A stretch of 64,000 nucleotides of DNA from Cyanobium sp. (GCA_044359075.1 JBIKMU010000011.1:7306-71305), one strand, 5' to 3'; counted from the stretch's first letter, positions 1-64,000 are shown. The notes: generated by a model not told the origin, from the sequence alone. Translations and numbers: made by a program.

Positions 1-519
1 ACTGCCCACGCCGACGCCCTGGTGGCCACTGCCCAGGCCAAGCCCCGATCGGGCCCCAGCCGCCTCGGCCTCTACTGGCCCGTGGGCCACGAACCGGATT
101 GGCGGCCCCTGCTGGAGCGCTGGCCCGAGGCCCTGCGCCAACGCCTGGCCCTGCCCGTGGTCCGTTCTGTGGGCGGGGTAGGGCGGCTCACCTATGGGGC
201 CTGGCACCCCGCCGACCCCCTGCGCGCCGATGGCTGCGGCATCCCGGCCCCTGTAGCCGCAGCGCCCCTGCAGGCCCATCAGCTGGCCCTGCTGCTGGTG
301 CCGGCCCTGGCCATCGATCAGCGCGGCATTCGGCTGGGATCGGGCGGCGGCTGGTACGACCGGCTGCGGGCCGACCCGGCCTGGCGCATGGTGCCCGCCC
401 TGGCGGTCCTGCCCGCCGCCTGCCTGGCGCCGTCTTTGCCCACCGATCCCTGGGATGTGCCCTTCACGGGCTGGCTGGATGAAACCGGCGGACCAACCAA
501 GGTTTCAGGGTTTGACTAA
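1..519 (+). CDS. 5-formyltetrahydrofolate cyclo-ligase (5' truncated by window)
   Basis: RLGSGGGWYDRL and DPWDVP motifs of the YgfA/MTHFS family; frame is open from base 1. Confidence 0.85.
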   Translation, partial: TAHADALVATAQAKPRSGPSRLGLYWPVGHEPDWRPLLERWPEALRQRLALPVVRSVGGVGRLTYGAWHPADPLRADGCGIPAPVAAAPLQAHQLALLLVPALAIDQRGIRLGSGGGWYDRLRADPAWRMVPALAVLPAACLAPSLPTDPWDVPFTGWLDETGGPTKVSGFD

Positions 520-579
520 AGACCTCGGATCGCCCCGCTGGCCGCCGCCATTTGCCAAGATTCGGCAAGCGCTGATTGA

Positions 580-831
580 TTGGCCTTGGATTCCACCCCT
601 TTGCAGCCCCTGGGCCGGCCATGCCGTCGCGATGCCTCCCAGCCCCCGGGCCTGCAACTGGCGGTGTCCTCCCTTACTGGCGAAGGCCGCCGCACCGCCT
701 CCGAGCGGGTGCTGGCCGCCGAACTTGAATATCGGGCCAGCAGCTGTGAGGCCCTCTCGATGATGGTCAGTTCCATCGCCCGCATGGTGCAAGCTGGCAG
801 ATCCAGCGACAATCGATGGAAATCCACCTGA
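580..831 (+). CDS. hypothetical protein (start uncertain)
   Basis: 83-aa ORF with host-like GC3-rich codons filling the gap between two + strand genes; no motif recognised. Confidence 0.3.
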   Translation: MALDSTPLQPLGRPCRRDASQPPGLQLAVSSLTGEGRRTASERVLAAELEYRASSCEALSMMVSSIARMVQAGRSSDNRWKST

Positions 832-840
832 AGGCTGGCC

Positions 841-1410
841 ATGGCCCCCGGTTGCCCCCAGCTCCGTCCCTTGGCTGGCGCCCCAGTGATTCTTGCCAAC
901 TCCGCGCTACTGACCAGCGCCACCCTGCTGGCCCTCGCCCATCCGCAAGCGGCTGCCGCCCACGCCATCCAATCCACCCTTGAAACCCTCGGTTCCCTGA
1001 GCCGGGCGTACACGGGTTCCAGCACTGGTCCAGATACGGCTGCGGCAGGCCCCAGCTTCGCTTTGGCCAGCAGTTTTTCCACGGGAGCGCCGGTGGCCGA
1101 TGCCTCCGTCAAGCTGGTGCCCCCGGGTGGCACCCCCATTGCCCTGGGCCGCACCGACGCCCGCGGCCAGCTCAATTTCCAATTGCCCGCCGGCGCCGGC
1201 TCCGACTGGGAGATCCAAGTGGATGGGGGCCCCGGCCACCGGGACTACCTCGAACTGCCCAAAGGCACCGTCCGGCCTGCCGCCACTACCTTTAAGGTAC
1301 AGCCTCAATACCCCCCCAATCCCCCCAACCGCCTGCTGCCCCCCTTGCTGGGCTTCGGCCTGGTGGGCGCCCTGGCGGGACTGTGGGTTGTGCGAACCCC
1401 CCACAGCTGA
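841..1410 (+). CDS. conserved hypothetical secreted/membrane-anchored protein
   Basis: Signal-like N-terminus (..AAAAHAIQS), FSTGAPVADA..GRTDARG..VDGGPGHRDYLELP core, C-terminal TM helix; directly upstream of sufE. Confidence 0.6.
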   Translation: MAPGCPQLRPLAGAPVILANSALLTSATLLALAHPQAAAAHAIQSTLETLGSLSRAYTGSSTGPDTAAAGPSFALASSFSTGAPVADASVKLVPPGGTPIALGRTDARGQLNFQLPAGAGSDWEIQVDGGPGHRDYLELPKGTVRPAATTFKVQPQYPPNPPNRLLPPLLGFGLVGALAGLWVVRTPHS

Positions 1411-1427
1411 ATCCCTGAGCCAACAAC

Positions 1428-1856
1428 ATGAGCAGCGGCAGCCCAGCCCTCGATCGCTTGGTGGAACGGCTGGGCAGCACCACGGACCCCAAGCGCCGCT
1501 ACGAATACGTGCTGTGGCTGGCCAAAAAGCTCGAACCCCTGCCCGATGAATTGCGCCAAGACCATTACAAGGTCAAGGGCTGCGTCTCCCAGGTGTATGT
1601 GGTCGGCACGCTGCAGGACGGCACCCTCCATTGGCGCGGCGATTCCGATGCCGCCATCACCAAGGGTCTGCTGGCCCTGCTTATGGAAGGCCTGGAGGGT
1701 CTGACCCCCCAGCAGGCGGCGGCCCTCGACCCGGCGATCCTGGCCGCCACGGGTCTGCAGGCCAGCCTCACCCCCTCGCGGGCCAATGGCTTCCTCAATA
1801 TCCTGCGGGCCATGCAGGCCCAGGCTGTGCGCTTGGCTTCCCCAGCCGAAGCGTGA
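1428..1856 (+). CDS. sufE: SufE family Fe-S assembly protein
   Basis: KVKGCVSQV and GDSDAAITKGL, LTPSRANGF motifs. Confidence 0.92.
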   Translation: MSSGSPALDRLVERLGSTTDPKRRYEYVLWLAKKLEPLPDELRQDHYKVKGCVSQVYVVGTLQDGTLHWRGDSDAAITKGLLALLMEGLEGLTPQQAAALDPAILAATGLQASLTPSRANGFLNILRAMQAQAVRLASPAEA

Positions 1857-1870
1857 ATTTCTAGGATGGG

Positions 1871-3274
1871 ATGTCTGTGACACGGCGGCCCATGGCGATT
1901 GGCATCGGCTTGCTTGGTCTTGGCACGGTGGGCGCGGGGGTGGCGGCCATCCTGGCCAGCCCCCAGGGGCGCCATCCCCTGGTGGGCCAACTGGCCCTGC
2001 GCCGCGTTGCGGTGCGCGATCCGGGCCGGGCCCGGGCCGTCAGCCTTGATCCCACCCTGCTGGTGACCGACCCGCACCTGGTGGTGGACGATCCCGCCGT
2101 CGACATCGTTGTCGAGGTGATGGGGGGGCTGGAGCCGGCCCGCAGCCTGATCCTGCAAGCCATCGCCGCCGGTAAGTCGGTGGTCACGGCCAACAAGGCG
2201 GTGATCGCCCGCTATGGCGAAGAAATCGCCGCCGCCGCCGCCGCACGCGGCGTTTATGTGCTGATTGAGGCGGCGGTGGGCGGTGGCATCCCGATCATCG
2301 AACCGCTGAAGCAATCGTTGGGGGGCAACCGCATCCTGCGGGTCAGCGGCATCGTCAACGGCACCACCAACTACATCCTCAGCCGCATGGCCGACGAGGG
2401 GGCCGCCTACGCCGACGTGCTGGCCGATGCCCAGCGCCTGGGTTACGCCGAAGCCGATCCCGCGGCCGATGTCCAGGGGGGCGACGCCGCCGACAAGATC
2501 GCCATCCTGGCCGGTCTCGCCTACGGCGGCAGCATCGAGCGCTCCGCCATCCCCACCGAAGGCATTGATCGGTTGGAAGCGCGGGATGTGGCCTACGCCA
2601 ACCAGCTGGGTTATGTCGTCAAGTTGCTGGCCGTGGCCGAACGCTTTGAGGCCAGCGCCAGCCCCGACTCGCCCCCAGTTCCCGCCCCCGCCAGCAACGA
2701 CGTGGTGGCCCTGGATGTACGCGTCCACCCCACCTTGTTGCCGCGCAGCCACCCCCTGGCCGGCGTCCATGGGGTCAATAACGCCATCCTGGTGGAAGGG
2801 GACCCGGTGGGGCAGGTGATGTTCTTCGGTCCCGGCGCCGGCGCCGGCCCCACCGCCTCCGCCGTCGTCGCCGACATCCTCAACATTGCCGGCATCAGCC
2901 AGCTCGGGGCCCCCGCCGGTGCCCTCGATCCCCTGTTGGCCGCCAGCCGCTGGCGCCAGTGCGCATTGGTAGACGGCACCCTCACCCGCCACCGCAACTA
3001 CGTACGGCTGCTCACCCGCGATGAAGCCGGCGTGATCGGCAAAATCGGCACCGCCTTCGGCGTGGCTGGGGTCTCGATCCAATCGATCGTCCAGTACGAG
3101 GCCAGCGGTGGTACCAGCAGCAGTGGCAATAGCGCTGGCAGTGGCGCTGGCAGTGGCGCCGAAATCGTCGTCATCACCCATGAGGTGGAGGAGTCGCGCT
3201 TTCGCCAGGCCCTGGCCACCATCACGGCCTTGCCGGAGGTGCAAACCGTGGCGGCCTGCCTGCGCACCCTCTAA
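1871..3274 (+). CDS. hom: homoserine dehydrogenase with C-terminal ACT domain
   Basis: GLGTVG, VVTANK, EAAVGGGIP, NGTTNYIL, GPGAGAGPTASAV motifs. Confidence 0.95.
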   Translation: MSVTRRPMAIGIGLLGLGTVGAGVAAILASPQGRHPLVGQLALRRVAVRDPGRARAVSLDPTLLVTDPHLVVDDPAVDIVVEVMGGLEPARSLILQAIAAGKSVVTANKAVIARYGEEIAAAAAARGVYVLIEAAVGGGIPIIEPLKQSLGGNRILRVSGIVNGTTNYILSRMADEGAAYADVLADAQRLGYAEADPAADVQGGDAADKIAILAGLAYGGSIERSAIPTEGIDRLEARDVAYANQLGYVVKLLAVAERFEASASPDSPPVPAPASNDVVALDVRVHPTLLPRSHPLAGVHGVNNAILVEGDPVGQVMFFGPGAGAGPTASAVVADILNIAGISQLGAPAGALDPLLAASRWRQCALVDGTLTRHRNYVRLLTRDEAGVIGKIGTAFGVAGVSIQSIVQYEASGGTSSSGNSAGSGAGSGAEIVVITHEVEESRFRQALATITALPEVQTVAACLRTL

Positions 3275-3327
3275 GCCCGCCATCAGACCCCCGTGGGGGA
3301 GGATGGGGCCCACCTCTGGCGCCGGCA

Positions 3328-5091
3328 GTGCCTCCAGCCCAGGATTCACCGCAGCAGCCGGCCCCCCCGGGACCCCAGATACCCTTCCGCCACACCCCAG
3401 GCCCTGGCGGTGCCGGCCGGCGTCAATGCCCGCCGTTTCTCGGCCCGCCCCGCCTCGGCCCACCGCGCCTGGGCCCACCGCGCCTGGGTTCGAAATGCCA
3501 GCGCCCACCACGCCAGCGCCCGGCGCTCATCGCCACCTCTCTCCTGCTTGGCATTTGCCTTGCGGCCTGCCAGCCGGCCCGGCCGCCCGGCAGCCTGATC
3601 GTCGGCCAGGCCAGCCGCATTGATTCGCTGGATCCGATCAAGGCCTCGCGGGTGGGCGTGATGCAGGCCCTGGCGGCCCTGGGCGATCCGCTCTATTCGA
3701 TCGAAGCCGATGGCCGCATCGAACCGCGCCTGGCCACCGCCTTGCCCCGGCTCAGTGGCGATGGCCTGCGGGCCCGCATCCCCCTGCGCCAGGACGTCCT
3801 CTTCCACGACGGCAGCCGCTTTGATGCGGATGCCCTGGTGTTTTCGCTGCAGCGTTTCATCAAGTCCGGCACCTTGGGCTTCCAGCTGGGCGATCGGGTT
3901 GAGGCGGTGCGGGCCGTGGGGCCCTACGAAGTGGAACTCAGCCTCAAGCGTCCTTTCGCCCCGCTGCCGCGCCTGCTGTCGGCCATCTTCCTAACCCCCG
4001 TCTCCCCCACCGCCTACAAGAACCACCGCGATAAACCCCTCAACGAGCGTTTTGTTGGCACCGGGCCCTATCGGCTGGCCTATTTCAGCCAGCAACAGCA
4101 GCGACTGGTGCCCTTCGAGCGTTACTGGGGGCGCCGTCCCGCCAATGGCGGCCTGACGCTCACCACCTACAGCAACTCCACCTCCCTGCTGGGGGGCCTG
4201 CGCAGCGGCGAAATCGACCTGCTGCTATCTAGCAGCCTCGAAATCGACCACCAGCTGGCCCTGCACCAGAGCGCCCAAAGGGGAGAATTCAAAGAAGGGG
4301 TGGGTCCCGCCCTGGACATCGGCTTTCTCTCCCTGCTCACCAGCCAGCCCCCCCTCGACAACCCGACCCTGCGCCAGGCGATCGCCGCCAGCCTCGACCA
4401 CGAACTGATCCAGCAACGGGTCAGCCTGGGGATGCGGCCCAGCCTGCGCAGCCTGGTGCCGCCCTCCCTGCCTGGTGCCGACCCCGAGGCCTGGCCCGCC
4501 TTCAACCCCGAGCGTGCCCGCAGCCTCTACAAAAAGGCCGGCTATTGCGACGGCAAGCGCCTCAGCCTGCCGCTCACCTTTCTCTCCGATGTGCCCACCG
4601 ACCGGCTGTTTGCCCTCACCTGGCAGAGCCAGCTGAAACGGGACCTGGATGATTGCGTGCGCCTGGAAGTGAGCGGCATGGAATCAACCACCGCCTATTC
4701 GCAACTCGATAAGCAGGCGTTCCCGATGATCTTGATCAACTGGATGGGGGATTATCCAGATGCAGAAAACTACCTCTCCCCCATGCTCGGTTGCACCAAG
4801 CCCCAGGGCAATCGCTGTCTGGAGGGGGGCAGTGCCCTCAGCGGCAGCTTCTGGACGGCCCCCGGCCTGGACGCCCAGCTGCAACGCAGCAGCGAACTGG
4901 CGGGCCCCGAACGCCTAGCGCTGCTGCAAGCGATCCAGCGGCGGGCGGCCGATGGCGTGCCCTACCTGCCTGTGTGGGTGGTGCGGCCAGCCGCCTGGGC
5001 CCGGCCCCAGCTGGAGGCGCCCCGCTTTGATGGTTCTGGCCGGGTGCTGCTCTCCCAATTGCGCCCGACCAAAGCCGGAGGCCAACGATGA
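3328..5091 (+). CDS. peptide/nickel ABC transporter substrate-binding protein (true start probably downstream)
   Basis: SBP family 5 motifs (LRQDVLFHDGS, VGTGPY); lipoprotein-like LAAC; adjacent permease. Confidence 0.88.
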   Translation: MPPAQDSPQQPAPPGPQIPFRHTPGPGGAGRRQCPPFLGPPRLGPPRLGPPRLGSKCQRPPRQRPALIATSLLLGICLAACQPARPPGSLIVGQASRIDSLDPIKASRVGVMQALAALGDPLYSIEADGRIEPRLATALPRLSGDGLRARIPLRQDVLFHDGSRFDADALVFSLQRFIKSGTLGFQLGDRVEAVRAVGPYEVELSLKRPFAPLPRLLSAIFLTPVSPTAYKNHRDKPLNERFVGTGPYRLAYFSQQQQRLVPFERYWGRRPANGGLTLTTYSNSTSLLGGLRSGEIDLLLSSSLEIDHQLALHQSAQRGEFKEGVGPALDIGFLSLLTSQPPLDNPTLRQAIAASLDHELIQQRVSLGMRPSLRSLVPPSLPGADPEAWPAFNPERARSLYKKAGYCDGKRLSLPLTFLSDVPTDRLFALTWQSQLKRDLDDCVRLEVSGMESTTAYSQLDKQAFPMILINWMGDYPDAENYLSPMLGCTKPQGNRCLEGGSALSGSFWTAPGLDAQLQRSSELAGPERLALLQAIQRRAADGVPYLPVWVVRPAAWARPQLEAPRFDGSGRVLLSQLRPTKAGGQR

Positions 5092-6107
5092 ACCGCCGCC
5101 GCCAACTGCTGAGCTACGCGGCCTCCCGGCTGGCCCTGGCGCCGGTGATGTTGTGGCTGATCGCCAGCCTGGTGTTTCTGCTGTTGCGTCTGGCCCCCGG
5201 CGATCCAATCGACGCCCTGCTGGGCCCCCGGGCCCCCGAGGCGGTGCGGGCCGCCCTCAGGCAGCAGTTGGGACTCGACCAACCCCTGGCCCAGCAGTAC
5301 CTGGGGTTCATGGGCAAGTTGCTGCACGGCGATTTGGGCCTGTCCCTCAGCAACCAGGAGCCGGTGAGCCGCATCATTGGCCAAAGCCTGCCCGCCAGCC
5401 TGGAGCTGGGGGTGGTGGCCCTCAGCCTCGCCGCCGTGCTGGGGCTGGCGGTGGGCTTCAGCGGCATCGCTCGCCCCGAGGGGCGGCTCGATCTGGCGGG
5501 GCGCCTGTTTGGCATCGGCACCTACGCCCTGCCGCCCTTCTGGGCCGCCATGGTGCTGCAGCTGGTCTTCGCCGTGGGGTTGGGCTGGCTGCCGGTGGGC
5601 GGCCGATTCCCCGCCACCATCGAACCCCCATCCGGCAGCGGCTTCTATCTCTTCGACAGCCTGCGGGCCGGCAACGGCGCCCAGTTTCTCGGCGCCCTGC
5701 GCCACCTGGTGCTGCCGGCCTGCACCCTGGGACTGCTGCTGAGCGGCATCTTCACCAACGCCCTTCGCCTCAACCTGCGCCGCGCCCTCGATTCCGACTA
5801 TGTCGAGGCGGCCCGCAGCCGCGGCCTGGACGAACGGCGCGTGGTGCTGCGCCACGGCCTGCCCAACGCCCTGCTGCCGGTGCTCACGATCGCCGGCATC
5901 ACCGTCGCCTCCCTGATCGGCGGCGCCCTGCTGATCGAGGTCACCTATTCCTGGCCCGGCGTCGCCCACCGCCTCCAAGAAGCCATCGCCCAGCGCGACT
6001 ATCCCCTGGTGCAGGGCATCGTCGTCGTCGTCGCCGCCCTGGTGGTGCTGGTCACGGTGGCGGTGGATCTGCTGGTGGCCTGGCTGGATCCGAGGGTGAG
6101 TTTTTAG
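5088..6107 (+). CDS. peptide ABC transporter permease (DppB/OppB-like)
   Basis: APGDPIDALLG, EAA loop (DYVEAARSRGL), RDYPLVQG; overlaps the SBP stop. Confidence 0.92.
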   Translation: MNRRRQLLSYAASRLALAPVMLWLIASLVFLLLRLAPGDPIDALLGPRAPEAVRAALRQQLGLDQPLAQQYLGFMGKLLHGDLGLSLSNQEPVSRIIGQSLPASLELGVVALSLAAVLGLAVGFSGIARPEGRLDLAGRLFGIGTYALPPFWAAMVLQLVFAVGLGWLPVGGRFPATIEPPSGSGFYLFDSLRAGNGAQFLGALRHLVLPACTLGLLLSGIFTNALRLNLRRALDSDYVEAARSRGLDERRVVLRHGLPNALLPVLTIAGITVASLIGGALLIEVTYSWPGVAHRLQEAIAQRDYPLVQGIVVVVAALVVLVTVAVDLLVAWLDPRVSF

Positions 6108-6278
6108 GTTCTGCCGAGTCCGGTGCAAGAAATCGAGCTTGCTCTCTGGTCATTGTCCGCAGCGCCGTACAACACTTGGAAACCTGCGCAGGGGTAAGGG
6201 GGCCCAGCTGAGGCCCCTACGAGTAACTGCTTGCTGAAGTGCCTTGAAGCTAAAGCATTTGCTGCAGGAATCTTTAGG

Positions 6279-6365
6279 CCATAACGCTCCAGATCAGAAG
6301 CGGGCATAGCAGCATATCTTAGTTAAGCATCCTTCGCACCCGCCTTCTGCATCTGGATGTTAGGC
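6279..6365 (-). mobile_element. attC-like site A (87 bp)
   Basis: Minus strand: GCCTAAC-5nt-GAT[G]CAGAA[G]GCGGG ... CCCGCTTCTGATC-6nt-GTTATGG; inverted arms with two extrahelical bases. Confidence 0.8.
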
Positions 6366-6603
6366 GCTGATCATCAGCCAGAGTGCCCTCGGCAACGCTC
6401 TTTACAAGTCATAAGAAATAGTTGCCATTTCACTGAGTGTGACACTCCAACCATTCGAAGCTTTCAAGCTGCTGTCCGCAGGTTGACAACCCAATCAGTA
6501 AAACCCAGCGATCTTACGCAGGGTGCCTGTGGCATAGAAAATGTACTGAGACATAAGGCTACCTACTCTAGTGGTTTCAATGGGCGGAATGAACAGAGTC
6601 AGG

Positions 6604-9516
6604 TTATATCTTTACTTCTCGTCTCCGACGATTGAGCGCCTCTAAAAGAAGATTAAAGGATTCATCATCTAGTCCGCAACGCAGATCAAGACATGCGTAG
6701 CTTCGCAGGAATGGCGGCATATTGTCAAGAATTCCATTTGGAAGCAGTACAGGAATTATCTGCTGGCTCCTTTCATCCCGTTTAATCAGAATTGCATCCA
6801 ATTCTGTTTTCATCCACTCCCCGGGTAGAGATTGGCCAATGCATACCAAGTACGATGAAGCAGATTCCACTGCATCTCTTAATGATCGATTGATAGAATC
6901 ACCTGGCTTGAGTTGCCATTGGTCAAACCAAACACGAAAACCTGAATCTGTTAACTTTTCGACGAGAGTCCGCACAAAAGCTTTATCTTGATAACTATAA
7001 GAAACAAAAATATCGAAACGCGCATTTGCAGTTATTTTTAATGCCTCCACATGCCGTCCGGTCGATTGCAAAAGAACTACCAGATTGTTTTTTATGCGGG
7101 TAGCCACCGGGGTGTCACGCCCCAAAGTATAGTCAAGAATATCAAGCGCGCGTCGCAGCATCACCTCAGCTTCATCAATACGTTTGACCTCCATGTAAGT
7201 TTCCGCAAGGCTATTTAGTTGCAAAACGACTGGGGCTGACTGAAGACCGTTGGAACTCTGGGCTTCATCAAGTGCTTTATTATATAAAAGAATAGCCTCT
7301 TCACTGCGGCCAGATTCCCTGTAAAGGCCCGCGAGGTTGTTGTATGCAGCAATGACCGTTGGATCACCAGGCCGACCGGATGTTTCTGCCATACTTAGCG
7401 CACGTCGATACCACTCGGCTGCCTCATCGCTACGTCCCATTTCGCGGTAAAGACCTGCCAGATTGTTGTATGCAGCAATGACCGCTGGGTCACCATGCCG
7501 ACCGGATGATTCTGCCATACTTAGCGCACGTCGATACCACTCGGCTGCCTCATCGCTACGACCCAGTTCGCGGTAAAGACCTGCCAGATTGTTGTATGCA
7601 GCAATGACCGCTGGGTCACCAGGCCGACCGGATGCTTCTGCCATACTTAGCGCACGTCGATACCACTCGGCTGCCTCATCGCTACGACCCATTTCGCGGT
7701 AAAGACCTGCCAGATTGTTGTATGCAGCAATGACCGCTGGGTCACCAGGCCGCCCGGACGTTTCTGCCATACTTAGCGCACGTCGATACCACTCGGCTGC
7801 CTCATCGCTACGACCCATTTCTCGGAAGAGACCTGCCAGATTGTTGTATGTGGCAATGACAGCTGGGTCACCAGACCGCCCGGACATGTCTGCCATACTT
7901 ATACTTAGCGCACGTCGATACCACTCAGCGGCCTCATCGCTACGACCCATTTCTCGGTAAAGACCTGCCAGATTGTTGTATGTGGCAATGACCGCTGGGT
8001 CACCAGGCCGCCCGGACATTTCTGCCATACTGAGCGCACGTCGATACCACTCAGCAGCCTCATCGCTTCGCCCCATTTCTCGGTAAAGACCTGCCAGATT
8101 GTTGTATGTGGCAATAACCGCTGGATCACCATTCTTCTCGGTCGTCTCCGCCATCTTGAGGGCACGAAGATACCAGTCAATTGCTTCATTTCCTCGGCCC
8201 GTTTGGCGGCATGCGTTGGCTAGCTGACTGTAGATTCCTAATAGCTCAAGTGGTTCAGAGACAGATCCTATTTCTACGATTTGTCGAAAAAGGGACTCCG
8301 CCTCGCTCAACCGCCCGCTTGTCATGAGCAACTCAGCAAGATGATTCATGCTCGATCGCACCATGGGATGGCTCAGTCCTAAAGAATCGATGCTGATAGC
8401 AAGCGCTCTTCGCAAATATGTTTCAGCTAGTCCAAAACGCTGTTGACGCAGCAAGGAGACCCCGGCCTCTGTTAACAGATCAGAGAACTTGGGCGAAACA
8501 CCTATCTCTGTTTCGATATCCACCATTAATCGCTCGATGGCCTGTTCGTCAAGTGGCAAAGAGGCGAGTGTAGAGCGTAAGTCAGCAATAGCGCCCAAAC
8601 GTTCAGCGCTTTCAGGAGAAATGATCTTCTGCACGTCTTGAAAATCGCTCACCAAGAGCCTAGTTACGTTCTCCAAATAAAAACCTGGGAACTCCGGGTC
8701 GGTCGTGCCTTGCGAAATTACCGGCAGCGGCTCTCCAAAACTAAACTTAGTTATGTATGGAATCTTCGTCAGTTCAAGAATAAGACGGGATTCGATTCCT
8801 TTTGGTAGCCATTCGTCATAGAATGGTTTTAGTCCCTGAGCAAATCGTTGCAGCCAAGCTTGTGCTTCATCTACTTCATCTCTTCCGTCAAACCGGCCAG
8901 GAAGTGGAAGTACCGCAATAGGTGGCCTAGGAACTGCCAAGTGCCGCCTTGCCTCTTGAACTCCGTTAGCAATCTGCACGCCCCTTTCAAAACTCTGCTC
9001 ATTCGCAGAGAAGACTAGAACCAAGATATCTGGCAAATAGATAGTACAGACTCCACCTGTATCCGTGATGCCCGTTCGGCTATCAATCAACACATAGTCA
9101 TATCGTCTCTTCCATTCGGCTCTCCAGCGATTCAACAAATCTCCACCCGCATAATCTTCAAAGAATCTGTTCCAATCAAAACTCCGGACTCGCTCGATAT
9201 AGCCGGGAGCTTGATCTCCGCTAGCAATCAGATCGATAGGCTCGCAATCAGAAATGAGCACTTGACTGACATATGATGACCAATCAACAACTGAATTGGT
9301 CTCAACGCTGTTAAGAAGGTGGATGAGGCCTTCCGACTTCGGCACAGCATTGTGTAAGTAGGGCTTAAAATAGCGGTGCAAACCTGGGGCTTCTAAATCC
9401 CAATCCATAAGTAGTACACGCTTTCCTCGTTTAGCGAGAAGCACCGCTATATTTGCTAGGGCGAAGGTTCGTCCTACTCCGCCCTTATACGAATAGAATG
9501 TGATGATGCGGCTCAT
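6604..9516 (-). CDS. ParA/MinD-like KGGVGRT ATPase - TPR array - TIR domain fusion (970 aa)
   Basis: ITFYSYKGGVGRT, LLMDWDLEAPGL, LIDSRTG; 42-aa TPRs; C-terminal FDIFVSYS..WFDQWQLKPGD..EWMKTEL TIR; ATG at 9516 overlaps the upstream stop (ATGA). Confidence 0.88.
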   Translation of the reverse strand: MSRIITFYSYKGGVGRTFALANIAVLLAKRGKRVLLMDWDLEAPGLHRYFKPYLHNAVPKSEGLIHLLNSVETNSVVDWSSYVSQVLISDCEPIDLIASGDQAPGYIERVRSFDWNRFFEDYAGGDLLNRWRAEWKRRYDYVLIDSRTGITDTGGVCTIYLPDILVLVFSANEQSFERGVQIANGVQEARRHLAVPRPPIAVLPLPGRFDGRDEVDEAQAWLQRFAQGLKPFYDEWLPKGIESRLILELTKIPYITKFSFGEPLPVISQGTTDPEFPGFYLENVTRLLVSDFQDVQKIISPESAERLGAIADLRSTLASLPLDEQAIERLMVDIETEIGVSPKFSDLLTEAGVSLLRQQRFGLAETYLRRALAISIDSLGLSHPMVRSSMNHLAELLMTSGRLSEAESLFRQIVEIGSVSEPLELLGIYSQLANACRQTGRGNEAIDWYLRALKMAETTEKNGDPAVIATYNNLAGLYREMGRSDEAAEWYRRALSMAEMSGRPGDPAVIATYNNLAGLYREMGRSDEAAEWYRRALSISMADMSGRSGDPAVIATYNNLAGLFREMGRSDEAAEWYRRALSMAETSGRPGDPAVIAAYNNLAGLYREMGRSDEAAEWYRRALSMAEASGRPGDPAVIAAYNNLAGLYRELGRSDEAAEWYRRALSMAESSGRHGDPAVIAAYNNLAGLYREMGRSDEAAEWYRRALSMAETSGRPGDPTVIAAYNNLAGLYRESGRSEEAILLYNKALDEAQSSNGLQSAPVVLQLNSLAETYMEVKRIDEAEVMLRRALDILDYTLGRDTPVATRIKNNLVVLLQSTGRHVEALKITANARFDIFVSYSYQDKAFVRTLVEKLTDSGFRVWFDQWQLKPGDSINRSLRDAVESASSYLVCIGQSLPGEWMKTELDAILIKRDERSQQIIPVLLPNGILDNMPPFLRSYACLDLRCGLDDESFNLLLEALNRRRREVKI
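7300..8130 (-). repeat. intragenic array of about 7 near-identical 126-bp TPR-coding repeats
   Basis: Unit GRPGDPAVIAAYNNLAGLYREMGRSDEAAEWYRRALSMAETS; one unit has a 6-bp duplication (atacttatactt near 7895). Confidence 0.95.
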
Positions 9517-10136
9517 GGAATTGGCAGGACAAGTGATGGAACAGTGTTCTGAGATTGCATGCGGATCTTGAATAAACCTTCGAATTGCGTGTGTGCTACT
9601 TGCTCCCACGCGGGATCGAAGGCTGGTGATGCAGCCAGTGCTTGTTCAATCGAGACACAAAGTTTACCTTTCAGCACTTCAGCCATGGCCTCCTGCTTCG
9701 GGCTGTCTGGTCGCATGAAAGGGTTGGCGAATGAGTGAAGCTGCTCTCCCTGCATCGCCTGCACCTCAGGTGGAAAACAATCCCCGTCATCTATCACAAC
9801 AGGGAAGATAAGCCCCCTCGGGTTTTCGGCTGTTCTCAGATTGACTGTCTTCTCACGGTGACGCATTAGCGCTAGCTCTAGTCTGCACCAATCGCTTTGG
9901 AAGTACTCTCGGCTCAAAACGGCAACCATTATGCGGGAACGAGAAAGACTCATGGCGAGGTGATTGGGCCACGAAGCTCCGTCATCAATCGTCTCGTCCA
10001 CGAATACATTTACCTGACCCAAGCGCACCCGCAGCAACGATGTCAAAGCTCGGACGAAATTCTCCCGCGTCCAGCGCACCCAGTCGATATCAGAGCGTCT
10101 GTAGCTGATGAAGATGTCATTTTCATAGTCGGACAT
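9513..10136 (-). CDS. standalone TIR-domain protein (207 aa)
   Basis: DIFISYRRSD, VFVDETIDDGASW, LSREYFQSDWCRLEL (catalytic-type Glu present), LIFPVV. Confidence 0.88.
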   Translation of the reverse strand: MSDYENDIFISYRRSDIDWVRWTRENFVRALTSLLRVRLGQVNVFVDETIDDGASWPNHLAMSLSRSRIMVAVLSREYFQSDWCRLELALMRHREKTVNLRTAENPRGLIFPVVIDDGDCFPPEVQAMQGEQLHSFANPFMRPDSPKQEAMAEVLKGKLCVSIEQALAASPAFDPAWEQVAHTQFEGLFKIRMQSQNTVPSLVLPIP

Positions 10137-10692
10137 AATGCTGTTGCTGCTGATTACGAAACTCTTGAACTGGTTGAGAGGGCATTCTGCCACGGAGTCC
10201 GGCCATGCCGTGGGGCGCGAGGTGATTGACTATGTTACATTGCTACACAGCCACTTAATCCAATCTATAGAAATTAACACTCCGACTTTGGTAGTATTTA
10301 GTCTATTTTCAACCACCAGAGAAATCCTCAAGAAATTCACCCCCGAATGACAAGAATAAGGAAAACGCGCGATAGCTCTCAATAATACAGCAGGGGCATT
10401 ATGCCTGCGCCTAGCATAGGGAATCTTTGCAAGGCGTATAAAGAGACACTGATTGCAATAGTGAGTTCCGTACTAAGAAAGCCGCTCTTTAGTCAATACT
10501 GAAGGAGTTCAGCATGAAGCTTGCTGATATGGCCGATGCAGAAGAAATGACAACCTAGAAAAGATGTCATTGATTGATCAGATTAGCTGAAGATACGCCT
10601 GCATTAAGCTTGATTCTCATTATAGACCCAAGCGGCAGAGGGCGATGATTTTCACTATTTTCTCGGTGGGCGGTCCGCCTTTGTCATCAAGT

Positions 10693-10798
10693 GCCCAACG
10701 CCCGTGCTGTGCCTTTTCGTGGACGAGGCGTGATCGCTGCTCTTCATCCGCAGCATCCATGCCGCAGCCGTGAAATAAGCACCTGTACTTCGTTGGGC
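10693..10798 (-). mobile_element. attC-like site B (106 bp)
   Basis: Perfect inverted termini GCCCAAC/GTTGGGC, 5- and 6-nt spacers, imperfect arms with bulged C and T on the + strand hairpin; begins 7 nt after the stop at 10806. Confidence 0.72.
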
Positions 10799-10805
10799 TT
10801 CCGGT

Positions 10806-11432
10806 TCATTTTTTCCGCACCAGAGCTTCAAAGCTTTTTCTGTCCAATTGAGCAAAATGCTTGCTGTTGCGAATTGATTCGGGCAGATGTTCCCAGATGC
10901 CATTTTCTTTCAGCCAATGATTGAGACATCCAAGGAAGACGTTTTGGACGCTCCAAGCATCATCCTGCAGATCGTGCAAGAAGGTGTTTAGATTCTCAAT
11001 CCGCTCTTTGCTCTCGAGACCATGCTCCGCAGTGGTGAACATGTTGTGGACAAACGTGTTCCGTTTCTGAAGGAAACCAACTAAAATCTGATCAAACTGT
11101 GGGTGCAACTGCGAGGTCTTCCGGACTTCGTGAAGAAGTTGTCCAAGCGTCCGCTTGTTCTTGGACATGTCCTTTCCCGATAGGTCATCGAACGTGAAAT
11201 CGGTCGTTTCGCGGAGGATGAACTGAATGGCCATTTTGATGGCGTGCTCGGCCATCTGGATCATGTAGAGGGTGGCACCGATTTCCTGAAATGCCTTGTG
11301 CTGCATCGGGGTCAAGTCAGGGTAGATAGAGTAGTCCCATGGTGCTTTGCCGGTTTCGTCCTTCTTTTGCGGATCGTGACGGGTCTTCAATATCCGGATG
11401 GAGTCATGATCAAGTTGTGGCTTGTCGGTCAT
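10806..11432 (-). CDS. putative HEPN-like domain protein (gene cassette)
   Basis: IG..YMIQMAEHAIK, RTLGQLL and RNTFVH (Rx4H) motifs; ATG 9 nt after the GTTGGGC core of site C. Confidence 0.6.
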   Translation of the reverse strand: MTDKPQLDHDSIRILKTRHDPQKKDETGKAPWDYSIYPDLTPMQHKAFQEIGATLYMIQMAEHAIKMAIQFILRETTDFTFDDLSGKDMSKNKRTLGQLLHEVRKTSQLHPQFDQILVGFLQKRNTFVHNMFTTAEHGLESKERIENLNTFLHDLQDDAWSVQNVFLGCLNHWLKENGIWEHLPESIRNSKHFAQLDRKSFEALVRKK

Positions 11433-11441
11433 GTTGATTGA

Positions 11442-11528
11442 GCCCAACGCTCAAGATCAGAACCGAGCATGTGGCGATGGCACATGACAGGAACTGAAGC
11501 TCCCGTCTTCTGCATCAGGATGTTAGAT
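11442..11528 (-). mobile_element. attC-like site C (87 bp)
   Basis: Minus strand: ATCTAAC (contains the TAA stop of the upstream ORF)-5nt-GAT[G]CAGAA ... TTCTGATC-6nt-GTTGGGC; same L boxes as site A. Confidence 0.82.
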
Positions 11529-11993
11529 CTCACCGCGATGACCTTTGGTGATCTGCTTTTCGGCGTAACCGGCGTCATATATGGCGAGCAATCTGATTTG
11601 ATTCAATCGAGCGATCCTGGCCTCAATCGTCGCGGGGTCTGTGGCAACGCGATCGCCCCGCTCAAAGGCGATGGATATGGCTTCCATTGCTTGAATTTGC
11701 TTCCAGATTTCATTATAGTCCTTCTCCATGCGACTACAAGTTGCTTCATAAGCCTCGAGCATTGCATGCGATTCGCTGTCGGATGTGTCAATAAAATTCT
11801 TGACTTGGTCGATGCTGTCGGCCAATTCATTCTTAGTCTGCTGGCATGCTACAAGCGCCTCGCCGAGACGGCGCGCAAGATCCGTTCGGTGTTGTCGTCT
11901 CAGATTTAAGAAAGTTTCAACTCTCGTCCAGCCGCTCACAAGGAACGCCAAGATTGAAATTGCAAGGCCCCATTCTGCTGTTGTCATCGTCAT
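11523..11993 (-). CDS. hypothetical protein with N-terminal TM anchor and helical body (gene cassette)
   Basis: 156-aa ORF, WGLAISILAFLVSGW hydrophobic helix; stop inside the attC inverse core. Confidence 0.65.
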   Translation of the reverse strand: MTMTTAEWGLAISILAFLVSGWTRVETFLNLRRQHRTDLARRLGEALVACQQTKNELADSIDQVKNFIDTSDSESHAMLEAYEATCSRMEKDYNEIWKQIQAMEAISIAFERGDRVATDPATIEARIARLNQIRLLAIYDAGYAEKQITKGHRGEI

Positions 11994-12611
11994 CAGCTGA
12001 GTTCTGCCATGTGAGCCCCAACATAGAATATGCGGACTCGCATATCATGAGCAATCCGGCGATTGCTGCATATCCCACAGGAACTTGATATCTTTGATGC
12101 TTTGAGAGCCAAGGCTATGGCAGACATCCTAGGGAATCGATCTGGTTCGGCGGAGTATATGCTGGTTCAGTCTATCACGCTTCAACCACGCCTTGCAGGC
12201 CTTGTCTAGCGAGGACCAGGGGAAGCCGAGCTATGGGTATTGTTTGGATCTAGAGATAAGCCAAAGCTATTATCTGCATGAAGATAGATTATTCGTTTTG
12301 TGCCTTCACTAGTCTTAGCTGTGCACTTCCTGCAATAGCTTATAGGAGCAATTTTTGCGATTCTTGTTTATCTATTCTACTTGTTCAGCGAAGCAGGGTG
12401 TGCGCACTTGCCAAGTGCCCTCGATTCCCCAGGCGGCGAATAAGATAGCAATCCAATCAATATCAACACCAACAATTCCTTGATTTGAACCAACTTGCCA
12501 GCTGAAATTTGATCACAACTCCCGCTGACAACAAAGTTGCATATTAGACACAAACGATCCCCAATGACTTAGGATTATACTGAAATTATCTCCACAACCC
12601 AGGCTCAGCCA

Positions 12612-13724
12612 ATGACCATGCAAGCAGCCGTTCAAGCCTATTACGGCCAAGAACTGAGCAGCAGCGCTGATCTCAAGACCACAGCCTGCTGCGATGCCGA
12701 TGCTGTGCCTGCCTGGCTGAGGCCCCTGCTGGCCAAAGTGCATCCAGAGGTAACTAGCCGTTATTACGGCTGCGGCCTGGTCTGCCCAGCCCAGCTCAGT
12801 GGCTGCCGCATCCTTGATTTGGGCAGTGGTTCCGGCCGCGATGCCTACCTTTTGTCCCAACTTGTCGGGCCCGGGGGCTCCATCGTCGGTGTCGACATGA
12901 CGGTTGAACAACTTGCCATTGCCCGTCAATACACCGAATTCCATGCCCAGCAGTTCGGCTACGCCAATGTCTCCTTCCTGAATGGCACCATCGAGAAGCT
13001 CGCAGATTTAGACCTGGAGCCGGAAAGCTTCGATGTGATCATCTCCAATTGTGTGCTCAACCTCTCCACCGACAAGGCCGCAGTGCTCAAAGGTGTGCAG
13101 CGCTTGCTTAAGCCTGGGGGTGAATTTTACTTCGCCGATGTCTACACAGATCGGCGCCTGCCCGATGCCCTGCGCAGTCATCCCGTGCTTTACGGCGAGT
13201 GCCTGGGGGGCGCCCTTTACTGGCAGGACTTCCTGCGCATGGCCAGATCAGCGGGTTTCCCGGATCCCCGTCTGGTCAGTAATCACCCCATCAGCATCAC
13301 CGATGCAAAACTGGCGCCCCTAGTGGGCCTGGCCCGCTTCGAATCAACCACCTATCGGCTATTCAAAATCAACGGCCTGGAAGAGGCATGCGAAGACTAC
13401 GGCCAAGCCGTGATCTATCGCGGCACGCTGCCGCAGCACCCCGATCGCTTCCCCCTGGACCACCACCATGTCCTCGAAACGGGCAGGACTTTGCCGGTGT
13501 GTGGCAACACCTATCGCCTGCTCCACCAAAGCCGCTTCCACGAGCACTTTGACTTCATTGGCGACTTCAGCCGCCACTTCGGACCCTTCCCGGGTTGCGG
13601 CAGCCTCTCACCCTTTAAAAATCCGGCACCAGGAGCCGCAGCCACAGACCCAGCCCCAACACCGGCCGCAACTCCCACACCGACACCAGCCCCAGCACCG
13701 GCACCGGCATCCTCCTGTTGCTGA
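12612..13724 (+). CDS. arsenite methyltransferase-like (ArsM/AS3MT family) SAM methyltransferase
   Basis: TTACC, RYYGCG, LDLGSGSGRD, ISNCVLNL, LYGECLGGA, C-terminal CC. Confidence 0.8.
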   Translation: MTMQAAVQAYYGQELSSSADLKTTACCDADAVPAWLRPLLAKVHPEVTSRYYGCGLVCPAQLSGCRILDLGSGSGRDAYLLSQLVGPGGSIVGVDMTVEQLAIARQYTEFHAQQFGYANVSFLNGTIEKLADLDLEPESFDVIISNCVLNLSTDKAAVLKGVQRLLKPGGEFYFADVYTDRRLPDALRSHPVLYGECLGGALYWQDFLRMARSAGFPDPRLVSNHPISITDAKLAPLVGLARFESTTYRLFKINGLEEACEDYGQAVIYRGTLPQHPDRFPLDHHHVLETGRTLPVCGNTYRLLHQSRFHEHFDFIGDFSRHFGPFPGCGSLSPFKNPAPGAAATDPAPTPAATPTPTPAPAPAPASSCC

Positions 13725-13733
13725 CTCTTCCCT

Positions 13734-15353
13734 TCAGCGACCCCGCCAGCGGGCCGCCGCGGCCGGATCCAGCACATAGGCCGTCACCCCCCGGTGCAAC
13801 AGCCGCTGCGACGACCCCGGCGCCGCCGCCCCCGCCAACGAATCCAAAAAGTCGCTGGTCATGCCCAGCAACAACCCCTGCACCGCCTCCGGTTCCACCC
13901 CCACCCAATCAGAACCGAGCCGAAACAGCGCCTCATCGCCCGGCGGCAGGCGCAGGGGCGAAAAATGGCTGCCCCCCTGCACCAACGCCAAGCGGCTGCG
14001 GGGGTGGCCCACCGGCAGGAACAACTCCAGTTGCTCTTGCAGCGGTGGCGTCACCAGATCCAGGCTGCCGCCCACCAGCAGGGCGGGCACCCGCAGATCG
14101 CGCAGGCCCCGCTCGGGCCACAACAGCGAGCCGAAACTGTTGAACAGCACCACCCCCCGCAGCTCCGCCGGGCGCGGCAGGGCCGGCGGCAACGCCGCCG
14201 CCGGCAGCTGACATTGCAACAGCAGCGACAGGTTGGTAATGGGCAGTCGCTCCACGGCCCGCGCACAACGGCGGTCCAGGCCCGGCTCCGGCTTCAAGCC
14301 CGCCGCCATCAGGGCGGTAACTCCCCCCAACGAATGGCCTAACAGCACCATCCCATCCCCCTGCACCGGCAGCCCACCGGCCCGTTGGGCCGTCAGCAAA
14401 GCCTTGACATCCGCCAGGCGCTCAGCCAGCACCTCCGCCCCCGGCGGCGGCCGTTGCCCGGCCAGGCTGGCCTTGAGGGCCGCTGAGTCGCTGCCGGGAT
14501 GTTGCAGCGCCACCGTGGTCCAGCCCCGCTGGGCCAGGGCACTGGCCAACCAGCCCAATTGGTCGGCGTTGCCGCCCAACCCCGGCAGCAGCAGCACCCA
14601 GGGCCGCTCGGCCCGCCCTGGCTGCGCCGACGCCCAGATCTCCACGGGCAAGGGATTGCGGCGATGGGGCACCACCAGGCTGTGGCGCTGGAGTTGGGCC
14701 GGCGGGCCATCCGCCTCGTGCAGCGGTTCGGCCCGGCGTGGGGGCAATCCCATCAAGGCCAGATTGGACAGGGCGTGGCGCTGCTGCCCCAACTGACGCC
14801 GCCACTGGGCCGCCAGCTCCAACAAGCCATCCAGGCGCAGATTCAGACGGGGTTCGGGCAAGGCCACCAGCAAATCGATCAGCGACACCGACCGCTGCTG
14901 CCGCAGCAGTTGGCGCAGGCTGGCCTGCAGCTGACCCGTGGTCGATTTGCCCGCCTCCGTGGTCAGGAGTTCGCCCAGTTCACCCAGCAGCTGGCCGCCG
15001 GCCCAGCTGTCCAACAGCTGGCGGCCAAAGCTGCGATCCCGCAGCAAGGGGGCTCGTAGCAGCTGCTTCAGCTCACGGCGACTGTCCGGTTTGAGCAACC
15101 CGAGCCAGAGGTCTTGGTCGGAGCCCCCGTTGGCCAGGTCCGCCTCCAATGAAAGCTGGTTATTGCCCCGACTCCAGCGCTGCAGATGCCGCAGGTTGAT
15201 GGGAATTTGCAGCTGCTCCAACTGGATCTCCAGCACCTCGGCGGCCCCAGCAGGCGAAGCCGTCACCAGCCAGGACGACACCGCCAAGGCGCCCAGGATT
15301 CTGGTGATGACGGCGGCCCCCCCTTGGGGCCAAGATCGGGACAAGGACCGCAA
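13734..15353 (-). CDS. alpha/beta hydrolase with DUF1400-like N-terminus
   Basis: GHSLGG nucleophile elbow, QHPGSD, GGSHFS; signal-like N-terminus. Confidence 0.8.
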   Translation of the reverse strand: MRSLSRSWPQGGAAVITRILGALAVSSWLVTASPAGAAEVLEIQLEQLQIPINLRHLQRWSRGNNQLSLEADLANGGSDQDLWLGLLKPDSRRELKQLLRAPLLRDRSFGRQLLDSWAGGQLLGELGELLTTEAGKSTTGQLQASLRQLLRQQRSVSLIDLLVALPEPRLNLRLDGLLELAAQWRRQLGQQRHALSNLALMGLPPRRAEPLHEADGPPAQLQRHSLVVPHRRNPLPVEIWASAQPGRAERPWVLLLPGLGGNADQLGWLASALAQRGWTTVALQHPGSDSAALKASLAGQRPPPGAEVLAERLADVKALLTAQRAGGLPVQGDGMVLLGHSLGGVTALMAAGLKPEPGLDRRCARAVERLPITNLSLLLQCQLPAAALPPALPRPAELRGVVLFNSFGSLLWPERGLRDLRVPALLVGGSLDLVTPPLQEQLELFLPVGHPRSRLALVQGGSHFSPLRLPPGDEALFRLGSDWVGVEPEAVQGLLLGMTSDFLDSLAGAAAPGSSQRLLHRGVTAYVLDPAAAARWRGR

Positions 15354-15367
15354 CCCGCCTGGGGAGC

Positions 15368-15598
15368 TCAGTGGGCAGGCCCGGCGGCGGCATCGCCAGA
15401 GGCAGGCGCCGCCTGACCCGGCAACCAGGCCTCATGGGGCAGGGGCTCGGTGCCGTATTCCCAGTCGTCGTAGTCGGGATCGTTGCGAATCTGCTGGTGA
15501 ATCTGCTTCTGGGCCTCGAAATCGTGGGGATGGGGCGGCGTGCCCGCCGCGCCGTCGTCAAGGGGGAGGGGTGCTTGCGGGGAGGTCATCGGAACCAA
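15368..15598 (-). CDS. small hypothetical protein
   Basis: 76 aa, DPDYDDWEY motif, co-oriented between neighbours. Confidence 0.55.
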   Translation of the reverse strand: MVPMTSPQAPLPLDDGAAGTPPHPHDFEAQKQIHQQIRNDPDYDDWEYGTEPLPHEAWLPGQAAPASGDAAAGPAH

Positions 15599-15626
15599 CG
15601 TCGATGAACTTCATTCTGACGGGGGA

Positions 15627-17345
15627 TCAGCCAGGGGCGTCGATCGGCAGCGCGGAGCCCCGGGCCCGAAAGGCGGCCACCGCCACCGGAATCGTTGGAT
15701 AAAACGCATCGAAACCGAGACGGGCCACCAAGCCAGCCCTCTCGAGCTCGTGAAACAAACCCTGCTTGACGCGGGTCATCGCAAAGCGGATGCCACGACC
15801 CTGCAGTTCCTGGGCCAACTCAGCGAGCATGTCGGCCGCTGTGATGTCCAACTCGATAATCGCCTCGGCATTCAGCACGAACCACCGCACGGGCTCCACC
15901 TCGGCGGCGATCGCCGCCAGGGCCCGACGCTGGAAGTCATTGGCATTGGCAAAACAGAGGGGCGCGTCATAGCGGTAAAGCACCAGGCCAGGCACGGTGC
16001 TGCCCCCCGGCCAGTCCTTGACATCGTGGAAACCGGCCAGGTCCCTCACTTCCCCCATCACCGCGTCGTGGGGTCGGGCGACGCGGGCGAACAGATCCAG
16101 CACGGACAAACCCACCGCCACCACCACGCCGGAGAGAATGCCGCTGAACAACACCCCAAGCAGGGTCACCAGGGCCAACAAAAATTCACTGCGTTTGAAA
16201 CGCTGCAATCTCCGAAAAGCATCGATATCAATCAGTTGTAGGGCGGCGAACACCACCAGGGCCCCCAACACCGGCCGCGGAAACAACGCCAGCAGGGGCC
16301 GCAGCCAAAGCAAAACGGCCAGCACCACCACCAGGGCCACCAGCGCATAGCGCTGACTGCGGGCCCCCATGGTGTCCGCCAGGGCCGTGCGGGTGTTGCT
16401 GCTGCTGACCGGGAACCCCTGGAACAGCGAGGTGGCCACATTGGTGACCCCAAGGGCCACCAACTCCTTGGTGGCATCAATCCGCTCCCCGTGGCGCTGG
16501 GCGAAGGAGCGGGCCGTCAACATGTTGTCGGAGTAACCGACCAGGGCGATGCCGACAGCGCCGAGCATCAGTGGTTGCCAGCTAGCCAGCGTCAAGCCCG
16601 TGGGCAGTACCAAAGCGGGCAGACCCGCCTCAATCGTGCCCACCATCGCCACCCCCTGCCGATCCAGGTGCAGCAACCCCGAGGCGGCCGTCGCCAGCAG
16701 CACCACCAGCAAGGGCCCGGGCAGGTGGGGACGCCAGCGACGCAGCACCAGCATCAGCAAAAGGGCCAGGCCGGCCAACGCCAAGCTGGGGCCATGCACG
16801 GCCCCGTGGCGTTGCACCAGTGCCTCCAGGGCCGCCCCAAGAGAATCGGCCCTGGGACCGATGCCGGTGAGGGTGTGCATCTGGCCGGCGATCATCAACA
16901 ACGCCACCCCGGCCAGGTAACCCACCAGGATTGGCTGGGAGAGCAGGTCGGCCAGAAAAGCCAACTTCAGCAGGGCCGCCAGCAGGCACACCAGCCCCAC
17001 CAGCAGGGCCATCAGGCTGGCCAGGGCGATCGACCCGGACCGATCGCCCGCCGCCACCATCGGTCCCACCAGGGCCGCCGTCATCAAGGCAGTGGTGGTT
17101 TCGGGGCCCACCGATAGCTGGGGGGAGCCCCCCAGCCAGGCATAGATCACAATCGAGGGCAGCATCGCCCAGAGGCCATTGATCGGCGCCAGGCCGGCCA
17201 GCTCGCCATAGGCCATGCACTGGGGGATGAGATAGGCGGCCACCGTCACACCCGCCGTCAGATCCCCTGGCAAAAAGGCACCCCCCAGGGGGCTTCCCCC
17301 CAAGGGGGATCCCCTCTGGGGGGATCGGTTCACCGGTGCAGCCAA
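15627..17345 (-). CDS. SulP family anion (sulfate/bicarbonate) transporter with STAS domain
   Basis: DLTAGVTVAAYLIPQCMAYGELAG, GPETT, FPVSSSNTRT, APLCFANA. Confidence 0.92.
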   Translation of the reverse strand: MAAPVNRSPQRGSPLGGSPLGGAFLPGDLTAGVTVAAYLIPQCMAYGELAGLAPINGLWAMLPSIVIYAWLGGSPQLSVGPETTTALMTAALVGPMVAAGDRSGSIALASLMALLVGLVCLLAALLKLAFLADLLSQPILVGYLAGVALLMIAGQMHTLTGIGPRADSLGAALEALVQRHGAVHGPSLALAGLALLLMLVLRRWRPHLPGPLLVVLLATAASGLLHLDRQGVAMVGTIEAGLPALVLPTGLTLASWQPLMLGAVGIALVGYSDNMLTARSFAQRHGERIDATKELVALGVTNVATSLFQGFPVSSSNTRTALADTMGARSQRYALVALVVVLAVLLWLRPLLALFPRPVLGALVVFAALQLIDIDAFRRLQRFKRSEFLLALVTLLGVLFSGILSGVVVAVGLSVLDLFARVARPHDAVMGEVRDLAGFHDVKDWPGGSTVPGLVLYRYDAPLCFANANDFQRRALAAIAAEVEPVRWFVLNAEAIIELDITAADMLAELAQELQGRGIRFAMTRVKQGLFHELERAGLVARLGFDAFYPTIPVAVAAFRARGSALPIDAPG

Positions 17346-17375
17346 AAATCAGACATTGAATTCAGACATTGAGAA

Positions 17376-18467
17376 TCAGACATTGAACAAGAACTCCATT
17401 ACGTCCCCCTCGGCCACCACATACTCCTTGCCTTCACTGCGCAGCCAGCCCCGGTTGCGGGCTTCGGCCAACGAACCCGCCTCCAACAGCTGCTCATAGC
17501 CCACGGTCTGGGCCCTGATGAAGCCGCGCTCAAAATCCGTATGGATCACCCCAGCTGCCTGGGGTGCCGTCATGCCCGCCTTGATCGTCCAGGCCCGGGT
17601 CTCCTTTTCGCCGGTGGTGAAATAGGTGCGCAGGCCCAGCAAGCGATAAGTGGCGCCGATCAGACTGCACAGCCCCCCCTCGCTCACCCCCAATCCGGCC
17701 AGGAATTCAGCCCTTTCCGCTTCTGGCAACTCCATCAGTTCCGCCTCCACCTGGGCCGAAATCCGCACCGTTTCCGCCCCCTCTCGCTGCGCCAGGGCCG
17801 CCACCGCTGCGACCATGGCGTTGCCGCTGGCCAGGTCGTCTTCGTTGACGTTGGTGGCATAGATGATCGGTTTGGCGGTCAGCAGGCCAAGGGGACGCAG
17901 CAGCGCCAGTTCGTCATCGCCGAGAGGCAGCGAACGGGCGGCTCCGCCCTCCTCCAGCACCGCCTGAATGCGCTCCAAAATCCCGTCCTCCACCGCGGCT
18001 TCCTTGCTGGTGCGCAGCTGCTTTTTGAGCCGTTCGCGGCGCTTCTCCACCTGGGCCAGGTCGGCCAGGGCCAGCTCCAGATTGATCACCTCCACGTCGC
18101 GCAGCGGATCCACCGATCCCGAGACGTGGATGACGTCGTCGTCTTCAAAGCAACGCACCACATGGACGATGGCGTCGACTTCCCGGATGTTGGCCAGGAA
18201 CTTGTTTCCCAGCCCTTCACCCTGGCTGGCCCCCTTGACCAGGCCGGCGATATCCACGAACTCGACCCTTGTGGGGATGATCTCCTTGGAACTGGAAACC
18301 TTGGCGAGCTGAGAGAGGCGCCCATCGGGCACCGCCACAATCCCGCTGTTGGGTTCGATGGTGCAGAAGGGGAAATTGGCGGCGGTGGCCTGGGCGTTGG
18401 CCACCAGAGCGTTGAAGAGGGTGGACTTGCCCACGTTGGGCAAGCCGACGATTCCGGCTTTAAGCAT
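17376..18467 (-). CDS. ychF: redox-regulated ATPase YchF
   Basis: [47 protein letters not shown]. Confidence 0.97.
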
Positions 18468-18552
18468 GGTCGGAATCTACGAGCCGCTGCCCCAAGAACC
18501 CATCACATTGGCGCGAATAAACAGCGAGACTGGCTCCACTCCCTGGCCCTTG

Positions 18553-19863
18553 ATGTCCGCCCCCATCCCCCTGCAGCCCGCTAATCGGGAACCGGAAGGC
18601 GTCTCGCTCAGCCGATCCCCTTCCCTTGAACTGCCGGCGCGCCCGCAGTCGGGCCCGGTGGCTGGGCTGGCGAGCAGCGGCGGGCCCAACCCGGGCGCCA
18701 CGGCGAAGCCAGCCCGGGGCGAACCAGAAATGGTCTTGCCGCCACCTCCCAGCCCCAGCCCCCGCCGCCGCCGCAATCGCCGCGGTCTCTGGATCGGCCT
18801 GGCCCTGCTGGTGCCCGCCCTGGCGGGCTTGGGCTGGTGGCTGCGGCAACAGGCCCTAGCCAAACGGGATATCGGCCCCTTCACGGTGCTCTCCCGCACC
18901 GGCTCCCTGCCTGGGTTGGTTACCGCCACCGGCGAGCTGGACGCGGTTAATCGGGTCAACGTCAGCCCCAAGCGCCAGGGCCAGTTGATCGAGCTGCTGG
19001 TGGATGAGGGCGATCTGGTGGTGGCGGGCCAACCGATTGCCCGCATGGACGATGGCGACCTGCGCGACCGCATTCAAGAGCTGCAGGCCAATTTGCTGGC
19101 CGCTAAATCCGAACTGGAGCGCAGCCGCAGTGAGCTGCAGCGCAATGAACCGTTGTTTCGTCAAGGGGCCATCAGCCTCAACGAACTAAACCGTTTCCGC
19201 TCGGATTACGAGGTCAAGAGCATGGCCCTCAACGCCGCCGGCCAGCGCATCGAACAGCGCCTGGTCGAGCGGGAAGAGCTCATCATCAGGGCCCCCTTCA
19301 GCGGCGTCATCAGCCAGCGTTTTGCCGAACCCGGCGCCTTTGTCACCCCAACCACCACCGCCTCCGCCACCGCCGGCGCCACCAGCTCATCAATCGTCGA
19401 ACTGGCCCGGGGACTTGAGGTGATCGCCAAGGTTCCCGAAAGCGACCTGGGCCGCCTGCAATTGGGCATGCCCGCCAGTGTTCGGGTCGAATCGTTTCCC
19501 GATCGGCGCTTTGCCGCCCGGCTGCGCCAGATCGCCCCGCGGGCGATCAAAACTAATAACGTGACTTCCTTCGAAGTCAAGTTGCAGTTGACCGAGCCAG
19601 CGCCCCAACTGCGGATTGGCATGACCGCCGACGTTGATTTCAAGACCGGCGACCTGGGTCCCCGCACCCTGGTGCCCACAGTGGCGGTGGTCACCGAAAA
19701 TGGCCGGCCGGGGGTGCTCTTGGTCGGCAAGGACCGGGAGCCCAAGTTTCAGCCGGTGCAACTGGGGGTGAGCAGTGGCCGGGACACCCAGATCATCTCC
19801 GGATTGGCCAGCGACACCCCCATTTTCATCGACCTGCCGCCGTGGGCGAAGAAGCGGCCATGA
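18553..19863 (+). CDS. efflux RND/ABC transporter periplasmic adaptor subunit (HlyD family); start uncertain
   Basis: TM helix, VNVSPKRQG lipoyl half-motif, IRAPFSGVI. Confidence 0.85.
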   Translation: MSAPIPLQPANREPEGVSLSRSPSLELPARPQSGPVAGLASSGGPNPGATAKPARGEPEMVLPPPPSPSPRRRRNRRGLWIGLALLVPALAGLGWWLRQQALAKRDIGPFTVLSRTGSLPGLVTATGELDAVNRVNVSPKRQGQLIELLVDEGDLVVAGQPIARMDDGDLRDRIQELQANLLAAKSELERSRSELQRNEPLFRQGAISLNELNRFRSDYEVKSMALNAAGQRIEQRLVEREELIIRAPFSGVISQRFAEPGAFVTPTTTASATAGATSSSIVELARGLEVIAKVPESDLGRLQLGMPASVRVESFPDRRFAARLRQIAPRAIKTNNVTSFEVKLQLTEPAPQLRIGMTADVDFKTGDLGPRTLVPTVAVVTENGRPGVLLVGKDREPKFQPVQLGVSSGRDTQIISGLASDTPIFIDLPPWAKKRP

Positions 19864-20974
19864 ACCGCAAGGCTGCCGCCACAATGCGACCGCTGGCGTA
19901 GCCATCGCCAAAGGGGTTGTGGGCCATGGCCATGGCCCCGTAGGCCTCGGCGTCGTTCAGCAGGCGGCTGGCTTCGGCGACGATCGTGGCGCTGTCGGTG
20001 CCGATCAGCCTGGCGGTTCCGGCCGCCACCGCCTCGGGCCGCTCGGTGGTGCGCCGCAACACCAACACCGGTTTCCCCAAGGCGGGGGCCTCTTCCTGCA
20101 AACCGCCCGAATCGGTGAGCACCAGGGTGCAGCCGCGCAGGGCCGCCACCAAGTGGTTGTAATCGAGGGGTTCGGTCAGGAAGGCCCGCGGGTGGGAACC
20201 AAGCAGGGCCTGCAGCGGCTCCCGCACGGTCGGGTTGCGATGCAGGGGCAGCAGCAAAGCGGTGTCGGGGTGCAGGTCCAGCAGGGCCAGAAAGCCACGG
20301 CCGATGTCCTCAAGCCGCTCCCCCCAGTTCTCGCGCCGATGGACCGTGGCCAGCAGCACCCGCTGCCGGCGCCAATCCAGCCCCTCCACATGCCATTCGG
20401 GCGTGGTTTCGGCCATCTGCAGCAGGGCATCAATAACCGTGTTGCCGGTGGTGACCGTCTCCCCCACCACCCCTGAGGCCCGCAGGTTGAGGGCCGCCTG
20501 TTCGGTGGGAGCGAAATGCAGCACCGCCAGCTGGGAGATCAGCCGTCGGTTGGCCTCCTCCGGGAAGGGATCAAAGAGGTTGTCGGTGCGCAAACCCGCC
20601 TCGACATGGCCCACGGGCAGGCGCTCGTAGAAGGCCGCCAGGGCACTGGCAAAGGCCGTGGTGGTGTCCCCTTGGACCAAGACGAGGTCGGGCTTGTACT
20701 CAACGAATTCCTGGCGCAGCCCTTCCAGCGCTGCGGTGGTGACGTGGGTGAGGGTTTGGTTGGGGGCCATCAGGGCCAGGTCCCGATCCGCCTTGATGGC
20801 GAACAGGTCCATCACCTGGCTGACCATCTCGCGGTGCTGACCGGTGAGGACCACCCGGCTGCGGAAGTCCCCGCTGGCCTGGAAGGCCCGAATCACCGGT
20901 GCCATTTTGATGGCTTCAGGACGCGTGCCCAGAACAAGGGTGACTAGCGGCAGGTCACCGGTGGAGTTGGACAC
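19826..20974 (-). CDS. wecB: UDP-N-acetylglucosamine 2-epimerase (non-hydrolysing)
   Basis: GTRPEAIKMAP, VQGDTTT, HVEAGLRT, TDSGGLQEEAP, NPFGDG. Confidence 0.96.
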   Translation of the reverse strand: MSNSTGDLPLVTLVLGTRPEAIKMAPVIRAFQASGDFRSRVVLTGQHREMVSQVMDLFAIKADRDLALMAPNQTLTHVTTAALEGLRQEFVEYKPDLVLVQGDTTTAFASALAAFYERLPVGHVEAGLRTDNLFDPFPEEANRRLISQLAVLHFAPTEQAALNLRASGVVGETVTTGNTVIDALLQMAETTPEWHVEGLDWRRQRVLLATVHRRENWGERLEDIGRGFLALLDLHPDTALLLPLHRNPTVREPLQALLGSHPRAFLTEPLDYNHLVAALRGCTLVLTDSGGLQEEAPALGKPVLVLRRTTERPEAVAAGTARLIGTDSATIVAEASRLLNDAEAYGAMAMAHNPFGDGYASGRIVAAALRFMAASSPTAAGR

Positions 20975-21088
20975 GGCCAGGGTGCGGACACCCGGATCCT
21001 AAAGACCGCCATCCTTATTCAAAGATTCAAAGCTGGCAGCATTCAAAGCTGACAGCAAGGTCACAATGCAAGCAGAGTCAAAGATGCC

Positions 21089-22270
21089 ATGACCGATCTG
21101 CACCCCTTGGCGGGATTCCTCCCAGTGGGGACCACACCACCACCGCCGCCCCCACCACCCCTGGCATTCGCCACCCAGCCGCTCCAGCGGGAGGGTCGCT
21201 TCGGGCCCATGCCAGACACGATCGAAGGCATCGTCCGAGTAGCCCATCTCAACAACATCTCCGACGTCCACCTTGGCGTGGGAGAAGAGCCTCGCTACCG
21301 CAGTCGTGGCGACATCTTGCGCACCAATTGGCCTATAACGGATCCCGCCTGTTTTCGCCAGTGGCTGCGGGAGTTGCTGGATCCGGGCGAACTAGATATA
21401 TTTTTAAGAGACAAGGAATACGATACTTCCCATACATTTTCTTTCGCGCGGGTGCGCATCAACCTGCTCGAAACAGTCAACGGCCTAGCCATGGTGCTGC
21501 GCCTGATTCCGACCGAAATCCCCAGCTTCGAAAAGCTGGGCCTGCCGCCGGTGATGAAGGATCTGGCCTGCCAAAGCCGGGGGCTCATCCTGGTGACAGG
21601 CCCCACCGGCTCGGGCAAGACCACGACCATGGCCACCTTAATCAATCATATCAATAACACGATGAAACGCCATATCCTAACCATCGAAGATCCAGTAGAA
21701 TTCATACATGAAAGTCGCCAATCTCTGATTAGACAACGGGAAGTGGGTCAGCACACCCGCGAGTTCCACAATGCCCTGCGCGCCTCCCTACGGGAGGACC
21801 CTGACGTGATTCTGATCGGCGAAATCCGTGACCAAACCACTCTGGCAACGGCCCTTGAGGCCTCCCAGACGGGACACCTGGTGCTGGGCACCCTGCACAC
21901 CAACTCGGCCGTGCGCACCGTGGAGCGGGTGCTTGGCATGTACACCCCCCAAGAAGAACACCTGATACGCCGCTCCCTGGCCGAATCCCTGCTGGCGGTG
22001 ATCTCCCAGGGTCTGCTCAAGACCCTCGATGGCAGTCGGGCCGCCTACTTCGAAATCCTGATCAACACCGATGCTTGCCGCGACTATCTGGAACGCGGTG
22101 AACTCGATGCCATCGAAGAAATCATGGGCCGCAGCAACTTTGACGGCATGCAGACCAGCAACCAATCGCTGCTGAACCTGGTGAACGAGGGTCGCGCCTT
22201 GCCGGAGGAGGCGCTGCTGCACAGCCTCAAACGCAGTGAACTGGCCCAGAGCCTGCGGGGCCGCAGCTGA
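21089..22270 (+). CDS. pilT: type IV pilus retraction ATPase PilT family
   Basis: SDVHL, GPTGSGKTTT, TIEDPVEF, LREDPDVILIGEIRD, GTLHTNSA. Confidence 0.92.
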   Translation: MTDLHPLAGFLPVGTTPPPPPPPPLAFATQPLQREGRFGPMPDTIEGIVRVAHLNNISDVHLGVGEEPRYRSRGDILRTNWPITDPACFRQWLRELLDPGELDIFLRDKEYDTSHTFSFARVRINLLETVNGLAMVLRLIPTEIPSFEKLGLPPVMKDLACQSRGLILVTGPTGSGKTTTMATLINHINNTMKRHILTIEDPVEFIHESRQSLIRQREVGQHTREFHNALRASLREDPDVILIGEIRDQTTLATALEASQTGHLVLGTLHTNSAVRTVERVLGMYTPQEEHLIRRSLAESLLAVISQGLLKTLDGSRAAYFEILINTDACRDYLERGELDAIEEIMGRSNFDGMQTSNQSLLNLVNEGRALPEEALLHSLKRSELAQSLRGRS

Positions 22271-22354
22271 ATCCCGCCAGTCGCCACAACCTCCACCGCG
22301 TCCAGCCCCACCGGGGCCAGCCCCACCGCGTCCAGCCCAAAAGGGGCAAGCCCT

Positions 22355-22555
22355 TCAGGGGTGATGGGAAGCAAGACGGGCCACCAACAGCACGGTCAGG
22401 CCCACGGACAGTCCCACCATGGCCAGACGACCATTCCAGATCTCAGCTTGGGGGGTAAAGCCCCGACGCCAAGAATTGAGCTCCTGGCGGGAAACCGGCT
22501 CTCCGGTGACCTCAGGAGCGTCCACATCAACGGTCGGGTCAGGGGAAGGATCCAC
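22355..22555 (-). CDS. hli: high-light inducible protein (HLIP)
   Basis: GFTPQAEIWNGRLAMVG chlorophyll-binding motif. Confidence 0.92.
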   Translation of the reverse strand: MDPSPDPTVDVDAPEVTGEPVSRQELNSWRRGFTPQAEIWNGRLAMVGLSVGLTVLLVARLASHHP

Positions 22556-22605
22556 GGAAGGGGGTTCGCCGAAGCCTGCGCTGTCAAAAGATCAGGAAAA
22601 TAAAT

Positions 22606-22657
22606 TGAGCGAAGCCCAAGGGCTTGCCTGAGCGAAGCCCAAGGGCTTGCCTGAGCC
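22606..22657. repeat. tandem 23-bp palindromic repeat (2 copies plus a partial)
   Basis: TGAGCGAAGCCCAAGGGCTTGCC x2; internal AAGCCC/GGGCTT hairpin. Confidence 0.85.
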
Positions 22658-22689
22658 AAAACAACGCATGTATTGCACCTTAACGGCAA

Positions 22690-23760
22690 TTAAACGACAT
22701 TTGCCTCACTGCCTTTGGAGCCTCCATAAAGTTCGCCAGCGTCCTCCAGGGCAAGCCTGGCCATCACCCCCAACTCCAGGGGGCTGGTCAGGCCGGCCTC
22801 CAGCCGCTGCACGGCAGCCAGGCCAATCATGGCCGCATTGTCCGTGCAGAACTGCAATGGGGCCCCAAACCAAACCAAACCGGCGGCGGCGGCCCTTCTC
22901 TCCAGCAGGTCTCTTAAACGCAAGTTAGCTGCCACCCCCCCCACCAGCACCAACGTGCCCAAGCCTTGATCCAGAGCGCATTGGCAGCTCCGTTCCACCA
23001 ACACATCGGCCACCACCTGCTCAAAACTGGCGGCCAGGTCGGCGAGCGGCAGGGGGTCCGGCTCCTGTTCCAGTTGGCGCACCTGGCGCAGCATCGCCGT
23101 TTTCAGACCGCTGAAACTGAAGTCATAGGGATGGAAACCCCCTTCGGGTCTGGAGACCCGACCTTTGGGCAAGCGGAACCGGGTGGGATCTCCCGCCAGG
23201 GCCGCCGCCTGAATCGCCGGACCGCCGGGATAGCCGAGGCCCAGCAACCGCGCCACCTTGTCAAAGCATTCACCGGCGGCGTCATCGCGACTGCGACCCA
23301 GCCGGCGGTAACGACCGGGAGCCTCGACCCGCACCAATTCGGTGTGGCCGCCACTGACCAGCAGCACCAGATGGGGCCAGGGCGGGGGGGGCTCCAGCAG
23401 CTGGGCCGAACACAAATGCCCTTCCAGGTGATGCACACCCACAAAGGGCTTGTCATAAAGGCGGGCCAGGGTGCGGGCAGTCACCGAACCAACCAAAAGG
23501 GCCCCCACCAAACCAGGGGCCACGCTGGCGGCGATCCCATCCACGTCGGCCAGCGATAGGCCGCTTTCCCGCACCACCCGCTCGATCAACCCGGGCAGGG
23601 CCTCCACATGGCGTCGCGAGGCGATCTCCGGCACCACCCCGCCCCAGCGAGCATGTTCCTCCACTTGGGATGCCACCGCGCTCGCCAGCACCCGGCGACC
23701 CACCACGATGGCCGCCGCCGACTCGTCACAACTTGTTTCGAGGGCAAGAACCGTGGGCAT
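22690..23760 (-). CDS. tsaD: tRNA N6-adenosine threonylcarbamoyltransferase TsaD
   Basis: [41 protein letters not shown]. Confidence 0.96.
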
Positions 23761-23856
23761 TGGTCCGGTGGGCCTCTCTTACTGTCACTCGCAGACATCC
23801 TGCCCCCCAGGCAGATCGTTGCTTCCGTTATCCCGGCCCCCCTCACGCCGCCCCCC

Positions 23857-24336
23857 ATGCGCCGTCTTTTCGCCGTTCTCCTCTCCGCGTTCCTCCTGCT
23901 TGGCTTCGCCCCGGTGGCCCATGCCGACATCGGCGGGCTAGTTCCCTGCGCCGAGAATGCCCGCTTCCAGCAACGGGCCGGCACGGCCAAGACCGAGCAG
24001 GCCAGGGCCCGCTTCCAGATGTACAGCAAGGCCCTCTGTGGCGCCGATGGCCTGCCCCATCTGGTTGTTGATGGCCGCTGGAGCCATGCCGGTGATTTCA
24101 TGCTTCCTGGCATTGCCTTCCTTTACATCGCCGGCACCATCGGCTGGGCCGGTCGGGGCTATCTCCAAGCCGTACGGAACCGTAAGGACGCCACCATGCA
24201 CGAGATTCAAATCGACGTGCCCCTGGCCCTGAAATCCACCATCGCCGCAGCCACTTGGCCCCTGGCGGCCCTCAAGGAATTCACCGGCGGCCAGTTGCTG
24301 GAGAACGACAGCAAGGTGACTGTTTCGCCCCGCTGA
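23857..24336 (+). CDS. psaF: photosystem I subunit III PsaF
   Basis: MRRLFAVLLS signal, LCGADGLPHLVVDGR, IAGTIGWAGRGYL, VTVSPR. Confidence 0.96.
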   Translation: MRRLFAVLLSAFLLLGFAPVAHADIGGLVPCAENARFQQRAGTAKTEQARARFQMYSKALCGADGLPHLVVDGRWSHAGDFMLPGIAFLYIAGTIGWAGRGYLQAVRNRKDATMHEIQIDVPLALKSTIAAATWPLAALKEFTGGQLLENDSKVTVSPR

Positions 24337-24388
24337 TTCACCCCGCTGATTCAGTCCCACCCCCTTAACTAATTTTGCTTCGGCAGCC

Positions 24389-24505
24389 ATGAAAAAATTC
24401 CTCACCACCGCCCCAGTCTTTGCCGCCATCTGGTTTGGCATCACCGCAGTTATAATGATCGAATTCAACCACCTCTATCCTGATCTCTTGTTCTACCCTG
24501 GATAA
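24389..24505 (+). CDS. psaJ: photosystem I subunit IX PsaJ (not in ORF track; 38 aa)
   Basis: Manual translation [38 protein letters not shown], directly after psaF. Confidence 0.92.
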
Positions 24506-24528
24506 ATCTTTTGGTCTCAAATTGAGTG

Positions 24529-24556
24529 AAAGCGGTCTGCATAGACCGCTTTTTTA
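24529..24556. terminator. Rho-independent terminator (probably bidirectional, psaJ/gmk)
   Basis: AAAGCGGTCT-GCAT-AGACCGCTTT followed by a T run. Confidence 0.8.
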
Positions 24557-24639
24557 TGCAAATTCCTGGCATCAGGTTGCTGGCGCATCAGGTTGCTGGC
24601 ATCAGGCTGCTGGCCCCAGGCGAAAACGGCCCCAGCGGC

Positions 24640-25203
24640 TCAAGCCAGGCCCAGCAAACGCTCCAATTGCAACAGGGCCTCCTCTAAATCGCCATTCACT
24701 AGCACCGCATCAAATTCCGCCGCCGCCGCCAGTTCCTCCCGGGCCCTTTCCAGGCGGCGAGCGATCGCCGTTTCGCTGTCGGTGCCCCGGCAGCGAATCC
24801 GCCGCTCCAGCTCCGCAAAGCTGGGCGGTGCCAAAAAAATCTGCAGGGCGGCCGGAAAGCTTTGCCGCACCTGCCGGGCCCCTTCCAGCTCAATTTCCAA
24901 CAGCACCGGCCCCTGCTCCAGGTGCCGCTGCACCGATTGCCGCGGCGTGCCATAGAGGTTGCCGGCGAATTCGGCCCACTCCAAAAAGTCGCCGTCGGCG
25001 ATGCGCTGCTCGAAGTCTGGGCGGCTGAGAAAGAAATAATCCCGGCCGTCCTCTTCCCCCTGCCGGGGTGATCGGGTCGTGGCCGAAACCGAAAGCCAGA
25101 TCTGGCTATGGCGCTCCAGCAAGCGCCGCACCAGGGTGCCCTTGCCAACCCCACTGGGTCCTGTGATCACCGCAACGCGCTCGCAGGACGGCTGGGTGGT
25201 CAT
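24640..25203 (-). CDS. gmk: guanylate kinase
   Basis: [38 protein letters not shown]. Confidence 0.96.
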
Positions 25204-25343
25204 CGCAGGGGGGTGGGCACCGGATCGCAGAGTAGGGGCGCAGCCGCAGAGAACCCCAAGTGCAGGCGCAGCCTGGCCAGCAACAACACCGCTCTAGCGC
25301 TCCAGGCCCCCCCCGGACGCGGCCGCCCCTGCGTCTGCAAGCG

Positions 25344-26996
25344 ATGGATGCCACCACCCTGCGGGCGGTCCTGGCCGAACTGCGCCAGGTGCTGCTGCCC
25401 AGCCGCTTCGAGAAAGCCCAGCAGAGTGACCCCCACACCCTGCAACTGGCCCTGCGCCATCTTGATGGGGTGCAATGGCTGGAGGCCGGCTGGTTGGCGG
25501 AGGCGCCGCGGCTGCTGGCGATCGGGGCACCGCCCCGCCAAGGCGATGGCAGCACCCTGGCGCGGCAGTTGCAGCATGGTCTCAAGGGCCTGGCGTTGGT
25601 TGCCATCGAGCAGCAGGGTTGGGAGCGCGTCGTCGAACTGGTCTTCGCCCGCCGCCCCGGGGATCCGCCCGAACGGCGTTTGGTGCTCGAACTGATGGGT
25701 CGTCACAGCAATCTCTTTCTGCTGGATGGCGATTTCCGGGTGATCGCCACCGCCCATCAGGTGCGTCCCAACCAATCGCGGCAACGGCCCATCGGCTGCG
25801 GGGACCGCTGGGTGCCGCCGCCGCCCCTTGGCGGCGACCAGCCCCGCCTGGAAGAAAGCCCGGAGCGCTGGCGCCAACGCCTCGCCTTGGTGCCCCTGCC
25901 CCTGGGTCGGGCCCTGCTGACGACCTACCAGGGCATCAGTCCGGCCTTGGCGCGCCAGCTAAGTGGCGACCTGATCGACACCCCCGTCGCCAACCTGGCC
26001 GCCAGCCAGTGGGAGGCCCTCTACAGCAACTGGCAGCGCTGGCTGCAGGCGGTGCAGCAACCACAGCGCCATGGCCTGCGCCTCAGCGACGACGGGGGCT
26101 ACTGCTGTTGGGACAGCAGCCGCCCAGATGGCGCCAGTCCGCTGGCCCTCAACCAGGCCCTCGCCAGCTACTACGGCCCCCGGCTGGAGCAAAGCCGTTT
26201 TGAACAACAGCGCCATGGCCTGAGTCAGAGCCTGCGCTCCCTGGCCGAGCGCGAGCGCTCCAATCTCGATCAACAACAACAGCTACTGGCGGCGGTCCCG
26301 GAAGGCGAAAGCCTGCAACAGCGCGCCGATGCCCTGCTGTGCCAACCGTCCCCGAGCCGCGAGACGATCGACGAGGCCCAGGCGCTCTATCGCCTGGCCC
26401 GCAAACGGCGCCGCTCAGCGGCGGCGATCATGCCGCGGCTGGAGCTGCACCTACAGCGACTGGCCTGGATCGAAGCCAGCCTCACCTTTCTCGACCAGGC
26501 GGAGACCAGCGAGCAACTGGCCGACCTGGCCGAAGAGCTGGACCAGCTGGCGGGTCGCAAGCCAGCTCTGGCCTCCCGCTCCCAGCGGCGCCAGGCCGCC
26601 GCTAGCCAAGCCAAGGGCCAACCGGTACCCCTCGAAGTACGCACAGCCTCCGGCTTGCGGCTGCAGGTGGGCCGCAACCATCGCCAGAACGAGTGGATCA
26701 GCCTGCGGCAGGCACGCCGAGGCGACCTCTGGTTCCACGCCCAGGAGATTCCCGGCAGCCATGTGGTGCTGAAGGCATCTGAGGGCCCTGCGGGCGAGGC
26801 AGACCTGCGGGCGGCCGCGGACTTGGCCGCCCACTTCAGCCGCGGCCGGGGCAATGCCCGGGTCCCGGTGTTGATGGTGCCCACCGAAGATCTGCAGCGG
26901 CTGCCGGGCGCCGCCGCTGGCACGGTGCGCCACCAGGGGGGCGAGCTGTTGTGGGGCGAGCCCCCCAGGGCCCTCAGCCTGCTGCAGGAGCCCTAG
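25344..26996 (+). CDS. Rqc2/FbpA (NFACT) family protein
   Basis: MDATTLRAV, LELMGRHSNL, VGRNHRQNE, WFHAQEIPGSHV. Confidence 0.9.
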   Translation: MDATTLRAVLAELRQVLLPSRFEKAQQSDPHTLQLALRHLDGVQWLEAGWLAEAPRLLAIGAPPRQGDGSTLARQLQHGLKGLALVAIEQQGWERVVELVFARRPGDPPERRLVLELMGRHSNLFLLDGDFRVIATAHQVRPNQSRQRPIGCGDRWVPPPPLGGDQPRLEESPERWRQRLALVPLPLGRALLTTYQGISPALARQLSGDLIDTPVANLAASQWEALYSNWQRWLQAVQQPQRHGLRLSDDGGYCCWDSSRPDGASPLALNQALASYYGPRLEQSRFEQQRHGLSQSLRSLAERERSNLDQQQQLLAAVPEGESLQQRADALLCQPSPSRETIDEAQALYRLARKRRRSAAAIMPRLELHLQRLAWIEASLTFLDQAETSEQLADLAEELDQLAGRKPALASRSQRRQAAASQAKGQPVPLEVRTASGLRLQVGRNHRQNEWISLRQARRGDLWFHAQEIPGSHVVLKASEGPAGEADLRAAADLAAHFSRGRGNARVPVLMVPTEDLQRLPGAAAGTVRHQGGELLWGEPPRALSLLQEP

Positions 26997-27018
26997 CCTC
27001 GCCGAGGAGCAGGGCACC

Positions 27019-27852
27019 ATGAGCGAGAGCACCAACCCAACCACCAACCCAACCACCAGCCCAACCACCAGCCCGGCCACCAATCCGGCCACCATCGTGC
27101 CGCTGGCCAACGCCGACGCCGACGAGTTTCCCGGCGAGGTGGAAATGAGCCTGGTGGACCACCTGGAGGAACTGCGCCGCCGCGTGCTGCGCAGCCTGCT
27201 GGCGGTGGTGGCGGCGGCGGGCCTGTGCCTGGTGTTCGTCAAACCGCTGGTGAAGCTGCTGGAGGTGCCTGCTGCCGGCATCCGTTTTCTGCAACTGGCC
27301 CCTGGGGAGTTCCTGTTGGTCTCCTTGAAAGTGGCCGGTTATGCGGGCCTGACCCTGGCCTTGCCCTACGTGTTATTTGAGGGATTGGCCTTTGTTTTGC
27401 CCGGCCTGACCCGGCGCGAGCGACGCCTGGTGGCACCGGCGGTGGCGGGTTCCAGCGTGCTGTTCGCCGCCGGCCTGGCCTTCGCCTGGTGGGCCCTGGT
27501 GCCGGCGGCCCTGCGCTTTTTGGTCAGCTACGGGGCTGACGTGGTCGAACCGCTCTGGTCGATCGAGCGCTACTTGGATTTCGTGCTGCTGCTGCTGCTG
27601 GCCACCGCCCTTGCCTTCCAATTGCCGGTGCTGCAGCTTTTGCTGGGTGCCCTGGGGCTGATCAACGCCAAGGTGATGCTGGCGGCCTGGCGCTGGGTGG
27701 TGCTGGCCAGTGCCCTGGCCGGCGCTGTGCTCACCCCCTCCACCGATCCGATCACGATGCTGCTGCTCAGCGGCGCCATCACGGCCCTCTATCTGGTGGG
27801 GGTGGCCCTGGTGAGCCTGGTCCAGGGAGTCAAACCGCAGGCCACCACCTAG
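27019..27852 (+). CDS. tatC: twin-arginine translocase subunit TatC
   Basis: EMSLVDHLEELRRR, APGEF, TPSTDPITM; low-complexity (TNPT/TSPT) N-terminus. Confidence 0.95.
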   Translation: MSESTNPTTNPTTSPTTSPATNPATIVPLANADADEFPGEVEMSLVDHLEELRRRVLRSLLAVVAAAGLCLVFVKPLVKLLEVPAAGIRFLQLAPGEFLLVSLKVAGYAGLTLALPYVLFEGLAFVLPGLTRRERRLVAPAVAGSSVLFAAGLAFAWWALVPAALRFLVSYGADVVEPLWSIERYLDFVLLLLLATALAFQLPVLQLLLGALGLINAKVMLAAWRWVVLASALAGAVLTPSTDPITMLLLSGAITALYLVGVALVSLVQGVKPQATT

Positions 27853-27928
27853 GTTCGCTGCCGTCACCCCCGTGCCGATGGCCGTCTCCAGCCCCCCCCC
27901 GTCCCCTGCCGACTGCCCCAACGTCGCC
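27802..27928 (+). repeat. 127-bp direct repeat copy 1 (tatC 3' end plus ampG 5' start); copy 2 at 29509-29635
   Basis: gtggccctggtgagcctggtccagggagtcaaaccgcaggccaccacctagg... occurs twice, 1707 bp apart, with a few mismatches. Confidence 0.92.
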
Positions 27929-28373
27929 ATGCACTGGAACTGGTGGCATTTTGCCAGCATTGATTACAACTGCGATGATCCCAATTTCCATGCCATCTGG
28001 CGCATGAAAGACAGCGGCTTGCCAATAATGTGGATACGGAAAAAGGAAATTACGACTATCTAATGGGTTGTGATCTCAACATGAATCACCCCGAGGTCAG
28101 CGGCGAGCTCAAACACTGGGGCAAGTGGATGCTTAACAGCATCGGCATCGAAAGCTTCCGCCTGGATGCGCTTAAACACATCGACGGCAATTTCTGCATC
28201 GACTGGATCAGCGACCGCGAAACACACTGTGGCCATAAACTATTTGTCGCGGCGAATACTGGAGCTACGACCTGGCCTGCATCAACTGGTATTTCAGCAA
28301 AACCGCTGGCAATATGTCACTGTTTGACGCCCCCCCTCCATCTCAACTCGGTGTCTGCCTGGGTCGAAGCCGC
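27929..28373 (+). pseudogene. degenerate alpha-amylase fragment (copy of about 31666-32086 joined to about 32653-32678)
   Basis: Roughly 93% identical by eye to the intact gene; 1-bp indels cause frameshifts; internal deletion. Confidence 0.9.
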
Positions 28374-28518
28374 GGCATGGGGCCCCTTCTTGGCCTTGTC
28401 GACCAGGGCTTGCTTGGTGGCTTCGGTTTCGACAAGCCTGCCTCTGTGTCGGCGTTAGCTTGTTGATCAATGCGGTTTATGGTATGTTCAAAACGTATCT
28501 ATTTACGCTGAAAAGCCG

Positions 28519-29172
28519 ATGATCGACTTTGAAAGTCTTGTGCGAAACATGGCTGGCAATTATCGCTATGTTTCCTGGTCCCACCGTTGGGCTAAGCCGA
28601 GGCTGAAGCGCGAAGATCGCATCATTACGCGTTTTTTGGCCAAGCACGAAAATCTTTATCGGGGCAGTCGCCCTTGGATATCCCTTGACGTGGGATGCGG
28701 CAGCCAGCCTGCCAATCCGTTCGGAGCCGATAAGGTTTGCGGAATTGATATCCTAGACCATGTTCAGGATAATGTGCTTAAAGCTGATCTTACCTTTGAT
28801 CCAATACCCTATGAGACCAACAGTCTCGATTTTGTGACTGCCCATGATTTTATCGAGCATGTTCCCCGTGTGATTCCATTGGATTCAGGCTCCCGTTTCC
28901 CATTTGTGGAGCTGATGAGCGAGATTTATCGCGTTTTGAAGCCAGGGGGATTCTTTTATTCTCGTACCCCCGCCTATCCCCATCATGAAGTTTATCAAGA
29001 TCCAACCCACGTCAACATTATCACTAGCAATACATTTCCCTACTATTTTTGTTGGCATGGCCTTGGTGGGCCATGGGCAAGAATGTACGGGTTTCAAGGC
29101 CGTTTTGAGTTTGTTGGCCAGCGTTGGAGTGGTCCGCGGCTGCTCACCGTCATACGAAAGATGTCCTCGTAG
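28519..29172 (+). CDS. class I SAM-dependent methyltransferase (Methyltransf_11-like)
   Basis: SLDVGCG, DFIEHVP, EIYRVLKPGG, QDPTHV; lower GC than flanks. Confidence 0.85.
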   Translation: MIDFESLVRNMAGNYRYVSWSHRWAKPRLKREDRIITRFLAKHENLYRGSRPWISLDVGCGSQPANPFGADKVCGIDILDHVQDNVLKADLTFDPIPYETNSLDFVTAHDFIEHVPRVIPLDSGSRFPFVELMSEIYRVLKPGGFFYSRTPAYPHHEVYQDPTHVNIITSNTFPYYFCWHGLGGPWARMYGFQGRFEFVGQRWSGPRLLTVIRKMSS

Positions 29173-29508
29173 CGGATGAGTTGCGCTTGAATTTCTTCTC
29201 AAATATCATCTGATTTATTAGAGCTGCGGCGAAATTGCTTCTGCCGCCTGTCCTCACACCCCAGGGCTGAACCGCCGTCTTGACACGCTCACCTTCACCG
29301 CCCAGGCCATGGCCACCGCGGGACTCACCCTCACCGCGGTGATCAGTTTCCCCATCCCCGCGACAACCCCCACGGCAGGCCATGCCACCTGGGTCTGCTT
29401 CGCGATCGCCCTGGTGGCGATCCTGCTGGTGCACCGCCATCGCGGTGCCCACGCCGAACTGGCCGCCCTGCTGTCTGTGACAACGCCGCGCAGGTCCGCT
29501 TTGTTGGT

Positions 29509-29635
29509 GTGGCCCTGGTGAGCCTGGTCCAGGGAGTCAAACCGCAGGCCACCACCTAGGTTCGCTGCCGTCACCCCCGTGCCGATGGCCGTCTCCAGCC
29601 CCCCCCAGTCCCCTGCCGGCGGCCCCAGCGTTGCC
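29509..29635 (+). repeat. 127-bp direct repeat copy 2 (second tatC 3' end, leading into intact ampG)
   Basis: Matches 27802-27928. Confidence 0.92.
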
Positions 29636-30886
29636 CCCTGGCGCCGCCTGGTGGCCGTGGCGGCCGAGGGGGTGGCCAGCGGCACGCCCTACATGGTGGG
29701 CAGCAAGTTGTTGCAGGGCTGGCTGGCCGCCAACGCCATCCCCCTGCCCCTGATCGGCCTGCTACCCCTGGCCGAACTGCCCTACACCCTCAAAATGTTT
29801 TGGGCCCCCGCCCTGGATCGCTGGGCCCTGCCCTGGCCCGACCGGCGCCGCGGCTGGATTCTGGTGTTTCAGCTCATCCTGGTGGCCGTGATTGGCGCCA
29901 TGGCCCTGCTGCGGCCCAGCACCAGTGCGGCCAGCCTGACGGCCATCGGTGCGGCGGCCCTGGTGTTGGCCCTGGCCAGTGCCAGCCAGGACATTGTCAT
30001 TGACGCCTATCGCACCGATCTGCTGCCGGAGGCGGAGCGGGGACCCGGGGCGGCGACCCACAACCTCGGCTATCGGACCGCGGGCCTGGTGATCAGCTCG
30101 GGGGGGTTTCTGCTGGCGGGCTGGCTTGGCTGGCCCGCCGCCTTTGCAGCCACGGCCGTGCTGATGGCCGCCACGATCCCCTTCACCCTGACGGCCCCCA
30201 AACTCGCCCCCCTCAGCCAGCCCCTAACCAGCCTGCGCCAGGCGATGGCGGGCCCGATCCGGGAGTTTTTGCATCGCACCGGCGGCGGGCGGGCGCTGCT
30301 GGTGCTGCTGCTGGTGTTGCTCTACCGCTGGCCGGATGGCTTGCTCAACGCCATGGCGATTCCATTTTTGACAATCACCGGTTTCAGCGCTGCCACCATC
30401 GGCCTGATCCAGGGGGCCTGGGGCATCGGCGCCACCATTGTGGGCACAATTTTGGGTGGGGCCCTGTTGCCGCGGCTCGGCATGAATCGCTCGTTGTGGC
30501 TGTTTGCCCTGGTGGGCGCGGCCGGCAATCTGGCCTATGGGCTGCTGGCCCAATTCCGCGGTGGCGTCCCCGCCCTGCTGTTGGCCGCCGGCCTCGAAAA
30601 CATCGGCGGCGGCATGGTGGGCGCCGTTTTCGTCGCCCTGCTGATGAGCCTCTGCAATCCGCGCTTCTCCGCCACCCAGTACGCCCTGCTTTCGGGGGTC
30701 TATGCCCTCAGCCGTTCCCTGCTCTCCTCGCCGGCGGGGGTCCTGGCCGAACGCACCGGCTGGACCAACTTTTTTCTGATCAGCGTGCTGGCCTCCCTGC
30801 CGGCCTTCCTATTGATGACCCGCATCACCCCCTGGAACGGCCGCCAGGCGCTGGGGGCCTTTGATGCGGCAAAAGATGCCACCTGA
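29579..30886 (+). CDS. ampG: AmpG family muropeptide MFS transporter
   Basis: LPYTLKMFWAPALD, RRRGW, SASQDIVIDAYR, SATQYALLS. Confidence 0.92.
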   Translation: MPMAVSSPPQSPAGGPSVAPWRRLVAVAAEGVASGTPYMVGSKLLQGWLAANAIPLPLIGLLPLAELPYTLKMFWAPALDRWALPWPDRRRGWILVFQLILVAVIGAMALLRPSTSAASLTAIGAAALVLALASASQDIVIDAYRTDLLPEAERGPGAATHNLGYRTAGLVISSGGFLLAGWLGWPAAFAATAVLMAATIPFTLTAPKLAPLSQPLTSLRQAMAGPIREFLHRTGGGRALLVLLLVLLYRWPDGLLNAMAIPFLTITGFSAATIGLIQGAWGIGATIVGTILGGALLPRLGMNRSLWLFALVGAAGNLAYGLLAQFRGGVPALLLAAGLENIGGGMVGAVFVALLMSLCNPRFSATQYALLSGVYALSRSLLSSPAGVLAERTGWTNFFLISVLASLPAFLLMTRITPWNGRQALGAFDAAKDAT

Positions 30887-31224
30887 AGGCCCCCAATGTC
30901 GATGTTTGTTGGCGGGGTCCAAACACGCAAGAATGTCCCTAGAAAGACAAGAGCCAGAGGGCCCGCCGCCAAGCGGAAACCCGATCCGGCCCAGCCAAGA
31001 ATTTATGGATAGAATCAAATCTATGACGGCGCCAAGTCGTCGAGGAAGCAAAGCTGACTCCGAAAGCGGCCCCTGAACTGGCCCAAAAGTGTCTCGCCAA
31101 TCACTCAGAAAGCCCCATCCAGCTCGAAGCACTAATCATTTCTGAGGCATTAATCCTGCCTGAAGCACTTATCAAACCTAAAGCTCTCTTCCCGCCTAAG
31201 GCAATAGATGAGTTCAATGGCACG

Positions 31225-32703
31225 ATGATGCAATGGTTTCATTGGTATAGTGATGGCGATGGCAATCACTGGCGGCGTTTAATCGAGGCTGCGCCAGAGT
31301 TGGCGGCCGCAGGCATCACGGCCCTATGGCTGCCCCCAGCCTCCAAGGGCAATGCCGGTGGCTACGACGTCGGCTATGGCTGCTACGACCTGTTTGATCT
31401 TGGTGAGTTTGATCAAAAGGGAACTATCAGGACCAAATACGGCACCAGGGATGAGTATCTGGCTGCCATCAAAATCTGCCACGGGCTGGGCATACAGATC
31501 TACGCCGATGTGGTTTTTAACCACAAGATGGGAGCCGATTTTGAAGAAGATTTTCAGGCAATTCCCTTTGACGATAACAATCGCACCATCGATCTTGGCC
31601 CCTGCCGCCCGGTGCGCGCCTGGACAGGCTTTAACTTTTCAGCCCGCGAGGACAAATACTCAACCATGCACTGGAACTGGTGGCATTTCGCCAGCATTGA
31701 TTACAACTGTTATGATCCCAACTTCCATGCCATCTGGCGCATGAAAGACAGCGGCTTTGCCAATAATGTAGATACGGAAAAAGGCAATTACGACTATCTA
31801 ATGGGTTGTGATCTCAACATGAATCACCCCGAGGTCAGCGGCGAACTCAAGCACTGGGGCAAGTGGATGCTGGACAGCATCGGCATCGATGGCTTCCGCC
31901 TGGATGCGCTTAAACACATCGACAGCAATTTCTTCATCGACTGGATCAGCGACCTGGAAACTCACTGTGGCCATAAACTATTTATCGTCGGCGAATACTG
32001 GAGCTACGACCTGGGATGCCTCAGCTGGTATATCAGTAAAACCGCTGGCAAGATGTCACTGTTTGACGCCCCCCTCCATCTCAACTTTCACCAAGCCAGC
32101 CGCGGCCAGGGGCACTACAACATGGCCAACCTGCTGACGGGCACCTTGATGCAAACCCTGCCATGCTTTGCGGTCACGGTGGTCGAAAACCACGACACCC
32201 AGCCCCTGCAAGCGCTTGAATCCGTAGTCGAGGCCTGGTTCAAGCCCCTCGCCTACGCCTGCATCCTGCTAAGGGCCGAAGGCTATCCCTGTATTTTTTA
32301 TCCAGATTATTACGGCGCTAATTATAAAGACAAGGGCCAGGACGGCAACGACTACGAAATCTCACTTCCCAGCCACCGGGCCAGTATCGACCGCCTGCTA
32401 CTGGCCCGCCGCCATTTTGCCTTCGGCCCCCAAAAGGATTACTTTGACCATTTCAGCACGGTGGGCTGGAGCCGCCTGGGCAGTGCACAACACCCCCATG
32501 CCATGGCCGTATTGATGAGTAACGGCGACGCCGGCTTCAAGTGGATGGAAGTTGGCAAACGCGACACCGCGTTCATCGATTGCACCGGCCATCTCGGCGG
32601 CACGATCACCAGCAACCAGGATGGCTGGGCCGAATTCCACTGCCCAGGCGGTTCGGTGTCGGTCTGGGTCGAAGCCGCCGCTTACCAGGCACTGCAATCC
32701 TGA
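31225..32703 (+). CDS. amyA: alpha-amylase (GH13, bacterial/cytoplasmic type)
   Basis: MMQWFHWY, DVGYGCYDLFDLGEF, GFRLDALKHI, VGEYW, VENHDTQP. Confidence 0.93.
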   Translation: MMQWFHWYSDGDGNHWRRLIEAAPELAAAGITALWLPPASKGNAGGYDVGYGCYDLFDLGEFDQKGTIRTKYGTRDEYLAAIKICHGLGIQIYADVVFNHKMGADFEEDFQAIPFDDNNRTIDLGPCRPVRAWTGFNFSAREDKYSTMHWNWWHFASIDYNCYDPNFHAIWRMKDSGFANNVDTEKGNYDYLMGCDLNMNHPEVSGELKHWGKWMLDSIGIDGFRLDALKHIDSNFFIDWISDLETHCGHKLFIVGEYWSYDLGCLSWYISKTAGKMSLFDAPLHLNFHQASRGQGHYNMANLLTGTLMQTLPCFAVTVVENHDTQPLQALESVVEAWFKPLAYACILLRAEGYPCIFYPDYYGANYKDKGQDGNDYEISLPSHRASIDRLLLARRHFAFGPQKDYFDHFSTVGWSRLGSAQHPHAMAVLMSNGDAGFKWMEVGKRDTAFIDCTGHLGGTITSNQDGWAEFHCPGGSVSVWVEAAAYQALQS

Positions 32704-32725
32704 GGGGTCCACGCACGTGGGGCGT

Positions 32726-34441
32726 TCAGGGCCGCTGGCAGCGCCACAAGTGCACAACAGCTGTCGGTTGCCCCGGCTGCGTCTCCGGCCCCGGCTGCTC
32801 CCCAGCCCCACCGCCAACCCCAGCCGGCAGCTGGCAATCCCAGCCGGCCGGCTCCGGCCGCTGCTCGCTCAACAGCCAGGAGACCCCCTGGCCATCGCCC
32901 TGGAGATCGCCGGGGCCATCCGCCAGCTGCACCCGTCTGGCCAGGTACCAATTGAGGCTTGGCCGTTCCCCCTGCCGCCAGAGATGCAAATCGGCCCCCG
33001 CCAGCGCCAGCGCCCCCACTTGCGACTGCACCTGCAGGGCCACGGGCTTGACGGGCCAGCGTTCATTGAGCTCCCAAAGCCACAACGGGCTGCCGAACAA
33101 CAAGGCCAAAGACAGCCAAAATCCCAACGCCAAGGTGATCAGTCCGCCCAGACGTTGCCTAGGGCGACCTGCGGCCAGCCAGGTTCCGCCCAGCAGCAGC
33201 CCCAGACCTGCGGGCAACGCCACCAGGGCTGCGGGCCTGAGGGCAGGCCAAAGACCAACGCCGCCAACCGCCGCCGCCAGCAGCACCAACACCCCCAAAC
33301 CGCACCACAGCCGCGGCACGGCCCTTAAGCCAGCGGCCCCCGGCACAGCCATGGCGCCATCACGGCGCACCAGGCCCACCAGCACCGGTCCCAGCGCCAG
33401 GCAAAACGGCGGCCACAGCAGCAGGCTGTACCAGGGAAGCTGGGTCTGCAGCGGCAGCACCAACAGGCTGGCCATCGCCGTCAGTCCCAGCACCCAGCGC
33501 CCCCAGCGGCTGCGCCGATCGCGCCAGGCCAGGGCGATGCCAAAGGGCCACAGGGGCAGCCAAGGCCAGCCCCCCTTGATCACCTCCAGCAGCGGCGGCC
33601 AGGGCCCACCGCCATGGCCTTCGATCCCCTGGCCCAGCCTGGCCACGCCCTGGCTGGTCCACATCTCCAGCGCCTGCTGGGGCCCCCTCACCCAGCCATG
33701 CCAGCCATGCCAGGCCAGCCCCGGCAGCAGGCCCAAGGCCAGCGCCAGCAGCAGCCAGCGCCAGTCCCGACCGCGCAAATCCCGATCGAGCCAGCGCAGC
33801 AGCAGGGCTGTGGCCAATACGGGCAAGGCAACCGGTGCCTTCAGCAACAGCAGGGCGCTGGTCGCCAGTCCCGCCAGCAGGCCGCCCCGCAGCAGCTTGG
33901 TCGCCGGGCCTTGGGCCAGCAACAGCCCCCACCACAGCAGGGCCATGGCACTCAGCAACGTGCCATCGAGCATCACCAAACGGCCATGGCGGGCCAGGGG
34001 CAGCAGCGTCAGGGCAACCAGGGCGCTGGCCAGGGCTGGCGCTGGACCCTGCTGGGGCAGCAGGCGCCGCTGCACCACGGCCAATAGGGGCACCAGGGCT
34101 GATGACAGCAGGGCGGGGCCAAGCCGCAGCAACGCTTCTGGAGGCAAAGCCGGGGCGCCGGCGCCGCCCAACTGGCGCCAGAGGCGAATCAGCAGGGCAA
34201 TCAGCCCATGCAGGCCGGGGGGCTTGTTGCGGTAGGCGTCGCTCCAGTAGTTGGGCAACAGCTGCTGGGGCCAGGGGCTGTTGGCAAGTTCCAGCGCCAC
34301 CCGGGCAACGATGCCCTCATCCCAATCGCGCAAGGGCACCGAACCCAGCCCCAGCAAAGCCAAGCAAACGGCCAGCAGCCACAGCAGTAGCGGCCCTGCA
34401 ACGCCGTCCAATCCGACATGCCCCCGGCTGGAATCGCCCAC
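32726..34441 (-). CDS. ArnT/GT39-like membrane glycosyltransferase
   Basis: LRDWDEG, NKPPG, MLDG, LLKAP; multiple TM helices. Confidence 0.85.
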   Translation of the reverse strand: MGDSSRGHVGLDGVAGPLLLWLLAVCLALLGLGSVPLRDWDEGIVARVALELANSPWPQQLLPNYWSDAYRNKPPGLHGLIALLIRLWRQLGGAGAPALPPEALLRLGPALLSSALVPLLAVVQRRLLPQQGPAPALASALVALTLLPLARHGRLVMLDGTLLSAMALLWWGLLLAQGPATKLLRGGLLAGLATSALLLLKAPVALPVLATALLLRWLDRDLRGRDWRWLLLALALGLLPGLAWHGWHGWVRGPQQALEMWTSQGVARLGQGIEGHGGGPWPPLLEVIKGGWPWLPLWPFGIALAWRDRRSRWGRWVLGLTAMASLLVLPLQTQLPWYSLLLWPPFCLALGPVLVGLVRRDGAMAVPGAAGLRAVPRLWCGLGVLVLLAAAVGGVGLWPALRPAALVALPAGLGLLLGGTWLAAGRPRQRLGGLITLALGFWLSLALLFGSPLWLWELNERWPVKPVALQVQSQVGALALAGADLHLWRQGERPSLNWYLARRVQLADGPGDLQGDGQGVSWLLSEQRPEPAGWDCQLPAGVGGGAGEQPGPETQPGQPTAVVHLWRCQRP

Positions 34442-34625
34442 GCCTCCTCAAGCCATTGCCCTGGGGCGGTAGTCTGAGTCACAAGCACGCAAGGGCAGCA
34501 AAGCCAAAAGCATAAGCTTGGCTAATGTCTTATCTGCCAGCTGATTAGCAAATGTGAGATTTTGCCTAGTCCCCGCCCTTCTTGCTACGGTTAAATGGAA
34601 ATTCAGCTAACAAGCCTCACAAATC

Positions 34626-36239
34626 ATGGCAACCGATGCCGCGTCACTCAGGTTAGAAATACAACAAGCAGAAGGCGGATTTGTTAACGCCAATGAAAAC
34701 AGCGACCCAAGTTTAGTAATCCAATCCATTACGACTCTTGGAAAAATATGTTATGATCCTCTTGTTCCTGACAGCACTTATACTGTAGCAGGCTTAACTG
34801 GCAATGCTGCAGCAACAACTATTCTTGATACACGCGTATTTGCCCAAAATTCAGATGCCTATTCGCCTCTCCAGGTTTTAAACTTAACATTACAATATAC
34901 ATCATCAACAACTAATAATACTCCCATATTTAGATCTACTTTGGGTGGCGACAGTATGATGCCAATTAAGTTAGATACTTTAAAATTTACTGGCCAGCAT
35001 GGTGGTTGGACGGGAAATGGTAACACCTATATGTCTTTGTCTTCATTTAAAGCTGCAGATAGTTCTCCCACAAGCAATATTTATTTTACTTTAAACAATT
35101 CTATGATAGATGTAACAGGACAAGCCAATTTTAATTCTACCACTGGCGCTGGTGGCGCGGCTTTTATACAAAGCTGGAATAATTCAGGCACTACCTCTCT
35201 TACAACTAATATTATCGACGAAAGCGGTTTTCAAAGCTCATTTCACTTTGCATCTCAGATCACTAACACAGGAGGAGGTTCACAACATGGTATGTACTTG
35301 ATTAGTGGCAATAATTTTAACCGAGCGTCCAAAGTAGCTTCCTCTGGACTTACTGATCAAAGTCTTTTTAGAGCCAGGGGTAACCGTCTTGAAAATGTAA
35401 ATGCTACTGTCACTGGTAATACATTTAGACAGGGTTCATACTTGGATTTATACGGAGACGTATCAAATATTACTGTTTCAGGTGGCAATACTTTTAGTAC
35501 CATTTACGGAACAACACCAACTTCTCCAACATCACCATCTTGTGGTATTAGATTCAACAAAACATCTTCCTCCGGTGCAACTCTTTCTGGCACTTCAGGC
35601 ATATCCACCAAAGTAACAGGCAATATATTCAATGGCACTGGTTTAGCCATTGTTAATAACGACTCAACAGCCAATTCAATTATAGCTATAAATAGTACTA
35701 GCACTAATACTGTTAGACTCGGTACTTCAACACCTTCTATATTTCAAACATTTAGGAATATGTACGCTGCTGGAAAAGGTGCTGACACCATGAACTACAG
35801 CAGCTCCACCACTACTAATTGGATCAGCGGAGATCAAGGTAATGATACTATTACGGGTGGAACTGTAAACGATTACATTATTGGCGGAGTTGGTTCTGAT
35901 ACCATTTCAACTGGAACTGGTACTGATACAGTAATATATTACAATCCAAACGAGGGAGGTGACACCATCGCCACTGGAGGCTTTACCGCAGCCAGCGATA
36001 AACTCGCCTTCTTAAGCTCGAACTTTGGAGGTATTACAAGTCTGACTCTAAATACGAATTTCTTCACCGGTGCTCCCCCATCAATTTCAGGCACTTCTCC
36101 CCTATTCTTCTACAATACAACTACTGGGGTTTTGACTTATGATTCTAATGGCGTTAGTGCCGGCGGAGATACAGTAATTGCAACCTTTGCTGGTACACCA
36201 CCAATTCTTGGCGTTACTAATTTTCAATTTTTCTCCTAA
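34626..36239 (+). CDS. low-GC Ser/Thr/Asn-rich protein with RTX-like Ca-binding C-terminus (putative T1SS substrate), paralog 1
   Basis: GDQGNDTITGG, GGVGSDTISTGTGTDT repeats; no signal peptide; clear similarity to 38245-40302. Confidence 0.75.
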   Translation: MATDAASLRLEIQQAEGGFVNANENSDPSLVIQSITTLGKICYDPLVPDSTYTVAGLTGNAAATTILDTRVFAQNSDAYSPLQVLNLTLQYTSSTTNNTPIFRSTLGGDSMMPIKLDTLKFTGQHGGWTGNGNTYMSLSSFKAADSSPTSNIYFTLNNSMIDVTGQANFNSTTGAGGAAFIQSWNNSGTTSLTTNIIDESGFQSSFHFASQITNTGGGSQHGMYLISGNNFNRASKVASSGLTDQSLFRARGNRLENVNATVTGNTFRQGSYLDLYGDVSNITVSGGNTFSTIYGTTPTSPTSPSCGIRFNKTSSSGATLSGTSGISTKVTGNIFNGTGLAIVNNDSTANSIIAINSTSTNTVRLGTSTPSIFQTFRNMYAAGKGADTMNYSSSTTTNWISGDQGNDTITGGTVNDYIIGGVGSDTISTGTGTDTVIYYNPNEGGDTIATGGFTAASDKLAFLSSNFGGITSLTLNTNFFTGAPPSISGTSPLFFYNTTTGVLTYDSNGVSAGGDTVIATFAGTPPILGVTNFQFFS

Positions 36240-36431
36240 TTTATTCTCCCAACTCTTATCTATTCACTGGGCCCACTGCTTCGCCAGCCGGGCCCTTTTT
36301 TATTTCTCGCCAAGCTCCACGCTTCGATCGATTTGGCCCTCCAACTTTGCTGGCGCTGCCTGTCCGCCCAGCTGAGCCAACGCCAACGCCAACAGCCTTG
36401 TTAGCGTCCCAGCCTGAGAGGGCTCCGATCC

Positions 36432-38087
36432 TTGGCTGAAACCGTGCCCCCCCCCCAGGCCCCTGCCAGGCGCCCGGCCCCTGCCGCCCTTCCCCCCGGG
36501 CCCCCGCCATTGCCCATCAGCGACCAGCGGCTGCTGCTAGTGCGCCTGCCCTGCAATCCCATCTTTCCAGTTGGGCCCGTCTACCTGGCCGACCACCTGC
36601 ACAAACGTTTTCCTGGCCTGCACCAGCAGCTGCTTGACCTGGCGGCCCTGCCAGCTCTCGATGGCAAGGCGGCGCTGCGCCAGGCGATTGACCATTTTCG
36701 CCCCACCCTGTTGGTGTTTTCCTGGCGCGACATCCAGATCTACGCCCCCGTCGATGGCCGCGGCGGCAACCCCCTGCAGCACTCGTTTGAGGTGTTCTAT
36801 GCCCGCAATCCCCTCAAGCGCCTGCGGGGTGCCATTGGGGGCCTGCGGCTCATGGGCGCCTACTACGGCGAGCTGCTGCGCAACATGCGCCTGATTCGCC
36901 GCGGCCTGCGTTGGGCGCGGCGCCACCAGCCCACTGCCCGGGTGGTGCTTGGCGGCGGTGCCGTCAGCGTCTTCTACGAGCAGCTTGGCCGCTGGCTGCC
37001 CAAGGACACCGTGGTGTCGGTGGGAGAAGGCGAGCTGCTGCTGGAGGCCCTGGTGCGCGGCCAGCCCCTCAGCGATCAGCGCTGCTATGTGGTCGGCGAG
37101 CCCCCCCGGCCTGGCCTCATCCATGAAGCACCCCTGCCCCTGGAGAAAACCGCCTGCAATTACAGCTACATCGAATCGATCTGGCCCCAGATGGATTGGT
37201 ATCTGCACGGCGGTGATTTCTATGTGGGGGTGCAAACCAAGCGCGGCTGCCCCCACAACTGCTGCTACTGCGTCTACACCGTCATCGAAGGCAAGGCGGT
37301 GCGGGTCAATCCGGTGCAGGAGGTGGTGGCCGAAATGCGCCAGCTCTACGACCGGGGCGTGCGCGGTTTCTGGTTCACCGATGCCCAGTTCATCCCGGCC
37401 CGGCGCTACATCGAAGACGCCAAGGAGTTGCTGCGGGCCATCTTGGCCGGCGGCATGGGCGACATCCACTGGGCGGCCTACATCCGCGCCGACAACCTCG
37501 ATGCCGAGCTGGCCGAGCTGATGGTGGCCACTGGCATGAGTTATTTCGAAATCGGCATCACCTCCGGCTCCCAAGAATTGGTCCGCAAGATGCGCATGGG
37601 CTACAACCTGCGCACCGTGCTCGAAAACTGCCGCCTGCTGGCCCGCGCCGGCTTCCGCGAGCACATCTCGGTGAACTATTCGTTCAATGTGATCGACGAA
37701 AGCCCTGAGACGATTCGCCAAACCGTGGCCTACCACCGCGAACTGGAAGCGATTTTCGGGGCCGACAAGGTGGAGCCCGCCATTTTCTTCATCGGCTTGC
37801 AGCCCCACACCCATCTAGAGCAGTACGCCTTCGACACCGGACGGCTGCAGCAGGGCTATGACCCGATGAGCATGATGCCCTGGACGGCCCGCAAGCTGCT
37901 CTGGAACCCCGAACCCATGGGTGCGGTGTTTGGCCGCCTCTGCCTTGAGGCCTTTGCCCGCAATCCAGGCGATTTTGGCCGCACGGTTATGGCCCTGCTG
38001 GAGCGGGATTACGGCAAGGCGCCCCTGAAGGAAGCACTGCGAGCGCCTCTGGAAGGCCGTCCGGCCCTGGCCACAGCGGTAGGTTGA
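36432..38087 (+). CDS. cyanobacterial B12-binding radical SAM protein (PSII high-light acclimation, Slr0320-like)
   Basis: RLPCNPIFPVGPVYL, RGCPHNCCYC (CxxxCxxC), IGLQPHT. Confidence 0.88.
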   Translation: MAETVPPPQAPARRPAPAALPPGPPPLPISDQRLLLVRLPCNPIFPVGPVYLADHLHKRFPGLHQQLLDLAALPALDGKAALRQAIDHFRPTLLVFSWRDIQIYAPVDGRGGNPLQHSFEVFYARNPLKRLRGAIGGLRLMGAYYGELLRNMRLIRRGLRWARRHQPTARVVLGGGAVSVFYEQLGRWLPKDTVVSVGEGELLLEALVRGQPLSDQRCYVVGEPPRPGLIHEAPLPLEKTACNYSYIESIWPQMDWYLHGGDFYVGVQTKRGCPHNCCYCVYTVIEGKAVRVNPVQEVVAEMRQLYDRGVRGFWFTDAQFIPARRYIEDAKELLRAILAGGMGDIHWAAYIRADNLDAELAELMVATGMSYFEIGITSGSQELVRKMRMGYNLRTVLENCRLLARAGFREHISVNYSFNVIDESPETIRQTVAYHRELEAIFGADKVEPAIFFIGLQPHTHLEQYAFDTGRLQQGYDPMSMMPWTARKLLWNPEPMGAVFGRLCLEAFARNPGDFGRTVMALLERDYGKAPLKEALRAPLEGRPALATAVG

Positions 38088-38244
38088 ACCTGTAGCGCCG
38101 CATATCGCAGGAAATGGGCGGCGTGAGCCGAATCCCAGCGGCAAGCAGGTGATGTGTTGATTTACTAACGAGATCGCTTTGCAATGGAAATTAAATGCGG
38201 AAAGAATGTTAATATTTAAAAAATATTTCAAAAGCCTTCTCCCA

Positions 38245-40302
38245 ATGGCCAACGCCGCTACCAGCACCGAACTCAGGACACTCATCCAAAACGCAAACAT
38301 ATTAGATCCCATAATAAATCTAACCGCTTTAACGCCAAATGTTTACAGTGTTACCACTCTAGCGTAAACACCAAGCAATAGTTCTCAGCCGGCAGTTCCA
38401 TTCAGTGGCTATACAATTCAAAGCAGCGTGGCGCTATCTCCACCCGCACAGGGGGCTAGTACAGCTGCCGCATTAACAAGAGAATTTTCTAACACCCGCA
38501 TTTACCAGCAGAATATAGATGGCCCCTATTCTCCAGGTCTTATCAAAGATGTTGAGCTAATTTATTCAACAGGTAACGACGCTCTGCTTAGTGCCACAAC
38601 TGGTAACTTCGCCCTAAGTAATGTTAGATTTACCGGAAATCACATTGGCTGGGCCGGGAATGGCAATAAATATATTTCCTTGACTTCCTTTAATGCGGCA
38701 ACTCCCCTAAACGTTCCTCTTTCGCTCACCAATGTATCAGTCACGATTAGCGGACAAAATGGATTCGATGGAACCAACGGCGGTTCGGCTTTCCTGCATA
38801 GCTGGAATAACAGTGGTGCTGTATCGATTAAGAATAGCAGCTTTGATGAGTCCGGGTTTGCAAGTACCCTGAACCTCCTTGGTACGGGTGCATTACCCTC
38901 AGGCAACTATACCATAACCAACAACTCCTTCAATCGTACCACTAATGCCCTTAACCGCACAGTACGGCCTTCAGGCAACAGGCTGCAAAACGTTAATGCC
39001 ACCCTGAGTAACAACATATTAACGCAAGGTTCTTACCTTGACCTCTACGGAAATATCTCGGGGATCACGCTCACAAGCAACACATTCACCACCATCACCA
39101 ATGGTTACGGTATACGTATCACCTCCCCCAACACCGGCGCGGCACCAACACTTTCGGGAACCAACGTGTTCACTGGGGCCGGTCTGGCATTAAAATACGT
39201 TAATGCGACTGCCAATACGTCTTACACCCTTACAACAGGCGGCACCATAACCGTTGGCGGAAGCACCTTTGTCAACCTCATCGCAGGTGGCCAGAGTGAT
39301 GATGTGATTTCAGGAACTGCCAACGTCGCCGACTGGATCAATGGCGATGATGGCAATGACAGCATCAGCGGCTTCGCCGGCAATGATTTCATTCTGGGTG
39401 GAGCCGGAAACGACACCATCGAAGGAGGACTAGGTGGCGACACCCTCAATGGAGGCACCGGAACCGATACCCTTTCCTATGCCAGTTCCAGCGCAGCAGT
39501 AACCGTAGATATAGGGGCGAATACTGCAAGTGGGGGAGATGCGCAAAGCGATGTCATATCACTCTTTGAAAATCTCATCGGCAGTGCCTATGCAGACACT
39601 CTGACTGGTAGTTCTGCTGCAAACATCCTCACGGGAGGAGCAGGTGCGGACAACATGAATGGGGGCATCGGAAATGACACCCTGGATGGCGGACTTGACA
39701 ATGACACCCTAGATGGAGGAGCTAACAATGATAGCTTGATAGGCGGTGTTGGCCTGGACTCACTCCTTGGCGGTACTGGCAATGACACCCTGGATGGCGG
39801 ACTTGACAATGACACCCTGGATGGCGGAGATGGCGCTGATAGCTTGATAGGTGGCGCTGGCCTGGACTCACTCCTTGGTGGTATTGGCAATGACACCATG
39901 GATGGCGGAGATGCTATTGACACCTTGGATGGCGGAGATGACGGTGACTTCCTCTATGGTGATCTTGGCAATGACACTCTGACTGGTGGCAATGGTAACG
40001 ACCGTTTTTACTTTAACACTGCCCTCAATGCTTCCACCAATTTGGACACCATCACTGACTTCAAGGCAGGGGGTGCCACTGACAGAATCTTTCTCTCATC
40101 TACTATTTTCACCGGGCTTGTAATCGGCACCCTGGCTGTCGCCGATTTTGGAACTTCAGCGGCTGTAGGGGCAGACGTGGTGGCTAGCGGCGGAGGTCTT
40201 TACTTCTTGTCTGGAGGATCGGCAAATCTCGGTGATTACACTCAGTTCGCCACTCTCACGGGCTCACCAACAGTTGCTAGAACGGATTTCGTTGTGTTCT
40301 GA
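38245..40302 (+). CDS. RTX Ca-binding protein, paralog 2; in-frame TAA at 38365 separates the N-terminal 40 codons from the 624-codon remainder (possible pseudogene or restart at 38428)
   Basis: Many GGxGxDxL nonapeptides; core shared with paralog 1; frame is continuous across the stop. Confidence 0.75.
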
Positions 40303-40438
40303 GGCTTGTGCAGGCGCCCGCCGAAGCGCCTTTCCTCCCAGCAGGCGTTGATCAAGCCCCTACCCCAACCCATCCCCTCTCAATGAGGGGATGGGTTGAT
40401 TGATGGCCACACGGGGAGATCCTTGCAACCATCCCGCC

Positions 40439-41260
40439 TCACCACCACCGCCGCCTGGCCAGCAGCAGCCCCCCCAGCCCCAGCCAGCCCAGCAGCCCGC
40501 CGATCGGGTTAGCAGGACCGATCAGCCAGCTGGGTGCCGTGGCGCTCACCTGCACCAGCCCTTGCACCAGCAGAAACCAGCCCCCCACCAGGCCGCCGTG
40601 GAGTCCGATCGCACCCCAAAGCAGCCCGCCATCGGCCCGGCGCTGCAGCCCCAGGGCTAAACCGAGCAACAGCAATCCTGCCAATAGCCCGAGCAACTGC
40701 AGCGGCGGCAGGTTGAAGCGGGTGTGCACCAGGCTGAACACAGCCGCCTGAAGCCACAGCGCCCTTTGCCTGCCAAGGAGCAGGCTGAGCTCACCCATCA
40801 GCCAGCCCCGAAACAGCAGCTCCTCGGCAAAGCCCACCCCCAGGCCTAGCAGCAGGGCGTTGAGTACCAGCGGTGCCGTGAGCCACGGCTGCCAGCTCAG
40901 CTGACCAGCCATGGCAAGGCCGGCGGCCACCAGGCCCAGCAGCAACAGGGCTTTGATCAGGCCTCGCAGCAGGGCCCTAGCCACGGCCGGCGCCGCTGCC
41001 CTCACCCCCAGGTTCCGCCAGGGTTCGCTGCTCCCCCAAGCCCGCCGCAGCCGGGCAGGAAGGCTCACCAGCAGGGCAAGCACGGCGGGCAGGGCCGCCA
41101 GGGAGGTCTGAGCAGCCAGCGGCACGCCGACCAGGCCGAGCAGCAGCTGCATGCCCAGAAACACACCCATCAGAGCCGTGGGATACAGCACCGAGCCCCA
41201 CCAGCGCAGGGAACGGGGCAGCGAGGCCGGTGCACCGGCCTCTGGGGCATCCGGGGCCAT
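40439..41260 (-). CDS. CPBP/CAAX family intramembrane metalloprotease
   Basis: GFAEELLFRG, FSLVH, IGLHGG motifs. Confidence 0.88.
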   Translation of the reverse strand: MAPDAPEAGAPASLPRSLRWWGSVLYPTALMGVFLGMQLLLGLVGVPLAAQTSLAALPAVLALLVSLPARLRRAWGSSEPWRNLGVRAAAPAVARALLRGLIKALLLLGLVAAGLAMAGQLSWQPWLTAPLVLNALLLGLGVGFAEELLFRGWLMGELSLLLGRQRALWLQAAVFSLVHTRFNLPPLQLLGLLAGLLLLGLALGLQRRADGGLLWGAIGLHGGLVGGWFLLVQGLVQVSATAPSWLIGPANPIGGLLGWLGLGGLLLARRRWW

Positions 41261-41265
41261 GCCGC

Positions 41266-41655
41266 TCAGCTCTCCGGTTCGATCGTGCTGGTGAGCCCCT
41301 TGGCCTTGAGGGTTTCGCAATAGAACTCGGCCGGTTCGATGTCGCACACGATCACCAGGCCCACGCCGGTGTTGTGGGTTTCGAGCATCACGGCGATGGC
41401 ATCCTGCTCACTAAGGCTCGGCACCACCTGCCGCAGGGTGACCACCACGTATTCCATGGAGTTCACCGGATCGTTGTGCAGCAGCACCTTGTAGCGAGGC
41501 GAGGTTTTGCGCACCCGCTCCGGGGCCTTGTCGAGCACCGTGGCGCCGCCGGGGGCCTGGCCGGGGCTGGCGCTGGCCAGGCTGGCAACGGTGTCGCCAG
41601 CCCGGGGCTGAGCGCCAATGGCGGGAGCTGAAACTATTCGGTGGTTGGGATTCAC
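41266..41655 (-). CDS. clpS: ATP-dependent Clp protease adaptor ClpS (start uncertain)
   Basis: RYKVLLHNDPVNSMEYVV, AVMLETHNTGVGLV. Confidence 0.92.
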   Translation of the reverse strand: MNPNHRIVSAPAIGAQPRAGDTVASLASASPGQAPGGATVLDKAPERVRKTSPRYKVLLHNDPVNSMEYVVVTLRQVVPSLSEQDAIAVMLETHNTGVGLVIVCDIEPAEFYCETLKAKGLTSTIEPES

Positions 41656-41809
41656 GCTTGAGCCGTTCACGGTGACAAGGGGGGTGAGGCGCGGATAGTG
41701 GCTGGCGCGGCTGACGTTGATCCGCCCAACCAACCTGCTGGCGGCAACCCCCTGAGCCGCTGGAACAGGCGCTGTGAATTCTAGGGCTGATCTTCGCTGA
41801 GATTGATCT

Positions 41810-43036
41810 TTAGAGCGCACGTACCCGCCGCATCGCCTCCTCCACATTGGCGCGGCTGTTGAAGGCCGAGAGGCGGAAGTAGCCCTCGCCGGCGGCGCCG
41901 AAGCCGCTGCCGGGGGTACCCACCACATGGGCCTGGCCCAGCAGGTGGTCAAAGAAGCCCCAGGAATCCAGACCCTCAGGGGTTTTCAGCCACACGTAGG
42001 GGGCCTGCTCGCCGCCATACACGCGGATGCCCGCCGCCGTGAGCTCGCGGCGGATCAGGGCGGCGTTGTCCATGTAGAAATCGATCAGGGCCTTCACCTG
42101 GGCCTGGCCCTCGGGTGAATACACCGCCTCGGCGCCGCGCTGCACGATGTAGCTCACACCGTTGAACTTGGTGCACTGGCGGCGGTTCCACAGGCCCCAG
42201 AGCTCCACCTTCTCGCCGTTAGCGGCCGTGCCCATCAGCCCCCGGGGCACCACGGTGAGGGCGCAGCGGGTGCCGGTGAAGCCGGCGTTTTTGGAGAAGG
42301 AGCGGAATTCGATCGCGCACTGGCGGGCGCCCTCGATCTCATAGATCGAATGGGGCAGCTCCGGGTCGCGGATGAAGGCCTCGTAGGCGGCGTCGAACAG
42401 GATCAGGGCGTCGTTGGCCAGGGCGTAGTCCACCCATTGCTTCAGCTGCTCCCGGCTGGCCACGGCGCCGGTGGGGTTGTTGGGGAAACAGAGGTAGATC
42501 AGATCCACTTTCCCTTCGGGCAGGGGCGCGGTGAAGCCGTTGTCCGCCGTGATCGGCAGGTAGGTGAGTCCGCCGTACTGGCCGCTGCCGTCGGCCTCGC
42601 CGGTGCGGCCGGCCATCACGTTGCTGTCCACGTACACCGGATACACCGGGTCGGTCACGGCGATGCGGTTGCCCTCGCCCAGGATGTCGAGGATGTTGCT
42701 GCTGTCGCACTTGGAGCCATCGGAGATGAAGATCTCCTCGGCGTTCACCTCGCAGCCGCGGGCCTGGAAATCCTGCTTCGCGATCGCTTCGCGCAACCAC
42801 AGGTAGCCCTGCTCGGGCCCGTAGCCGTGAAAGCCCTCGCGGGTTCCCAGTTCATCCACCGCCGCCTTCATGGCGGTGCGGCAGGCCTCGGGCAAGGGTT
42901 CGGTCACATCGCCGATGCCCAGGCGAATGATCGGTGCCTCGGGGTTGGCGTCGCTGAAGGCCTTCACCCGCCGGGCGATCTCCGGAAACAAATAGCCCGC
43001 CTTGAGCTTGAGATAATTCTCGTTGACCTTGACCAT
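41810..43036 (-). CDS. dapL: LL-diaminopimelate aminotransferase
   Basis: [41 protein letters not shown]. Confidence 0.96.
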
Positions 43037-43130
43037 GGTGAAGCGCCCGAGCAGCAGGGATGGCGGGATTGTCCTATGGCGCCCGTCCCCTGCCTGCGTT
43101 CAGCCGGTGCCGCCCAGGGGTCCCAACCGT

Positions 43131-44288
43131 TCAGAGCCCCTCGGAGCTGCAGGCCTGCAGGGGCGGGCGCACCCAGATGCCCGGCCGGGCTTCGAAGGCC
43201 TGATCCACCGGCGCGATCAGTTCGGCGCGCTCCGGTTGCAGCTGCCCCACCAGCTCATGGAAGCCCCGGGACACCCTTGGCGCTTTGGACAGCTTGATCT
43301 CGAAAACCCGCCACCGCTGACCTCGCTCCAGTACCAGGTCGAGCTCGGCGCCGTTGCTGGTGCGCAGGAAGTGGGGCCGCCAGCGCGGATGGGCGGCGAT
43401 CAGCTGCTCGATCACGAAGCCCTCCCAGCTCTCGCCGGCCTGGGGATGGGCCAGCAGGTCGTCGTAAGTCTCGATGCCCAGGAGGTTGTGCAGCAGGCCG
43501 CTGTCGCGCAGGTAAAGCTTGGGGGTGCGCACCAAACGCTTGCTGAGATTGGCCTCCAGCGGTGGCAGCAGCCGCAGCATGAAGGTCTGCTCAAGCACCG
43601 CCAGCAATTGTTTGAGCCGGGTGCTGCGCAGATCCAGCAGTCCCGCCAGCCTGCTGGCATTGAGCGTCTGGCCCTGGCTGTGGGCCAGGAGCCGCCACAG
43701 GCGCTCCATCAGCGGCAGGGGCAGACCCAGCTCCAGCGAGGCGATGTCTCTCCCCAGGAAAGTGCGGATGAAATCCTCGCGCCAGTCGAGGCTGTCTTCG
43801 TCGGCTGCCGCCAGCAGGCTCTCCGGAAAGCCCCCGCGCAGCCAAAGCTGCTGCCAGCCAATCGCCTGCGCCACCTCCTTGAGCAGCAAGGGGGTGAGCT
43901 CCACCTGGGCGATGCGGCCGGCCAGGCTTTCATGGCTCTGGCGCAGCAGGGGGCCGGACGCCGAGCCGAGCAGCAGAAAGCGGCCGGGCCGGCGATCGCG
44001 GTCGATCTCGGCGCGCAACAGGCTGAAAAACTCCGGCAGCAGCTGGATTTCATCGAGACAGACCAGCTGCTGGCGATGGGCTTCGAAGAACAGCTCCGGC
44101 TCCTGCAGTCGGGCGCGATCAGCCCGGTCCTGCAGATCGAGGATCACCGCATCGCCCCGCTGGGCCAGCAGCTGCCTGGCCAGGGTGGATTTGCCGCACT
44201 GGCGCGGCCCTAGCAGCAGGGCCGCAGGTGCCCTTGCCAGGGCCTTTGCCAGCGTCGCGCCCGCTTCCCGGGAAAAATAACCATGCAT
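43131..44288 (-). CDS. AAA_14 ATPase with DUF4143-like C-terminus
   Basis: GPRQCGKST Walker A, LDEIQ Walker B, LLGSAS, RGGFPE, KLYLRDSGL, ELDLV..FEIK. Confidence 0.88.
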   Translation of the reverse strand: MHGYFSREAGATLAKALARAPAALLLGPRQCGKSTLARQLLAQRGDAVILDLQDRADRARLQEPELFFEAHRQQLVCLDEIQLLPEFFSLLRAEIDRDRRPGRFLLLGSASGPLLRQSHESLAGRIAQVELTPLLLKEVAQAIGWQQLWLRGGFPESLLAAADEDSLDWREDFIRTFLGRDIASLELGLPLPLMERLWRLLAHSQGQTLNASRLAGLLDLRSTRLKQLLAVLEQTFMLRLLPPLEANLSKRLVRTPKLYLRDSGLLHNLLGIETYDDLLAHPQAGESWEGFVIEQLIAAHPRWRPHFLRTSNGAELDLVLERGQRWRVFEIKLSKAPRVSRGFHELVGQLQPERAELIAPVDQAFEARPGIWVRPPLQACSSEGL

Positions 44289-44313
44289 TTCTGCAGCTTA
44301 AGCACAAATTTGC

Positions 44314-47106
44314 ATGGTTCTCTGTCTTTCACCCTTGGCCGGTCTGCCAGGCCCGCACCTGCCCCGGCCCGCATACGCCTGCATACGATCGTTTCCTCGC
44401 CCTGCCGCGGTCCCCGTGCTCCTCGCAGCCATCCAGTCGCGCGAGCCCATCGACTTCGAGGCCCTGATCGGCCCCGACATCCTCAAACCCGGCCGCTACC
44501 TGGGCAACGAACTCGGCATCCAGCCGCGCGATTGGCCCCAGGCCTGGGCCGAGGCCGGTGTGCGCTGGGCCCTCACCTACCCCGAGGTCTACGAGGTGGG
44601 GGCCAGCAACCTGGGCCACATCATTCTCTATTCGATTCTCAACAGCGTTCCCGGCCAGCTCTGCGATCGCTCTTACCTGCCGGCGCCCGACCTCAGTCAG
44701 CGCCTGCGCCAGCAAGGCCTGCCCCTGTTCGCGGTCGAAAGCCGCCGCCCCCTGCACGCCTTCGACATCCTCGGCTTCAGCCTCAGCTACGAATTAGGCG
44801 CCACCAACATCCTGGAGATGCTGGATCTGGCCGGCATTCCCCTCAGAGCCGCCGACCGGGGTGATCTGCCCCTGGCCGATCCGGCGGCGCCGCCCTTGAT
44901 TTTTGCCGGCGGACCGACCGCCACCAGCAACCCCGAGCCCTTCGCCGCCTTTTTTGATTTCATCGCCCTCGGCGATGGCGAAGAACTGTTGCCCGAAATC
45001 GGCTTGGTGGTTGCCGAAGCACGGGCCGCCGGCCTCAGCCGCCGCGATCTGCTGCGCGACCTGGCCCAGGTGCCGGGGGTCTACGTGCCCTCCCTTTATG
45101 GGCCCGGAGCGGATGGGGTCAGCGTGGTGCCGTTGGAGCCCGGACTGCCAGCGCGCCTGCTGCGGCGCACGGCCACGCCGATGCCCCATTACGCCATGGG
45201 CCTGGTGCCCCACATCGAGACGGTGCACGACCGCCTCACGGTTGAAATCCGCCGCGGCTGCACCCGCGGCTGCCGCTTCTGCCAACCAGGCATGCTCACC
45301 CGCCCCGCCCGGGATGTGGAACCAGAAGCGGTGATCGAAGCGGTGCAAGAGGGGATGAAACGCACCGGCTATGCCGATTTCTCCCTGCTGTCGCTCAGTT
45401 GCTCCGACTACCTGGCCCTGCCCGCCGTTGGCGTCGAATTGCGCAACCGCCTGGCGGAACACAACATCAGCCTCACCCTGCCCAGCCAGCGGGTCGACCG
45501 CTTCGATGCCGATATTGCCCACATCCTCGGGGGCACCCGTCGGGCCGGCCTCACCTTCGCCCCCGAAGCCGGCAGCCAGCGCCTGCGCGACATCGTCAAT
45601 AAAGGCCTGACCGACGATGAACTGCTGCAAGGCATCCGCACGGCGATGCAAACCGGCTACCGCAAGGTCAAGTTGTATTTCATGATTGGCCTGCCGGGGG
45701 AAACCGATGCAGATGTGCTCGCAATTGCCGCCACCTGTCGGCGCCTGCAGGAGCAATGCCGCGACCTGGGCCGCTTGGAGTTAAACCTCACCATCAGCAA
45801 TTTCACCCCCAAACCCCACACCCCCTTCCAGTGGCACAGCGTCAGCAGCGCTGAATTCGAGCGGCGCCAGCAGCTACTGCGCCAAGCCCTGAGGCCCCTT
45901 CAGGGCCTCAAAACCAACTACACCGACCGGCGCCTCTCGGCCGTGGAGGATTTCATTGGCAGGGGCGACCGGCGCCTGGCCCCCGTCATTGAAGCGGCCT
46001 GGCGGGCCGGGGCCGGGCTGGATGCCTGGTTTGAATCGGCGGAACGCAGCCATGCCGCCTGGCGCAGCGCCATCGTTGCCGCGGGACTGGAGGGCCGTTA
46101 TCGCGCCCTGGAGCTGGGGGACTGGCAGGCCGCCGCAGCCATGGACGCCGCCGACCTGGATCGCTTCTGTGACCAACCCCTGCCCTGGGATCACATTGAT
46201 ACGGGCCTGAGCAAGCGCTGGCTGGCCGAAGACCTCGGCCGCGCCCTGGAGGCGGCCACCGTGCCGGACTGCTCCTTTGAGGGATGCAGCCACTGCGGCG
46301 TCTGTGGCCCAGACCTGGGCCACAACATCGCCATCCCGCCGCCGCCCATCCCAACGCGCCTGCCCCAGCAGCCGCCCGCCAGTGAGCGGGTCCAACGGCT
46401 GCGCTTCAAGTTCAGTAAAACCGGCTCCCTGGCCCTGATCGGCCACCTCGACACCCTGCGCCTGCTGGAGCGGGCCCTGCGCCGCAGCCAGATCCCCATC
46501 AGCCATACGGGGGGCTTCCACCCCTTGCCCCGCATCCATTTTGGTCAGCCCCTGCCCCTCGGCAGCGAAGGGTTGGCGGAATGGCTGGAGCTGGAGTTGA
46601 TCGCCCCGCTGCAACCCCAAGCCGCCCTGACTGCCCTGCAGAGCCAACTGCCCAGCGAATTCCAGTTGCTTGCGGCCGAACAGGTCGCCCTCGATGGCCC
46701 CAGCCTCTCGGCCCTGGTCACTGGCGCCCTTTGGCAGTTTGAGACCTCCAGCGTCGATGGTCTGCCCGCCCCTAGCCTGGAAGAGTGGCAAGCGGCGCTC
46801 ACGGCCCTGCTGGCCGCCAGCGAGCTGCCATGGCAGGACACCGACAAAAAGGGCAGGCCGCGGCAACGGGATTACAGGCAGCTCTTGCTTGACCTGCGCC
46901 TGGTGTCTCCGGCTGCTGCGGCAGCGGGCCAGGTTGGCCAAAGCGCAGCGGTTCAAATCACCTTGGCGAGCGCCATCACTCCCCAGGGGCTGGGGCTGAA
47001 ACCCAACCATCTCTGCCTCTGGTTGGGCCACCAGCTCGGTCGCACCCTGCGGACCGACCGCCACCGCCGCCTGGCCCTGACCCTCGCTGACTGCGTGCTA
47101 GCTTGA
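44314..47106 (+). CDS. B12-binding radical SAM protein fused to a DUF2344-like domain (start uncertain)
   Basis: KPGRYLGNE, RGCTRGCRFCQ, FTPKPHTPFQW, then IGHLD and GGFHPLPRI. Confidence 0.88.
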   Translation: MVLCLSPLAGLPGPHLPRPAYACIRSFPRPAAVPVLLAAIQSREPIDFEALIGPDILKPGRYLGNELGIQPRDWPQAWAEAGVRWALTYPEVYEVGASNLGHIILYSILNSVPGQLCDRSYLPAPDLSQRLRQQGLPLFAVESRRPLHAFDILGFSLSYELGATNILEMLDLAGIPLRAADRGDLPLADPAAPPLIFAGGPTATSNPEPFAAFFDFIALGDGEELLPEIGLVVAEARAAGLSRRDLLRDLAQVPGVYVPSLYGPGADGVSVVPLEPGLPARLLRRTATPMPHYAMGLVPHIETVHDRLTVEIRRGCTRGCRFCQPGMLTRPARDVEPEAVIEAVQEGMKRTGYADFSLLSLSCSDYLALPAVGVELRNRLAEHNISLTLPSQRVDRFDADIAHILGGTRRAGLTFAPEAGSQRLRDIVNKGLTDDELLQGIRTAMQTGYRKVKLYFMIGLPGETDADVLAIAATCRRLQEQCRDLGRLELNLTISNFTPKPHTPFQWHSVSSAEFERRQQLLRQALRPLQGLKTNYTDRRLSAVEDFIGRGDRRLAPVIEAAWRAGAGLDAWFESAERSHAAWRSAIVAAGLEGRYRALELGDWQAAAAMDAADLDRFCDQPLPWDHIDTGLSKRWLAEDLGRALEAATVPDCSFEGCSHCGVCGPDLGHNIAIPPPPIPTRLPQQPPASERVQRLRFKFSKTGSLALIGHLDTLRLLERALRRSQIPISHTGGFHPLPRIHFGQPLPLGSEGLAEWLELELIAPLQPQAALTALQSQLPSEFQLLAAEQVALDGPSLSALVTGALWQFETSSVDGLPAPSLEEWQAALTALLAASELPWQDTDKKGRPRQRDYRQLLLDLRLVSPAAAAAGQVGQSAAVQITLASAITPQGLGLKPNHLCLWLGHQLGRTLRTDRHRRLALTLADCVLA

Positions 47107-47475
47107 TCCTAAGACGGTAAAGGTACAACGGGTTCGTATCCGACTCCTATCCGTCCAGGATTTTCCTTTTGGCCCATGCCTTTCACCAGGCGCACCAAGG
47201 GAACTCCTCGCCTTCAGCGACGCGCGTTCGGCCATTGCTTAACTTCGGGTGAGGCCCATGCCCCCCTCCACCAGCAACTAACTGGTAGAATTTTTAATCT
47301 CTTTCAAACAACTTGATCCCTCAGGTTTGTTTCTTCTCATTCCATTACTTGGCAAGACTTAGCTGGTTTAGCTGATCGGCGCGGTTTTTCACACACCGCC
47401 TTCGCAGCGCCCCGTTAGGTCACCGGTTATTCCACTCCTGACCCCGGCAGGGCTCCTTGAGCCCGTATCTCTTCT

Positions 47476-49425
47476 ATGCCCCAACAGATCGTCATCGCCG
47501 AGCACCTGCGCATCGCCGCCGTGCTCACCGACGACCGAATCGATGAACTTGTAGTGGCCCAAGGCCGCTATCAGATTGGCGATGTCTATCTTGGCACCGT
47601 CGAAAACGTCCTACCTGGAATCGATGCAGCCTTCGTAAATATCGGTGAGAGCGAAAAAAACGGTTTCATTCACATCACCGATCTAGGCCCCCTCCGCTTG
47701 AAGAAAGGCGGAGCCGGCATCACAGAACTACTCGAACCTCGCCAGAAAGTGCTGGTGCAGGTCATGAAGGAACCCACCGGCACCAAGGGGCCAAGGCTCA
47801 CCGGCAATTTGACCCTCCCCGGCCGTTTTCTCGTGCTCCAGCCCCAGGGCCAGGGTGTGAATATCTCGCGGCGCATCGTCAGCGAAAACGAGCGCAACCG
47901 GCTGCGGGCCCTTGGCGTGCTGATCAAGCCCCCCGGCGCCGGATTGCTGATCCGTACGGAAGCCGAAGAGGTAAGTGAAGAGCTGTTGATTGACGACCTC
48001 GAAACCTTGCTGAGGCAATGGGAAGCCATACAGTTGGCTGCCGACACCGCTACCCCCCCGGTTCTGCTGAACCGTGATGAAGACTTCGTCCACCGGGTGC
48101 TGCGAGACCTTTACAAACCGGAGGTTACTCGGGTCGTCGTCGAGAGCCCCGAGGCGGTGGCCCGGGTCAATGCCTTCCTGGGTCCTGACCAGGCCAGCCT
48201 GGACGTCGAATGTTTCCAGGAATCAACCGAAATTCTTGAACATTTCCGGGTCAATGCCGCCATCCGGGATGCCCTGCGCCCCAGGGTTGATCTGCCCTCC
48301 GGTGGCTACATCATCATTGAACCGACAGAGGCGCTGACTGTCATTGATGTCAACTCCGGCTCCTTTACCCGTTCGGCCAATGCCCGCGAAACCGTGCTCT
48401 GGACCAACTGTGAGGCGGCCGTAGAAATCTCCCGCCAGCTCAAACTGCGCAACATTGGCGGTGTTGTGGTGATCGATTTCATCGACATGGAATCGCGGCG
48501 CGATCAACTGCAACTCCTCGAACACTTCACCCAGGCGAGTCAAGATGACTCGGCCCGGCCCCAGATCGCCCAACTCACAGAACTGGGCTTGGTGGAGCTG
48601 ACCCGCAAACGCCAGGGTCAAAACATCTACGAACTGTTCAGCCGGGCCTGCCCCAGCTGCGGCGGCCTGGGCCATGTGGCCGTGCTTCCCGGCAAAGACA
48701 CGCTCCAACCCCTTGCCAACCTCCCTGGCGTTGTGCGCTCCGCTGCCTCCGCCCGCGCTGAGGTGCCCAGTCCTGCCCTTGCCGCCGACCCCGGCAACGG
48801 TGGCCGCCGCCGCACCCGGCGCGGTGGCCGGGTCGATACGGCAGCGCCTGATCTAGACCTTGGCACCGCCAGCGAGCCAACGCCCCAACCCTCGCCCGAC
48901 CAAGATCAACAGGACAGCCCCCTTGCCTCCCCATTTGCGGCCCCTTCCCGTCGCAGCGAACCAGACATCCTGGTGGTGCCGATGCAGCAAAACCAGGAGC
49001 AAGTCTTTGGCTGGATGGGCTTCAGTCCTGCCCTGCTGCTTGATCCAGTCCCAGCCACCGACAATCTCTTGGTCCGGGTGGCGAGGCCAGGAATTGATCC
49101 CGAGACAGTGAGGGAAGAGGCCAGAGCGCAACTGGCCACCAACGGTTCTCGCCGCCGCCGCCGCGGGCGGGGTGGCGAGGCAAGGGGCAGCGAAACGCCG
49201 GGTGTTGAAGAGCCGCTGCCAACCCTGACTGCCGTGATGGACCCCCAGGAGGAGCGCCAAGAACTGATCACAATCCCGGTCTTGCCGACTTTCCCGTCCT
49301 TGCTCGAACTGCCCCCTGAATCAACGCCTCTGCCCGTCAACAACCAAGCCCCACCGGCTGAAAATCCTGACGAGGGCGGTGATGAATACCGGCGGCGCCG
49401 GCGGCGCTCGTCAGCGACACTCTGA
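47476..49425 (+). CDS. rne: ribonuclease E/G
   Basis: [41 protein letters not shown]. Confidence 0.96.
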
Positions 49426-49441
49426 TATCAATAACCAGCCG

Positions 49442-50029
49442 GTGCCCGATGTCTGGGGGGGTCGCAATCCGGCCGTTTGCGCCGGCGTCGATGAAGTGGG
49501 CCGTGGATCTCTCTTTGGTCCTGTCTTTGCGGCGGCCGTCATCCTGCCGCCGCAAGCCCTGCCCATAGTCCAAAAGGCCGGTCTCACCGACAGCAAGCGT
49601 CTCTCGGCCCGGGCCCGGGCCGCGCTGGTTCCCCTGCTCCGCCACCAGGCCCTGAGCTGGGCCTTGGGGCAAGCAAGCGCCGCCGAAATCGATCGCCACG
49701 GCATTCGCTCGGCCACCGAAGCGGCCATGACCCGTGCCCTGCAACGACTCTCGATCACACCCGAGCTGGTTCTGATCGATGGGGTGCTGCCCTTACGGGG
49801 CTGGAGCGGGCCCCAACGCACAGTGATAAAAGGCGATCTTCATTGCGCCGCCATCTCCGCCGCCAGTGTCATGGCCAAGCAAGAAAGGGATGCCCTGCTG
49901 CGTCGCCTGGCCAACCACTTTCCGGGTTACGGGCTCGAACGCCATGCCGGCTATGGCACCGCCCAGCACCGTCAAGCCCTCGCCAGCCTGGGTGCCACTC
50001 CCCTGCATCGCCAAAGCTTCCTGCACTGA
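49442..50029 (+). CDS. rnhB: ribonuclease HII
   Basis: [30 protein letters not shown]. Confidence 0.95.
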
Positions 50030-50401
50030 GGCCCAGGCAGGCAATCCAACAGCCAAAGCCTTCAAGCAGGGGGGGCAGGGGCTAACGGTAGAAGTTAAGG
50101 CAATTTACCAAAGGCCAGCAGGGCCATTTGTTAGACCAGATCTCAATTCGCTCGATAGATATCTATTTGAATTCTGCCTTGGCGCTAAAGAGCGAAAGAC
50201 CACAACATAACTCAAAGAATTTGCGTTCTTGTGGCACTATGCGCTTTTCCCGGGATCATGTCGCGTATTTTTGCGCGCAAGTTTATTCCATTTGCGCAAA
50301 TAAAATTGATTCATCGCAAGCAAATCGCTACTTTAGGAGAAATCAGTCTATAATTAAAGTGGGATTCTTACAGAATCCCTAAATGTTCTTTTTGATTAAT
50401 C

Positions 50402-51220
50402 ATGACCCATCTAATTAAAAAAAGTACTGTGGTCCTCAAAAATCGCTTACTGAAATCTGCTGCCACTTCAATCTTGGCACTCTCGGCCGCGACTGGAGCA
50501 CTCCTGGCCACCAGTACCAGTGTTTCAGCTCAAACTGCCCCACCCTTTGGTGCTTCCGTAGCAGGCCAAAATAAAAACATTTTTTACTTTACACCTTGGG
50601 GCAAACAGCTAGACAATGACAACACACCTAATGATCTACATGTTCCCGACACTGACTTGTCCGCGAACCCACAAGTAATTAACCACAACATATATGACAT
50701 CATGATCGATCCAAATACTCCCCTTGATTTTGAACTCTATCTTTATACGACCGCGCCGCAATATGTCGCCATCAATAATTTGCACAGCTTTTCATTCTTA
50801 ACTCAAGTAGATACAGGTGAATACAATTTAACTAACACTATTCTTGGCTCAGACATTGATAACTGTTCTGTGACCCCTATCGCCGGTGATCCTGCCGGAT
50901 TGCTCAATTGTCATTTCAAAGCGAATGTACAAGTTACGCCCGGTGCCTTTGCAAATCCAATTAAACTAGCCACTTTCAAGGGCATTACCGCAAACCCTGA
51001 TTTACATCCCGGCGATGGAACTTCAGATTTCAAAATAACACTTAATCAATTGACAGTCGGCTCCTCCGTTTCCTCCGTTAATGTTCCAGGGGTAGCTAAT
51101 CAATTCCAAGATGTAGAAGTTCAACGGGTTCCTGGCCCTCTTCCAATTCTGGGCGCGGCCGCAGCGTTCAGGTTCTGCCGCAAAGCACGCAAGTTATCTG
51201 CCCGAAACAAAACTGTCTGA
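50402..51220 (+). CDS. low-GC surface protein with cyanobacterial PEP-CTERM-like sorting signal
   Basis: Signal peptide (..ATSTSVSAQT) and C-terminal VPGPLPILGAAAAFRFCRKARKL. Confidence 0.8.
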   Translation: MTHLIKKSTVVLKNRLLKSAATSILALSAATGALLATSTSVSAQTAPPFGASVAGQNKNIFYFTPWGKQLDNDNTPNDLHVPDTDLSANPQVINHNIYDIMIDPNTPLDFELYLYTTAPQYVAINNLHSFSFLTQVDTGEYNLTNTILGSDIDNCSVTPIAGDPAGLLNCHFKANVQVTPGAFANPIKLATFKGITANPDLHPGDGTSDFKITLNQLTVGSSVSSVNVPGVANQFQDVEVQRVPGPLPILGAAAAFRFCRKARKLSARNKTV

Positions 51221-51242
51221 ATGGGGTAGAAGCTATCCATGT

Positions 51243-51277
51243 AAGCCTTCGCTCTCGCCTTGGCGGGGGCTTTTTTG
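51243..51277 (+). terminator. putative Rho-independent terminator
   Basis: GC-rich stem (GCTCTCGC..GCGGGGGC) followed by TTTTTT. Confidence 0.55.
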
Positions 51278-51521
51278 ATGCTCAGGCCCCGAAGGTGGGC
51301 CATCCCACCAGTCTCATCACAGCCTCGTACGATTACACCGAGGAGCATCTGCAGATTAATTTGCTTCATTGGCCGGCTGAATGTCCGGCGCCGCCTTGAA
51401 CCTTGAACCAAGCACCATTGGCAAGCGTCCGGCTTGCTGCCCTGCCCTGTCCTGCTCGGCGCTTGCTGGCCTGCTCGGCGCTTACTGCGCCCCGCGCCCC
51501 TAACGACCCGTCACAGCAGCG

Positions 51522-52061
51522 CTAGGGGGCTGCAGGTCCGTCGTCCAGGCGCCCCGAGAGACACCACTGCTGAAAATCGGCCACCAGTTGCTGACTGACC
51601 CGATGGCGAATATTGGCCAAAATGCCATTGAGCAACGAACGGCCCGAGGCCTCCAGCAACCGTTGGGGGATCAAACCAAGCAGGGCCGGCTGTCTGCCGC
51701 TGACCGCCAGGGCCGCTTCGCCTTCAAGGCCGCCAGGGGCAGCCACCAACCACGAGTTGAGCTGCAGCTGGAAGTCCTCCACCAGACCCAGACCCTCAAG
51801 CTGACAGTGGAGTGAATCCAGTTCGAGTCGGCCTTGATGGTGCCGGGCCTGAATTTCGACCACCGGGTGGATCTGCAGATGGAACAACTGCACCCGTGTG
51901 ACGTGATAGCGATAGTGGCCGGGTCCGAGGACCTCAAGTTGGGTCGGATCCAACAAGGCCTCCACCACCCGGCGTTCATCGTTGAGGTAGGCCCGCAGTG
52001 AGTCCGCATGCTCGTTGACCGGCAAACGGAGCTGCTGACGAGCGCTGAACGCTACGGCCAT
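51522..52061 (-). CDS. DUF1997-like domain protein
   Basis: Family-like sequence and conserved cyanobacterial position divergent from pheA (recalled, not searched). Confidence 0.7.
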   Translation of the reverse strand: MAVAFSARQQLRLPVNEHADSLRAYLNDERRVVEALLDPTQLEVLGPGHYRYHVTRVQLFHLQIHPVVEIQARHHQGRLELDSLHCQLEGLGLVEDFQLQLNSWLVAAPGGLEGEAALAVSGRQPALLGLIPQRLLEASGRSLLNGILANIRHRVSQQLVADFQQWCLSGRLDDGPAAP

Positions 52062-52110
52062 GGACAGCGGACCGGCAGGCATGATCCTATCGACCCGCTC
52101 TCCCCCGGCC

Positions 52111-52971
52111 ATGCGCCTCGCCTATCTCGGCCCCGTTGGCACCTACGGCGAACAGGCTGCCAAGCGACTCGCGGCGCTGGCAGGGCTTGAGGCCACATTG
52201 ATTCCCCAACCAGGCATCCAGGCGGTGATCCGCGCCTTGGCCGAGGGGGACTGTGAGGCAGCGGTGGTGCCTGTGGAGAATTCAGTAGAAGGGGGGGTTA
52301 CAAGCTGCCTGGATGCCCTCTGGCAGTACCCCGACCTGGTGATTAGCCATGGCCTGGTCCTGCCGATCCGTCACGCCCTGCTGGGCAGTGGCCCGCTAGC
52401 TGGCATCAGTGAAGTGCTCTCCCATCCCCAAGCCCTGGCCCAATGCCCCCAATGGTTGGCCCAGCATCTGAGCGGGGCCCTGCAGTTACCCACCAGCTCC
52501 ACCGCCGAAGCAGCACGCCTGGTGCGAGGCAGCCGCTTCCGTGCCGCCATCGCCTCCCTGGAGGCCGCCAAGGAGCACGGGCTGGAGGTAATCGCCTATC
52601 CGATCAACGACGTAGCAGGCAATTGCACACGCTTTCTGCTACTACGCCGTCAACCTTACGCCGCTGGCAGTGGACCCCATGCCAGCTTGGCTTTTTCGCT
52701 CCAGGCCAACCGCCCCGGCGCCCTGCTCGCAGCCCTGACTTGCTTTGCCAGCGAAGATCTCAATATGAGCCGAATCGAGTCCCGCCCATCGAAACGGTCC
52801 ATGGGCGAGTACATCTTCTTTGTAGATCTTGACCTCAGCCAAGGTATGGCACCCTTAGATCGCGCCATGGCCGCCTTAAGGCCCCACTGTGAACAACTGG
52901 TCCTGTTCGGGGTCTATCCCTTAACGATACTGAATCCTCCGGAAGATAACAACAATGCTGCAAACAACTAA
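52111..52971 (+). CDS. pheA: prephenate dehydratase
   Basis: AYLGPVGTY, PVENSVEG, SHPQALAQC, NCTRF, SRIESRPS. Confidence 0.95.
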   Translation: MRLAYLGPVGTYGEQAAKRLAALAGLEATLIPQPGIQAVIRALAEGDCEAAVVPVENSVEGGVTSCLDALWQYPDLVISHGLVLPIRHALLGSGPLAGISEVLSHPQALAQCPQWLAQHLSGALQLPTSSTAEAARLVRGSRFRAAIASLEAAKEHGLEVIAYPINDVAGNCTRFLLLRRQPYAAGSGPHASLAFSLQANRPGALLAALTCFASEDLNMSRIESRPSKRSMGEYIFFVDLDLSQGMAPLDRAMAALRPHCEQLVLFGVYPLTILNPPEDNNNAANN

Positions 52972-52993
52972 AAAACACTCTACACTTGAAAAC

Positions 52994-53956
52994 CTATGGC
53001 TTCTGGCCACGAAAGACACCAAACTGCATCAAACCATGGCGAAAAGCCCAGTCCATCAAAAGCAAAGTAGGTGTTTCGCGTAGTCCCTGCAAAACGGCCT
53101 TTGGCCCCAGTCCTAAGACCGCACCGGGTCTCCTGAAGCCTTCGAGAATCGAGTCCCGCCAGGAAGGCACCGTGGCCACAGTCCAATCAGCACTCTCAAC
53201 CTCTAAACCCTCAGCCCAAGGACTGCAATTAAAATCGCGGCGCATCGCAGCAATACTGGCGAATTCAGGGTGGGCCCATTGGTCCAGTAACTGGCGCATC
53301 ACCCAGCGCTCCAAACGATCCATCGCCCCTTCAACTGGATCGCGGCGATTCCAATCTGCCATTGCCAATCGGCCATGGGGCCGCAGCATACGCAGCAATT
53401 CATCGACATAACGCTGTTTGTCAGGCATATGGGGTGCGGCCTCCACGCTCCAAACCGCATCAAAGCCCCGATCCGGCAAATCGAGCGCCAAGGCATCCAT
53501 GACCGCAAACCGACAATGAGTAGCCAATTCCGGGGGTGTCAGGGCGCGAGCCCGGGCAATTTGGGCCGGACTGATACTGATTGCCAGCACATCAAAACCA
53601 TAGTGAAGCGCCAGAAGCCGAGCACTACCGCCAATACCGCATCCCACATCCAGAATCCGACTACCTGGGGGCAAACGATCGATACCACTCCAACGAACCA
53701 GTTCATGGACGAAATCATCTTTAGCCAAACGAAAATCGCGGGGCCGGGCAGGATTACCATAAAAACCAAGGTGAACATGATCACCCCAAAGGCGCTCTAA
53801 CAGCGCATCTTCCGTCCAGCGATTATAAGCGTCAGCAACACTAGTTGAACCTTGATAGCTTCGATTTGATGCCAGCCAAAGGCGGACACCAACTAAAGCT
53901 GTAACCACTAACAATAAAACCAAGGCCAGAGATCCGACCAGGCTTTGCATAGACAT
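52994..53956 (-). CDS. SAM-dependent methyltransferase (tocopherol/plastoquinol methyltransferase-like)
   Basis: LWGDHVHLGFY, LDVGCGIGGS, WSVEAAPHMPDK. Confidence 0.85.
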   Translation of the reverse strand: MSMQSLVGSLALVLLLVVTALVGVRLWLASNRSYQGSTSVADAYNRWTEDALLERLWGDHVHLGFYGNPARPRDFRLAKDDFVHELVRWSGIDRLPPGSRILDVGCGIGGSARLLALHYGFDVLAISISPAQIARARALTPPELATHCRFAVMDALALDLPDRGFDAVWSVEAAPHMPDKQRYVDELLRMLRPHGRLAMADWNRRDPVEGAMDRLERWVMRQLLDQWAHPEFASIAAMRRDFNCSPWAEGLEVESADWTVATVPSWRDSILEGFRRPGAVLGLGPKAVLQGLRETPTLLLMDWAFRHGLMQFGVFRGQKP

Positions 53957-54646
53957 TTAAAAATCGCCGCTATTCAAATCGTCGGAATCAGCCTGAGAAT
54001 CAGCTGAATCAAAGGTATCTTTAAGGACAGTCCTTGCCGCCAGCTGGCGGCGCGTCTGATCAAGAAGTTCAAATTCTTGCCTCAGGCGCTCACCCGTGTC
54101 GGTTATCTCAAGCAAGGCCTGCTGGTGATCGGCCACTGGTCCACCCAGGTGAGCGCCGATCCAATAAGAAAGTTCGCGGGGAAGATCAGGAAGATCGGGA
54201 GGAAGAATAGCTGGCTTGCCTATCAGCTTGCCGGTCAACTCAACCACATCCCTCAAGGCTTTACTTACGTTGGTGGTTAGCGCAACCAAATCGTCGCGTG
54301 AATCGGAGGTATCGTCTTCAATCCAACTGACCATCGCCACGCGATAGGGTGTCTCACGCAAAATGCTGAGAACACGAAAACGTTGCTGGCCCATCGTCAC
54401 AATATTGCTGCGGTCATCTTCTTGGGACTGCCAATGAAGAATTTCGGCGCAACATCCCACCTCCGCCATCTTCTGACGCTGGGGATCCCAACGAACCACG
54501 CCAAAACGACGATCTTCGGCCATTACCGTCCGCAACATCATGCGATAACGGGACTCAAAGATATGCAGCGGCAGCACCTCCTGAGGGAAAAGCACCACAT
54601 CAGGAAGGGGGAAAAGAGGCAGTTCCCTTACGGCTAATTCAGTCAC
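53957..54646 (-). CDS. LON peptidase N-terminal substrate-binding domain protein
   Basis: ELPLFPLPDVVLFP, LHIFESRYR, GQQRFRV. Confidence 0.9.
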   Translation of the reverse strand: MTELAVRELPLFPLPDVVLFPQEVLPLHIFESRYRMMLRTVMAEDRRFGVVRWDPQRQKMAEVGCCAEILHWQSQEDDRSNIVTMGQQRFRVLSILRETPYRVAMVSWIEDDTSDSRDDLVALTTNVSKALRDVVELTGKLIGKPAILPPDLPDLPRELSYWIGAHLGGPVADHQQALLEITDTGERLRQEFELLDQTRRQLAARTVLKDTFDSADSQADSDDLNSGDF

Positions 54647-54888
54647 GCGTTATGGCTGAGCCCTAGGGTCAGCGGCAGGGTGACATACAAGACAGCCGTT
54701 GGGGTATTCACGGTAAAAATAATGGAAGAAATGGGCGGAACGGATGCATCAGCCCATCAATCCTAGTCAGAACAAGGTCCGTAGGAGCCTCTGATTGGCA
54801 CAACGCAATCAAAGCGCTCCCAAAACCACCAGTAGTCGCATCAAAACCGACCAGGGGAGGGGGGGCCTACAAAGACTGGTCTAAGACA

Positions 54889-55209
54889 TCAAAGCTTGAC
54901 CTCAATATCAACACCACTGGGTAAATCCAGCTTCATGAGGGCGTCGATCGTCTTGGAACTCGGGCTATAAATATCAATAATACGACGATGGGTGCGAGTC
55001 TCGAAATGCTCGCGGGAATCTTTGTCTACGTGTGGAGAGCGAAGAACACAATAGATTTTGCGCTTGGTTGGCAGTGGAATCGGACCAATTGCAGTGGCAG
55101 CAGTGTGATCAGCCGTCTCGATGATCTTCTCACAAGATAGATCAAGCATTCTGCGGTCAAATGCTTTGAGGCGGATACGAATCTTTTGTTGGGGAATGGA
55201 ACTCGTCAT
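54889..55209 (-). CDS. rpsJ: 30S ribosomal protein S10
   Basis: [23 protein letters not shown]. Confidence 0.98.
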
Positions 55210-55342
55210 CAGGTGAAATGGTGCAATACACCAAAAGAATTGGATTTTCTAGTTGCTTTAAGTTGGAGATAGGCAAGAAATAGCCTGCTCCTAAACAAAG
55301 TCGACCGACTAGGTGAAAACCACCTAATCGGTCTGTGTCGAC

Positions 55343-56572
55343 TCACTCAACGATCTTGGAAACAACACCGGCGCCGATCGTACGACCACCTTCGCGAATA
55401 GCGAAACGCATGCCTTGTTCGATGGCAACTGGGCAGATCAACTCGGCACTCATCTTGATGCGGTCACCGGGCATGACCATCTCAACGTTGCTGCCATCAT
55501 CTGCCGTGAAGGCAGTGATCTGACCGGTTACATCCGTGGTACGAATATAGAACTGAGGACGATAGCCAGCAAAGAAAGGAGTGTGGCGACCACCTTCTTC
55601 TTTCTTCAGAACATAAACCTCACCTTCGAATTTGGTGTGGGGCTTAATGGAATTTGGCTTGACCAAAACCATGCCGCGTTCGATGTCTTCCTTCTGGATG
55701 CCGCGAAGCAGAAGACCGACGTTGTCTCCAGCCATGCCTTCATCAAGAAGCTTGCGGAACATTTCCACCCCAGTCACGGTAGTTTCGCGGGTGTCACGAA
55801 TCCCGACAACCTGAACAGTCTCACCAACCTTCACCTTACCCCGCTCGATCCGACCAGTAGCCACTGTGCCCCGACCAGTGATGGAGAAAACATCCTCAAT
55901 GGCCATCAAGAAAGGCTTGTCAATTTCACGTTCCGGCTGGGGAATCGCCTCATCAACAGCATCCATCAGATCCAGGATCTTATCGACCCATTCATCCTCT
56001 CCACGCACGGCCTTATTACCAGCTTGAATATATTCAAGTGCCTTGAGAGCAGAGCCGGCCACAACGGGGATGTCATCGCCTGGGAAGTCATAGCTGCTGA
56101 GCAGCTCCCGCATTTCCAGTTCTACCAACTCAAGGATCTCCTCGTCATCGACCATGTCCTTCTTGTTGAGGAACACAACCAATGCAGGAACACCCACCTG
56201 TTTTGCCAAAAGAATATGTTCCTTAGTTTGGGCCATCGGACCATCCGTGGCTGCGACTACCAGGATGGCGCCATCCATTTGGGCCGCGCCCGTAATCATG
56301 TTCTTTACATAGTCCGCGTGGCCTGGACAATCCACGTGGGCATAGTGTCGCTTCTCGGTTTCGTACTCGACGTGAGCCGTGTTAATGGTGATGCCACGCT
56401 CCTTTTCTTCCGGAGCACCATCGATTTCATCATAGGCTTGGGCCTTGGCCATGCCTTGGGATGCGAGGACGTTGGTGATCGCCGCGGTGAGAGTGGTCTT
56501 GCCGTGGTCAACGTGGCCAATGGTGCCAATGTTGACGTGGGGCTTGTTCCTTTCGAACTTCTCGCGTGCCAT
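55343..56572 (-). CDS. tuf: elongation factor Tu
   Basis: [34 protein letters not shown]. Confidence 0.99.
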
Positions 56573-56617
56573 GGAAGGAAAGAATCGAGGGGTGGATTTT
56601 TGGGTTGGAAATGAAGA

Positions 56618-58693
56618 TCAGGAATTGCCCTGATTCTTGGAGATGATGGCTTCAGCAACATTGCGAGGAACTTCCTCGTAGTGACTGAACTCCATCGAGA
56701 AGATACCCCGACCCTGGGTCATGGATCGGAGCTGGGTGGCGTAGCCAAACATCTCGGCCAAGGGAACCTTGGACTGCACTTTGGATTGGCCGTTTTCAAC
56801 GGACTGCCCTTCAACCTGGCCACGACGGGAGGAAAGATCCCCGATGACCGAGCCGAGGTAATCCTCAGGAACCTCCACTTCAACCTTCATCATCGGCTCA
56901 AGCAGAACAGGGTTGCACTTCTTGACGCCATCTTTGAAGGCCATGGAGCCGGCGATTTTAAACGCCATTTCCGATGAGTCTACGTCGTGGTACGACCCGT
57001 CAATCATCGTGACCTTGACATCAATCATCGGAAAGCCTGCAATCACACCGGATTGGCAGGTTTCCTTCATGCCGGCTTCGGCGGGGCCGATGTATTCCTT
57101 GGGAACGATGCCACCGACAATCTTGTTGACAAACTCAAAGCCTGAACCTGGTTCACCCGGTTCCATCTCAATAACCACATGGCCATATTGACCCTTACCG
57201 CCAGTTTGGCGAGCAAACTTGCCCTCGCCTTTAGAACTACTGCGAATGGTTTCACGATAGGAAACCTGTGGGGCGCCAATATTGGCTTCCACCTTGAATT
57301 CCCTAAGCATCCGATCGACGAGAATTTCAAGATGAAGTTCACCCATACCAGCAATCACTGTCTGGCTTGTTTCAGGATTGGTAGAGACTCGGAAAGTAGG
57401 ATCTTCCTCAGCAAGGGATTGGAGTGCTTTGGATAACTTCTCCATGTCACCCTTCGTCTTCGGCTCGACCGCAACGGAGATGACTGGGTCGGGAATGTAA
57501 AGGGATTCAAGGATAATCGGATCAGAATCTACACAGAGAGTATCCCCAGTCGTGGTGTCCTTCAGGCCCAGGACCGCTCCCAAATCACCAGCACGCAGCT
57601 CATCAACTTCTTCACGGTCATCAGCCTTTAACAAAATAAGACGGGAAATTCTTTCCTTCTTATCCTTGGTGGAGTTCAAAACGTAACTGCCTTTTTGGAG
57701 TACACCGCTGTACATGCGCACAAAGGTGAGTTTGCCGTAGGGGTCGGCCATCACCTTGAATGCCAACGCACTAAACGGAGCATTGTCGTCACAGGGACGA
57801 ATCGACTCGGTGCCGTCAGGCAGGAGTCCCGTAATAGGAGGGACATCAACGGGAGCAGGAAGATAATCGACCACAGCGTCTAGCACAAGTTGCACACCCT
57901 TGTTCTTAAATGCCGAACCACAAAGGATGGGCACGAGACCGTGCTTAACAACGCCTTGGCGGATTCCCTTAATGAGCTGTTCTTCGGTAAGTTCGCCGTT
58001 TTCTAGGTAGGCCTCAATCAATTCCTCATCACTTTCGGCCACAGTCTCCATTAACTTGCCGCGCCATTTAGCCACTTCTTCCACCATATCGTCAGGAATG
58101 GGCTGTTCAAGAATGTCTGTGCCAAGATCGTTGGTATAAACGATGGCCTTGTTGCGAACCAAATCAACGATGCCCTTCAATTCCCCTTCAGCACCTATTG
58201 GCAACTGGATAGGAGCGGCATTAGCCTTAAGTCGATCCTTAATTTGCTCGTAGACTTTAAGGAAATTGGCCCCGGTGCGATCCATCTTGTTAACGAACAC
58301 GATCCGCGGCACGTTATAACGATCCGCTTGCCGCCAAACCGTCTCGGACTGGGGCTGAACACCGCCAACGGCACAAAATACCGCAATCACCCCATCCAGC
58401 ACCCGCATGGAGCGCTCGACTTCAATAGTGAAGTCGACGTGACCAGGGGTGTCAATTATATTGATCCGGTTATCTTTCCAACTTGTGGAAATAGCCGCGG
58501 CCGTGATGGTGATGCCACGCTCCCGTTCCTGCTCCATCCAATCAGTGACGGCTGCACCATCGTGCACCTCACCCATCTTGTGGACTACCCCAGAATAGAA
58601 AAGGATCCGTTCTGTCGTCGTGGTCTTGCCCGCATCAATATGCGCGGCAATCCCAATATTTCTAACTCGGTCCAGAGGATAGGCGCGGGCCAC
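56618..58693 (-). CDS. fusA: elongation factor G
   Basis: [26 protein letters not shown]. Confidence 0.99.
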
Positions 58694-58803
58694 GGGGGTC
58701 GTCTCCGAGGTGGGGTCGAGAAATAAGCGGGCATTAGTCTACAGTCCAGCTGTAGGGAACAAAATCCGGAGAGCCCTGGCTCCGGATTCTTGGGGCTACT
58801 GGA

Positions 58804-59274
58804 TCAGTAGCGGTAATGGGCGAAGGCCTTATTGGCTTCGGCCATCTTGTGGGTTTCCTCACGCTTGCGGACGGCACTGCCGGCCTCGTTGGCGGCATCC
58901 ATCAGTTCACCTGCCAGCTTCTGGGCCATGCTTCGGCCATTGCGAGCACGGGAGAAATTAACCAACCACCGCAGGGCCATAGCTGTCCCCCGCTCCTGTC
59001 GGACTTCCATGGGAACCTGATAGGTGGCACCCCCGACCCGACGGGCCCGAACCTCAACAAGGGGTGTTGCATTACGAACGGCGGTCTCGAATAACTCGAG
59101 AGGATCGGATCCGGTCCGGTCGTTGATCAGCGAGAAAGCATCCGAGAGAATTCTCTGGGCTGTGGACTTCTTACCATGCTTCATCAGCCTGGCCACAATC
59201 ATCGAGGCCAAACGGCTGTTGAACTGTGGATCCGGCAGGACAGGTCGCTTTTCGGCGGCGTTGCGTCGGGACAT
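58804..59274 (-). CDS. rpsG: 30S ribosomal protein S7
   Basis: [21 protein letters not shown]. Confidence 0.99.
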
Positions 59275-59361
59275 GGGGGCGTGTTTGGGAAACGGGCGAT
59301 GGGGAGGGCGGTTGCTGAGAGTCGCGGCAGGACCGCGCTGCTTACACCCGACGAATGGAAC

Positions 59362-59736
59362 TCAGGCCTTGGGAGTTTTGGCGCCGTACTTCGAACGGGA
59401 CTGGCGCCGATCCTTGACACCAGAGGTGTCAAGGGTGCCGCGGATGATGTGATAGCGAACCCCAGGGAGATCCTTGACGCGACCACCGCGAATGAGCACA
59501 ACGGAGTGCTCCTGCAGGTTGTGGCCGATGCCTGGAATGTAGGCAGTCACCTCAAACCCTGAGGTGAGGCGGACCCGTGCCACTTTGCGCAGGGCCGAGT
59601 TCGGCTTTTTGGGAGTTGAGGTGTAAACGCGGGTGCAGACGCCACGGCGTTCCGGGCAGGCGCGCAGAGCCGGCGACTTAGTTTTGCGGGTGAGGCGCTG
59701 CCGTTCGGTGCGGATCAGCTGCTGAATCGTGGGCAT
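59362..59736 (-). CDS. rpsL: 30S ribosomal protein S12
   Basis: [27 protein letters not shown]. Confidence 0.99.
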
Positions 59737-59802
59737 CGAGGGCCGGAGTGCTGCTCGGAGGACATTGGTCGGACGTCCGACCGTTTTCGACAATCCGACA
59801 CC

Positions 59803-60183
59803 CTACGACCCCATGGGCCCGCGAACCCCTGTTCGATCAAAGGAAGCCCCACAGGCGCAGCCGCTTACCCCCTCTCCGGATCGCACCAAAAAGCCTCCGC
59901 CGCTGAGATCGCCTCGGTAATCGAGCTGCAAGCCGTTCAGGAGGGCAATTTGATCACCTGGCGCGTACAGGGTGATGCCATCCGCCCTGGCCAGGGGAAT
60001 TCCGGCCAGATGACCGGGCCGCAAGCGAATGGTCCAGGCGGCGCAGCGGCCTTCGAGCAGATCCAGATGCATCAAGCCTGGAGTACCGGCCACAGCCGCC
60101 TGGCGACAAAGTTCAGCGGCGGCGGCGGCGGTGATGCGCAAACTATGGCCCCGGGGCACGATGTTCTGGTTTGGGATCTCCAA
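59803..60183 (-). CDS. HesB/IscA-like Fe-S accessory family protein
   Basis: LRITAAAA, GRC, LDYRGDL..GGF, C-terminal CACGASF. Confidence 0.75.
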   Translation of the reverse strand: MEIPNQNIVPRGHSLRITAAAAAELCRQAAVAGTPGLMHLDLLEGRCAAWTIRLRPGHLAGIPLARADGITLYAPGDQIALLNGLQLDYRGDLSGGGFLVRSGEGVSGCACGASFDRTGVRGPMGS

Positions 60184-60200
60184 TCTGGCAGGACCCAGCC

Positions 60201-64000: not shown

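What the first reader, a model, noticed from the sequence alone, without database searches (positions are those of the whole stretch)
6279..11528. Integrase-less integron-type cassette array (CALIN-like) hidden in a cyanobacterial island
Seen: three elements at 6279-6365, 10693-10798 and 11442-11528 share the canonical attC layout on the minus strand. That layout is an ..AAC inverse core, a 5-nt spacer, an L box with an extrahelical base, a variable loop, the second L box, a 6-nt spacer and a GTT.. core. Sites A and C share nearly identical L boxes (GATGCAGAA / TTCTGATC). Cassette grammar also holds: the TAA stop of the 11523-11993 ORF lies inside the ATCTAAC inverse core, the next ORF starts 9 nt after GTTGGGC, and site B begins 7 nt after that ORF's stop. 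Established: attC clusters without an adjacent intI are called CALINs, and integron cassettes have been reported to be rich in anti-phage genes. Inference: this island is a cassette array that captured defence cargo and could be remobilised in trans by an IntI encoded elsewhere.
Basis: partly seen in the sequence, partly recalled or inferred. Interest (0 to 1): 0.85.

Follow-up and report, generated by a model that had tools for sequence, protein, structure and literature searches.

The report
Integrase-less integron cassette array in Cyanobium
A 6.4-kb low-GC island in a freshwater picocyanobacterium is a three-cassette integron array with no integrase nearby, one cassette carrying a predicted TIR-based anti-phage gene pair; it is a clear example of a known kind of element, not a new kind.

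Summary
Sites A (6279-6365) and C (11442-11528) are minus-strand attC sites. A covariance model I built from 16 class 1 integron attC sites ranks them first and second in the 64-kb window. They belong to an 83-88-nt repeat family found in 46 stretches of public genomes, nearly all Cyanobium/Synechococcus. There the family forms same-orientation arrays and lies next to true integron integrases (TIGR02249, 405-463 bits). Site B (10693-10798) fails both models. However, it travels with its gene as a unit, with homology ending at its GTT, inside another cassette array. Each of the three cassettes recurs elsewhere with homology breaking at G|TT, one of them at an attI beside a decayed intI. Site A's GTT is fused to a codon of a disrupted chromosomal membrane-protein gene. 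A near-identical strain has other cassettes at the same junction. No intI lies in the window. Cargo: two unknown genes and a TIR plus KGGVGR-ATPase-TPR-TIR pair, a predicted and untested defence system. Cyanobacterial integrons, integrase-less attC clusters (CALINs) and defence cassettes are all published, so this is a new member of a known kind. The upstream end (12023-12429) is unresolved.

The parts
11442..11528 (-). attC site C. It has R'' ATCTAAC, L'' GAT[G]CAGAAG, L' GTTCTGATC and R' GTTGGGC, and closes cassette 1.
   Evidence: R1 gives 19.1 bits, the top hit in the window. R2 gives 65.5 bits. The same attC, loop included, follows the ORF156 homologue in L179.
10693..10798 (-). Site B, a non-canonical attC-like site of 106 nt. 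It has R'' GCCCAAC and R' GTTGGGC and closes cassette 2.
   Evidence: It fails R1 (2.8 bits) and R2. It is conserved downstream of the 92%-identical ORF208 homologue in the array L168-L171, and homology ends at its GTTGGGC. One inner stem differs on both arms and still pairs in both versions (read by eye): window GGATGCTGC/GCAGCGATC, L168 GGTGGCTGC/GCAGCCACC.
6279..6365 (-). attC site A. It has R'' GCCTAAC and R' GTTATGG, closes cassette 3, and its GTT is the junction with chromosomal DNA.
   Evidence: R1 gives 14.7 bits, the second-best hit. R2 gives 83.3 bits. A homologous attC (85% identity over window 6281-6388) follows the same gene pair in L180.
11448..12021 (-). Cassette 1: TTGGGGCTCAC..., ORF156 (11523-11993; predicted N-terminal membrane helix and coiled coil, read by eye; function unknown), then attC C up to its G.
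   Evidence: In L179 the same cassette is the first one at an attI next to a decayed intI. Homology with the window begins right after GTT. There are no Pfam or NCBIfam hits above cut-off.
10699..11447 (-). Cassette 2: TTGGGCTCAATCAAC-ATG, ORF208 (10806-11432; function unknown), then site B up to its G.
   Evidence: Homologues at 92% identity in L168-L171 and 70% in L172-L175 keep GTTGGGCT(C/G)AATCAA(C/T)ATG upstream, with unrelated DNA before the GTT.
6285..10698 (-). Cassette 3 (4.4 kb): a decayed leader, the TIR protein (9513-10136, 207 aa), the KGGVGR-type AAA ATPase-TPR-TIR protein (6604-9516, 970 aa, ATGA overlap with the TIR gene), a 239-nt spacer, then attC A.
   Evidence: Pfam finds TIR_2, TPR and AAA_31/CbiA. 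NCBIfam finds AAA_KGGVGR at 146.9 bits against a cut-off of 90. PADLOC finds the candidate families PDC-M28B and PDC-S66. L180 carries the same unit between two family attCs, with homology starting at the GTT.
10238..10641 (+). Pseudogene remnant inside the cassette 3 leader. It is homologous to a 156-aa gene that lies on the opposite strand in L180, next to a ThsB-type TIR gene.
   Evidence: It is 69% identical at the DNA level to L180 2294-2702. The window copy has stops in all frames.
6250..6285 (-). 3' remnant (12 codons, now with an internal stop) of a chromosomal membrane-protein gene. It begins exactly at the GTT of attC A.
   Evidence: The window reads GTT ATG GCC TAA AGA TTC CTG CAG CAA ATG CTT TAG. 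L090 reads GTT AGG GCC TAT GGG TTA GTG CAG AAA ATG CTT TAG, the end of an intact 223-aa ORF. Homology stops at the AAC/GTT.
12430..12516 (-). 5' remnant (frameshifted) of the same membrane-protein gene, next to the arsM promoter region.
   Evidence: BLASTN gives 80-82% identity to L090/L091 upstream of arsM. The reading frame was compared by hand with the L090 ORF.
12022..12429 (.). Unassigned DNA between the first cassette's GTT (12020-12022) and the gene remnant. It holds no attC, attI or ORF.
   Evidence: There are no R1 or R2 hits, no Rfam hit, no significant fold and no similarity to Cyanobium attI regions. Positions 12021-12150 are conserved in another metagenome.
6108..6200 (-). Remnant of the 3' end of an HTH antitoxin gene, between the dppB stop and the membrane-gene remnant.
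   Evidence: It is shared with L018, where an intact Gp49/HTH pair sits at this position, and with L167.

Best explanation
The island (about 6108-12611, roughly 50% GC in a roughly 68% GC genome) is an array of three integron gene cassettes on the minus strand with no integron integrase nearby, i.e. a CALIN-type array.

Each cassette runs from the TT of one GTT core to the G of the next and ends in an attC site:
- Cassette 1: ORF156 plus attC C.
- Cassette 2: ORF208 plus site B.
- Cassette 3: a decayed leader, the TIR gene, the KGGVGR-ATPase-TPR-TIR gene, plus attC A.

Sites A and C belong to the attC family of the chromosomal integrons of freshwater Cyanobium/Synechococcus. In those integrons intI sits upstream of the array on the same strand as the cassettes.

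Shown: the cassettes are discrete units that occur in other arrays. The crossover positions are the G|TT of the attC cores. The last attC is fused at its GTT to a codon of a chromosomal membrane-protein gene between dppB and arsM.

Inferred: an IntI enzyme moved these cassettes from an integron into a secondary GTT site in that gene. Later attC x attC events changed the cassette content between strains. The cassettes could be excised again if an IntI is supplied in trans. The TIR/ATPase-TPR pair acts as an abortive-infection type anti-phage system.
For: attC identity:
- R1, built from class 1 attC sites, ranks C and A first and second in the window, on the minus strand with exact ends.
- The layout matches the published cyanobacterial attC model (Ghaly 2021, PMC8352920, Supplementary Data 1). 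That model has 87 positions, pairs 1-7:81-87, 13-15:72-74, 17-22:66-71 and 24-27:62-65, an unpaired G at 16 and an unpaired A at 23.

Family:
- The 5'-arm pattern finds 46 stretches, nearly all Cyanobium/Synechococcus. Arms are conserved, loops vary and flanks are unrelated.
- In the family alignment, 91% of cells pair.
- Same-strand arrays occur: four sites in L036, four in L054, three in L050, and two in many others.
- A top-strand ORF ends within -20..+6 nt of the attC start in 24 of 39 copies, against 9 of 39 on the opposite side. Eight use the TAA inside CTAAC as the stop.

Integrase link:
- IntI homologues about 50% identical to IntI1 lie in L059, L069, L038 and L078, with fragments in four more loci.
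- TIGR02249 scores are 463, 419 and 405 bits against a cut-off of 265.

Mobility of each cassette.

Locus comparison:
- In most relatives dppB abuts the DUF1400 gene.
- L089/L092 have dppB, 88 nt, then arsM.
- L090/L091 have an intact membrane gene between dppB and arsM.
- L167 has the same junction with other cassettes and two family attCs.

Other support:
- No intI and no tRNA lie in the window.
- Metagenome reads and contigs carrying the family arms have many different loops and flanks. Their homology ends at AAC/GTT.
Against: - Site B is not recognised by either covariance model, and IntegronFinder itself could not be run.
- E-values of the home-made class 1 model are modest and rough.
- The arms in the family alignment are nearly invariant, so there is no covariation support for the L and R helices.
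- The upstream end is not a clean junction. About 600 nt of the membrane gene are missing, and 12023-12429 is unexplained.
- The window population is clonal at this locus. No excision joints were seen, and the apparent joints are other family copies.
- No IntI is known for the source genome.
- The defence function is predicted only from domains and PADLOC candidate families.
Confidence: 0.9

Rival explanations
1. The array is the decayed remnant of a complete sedentary integron that once sat here. In this reading intI and attI were lost by deletion, and the cassettes did not arrive by insertion into a secondary site.
For: - About 600 nt of the target gene are missing, and an unexplained 400-nt stretch lies where an inverted-type intI/attI would be.
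- L179 shows that intI decay next to this very cassette does happen.
- intI fragments occur in four family loci.
Against: - tblastn finds no IntI remnant in the window with IntI1 or with the Cyanobium IntI proteins.
- There are no attI-like GGTTCNCGGA repeats in 12023-12460.
- The distal junction lies inside a chromosomal gene at a GTT, which fits secondary-site capture.
- Most relatives have no element at this locus.
Confidence: 0.15
2. A and C are copies of a structured dispersed repeat unrelated to integron recombination, such as a REP/MITE-like element or a terminator. In this reading the island arrived by another route.
For: - Most loci show only one or two copies per 8 kb.
- The arms are so conserved that covariation cannot be tested.
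- The published cyanobacterial model's sequence-only HMM gives only 7.0 bits for A.
Against: - The copies lie in same-strand arrays directly after ORF ends.
- They lie beside TIGR02249 integrases, and an attI ending in GTTAG is fused to a cassette.
- Unit boundaries fall at G|TT in four independent comparisons.
- A model built from proteobacterial class 1 attC sites finds them.
- The island holds no transposase, other integrase or tRNA.
Confidence: 0.03
3. Site B is not an attC. In this reading ORF208 and the TIR/ATPase genes form one 5.1-kb cassette between C and A, and B is an incidental hairpin or terminator.
For: - B fails both models.
- Its spacers are about 3 and 4 nt instead of 5 and 6, and it has no clear L boxes.
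- It is not a multicopy family in the metagenomes examined.
Against: - In L168-L171, ORF208 plus B sits without the TIR genes.
- In L180 the TIR unit sits without ORF208.
- Both breakpoints fall at B's GTTGGGC and at the GTT that starts the next unit.
- An inner stem of B pairs in both versions despite changes on both arms.
Confidence: 0.12

Closest known systems
CALIN (cluster of attC sites lacking an integron integrase; Cury et al. 2016, PMC4889954)
   Same: It has several attC sites in one orientation, each after a promoterless-looking ORF, with no intI nearby. The cassettes are not related to class 1-5 resistance cassettes. Secondary-site insertion is one of the origins that paper proposes.
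   Different: The operational rule needs at least two model-detected attC sites within 4 kb. Here the model-detected sites A and C are 5.08 kb apart, and the linking site B is non-canonical. One cassette is unusually long (4.4 kb, two genes plus a pseudogene).
Cyanobacterial chromosomal integron attC sites (taxon-specific 'Cyanobacteria' covariance model of Ghaly et al. 2021, PMC8352920)
   Same: The length is the same (87 positions). The helices, the 5/6-nt spacers, the unpaired G in L'' and the unpaired A before the Cggg helix all match. The consensus GcCUAAC..GcU[G]cAGCGGACggg compares with GCCTAAC..GAT[G]CAGAAGACGGG here.
   Different: The published CM could not be run because Infernal takes no external model here. 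Its sequence-only HMM gives a weak score. The L-box sequence (CAGAAG/CTTCTG) differs from the consensus (CAGCGG/CCGCUG) on both arms, so pairing is kept.
Integrons with intI on the same strand as the cassettes ('inverted' group, Treponema denticola type; from my own knowledge of Coleman 2004 and Boucher 2007, not checked here)
   Same: In L059, L069, L038, L078 and L179, intI, attI and the cassettes all read in one direction, with attI downstream of the intI stop.
   Different: This describes the relatives' platforms, not the window, which has no platform.
Anti-phage defence genes carried as integron cassettes (Kieffer et al., bioRxiv 10.1101/2024.07.02.601719; chromosomal integrons as biobanks, PMC12614218)
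   Same: A predicted defence module (TIR effector domains plus an NTPase-TPR sensor-like protein) is packaged as a cassette ending in an attC. Toxin-antitoxin cassettes (HicAB, Gp49/HTH) lie in the sister arrays.
   Different: The published cases are mobile integrons and Vibrio-type arrays, and they were tested against phages. Here the host is a picocyanobacterium, the function is untested, and the system matches only PADLOC candidate families (PDC-M28B, PDC-S66).
IntI-mediated cassette insertion at secondary (non-att) sites with a GTT/GWT core (Francia 1993; Recchia and Hall 1995; from my own knowledge)
   Same: The last attC is joined at G|TT to a GTT codon (GTTAGGG in the intact L090 gene) inside an unrelated chromosomal gene.
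   Different: The reciprocal junction is not intact, so a single clean insertion cannot be reconstructed.

Membership tests
attC recombination site (sites A and C) | Inverse core RYYYAAC at the 5' end and core GTTRRRY at the 3' end of the top strand | tested here: met
   A has GCCTAAC and GTTATGG. Two of the last four positions depart from RRRY, as expected for a junction with foreign DNA. C has ATCTAAC and GTTGGGC.
attC recombination site (sites A and C) | Paired L''/L' boxes with extrahelical base(s), and unequal spacers (5 nt and 6 nt) forming the unpaired central spacer | tested here: met
   GAT[G]CAGAAG pairs with CTTCTG-ATC in A and with GTTCTG-ATC in C, where the innermost pair is mismatched. 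The spacers are ATCCA/TGGAGC in A and ATCCT/TTGAGC in C. The A hairpin is the minimum-energy fold on both strands. For C the minimum-energy fold is taken over by flank pairing.
attC recombination site (sites A and C) | Detected by an attC covariance model | tested here: met
   My own CM from 16 class 1 attC sites gives C 19.1 bits and A 14.7 bits, ranks 1 and 2 in the window. The IntegronFinder model itself was not available.
attC recombination site (sites A and C) | Occurs in same-orientation arrays after ORFs and next to an integron integrase in some genomes | tested here: met
attC recombination site (sites A and C) | Recombined by IntI as a folded bottom strand | not testable with these tools
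   This needs an excision or suicide-conjugation assay with a Cyanobium IntI.
attC recombination site (site B) | Covariance-model detection and canonical L boxes and spacers | tested here: not met
   R1 gives 2.8 bits from the R box only and R2 gives no hit. The spacers are about 3 and 4 nt.
attC recombination site (site B) | Marks the end of a mobile cassette, with homology between contexts breaking at its GTT | tested here: met
   Shown by L168-L171 against the window and by the start of cassette 3 against L180.
CALIN (IntegronFinder definition) | At least two attC sites no more than 4 kb apart | tested here: inconclusive
   C and B are 644 nt apart, which meets the rule only if B counts. 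B to A is 4,328 nt and C to A is 5,077 nt, both above the default threshold and within the 10-kb setting also used in PMC4889954.
CALIN (IntegronFinder definition) | No integron integrase within the cluster distance | tested here: met
   tblastn finds no IntI1 homologue and no Cyanobium IntI homologue anywhere in the 64-kb window.
Complete integron | intI plus attI adjacent to the array | tested here: not met
   There is no intI and no attI-like repeats upstream of cassette 1.
Known anti-phage defence system (cargo of cassette 3) | Match to a validated system model | tested here: not met
   Only PADLOC candidate families match (PDC-M28B 80 bits, PDC-S66). Hits to ThsB and retron-TIR are weak. 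The FxSxx_TPR and FxsC_Nterm hits are below cut-off.

The most novel reading that the evidence does not exclude
Freshwater picocyanobacteria may run an active integron system of the 'inverted intI' type whose cassettes also seed integrase-less mini-arrays at secondary GTT sites in ordinary chromosomal genes. Such arrays would act as strain-variable anti-phage loci that stay exchangeable in trans. One multi-gene TIR/ATPase-TPR cassette is shared at about 80% protein identity with Nitrosomonas and Alphaproteobacteria. That would make integrons a route for cross-phylum flow of defence genes into cyanobacteria.
Probability: 0.35. Interest if true: 0.6.

Novelty: new member of a known kind. Interest (0 to 1): 0.45.

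Why it matters
Integrons are studied mostly in Proteobacteria and in resistance contexts. This locus gives a well-resolved natural example in an abundant freshwater phototroph. It shows three cassettes with exact G|TT boundaries and a chromosomal gene split at a secondary site. A sister strain has different cassettes at the same junction. Related platforms carry intI and attI that could be cloned for assays. It also nominates a two-gene TIR/KGGVGR-ATPase-TPR module and two unknown small genes as candidates for anti-cyanophage function. The concepts themselves (CALIN, cyanobacterial attC sites, defence cassettes) are already published.

Tried and rejected
1. nhmmer with the sequence-only HMM of the published cyanobacterial attC model. 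Site A scored only 7.0 bits (E 0.55) amid GC-rich noise and C matched only in part. I rejected it as a discriminating test. The full CM could not be run.
2. Reading metagenome 'joints' 6304-6309 to 11498-11502 as cassette deletions. I rejected this because each joint carries 26-30 nt of foreign loop sequence. They are other copies of the attC family.
3. Looking for an attC or attI upstream of cassette 1 (12012-12460). The fold is not significant. There are no model hits, no similarity to the attI regions of L038, L059 and L069, and no Rfam family.
4. BLAST of the island's non-attC DNA and its proteins against the 46 family loci found nothing.
5. Exact-protein contig look-ups for dppB, ORF208 and arsM returned the same island almost everywhere. 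The window population is clonal here, so variation had to be sought in more distant relatives.
6. The promoter/terminator consensus scan of the island gave fewer promoter-like sites than shuffles, so it was uninformative.
7. The R1 hit at 50080-50136 is R-box only, so I did not accept it as an attC.

Full report
**Setting**

The finding lies in a low-GC island (about 49-53% GC against about 66-71% in the flanks). The island sits between a dppB-type permease gene (5088-6107, +) and an arsM-like methyltransferase gene (12612-13724, +). All real genes of the island are on the minus strand:
- ORF156 (11523-11993).
- ORF208 (10806-11432).
- A 207-aa TIR protein (9513-10136).
- A 970-aa protein (6604-9516), overlapping the TIR gene by ATGA. 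It has a KGGVGR-type AAA ATPase domain, TPR repeats and a C-terminal TIR domain.

The window has no tRNA. It has no homologue of IntI1 or of the Cyanobium IntI proteins.

**Check of the observation**

Read on the minus strand, A and C are both 87 nt. Each consists of:
- an inverse core (GCCTAAC in A, ATCTAAC in C);
- a 5-nt spacer;
- GAT[G]CAGAAG with one unpaired G;
- an unpaired base, then CGGG;
- a variable loop;
- the complementary arm (CCCG-CTTCTG-ATC in A; CTCG-GTTCTG-ATC in C, which breaks one pair in each of the two helices);
- a 6-nt spacer;
- a GTT core.

The stop of ORF156 is the TAA inside ATCTAAC. ORF208 starts 9 nt after GTTGGGC. Site B starts 7 nt after the ORF208 stop.

Site B has a perfect GCCCAAC/GTTGGGC pair and folds as a long hairpin (z = -3.1 on the + strand). 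Its inner boxes and spacers are not canonical.

**Is it an attC by model?**

IntegronFinder is not available here, so I built a stand-in.
- I collected 16 attC sites from class 1 integron arrays on plasmids.
- I built a covariance model with the R and L helices (R1).
- Over both strands of the 64-kb window with filters off, the two best hits are C (19.1 bits, E 0.014) and A (14.7 bits, E 0.18).
- B is not found. Searched on its own, it scores 2.8 bits from the R box only.

The supplementary file of Ghaly et al. 2021 (PMC8352920) holds a taxon-specific 'Cyanobacteria' attC model.
- It has 87 positions and pairs 1-7:81-87, 13-15:72-74, 17-22:66-71 and 24-27:62-65.
- It has an unpaired G at position 16 and an unpaired A at position 23.
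- This is the architecture of A and C position for position.
- Its sequence-only HMM is a weak detector (A 7.0 bits), as expected for a site defined by structure.

**The family**

A scan of one genome per species for the shared 5' arm (CTAACATCCNGATGCAGAAG) gave 46 stretches. Nearly all are from Cyanobium, Synechococcus and unnamed Prochlorococcaceae genomes and MAGs.
- The elements are 83-88 nt. Arms are nearly invariant, loops vary, and flanks are unrelated right up to CTAAC and GTT.
- Pairing is kept in 91% of cells. The two outermost R-box pairs are unpaired in about half of the copies. This is what is expected if the bases after G|TT belong to the neighbouring cassette. There is no covariation, because the arms do not vary.
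- A model built from 42 copies, leaving out the window (R2), scores A 83.3 bits and C 65.5 bits on the minus strand. The next best is 19.7 bits, for A read on the + strand.
- In the fetched loci the hits form same-strand arrays 0.5-3 kb apart: four in L036, four in L054, three in L050 and two in many others.
- A top-strand ORF ends within -20..+6 nt of the element in 24 of 39 copies, against 9 of 39 on the other side. Eight use the TAA of CTAAC as the stop.

**The integrase**

- tblastn with IntI1 finds homologues of about 47-53% identity in L059 (Cyanobium sp. BSA11S, complete chromosome), L069, L038 and L078. It finds fragments in four more loci.
- Three of them score 463, 419 and 405 bits on TIGR02249 'integron integrase' against a cut-off of 265.
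- In every case intI is on the same strand as the attC top strand and upstream of the array.
- The region after the intI stop holds repeated GGTTCNCGGA motifs and ends in ...GTTAG. I read it as attI.

**Each cassette is a mobile unit**

Cassette 1:
- In L179, a decayed intI (the last ~38 codons, frameshifted) is followed by such an attI.
- At GTTAG|AGCTCACATGGCAGAACTCAGCTG the ORF156 gene follows, then an attC homologous to C including its loop (81 bits).
- The window reads GTTGGG|GCTCACATGGCAGAACTCAGCTG. Upstream of the GTT the two sequences are unrelated.

Cassette 2:
- In L168-L171, a 92%-identical ORF208 is preceded by ...GTTGGGCTCAATCAACATG, as in the window, with a different sequence before the GTT.
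- It is followed by a copy of site B.
- After that copy's GTTGGGC the sequences diverge.
- The same contigs continue with Avidin, RDD and Gp49/HTH genes, each followed by a family attC.
- One inner stem of B differs on both arms between the two copies yet still pairs in both (read by eye).

Cassette 3:
- In L180, the TIR gene and its ATPase-TPR partner (81% DNA identity over 3.6 kb) lie between the attC of a Trypsin_2 cassette and a HicAB cassette.
- Homology with the window starts at the GTT after the preceding attC.
- It ends with an attC homologous to A (75 bits).
- The L180 version is 2.2 kb longer. It has a ThsB-type TIR gene, a 156-aa gene and methylase fragments.
- The window's 'leader' (10238-10641) is the decayed remnant of that 156-aa gene.

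**The locus in relatives**

I fetched eighty metagenome loci with dppB homologues.
- In most (dppB about 72-85% identical), dppB abuts the DUF1400 hydrolase gene with neither arsM nor an island between.
- L089/L092 (96%) have dppB, 88 nt, then arsM.
- L090/L091 have an intact 223-aa membrane-protein gene on the minus strand between dppB and arsM.
- The window keeps the first ~90 nt of that gene (frameshifted) next to arsM, and its last 12 codons next to dppB.
- The 3' remnant begins exactly at the GTT of attC A. The window reads GTT ATG GCC TAA..., and L090 reads GTT AGG GCC TAT....
- L167 (dppB 99%) has the same remnants and the same junction. It has two family attCs and other cassettes: a 177-aa plus a 149-aa gene, and a weak RelA_SpoT-like 270-aa gene plus a 125-aa gene.
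- Similarity to the window stops at the R'' end of the attC.
- L088 and L018 carry yet other content after dppB, so the spot is a hotspot.

**Mechanism**

Shown:
- The unit boundaries fall at G|TT.
- The cassettes are shared with platform-linked arrays.
- The last attC is joined to a GTT codon of a chromosomal gene.
- The terminal cassettes differ between strains at a fixed junction.

Inferred:
- IntI-catalysed recombination between an attC and a secondary GTT site placed cassettes in the gene.
- Later attC x attC events changed the content.
- With no Pc promoter or intI nearby, expression must rely on internal promoters.
- Short metatranscriptome contigs at 97% identity or more lie on all four genes. 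They are few, carry no strand information, and may include DNA.
- The TIR/ATPase-TPR pair matches only candidate defence families. Its defence role is a prediction.

**What remains open**

- Site B lacks any model support.
- The stretch 12023-12429 is unexplained, and about 600 nt of the target gene are missing, so the arrival was not one clean insertion.
- The window population is clonal here, and no excision products were seen.
- Whether the source genome has an intI is unknown.
- Under the 4-kb rule of IntegronFinder, A may be reported as a single site apart from C and B.

**Novelty**

The following are all published:
- integrons in Cyanobacteria (PMC4889954, PMC2426708);
- a cyanobacterial attC model (PMC8352920);
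- CALINs;
- defence genes in cassettes (bioRxiv 10.1101/2024.07.02.601719).

A full-text search for 'integron' with 'Cyanobium' found no paper with either term in its title or abstract; I did not read the 12 that hold both words. This is therefore a well-documented new member of a known kind, of moderate interest.

Noticed in passing
window 7139-8326: The TPR region of the 970-aa gene is built of 126-nt tandem units. Metagenome variants encode 886 aa instead of 970 aa, so repeat number varies within the population.
   Followed up: partly
L183/L184 and window 6604-10136: The TIR protein is 81% identical to one in Nitrosomonas sp. Is35 and 72% identical to one in Aliiroseovarius. In Nitrosomonas it sits with the same ATPase-TPR partner but without family attC sites. 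This suggests cross-phylum transfer of the gene pair.
   Followed up: partly
window 6108-6200; L018 1585-2012: Directly after the dppB stop lies the remnant of an HTH antitoxin gene's 3' end. In L018 an intact Gp49 (HigB-like)/HTH pair occupies this position.
   Followed up: partly
window 12021-12150: This stretch is covered about 60-fold at 90-95% identity by reads of another freshwater metagenome that lacks the cassettes. Its left end coincides with the GTT that starts cassette 1.
   Followed up: partly
L038 5411-5590; L069 6934-7115; L179 285-600: The putative attI of Cyanobium integrons lies downstream of intI on the same strand. It has two to three GGTTCNCGGA(A/C)C repeats and ends in ..CCAAT(A/G)A..AGTTAG.
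   Followed up: partly
L088 3127-12633: In a strain with 98%-identical dppB, the same spot holds a different low-GC island with a 2310-aa gene and no family attC.
   Followed up: no
window 50080-50136: A GTCTAAC...GTTAGCC pair (R-box-only hit of the class 1 model, 11.9 bits) lies at the edge of another low-GC islet (about 50100-51200). I did not accept it as an attC.
   Followed up: partly
window 27796-28335 vs 29503-29635 and 31664-32074; 39331-39983: There are duplicated segments of 92-96% identity in two low-GC islets, and 27-nt RTX-like repeats (GGxGxD type at the DNA level) in a third. Further low-GC islets lie at 34-36 kb and 53-59 kb.
   Followed up: no
L172/L173 332-2381: A 70%-identical ORF208 homologue lies downstream of a tyrosine recombinase plus an IS91-type Y2 transposase pair. 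It keeps the GTTGGGCTGAATCAATATG leader.
   Followed up: no

Follow-up and report, generated by a model that had tools for sequence, protein, structure and literature searches.

The window analysed here, a 64,000-nucleotide stretch of DNA from Cyanobium sp. (GCA_044359075.1 JBIKMU010000011.1:7306-71305), carries on its minus strand two tightly linked genes (Table 1). Gene 1 encodes a small TIR protein, and gene 2 encodes a large protein in which a KGGVGR-type ATPase module, a TPR array, and a second TIR domain follow one another. The initial annotation had described a 207-aa TIR gene overlapping a 970-aa gene by an ATGA, and this was borne out by the sequence and by two independent metagenome gene callers, which returned identical calls of 207 and 970 aa. 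The motifs KGGVGRT, LIDSRTG, DWCRLEL, and EWMKTEL were all found where it had placed them, and its division of gene 2 into a SIMIBI-type ATPase N-terminus, a TPR array, and a C-terminal TIR agreed with Pfam, NF047398, and AlphaFold. In lake metatranscriptomes, low-level transcripts covered both genes and their junction, at a very low depth with DNA carry-over possible, and two metatranscriptome contigs spanned the junction. Gene 1 and gene 2 constitute a real two-gene TIR module and are translationally coupled.

Table 1. Positions of the gene pair, its domains and motifs, and the surrounding insert within the window
Feature	Position	Strand	Basis or remark
Strain-specific low-GC (about 50%) inserted block, 6.4 kb	6108..12530	.	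GC profile; junctions from L097, L100
Gene 1, 207-aa stand-alone TIR protein, short-form FxsC-like partner	9513..10136	minus	ORF, ATG start
Catalytic Glu87 of gene 1, WCRL-E-L motif (DWCRLEL)	9876..9878	minus	sequence and alignment
Gene 1 C-terminal extension, two long helices (aa 146-195) and tail (aa 196-207)	9516..9701	minus	AF2
ATGA stop/start overlap, gene 1 to gene 2	9513..9516	minus	sequence; plus strand reads TCAT
Gene 2, 970-aa KGGVGR-ATPase/TPR/TIR protein	6604..9516	minus	ORF, ATG start, domain matches
N-terminal ParA/Soj/MinD-fold module, ~300 aa, KGGVGR type	8617..9516	minus	NF047398, AF2, Foldseek
Deviant Walker A, KGGVGRT, aa 11-17	9466..9486	minus	signature Lys11 present; Arg16 replaces P-loop Lys
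Switch-I-like DWDLEAPG motif	9382..9405	minus	D38, D40, E42 invariant in alignment; D38/D40 = MinD D38/D40
Walker B, LIDSRTG, aa 143-149	9070..9090	minus	D145, R147, T148, G149 invariant
TPR array, TPR_12/TPR_10 type, 42-aa units, about 11 units	7042..8445	minus	Pfam
Near-identical tandem TPR units, 126 nt x 6.4 copies, 92% DNA identity	7321..8131	minus	TRF, repeat search
C-terminal TIR of gene 2	6607..7041	minus	TIR_2, 3.9e-24
Glu905 of gene 2, motif EWMKTEL	6802-6804	minus	sequence

The gene 1 product matched the Pfam family TIR_2 (5e-16) and, at 49.5 bits (4.5e-13), the FxsC_Nterm model, under the cut-off of 130. Its AlphaFold2 model had a pLDDT of 86.4, and the nearest structures in Foldseek were the TIRs of plant NLRs, AbTir, and SPARTA, which are enzymatic. 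In the alignment, Glu87 falls in the same column as the catalytic Glu of plant TIRs, and the equivalent residue is invariant among the upstream partner TIRs of the family (78 of 78). The Glu in a WxxxE context, a criterion of enzymatic (NADase) TIRs, is present both here (E87) and in the fused TIR of gene 2 (E905). The gene 1 TIR is predicted to be catalytically competent, and NADase activity may be expected of it. Beyond the TIR fold, the protein ends in a helical extension and a 12-residue tail, QNTVPSLVLPIP (aa 196-207), which is disordered by AF2 pLDDT yet conserved in alignments, with P200 almost invariant. This C-terminal extension may be a docking element.

The N-terminus of gene 2 matched the AAA_31/CbiA/ParA families of Pfam and the NCBIfam model AAA_KGGVGR (NF047398), the latter with 146.9 bits over aa 3-177, above its cut-off of 90. 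AlphaFold modelled aa 1-339 with a pLDDT of 90.3 as a complete Soj/ParA/MinD fold, and Foldseek aligned the module to Soj with a TM of 0.75-0.81. K11 and Arg16 of gene 2 occupy the positions of K11 and K16 in MinD. Within the family, K11, T17, D38, D40, and D145 show little or no variation, and the sole change is that of K16 to Arg, found in 115 of 115 homologues. The invariance of this replacement argues for a nucleotide-bound latch or a ligand site rather than a cycling ATPase. Two relatives, P0261 and P0046, are tandem ATPase-ATPase proteins, an arrangement that would be compatible with a dimeric working unit. Together with the retained D38, D40, and D145, these tandem proteins are indirect evidence for a possible ATP-dependent dimerisation and partner-stimulated hydrolysis.

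The TPR array that follows (TPR_12, 2.5e-85 in Pfam) diverges faster than the ATPase module, as close relatives share 28-51% identity in the array versus 60-77% in the module. Its copy number also varies among populations: one variant (L091) is shorter by exactly 84 aa, or two units, with 0 substitutions outside the missing units. Divergence and copy-number change together suggest a sensor-like behaviour of the array; the near-identity among units is more in keeping with recent amplification than with a recognition surface that has diversified. The fused C-terminal TIR is not similar to that of gene 1, and it belongs to the 82 of 107 fused TIRs of the family that keep the catalytic Glu. A domain search of gene 2 detected no STAND NTPase of the NB-ARC, NACHT, or similar types.

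A search with the KGGVGR module yields about 2,730 cluster representatives at E<=1e-30, and an FxsC-like TIR gene abuts the ATPase gene on the same strand at 77 of 80 genome loci across many phyla. The commonest junction is the -4 overlap seen at this locus (24 of 77 related loci). Short-form loci account for 56 of the 80, and no third gene is conserved across them. As defined in this study, a TIR + KGGVGR-ATPase two-gene cassette has a same-strand TIR gene directly upstream of the ATPase gene, abutting or overlapping it, and a partner TIR of the FxsC_Nterm type with the invariant catalytic Glu; the pair described here, with its ATGA junction, its FxsC_Nterm match, and E87, is such a cassette. 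Distances in the ATPase module correlate with those in the partner TIR (matrix r = 0.83, Mantel p < 0.0005), but the mirror-tree correlation of the module with the fused TIR is r = 0.89, so that the partner signal is no stronger; the correlation shows co-inheritance, not contact.

What follows the module is variable. Among 78 relatives, the downstream region holds TIR (39), TPR (22), NB-ARC (13), NACHT (6), or nSTAND1 (4), with CATASP also among the variable parts, and half of these relatives are ATPase-TIR proteins with zero repeats. This variability implies that the ParA-like domain is a constant N-terminal coupling module, often alongside a STAND NTPase and not a substitute for one. The initial proposal of a ParA switch in place of a STAND NTPase therefore did not fit the family, as the same module lies upstream of all three STAND types. 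What stays constant beside the upstream TIR is the KGGVGR module, which occupies the place taken in NLRs by an effector or adaptor domain.

The cassette is spread over hundreds of species. Partner proteins with 70-81% identity were found in Nitrosomonas, Aliiroseovarius, and Xanthobacteraceae; in one relative, from Nitrosomonas, the ATPase gene carries a nonsense mutation. A survey of 50,697 phage records did not turn up the module, and it was rare among plasmid records, with 9 of 72,556. The description of the pair as novel was overstated, given a curated NCBIfam model, a distribution over hundreds of species, and an ATPase-TPR-TIR architecture that recurs in close relatives of gene 2. A literature search found no experimental description of any family member. 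The gene pair is a widespread conserved cassette.

At this locus, the cassette shares its inserted block with two unrelated orphan ORFs. Both junctions were defined by the island-free relatives L097 and L100, 96-97% identical and without the insert, and the sister strain L096 has an RHS toxin and an IS fragment at the same site. ORF and domain searches of the insert revealed no integrase, transposase, or replication gene. The island that carries the gene pair was acquired horizontally and occupies a hotspot of conflict genes. A neighbourhood survey, proposed earlier as a check on a role in defence, gave a divided answer. Relatives adjoin ThsB_TIR, methylase, nSTAND1-WD40, TIR-NACHT, and CHAT-TPR genes, with conflict or defence-type neighbours in 3 of the 7 sampled contexts, whereas in 3 to 4 of the 7 the cassette is a lone insert amid housekeeping genes, as at this locus, or has an IS element nearby.

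We lean, with some reserve, toward reading the gene pair as a stand-alone, horizontally mobile TIR-based conflict module for anti-phage defence or abortive infection. Its conserved core would combine the FxsC-like TIR of gene 1 with the KGGVGR ParA/Soj-fold domain at the N-terminus of gene 2. The latter would bind nucleotide and form a sandwich dimer as in ParA and MinD, may hydrolyse poorly because its P-loop Lys is an Arg, and would serve as a latch or assembly platform rather than as a cycling motor. Input would come through the fast-evolving TPR array, which would either bind an invader protein or keep the protein auto-inhibited. Upon activation, the ParA-like dimer would unite the fused C-terminal TIRs with partner TIRs that it recruits, and the conserved helices and tail at the C-terminus of the gene 1 protein may provide the contact. 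The assembled TIRs could then cleave NAD+, and depletion or an ADPR-derived signal would lead to growth arrest. This reading draws on the family-wide pairing, the retained catalytic Glu residues, the Soj/ParA fold, the NLR-like modularity of the C-terminal parts, the sensor-like TPRs, and the conflict context; against it count the prediction of an inactive domain by Kaur et al. (2020, PMC7159879), the near-identity of the TPR units, the lone or IS-adjacent contexts, the absence from phage records and rarity on plasmids, and the nonsense mutation in the Nitrosomonas ATPase gene.

A Thoeris-like signalling scheme would assign the parts differently: the gene 1 TIR would be both sensor and signal generator, the KGGVGR pocket would be the receptor of an ADPR-derived nucleotide and not an ATP site, and binding of the signal would dimerise the module and turn on the fused TIR or another C-terminal effector. 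Such a scheme is rather unlikely in our estimation. The layout of a small TIR beside a protein with a nucleotide-binding domain does mirror ThsB/ThsA, and 37 of the 78 partner TIRs have weak ThsB and Thoeris type III ThcB4 matches at E<=1e-3, but the Thoeris models score far under their cut-offs (21.5 versus 220 bits). A strongly conserved pocket with a family-wide change of Lys to Arg would be odd for a plain ATPase; however, the Mg-ATP-binding residues of MinD/Soj are all kept, including the signature Lys that reaches the ATP phosphates across the dimer, and the domain search revealed no known signal-binding domain (SLOG, Macro, SAVED, CARF). Because half of the family is ATPase-TIR without sensor repeats, sensing would have to come from elsewhere, yet many relatives carry their own STAND and TPR sensors after the module, for which sensing in cis fits better.

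A non-immune role derived from Fxs systems, in which the pair would regulate or scaffold RiPP maturation, signalling, or development and would be a remnant or repurposed copy at this locus, appears quite improbable. Among curated families, FxsC and FxsT come closest to the pair, and actinomycete loci of the long form also encode the FxsB radical SAM/SPASM maturase. Against this, FxsB, a credible FxsA, and the FxsC C-terminal domain are all missing from the window and the island, 56 of 80 loci are short-form with no maturase among the conserved neighbour clusters identified, and an FxsB-type upstream ORF is restricted to long-class loci. The invariant catalytic Glu and the strain-specific island at a toxin and defence hotspot also argue against such a role, and passages of Kaur et al. 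(2020, PMC7159879) take the Fxs peptide systems themselves as conflict adjuncts. We are equally doubtful that the pair is an addiction or selfish module stabilising the mobile island, with one TIR as toxin, the ATPase-TPR protein as regulator, and no anti-phage role. A 970-aa multi-domain repeat protein would be unusual as an antitoxin, even in a tight operon with overlapping stop and start. The mobile strain-specific insert, the wide horizontal spread, and the lone position amid housekeeping genes in several genomes would suit such an element, but genes for an integrase, a transposase, or replication are missing from the insert, plasmids seldom carry the module, and its repeated fusion to STAND sensors suggests that sensing is regulated.

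With ParA, Soj, and MinD, the KGGVGR module has in common the fold and the signature Lys of the KGGxxK[ST] motif; it also retains Thr in the P-loop, both Asp residues of switch I, and the Asp of Walker B. It differs in having Arg in place of the canonical P-loop Lys in all members, in an identity of just 15-20%, in its fusion to immune-type domains, always as the N-terminal end of a bigger protein, and in that the gene pair has no ParB, MinE, or MinC partner. The Avs/NLR-like STAND and TIR-STAND-TPR systems share with gene 2 the logic of an NTP-binding domain, a repeat array, and a TIR effector, and some relatives of gene 2 contain NB-ARC, NACHT, or nSTAND1. Gene 2, in contrast, has no STAND NTPase, places its TIR C-terminal to the repeats, and has an obligatory second, separate TIR protein. 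In E. coli, a "TIR-II" protein combining TIR and TPR provides defence (Wang et al. 2024, PMC11350192).

The likeness to Thoeris lies in a small stand-alone TIR (ThsB) adjoining a larger protein (ThsA) that starts with a nucleotide-binding domain, and in the weak similarity of partner TIRs to ThsB/ThcB4. The cassette differs in its own gene order and coupling and in that the gene 2 protein carries its own TIR. Membership was rejected: there is no SIR2, SLOG, or Macro ThsA, the ThcB4 score is the 21.5 bits given above against 220, and ThsB E-values reach just 1e-3. PADLOC, an earlier suggestion for finding whether the pair already had a name, matched no named system and returned a partial PDC-M28B only. 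PDC-M28 and PDC-S66 are PADLOC candidate systems. The PDC-M28B model matched the ATPase module (5e-24) and all 38 modules tested, in gene 2 over profile positions 130-306 of 438, while PDC-M28A models had no match in the locus proteins or among the 78 partners; PDC-M28, which requires both A and B, was rejected. The PDC-S66 match of the TIRs covers the TIR core alone.

A MinD/ParA-like domain predicted to be inactive is listed as one of many effector-region domains in passages of Kaur, Burroughs, Iyer, and Aravind (eLife 2020, PMC7159879), and by our reading of these it appears to be the same divergent SIMIBI domain. Its home there, in TIR-, TPR-, and AP-ATPase-rich conflict systems of multicellular bacteria, is read as immunity or apoptosis-like, and Fxs peptide systems are read as adjuncts of conflict systems. 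The same passages concern VMAP ternary and peptide-processing systems, whose vWA-MoxR genes are absent at this locus, and they are without the invariant upstream-TIR pairing, the stand-alone two-gene form, and the ATPase-TPR-TIR fusion.

The closest comparison is with FxsC/FxsT (NF040588, TIGR04276, NF040586) of the FxSxx-COOH locus. The initial annotation had noted this kinship and, correctly, that the stand-alone pair has neither a radical SAM gene nor a precursor peptide beside it, as ORF, domain, and FxSxx scans confirmed. No radical SAM ORF that could be an FxsB radical SAM/SPASM maturase lies on the island, nor does such a family occur in neighbours; the FxsB of a true locus (L065) scores 575 bits. 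A scan of the 64 kb for an FxSxx-COOH precursor peptide returned just two chance ORFs with that ending, one antisense within gene 2 and without a Met, the other 20 kb away. Gene 2 scores 274.7 bits, driven by its TPRs, against the FxsT equivalog NF040586 (FxSxx_TPR), under the cut-off of 300 and compared to 922 bits for the true FxsT of L065. Gene 1 likewise falls under the cut-offs of the N-terminal model NF040588 (49.5 versus 130 bits) and of TIGR04276, its 207-aa product having no FxsC C-terminal domain. With all three models under cut-off and no FxsA or FxsB, every Fxs test failed and FxSxx-COOH membership was rejected. A further difference from long-class relatives is their NB-ARC-type region, which gene 2 lacks, ending in a TIR instead. 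The two-gene core and its order, a TIR-like gene followed by a KGGVGR ATPase module with TPRs, are nevertheless shared, all 78 partner TIRs match FxsC_Nterm, and true Fxs loci were found among the more distant, long-form matches of the ATPase-module search. The gene pair is most likely a stripped-down relative of the actinobacterial FxsC/FxsT. This short-form cassette has its long-form sister class in the true FxSxx-COOH systems.

The gene pair is a member of a large cassette that is already annotated. The initial annotation had described a TIR gene overlapping an ATPase–TPR–TIR gene, and the present analysis recovered both genes at the same coordinates, together with the ATGA overlap, the domains, and the motifs. 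In gene 2 (the ATPase–TPR–TIR protein), the Pfam matches to the TPR_12/TPR_10 array and the C-terminal TIR_2 domain were at 2.5e-85 and 3.9e-24, respectively, and the motifs KGGVGRT and LIDSRTG lie at aa 11–17 and aa 143–149. The TIR glutamate is present in both proteins, as E87 in WCRLEL of gene 1 (the partner TIR) and as E905 in WMKTEL of gene 2. Gene callers predicted identical products of both genes on two independent freshwater metagenome contigs. Furthermore, short contigs covering parts of both genes were found in four lake-water metatranscriptomes, and two metatranscriptome contigs (9407–9557 and 9479–9629) bridge the junction between the genes; this fits a low-level co-transcription of the pair, at very low depth and with DNA carry-over possible.

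Features of the gene pair, of the partner TIR protein (gene 1), and of the island that carries the pair
Feature	Position	Strand	Description or basis
Gene 1	10136..9513	minus	207 aa; TIR_2 (Pfam, 5e-16)
Gene 2	9516..6604	minus	970 aa; N-terminal ParA/MinD-type P-loop domain, TPR_12/TPR_10 array, C-terminal TIR_2
ATGA stop/start overlap of gene 1 and gene 2	9516-9513	minus	sequence
TIR core of gene 1	aa 1-135		AF2 model
Two long helices of gene 1	aa 146-195		AF2 model
Tail of gene 1, Q.TVPSL.LP	C-terminal		disordered; conserved
Orphan ORF 1	10806-11447	minus	213 aa, on island
Orphan ORF 2	11523-11993	minus	156 aa, on island

The ATPase module, which comprises about 300 aa of gene 2, is widespread. 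A word-indexed search returned at least 4,003 homologues, and when 1.84 billion cluster representatives were scanned exhaustively, 2,730 matched at E<=1e-30 and 6,614 at E<=1e-10, with the module almost always at the N-terminus of its protein. At least 591 loci were found in a scan using one genome per species, and those listed include Actinomycetota, Bacteroidota, Acidobacteriota, Planctomycetota, Chloroflexota, Pseudomonadota, and Myxococcota, among others. Few plasmid records carry the module (9 of 72,556), and phage records contained no match. Partner proteins with 68–81% identity were found in Nitrosomonas, Aliiroseovarius, and Xanthobacteraceae.

Pairing was surveyed in 80 retained loci with profile HMMs built for this analysis. 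In 77 of them, a TIR ORF on the same strand ends where the ATPase gene starts; 24 loci have a 4-nt overlap, the most frequent junction, and most others fall between −19 and +10 nt. All 78 partner TIRs matched the FxsC_Nterm model, and the catalytic glutamate E87 is the only residue fully invariant among them. The partner and the ATPase module have correlated distance matrices (r = 0.83, Mantel p < 0.0005); the genes are thus inherited as a unit, a mirror-tree result that does not separate physical interaction from linkage. No third conserved gene was found across the short-class loci.

Natural fusions of the two proteins were also considered. P0030, an apparent TIR–ATPase fusion on a 2-kb Logan contig, is frame-shifted at its junction and C-terminus relative to the window proteins and is probably an indel artefact, and the similar P0346 is a fragment of uncertain status. 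P0337 is a complete TIR–ATPase–TIR single chain, the N-terminal TIR of which is not of the partner type. In another set of loci, those of Nitrosomonas sp. Is35 (L083:10621-13275) and L084, the ATPase–TPR gene carries a TGG-to-TGA nonsense mutation at the invariant Trp39 of DWDLEAPG, with an intact TIR partner upstream. As an NCBI genome and a Logan assembly independent of it both show the mutation, this ATPase–TPR gene is probably a real pseudogene.

Gene 2 scores 146.9 bits on the NCBIfam model "KGGVGR-motif variant AAA ATPase", above its cut-off of 90. An AlphaFold model of aa 1–339, built from an alignment of 38 homologues, reached a pLDDT of 90.3 and a pTM of 0.85, and its top PDB matches were Soj, ParA, MinD, and FlhG (TM 0.75–0.81 on the target, 15–20% identity); no solved structure was found for any member of the KGGVGR clade. 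When mapped onto MinD, the signature lysine K11, T17, the switch-I residues D38 and D40, and the Walker-B residue D145 are retained and invariant or nearly so, while the P-loop lysine is replaced by arginine in all 115 homologues. Thus, the nucleotide site does not look decayed but deliberately altered. Because a Lys-to-Arg change in P-loop enzymes typically retains binding and cripples hydrolysis, the module may act as a nucleotide-bound latch or dimeriser. Two proteins, P0261 and P0046, carry two KGG-type ATPase modules in tandem on a single chain, and these fit a dimeric working unit. The motifs of the tandem modules are KGGVSRT and KGGAGRS, in a layout like that of an ArsA-type pseudo-dimer.

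What follows the module is variable. Among 78 relatives, the domains found after it were TIR_2 (39), TPR_12 (22), CATASP (17), NB-ARC (13), NACHT (6), nSTAND1 (4), and TPR-S (4). It had been suggested that the ParA-like module takes the place of a STAND NTPase; however, the module is no such replacement, as it is often located ahead of one. Instead, it constantly accompanies the upstream TIR and takes the N-terminal position that in NLR-type proteins belongs to an effector or adaptor domain; a latch that couples the TIR is a better description of the ParA-like domain than a stand-in for a STAND NTPase. The ATPase–TPR–TIR layout is shared by the closest relatives of gene 2 (824–932 aa long), in which the ATPase module is 60–77% identical to that of the window but the TPRs only 28–51% and the fused TIR 33–57%; for the partner TIR, identity is 72–77% in the two relatives in which the comparison covered both genes. 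The fused TIR retains its glutamate in 82 of 107 family members, and no similarity between the two window TIRs was detectable past the first strand.

The TPR repeats of gene 2 include six and a half 126-nt units with 92% DNA identity. The same locus on a contig from another lake sample (L091:2140-4800, against window 6604-9516) lacks exactly 84 aa of gene 2, equal to two 42-aa TPR units, and shows no substitution besides this loss, which is either a true polymorphism in copy number or a collapse in the short-read assembly. About 20 loci of Amycolatopsis, Lentzea, and Saccharothrix (Pseudonocardiaceae, L019–L054; e.g., L042:7989-13403) encode an ATPase protein ending in CATASP, followed downstream by a conserved protein of about 1,185 aa with AAA_16 and HerA-like (DUF87) ATPase regions and often preceded by a weak, divergent TIR-like ORF. 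These loci may represent a larger, multi-gene form of the cassette.

The AF2 model of gene 1 has a pLDDT of 86.4, and its nearest neighbours among solved structures are enzymatic TIRs of plant NLRs (RPS4, L7, RUN1, and RPP1), AbTir, and SPARTA. Short partner peptides bind the dimer interface of ParA and MinD proteins, and by analogy we propose that the C-terminal extension of gene 1 could serve as a docking element for the ParA-like dimer.

The pair lies on a block (~6108 to ~12530) of about 50% GC in a genome of about 68–70%. In most of 80 related metagenome loci, the ABC permease is directly followed by a DUF1400 hydrolase, and in the nearest relatives without the island (L097 and L100, permease 96% identical) by 89 nt and a methyltransferase. 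By alignment, the left junction of the island falls on the stop codon of the permease gene, and the right one lies about 80–90 nt upstream of the methyltransferase start. A sister strain (L096, permease 98% identical) carries a different insert of about 50% GC at the same point (L096:3127-12123; window ~6108), encoding a 2,310-aa SpvB/FG-GAP/RHS/PT-HINT/Endonuclease_NS_2 polymorphic toxin and an IS1595 transposase fragment, which indicates that the site is a variable hotspot for conflict genes. No tRNA, integrase, or convincing flanking direct repeat was found at the island; two-copy repeats of 28 nt and 17 nt are likely due to chance, and scanning the island for promoters and terminators gave no more than expected by chance. 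The two orphan ORFs, which are covered by metatranscriptome contigs, matched no Pfam, NCBIfam, or PADLOC family and gave weak PD-T4-6 and spanin-like matches only; in PHROGs, the sole match was a generic ParA, with none for these ORFs. They were left out of the system because they are not accompanied by the pair in any other locus.

Bordering the island is an ArsM-like SAM methyltransferase gene (12612-13724, plus strand), the product of which has a Pro/Ala/Thr-rich tail ending in SSCC. Most of the more distant relatives lack it and have the DUF1400 gene right next to the permease; it may have entered the same hotspot at an earlier time. Two more low-GC patches (47–51% GC; 34626-36239 and 38428-40302, both plus strand) encode RTX (HemolysinCabind) repeat proteins and are probably separate, horizontally acquired genes.

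A defence-type role is the best available reading of the pair, and what we say of its mechanism beyond sequence, fold, and context we infer. Immunity in bacteria, plants, and animals relies centrally on TIR enzymes under the control of NTPases and repeat sensors; in this cassette, which is spread over hundreds of species and at least seven phyla, the TIR is constantly partnered not by a STAND NTPase but by a domain of ParA/MinD fold, the P-loop of which has a fixed Lys-to-Arg change. As a tentative proposal, which we consider rather unlikely at present, the KGGVGR ParA-fold domain would be a new immune coupling module, either a nucleotide-latched and essentially non-hydrolysing dimeriser that recruits its dedicated TIR via the conserved C-terminal helices and tail, or a receptor for the nucleotide product of the TIR; in both cases, one two-part "TIR + latch" cassette would serve many sensors. 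If so, the cassette would be plugged into TPR, NB-ARC, NACHT, and nSTAND proteins, the Fxs peptide system, and CATASP/HerA-like partners, as a heterotypic adaptor with a role comparable to that of Death-fold or EAD adaptors, and the FxSxx-COOH "RiPP" locus would be recast as an immune system built on it. An account of how the cassette functions would provide a new regulatory principle for TIR immunity, explain the role of annotated FxsC/FxsT genes, and define a phage-defence locus, at a variable hotspot already mapped, in picocyanobacteria, which are key primary producers of fresh waters. Should the pair be merely another NAD-depleting abortive-infection system, the gain would be modest, one more entry in the defence catalogue.

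Seven annotated contexts were sampled. The Aliiroseovarius locus lies with ThsB_TIR, a DNA methylase, nSTAND1-WD40, more TIR proteins, and a transposase; that of Adonisia with CHAT-TPR, an RHS protein, and an RT fragment; and L177 with TIR-NACHT and CHAT-TPR. IS21 is close by in L086, and the Nitrosomonas and L178 cassettes are lone inserts among housekeeping genes.

Compared to the actinobacterial Fxs system, the loci fall into a short class (56 loci, partner of 190–215 aa), to which the window belongs in type, and a long class (21 loci, mostly from actinomycetes), with a partner of 390–490 aa and an ATPase protein of about 1,300 aa. FxsC_Cterm was found on 19 long-class partners. In one long-class locus (L065), the FxsT model gives the ATPase protein 922 bits, and there is an FxsB radical SAM/SPASM maturase (575 bits) upstream. 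In contrast, gene 2 of the window scores 274.7 bits on FxsT (cut-off 300) and gene 1 scores 49.5 bits on FxsC_Nterm (cut-off 130), the window partner is without the FxsC_Cterm domain, and neither a radical SAM gene with the pair nor a credible FxSxx-COOH ORF was found in the window. The resemblance to FxsC/FxsT noted at the outset was therefore apt. The window pair falls short on all these counts and is the stand-alone sister form rather than an Fxs system. A passage in Kaur et al. (2020, PMC7159879) mentions an "inactive MinD/ParA-like domain" for conflict systems and stand-alone FxSxx peptide systems. Among PADLOC models, the candidate PDC-M28B matched only in part (profile positions 130–306 of 438), PDC-M28A matched none of the 78 partners, PDC-S66 matches were confined to the TIR core, and those to ThsB of Thoeris were weak. 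The searchable literature yielded no functional study of a KGGVGR, PDC-M28, FxsC/FxsT, or ParA-like + TIR defence system, and the closest experimental precedent is the TIR+TPR protein of E. coli TIR-II (PMC11350192).
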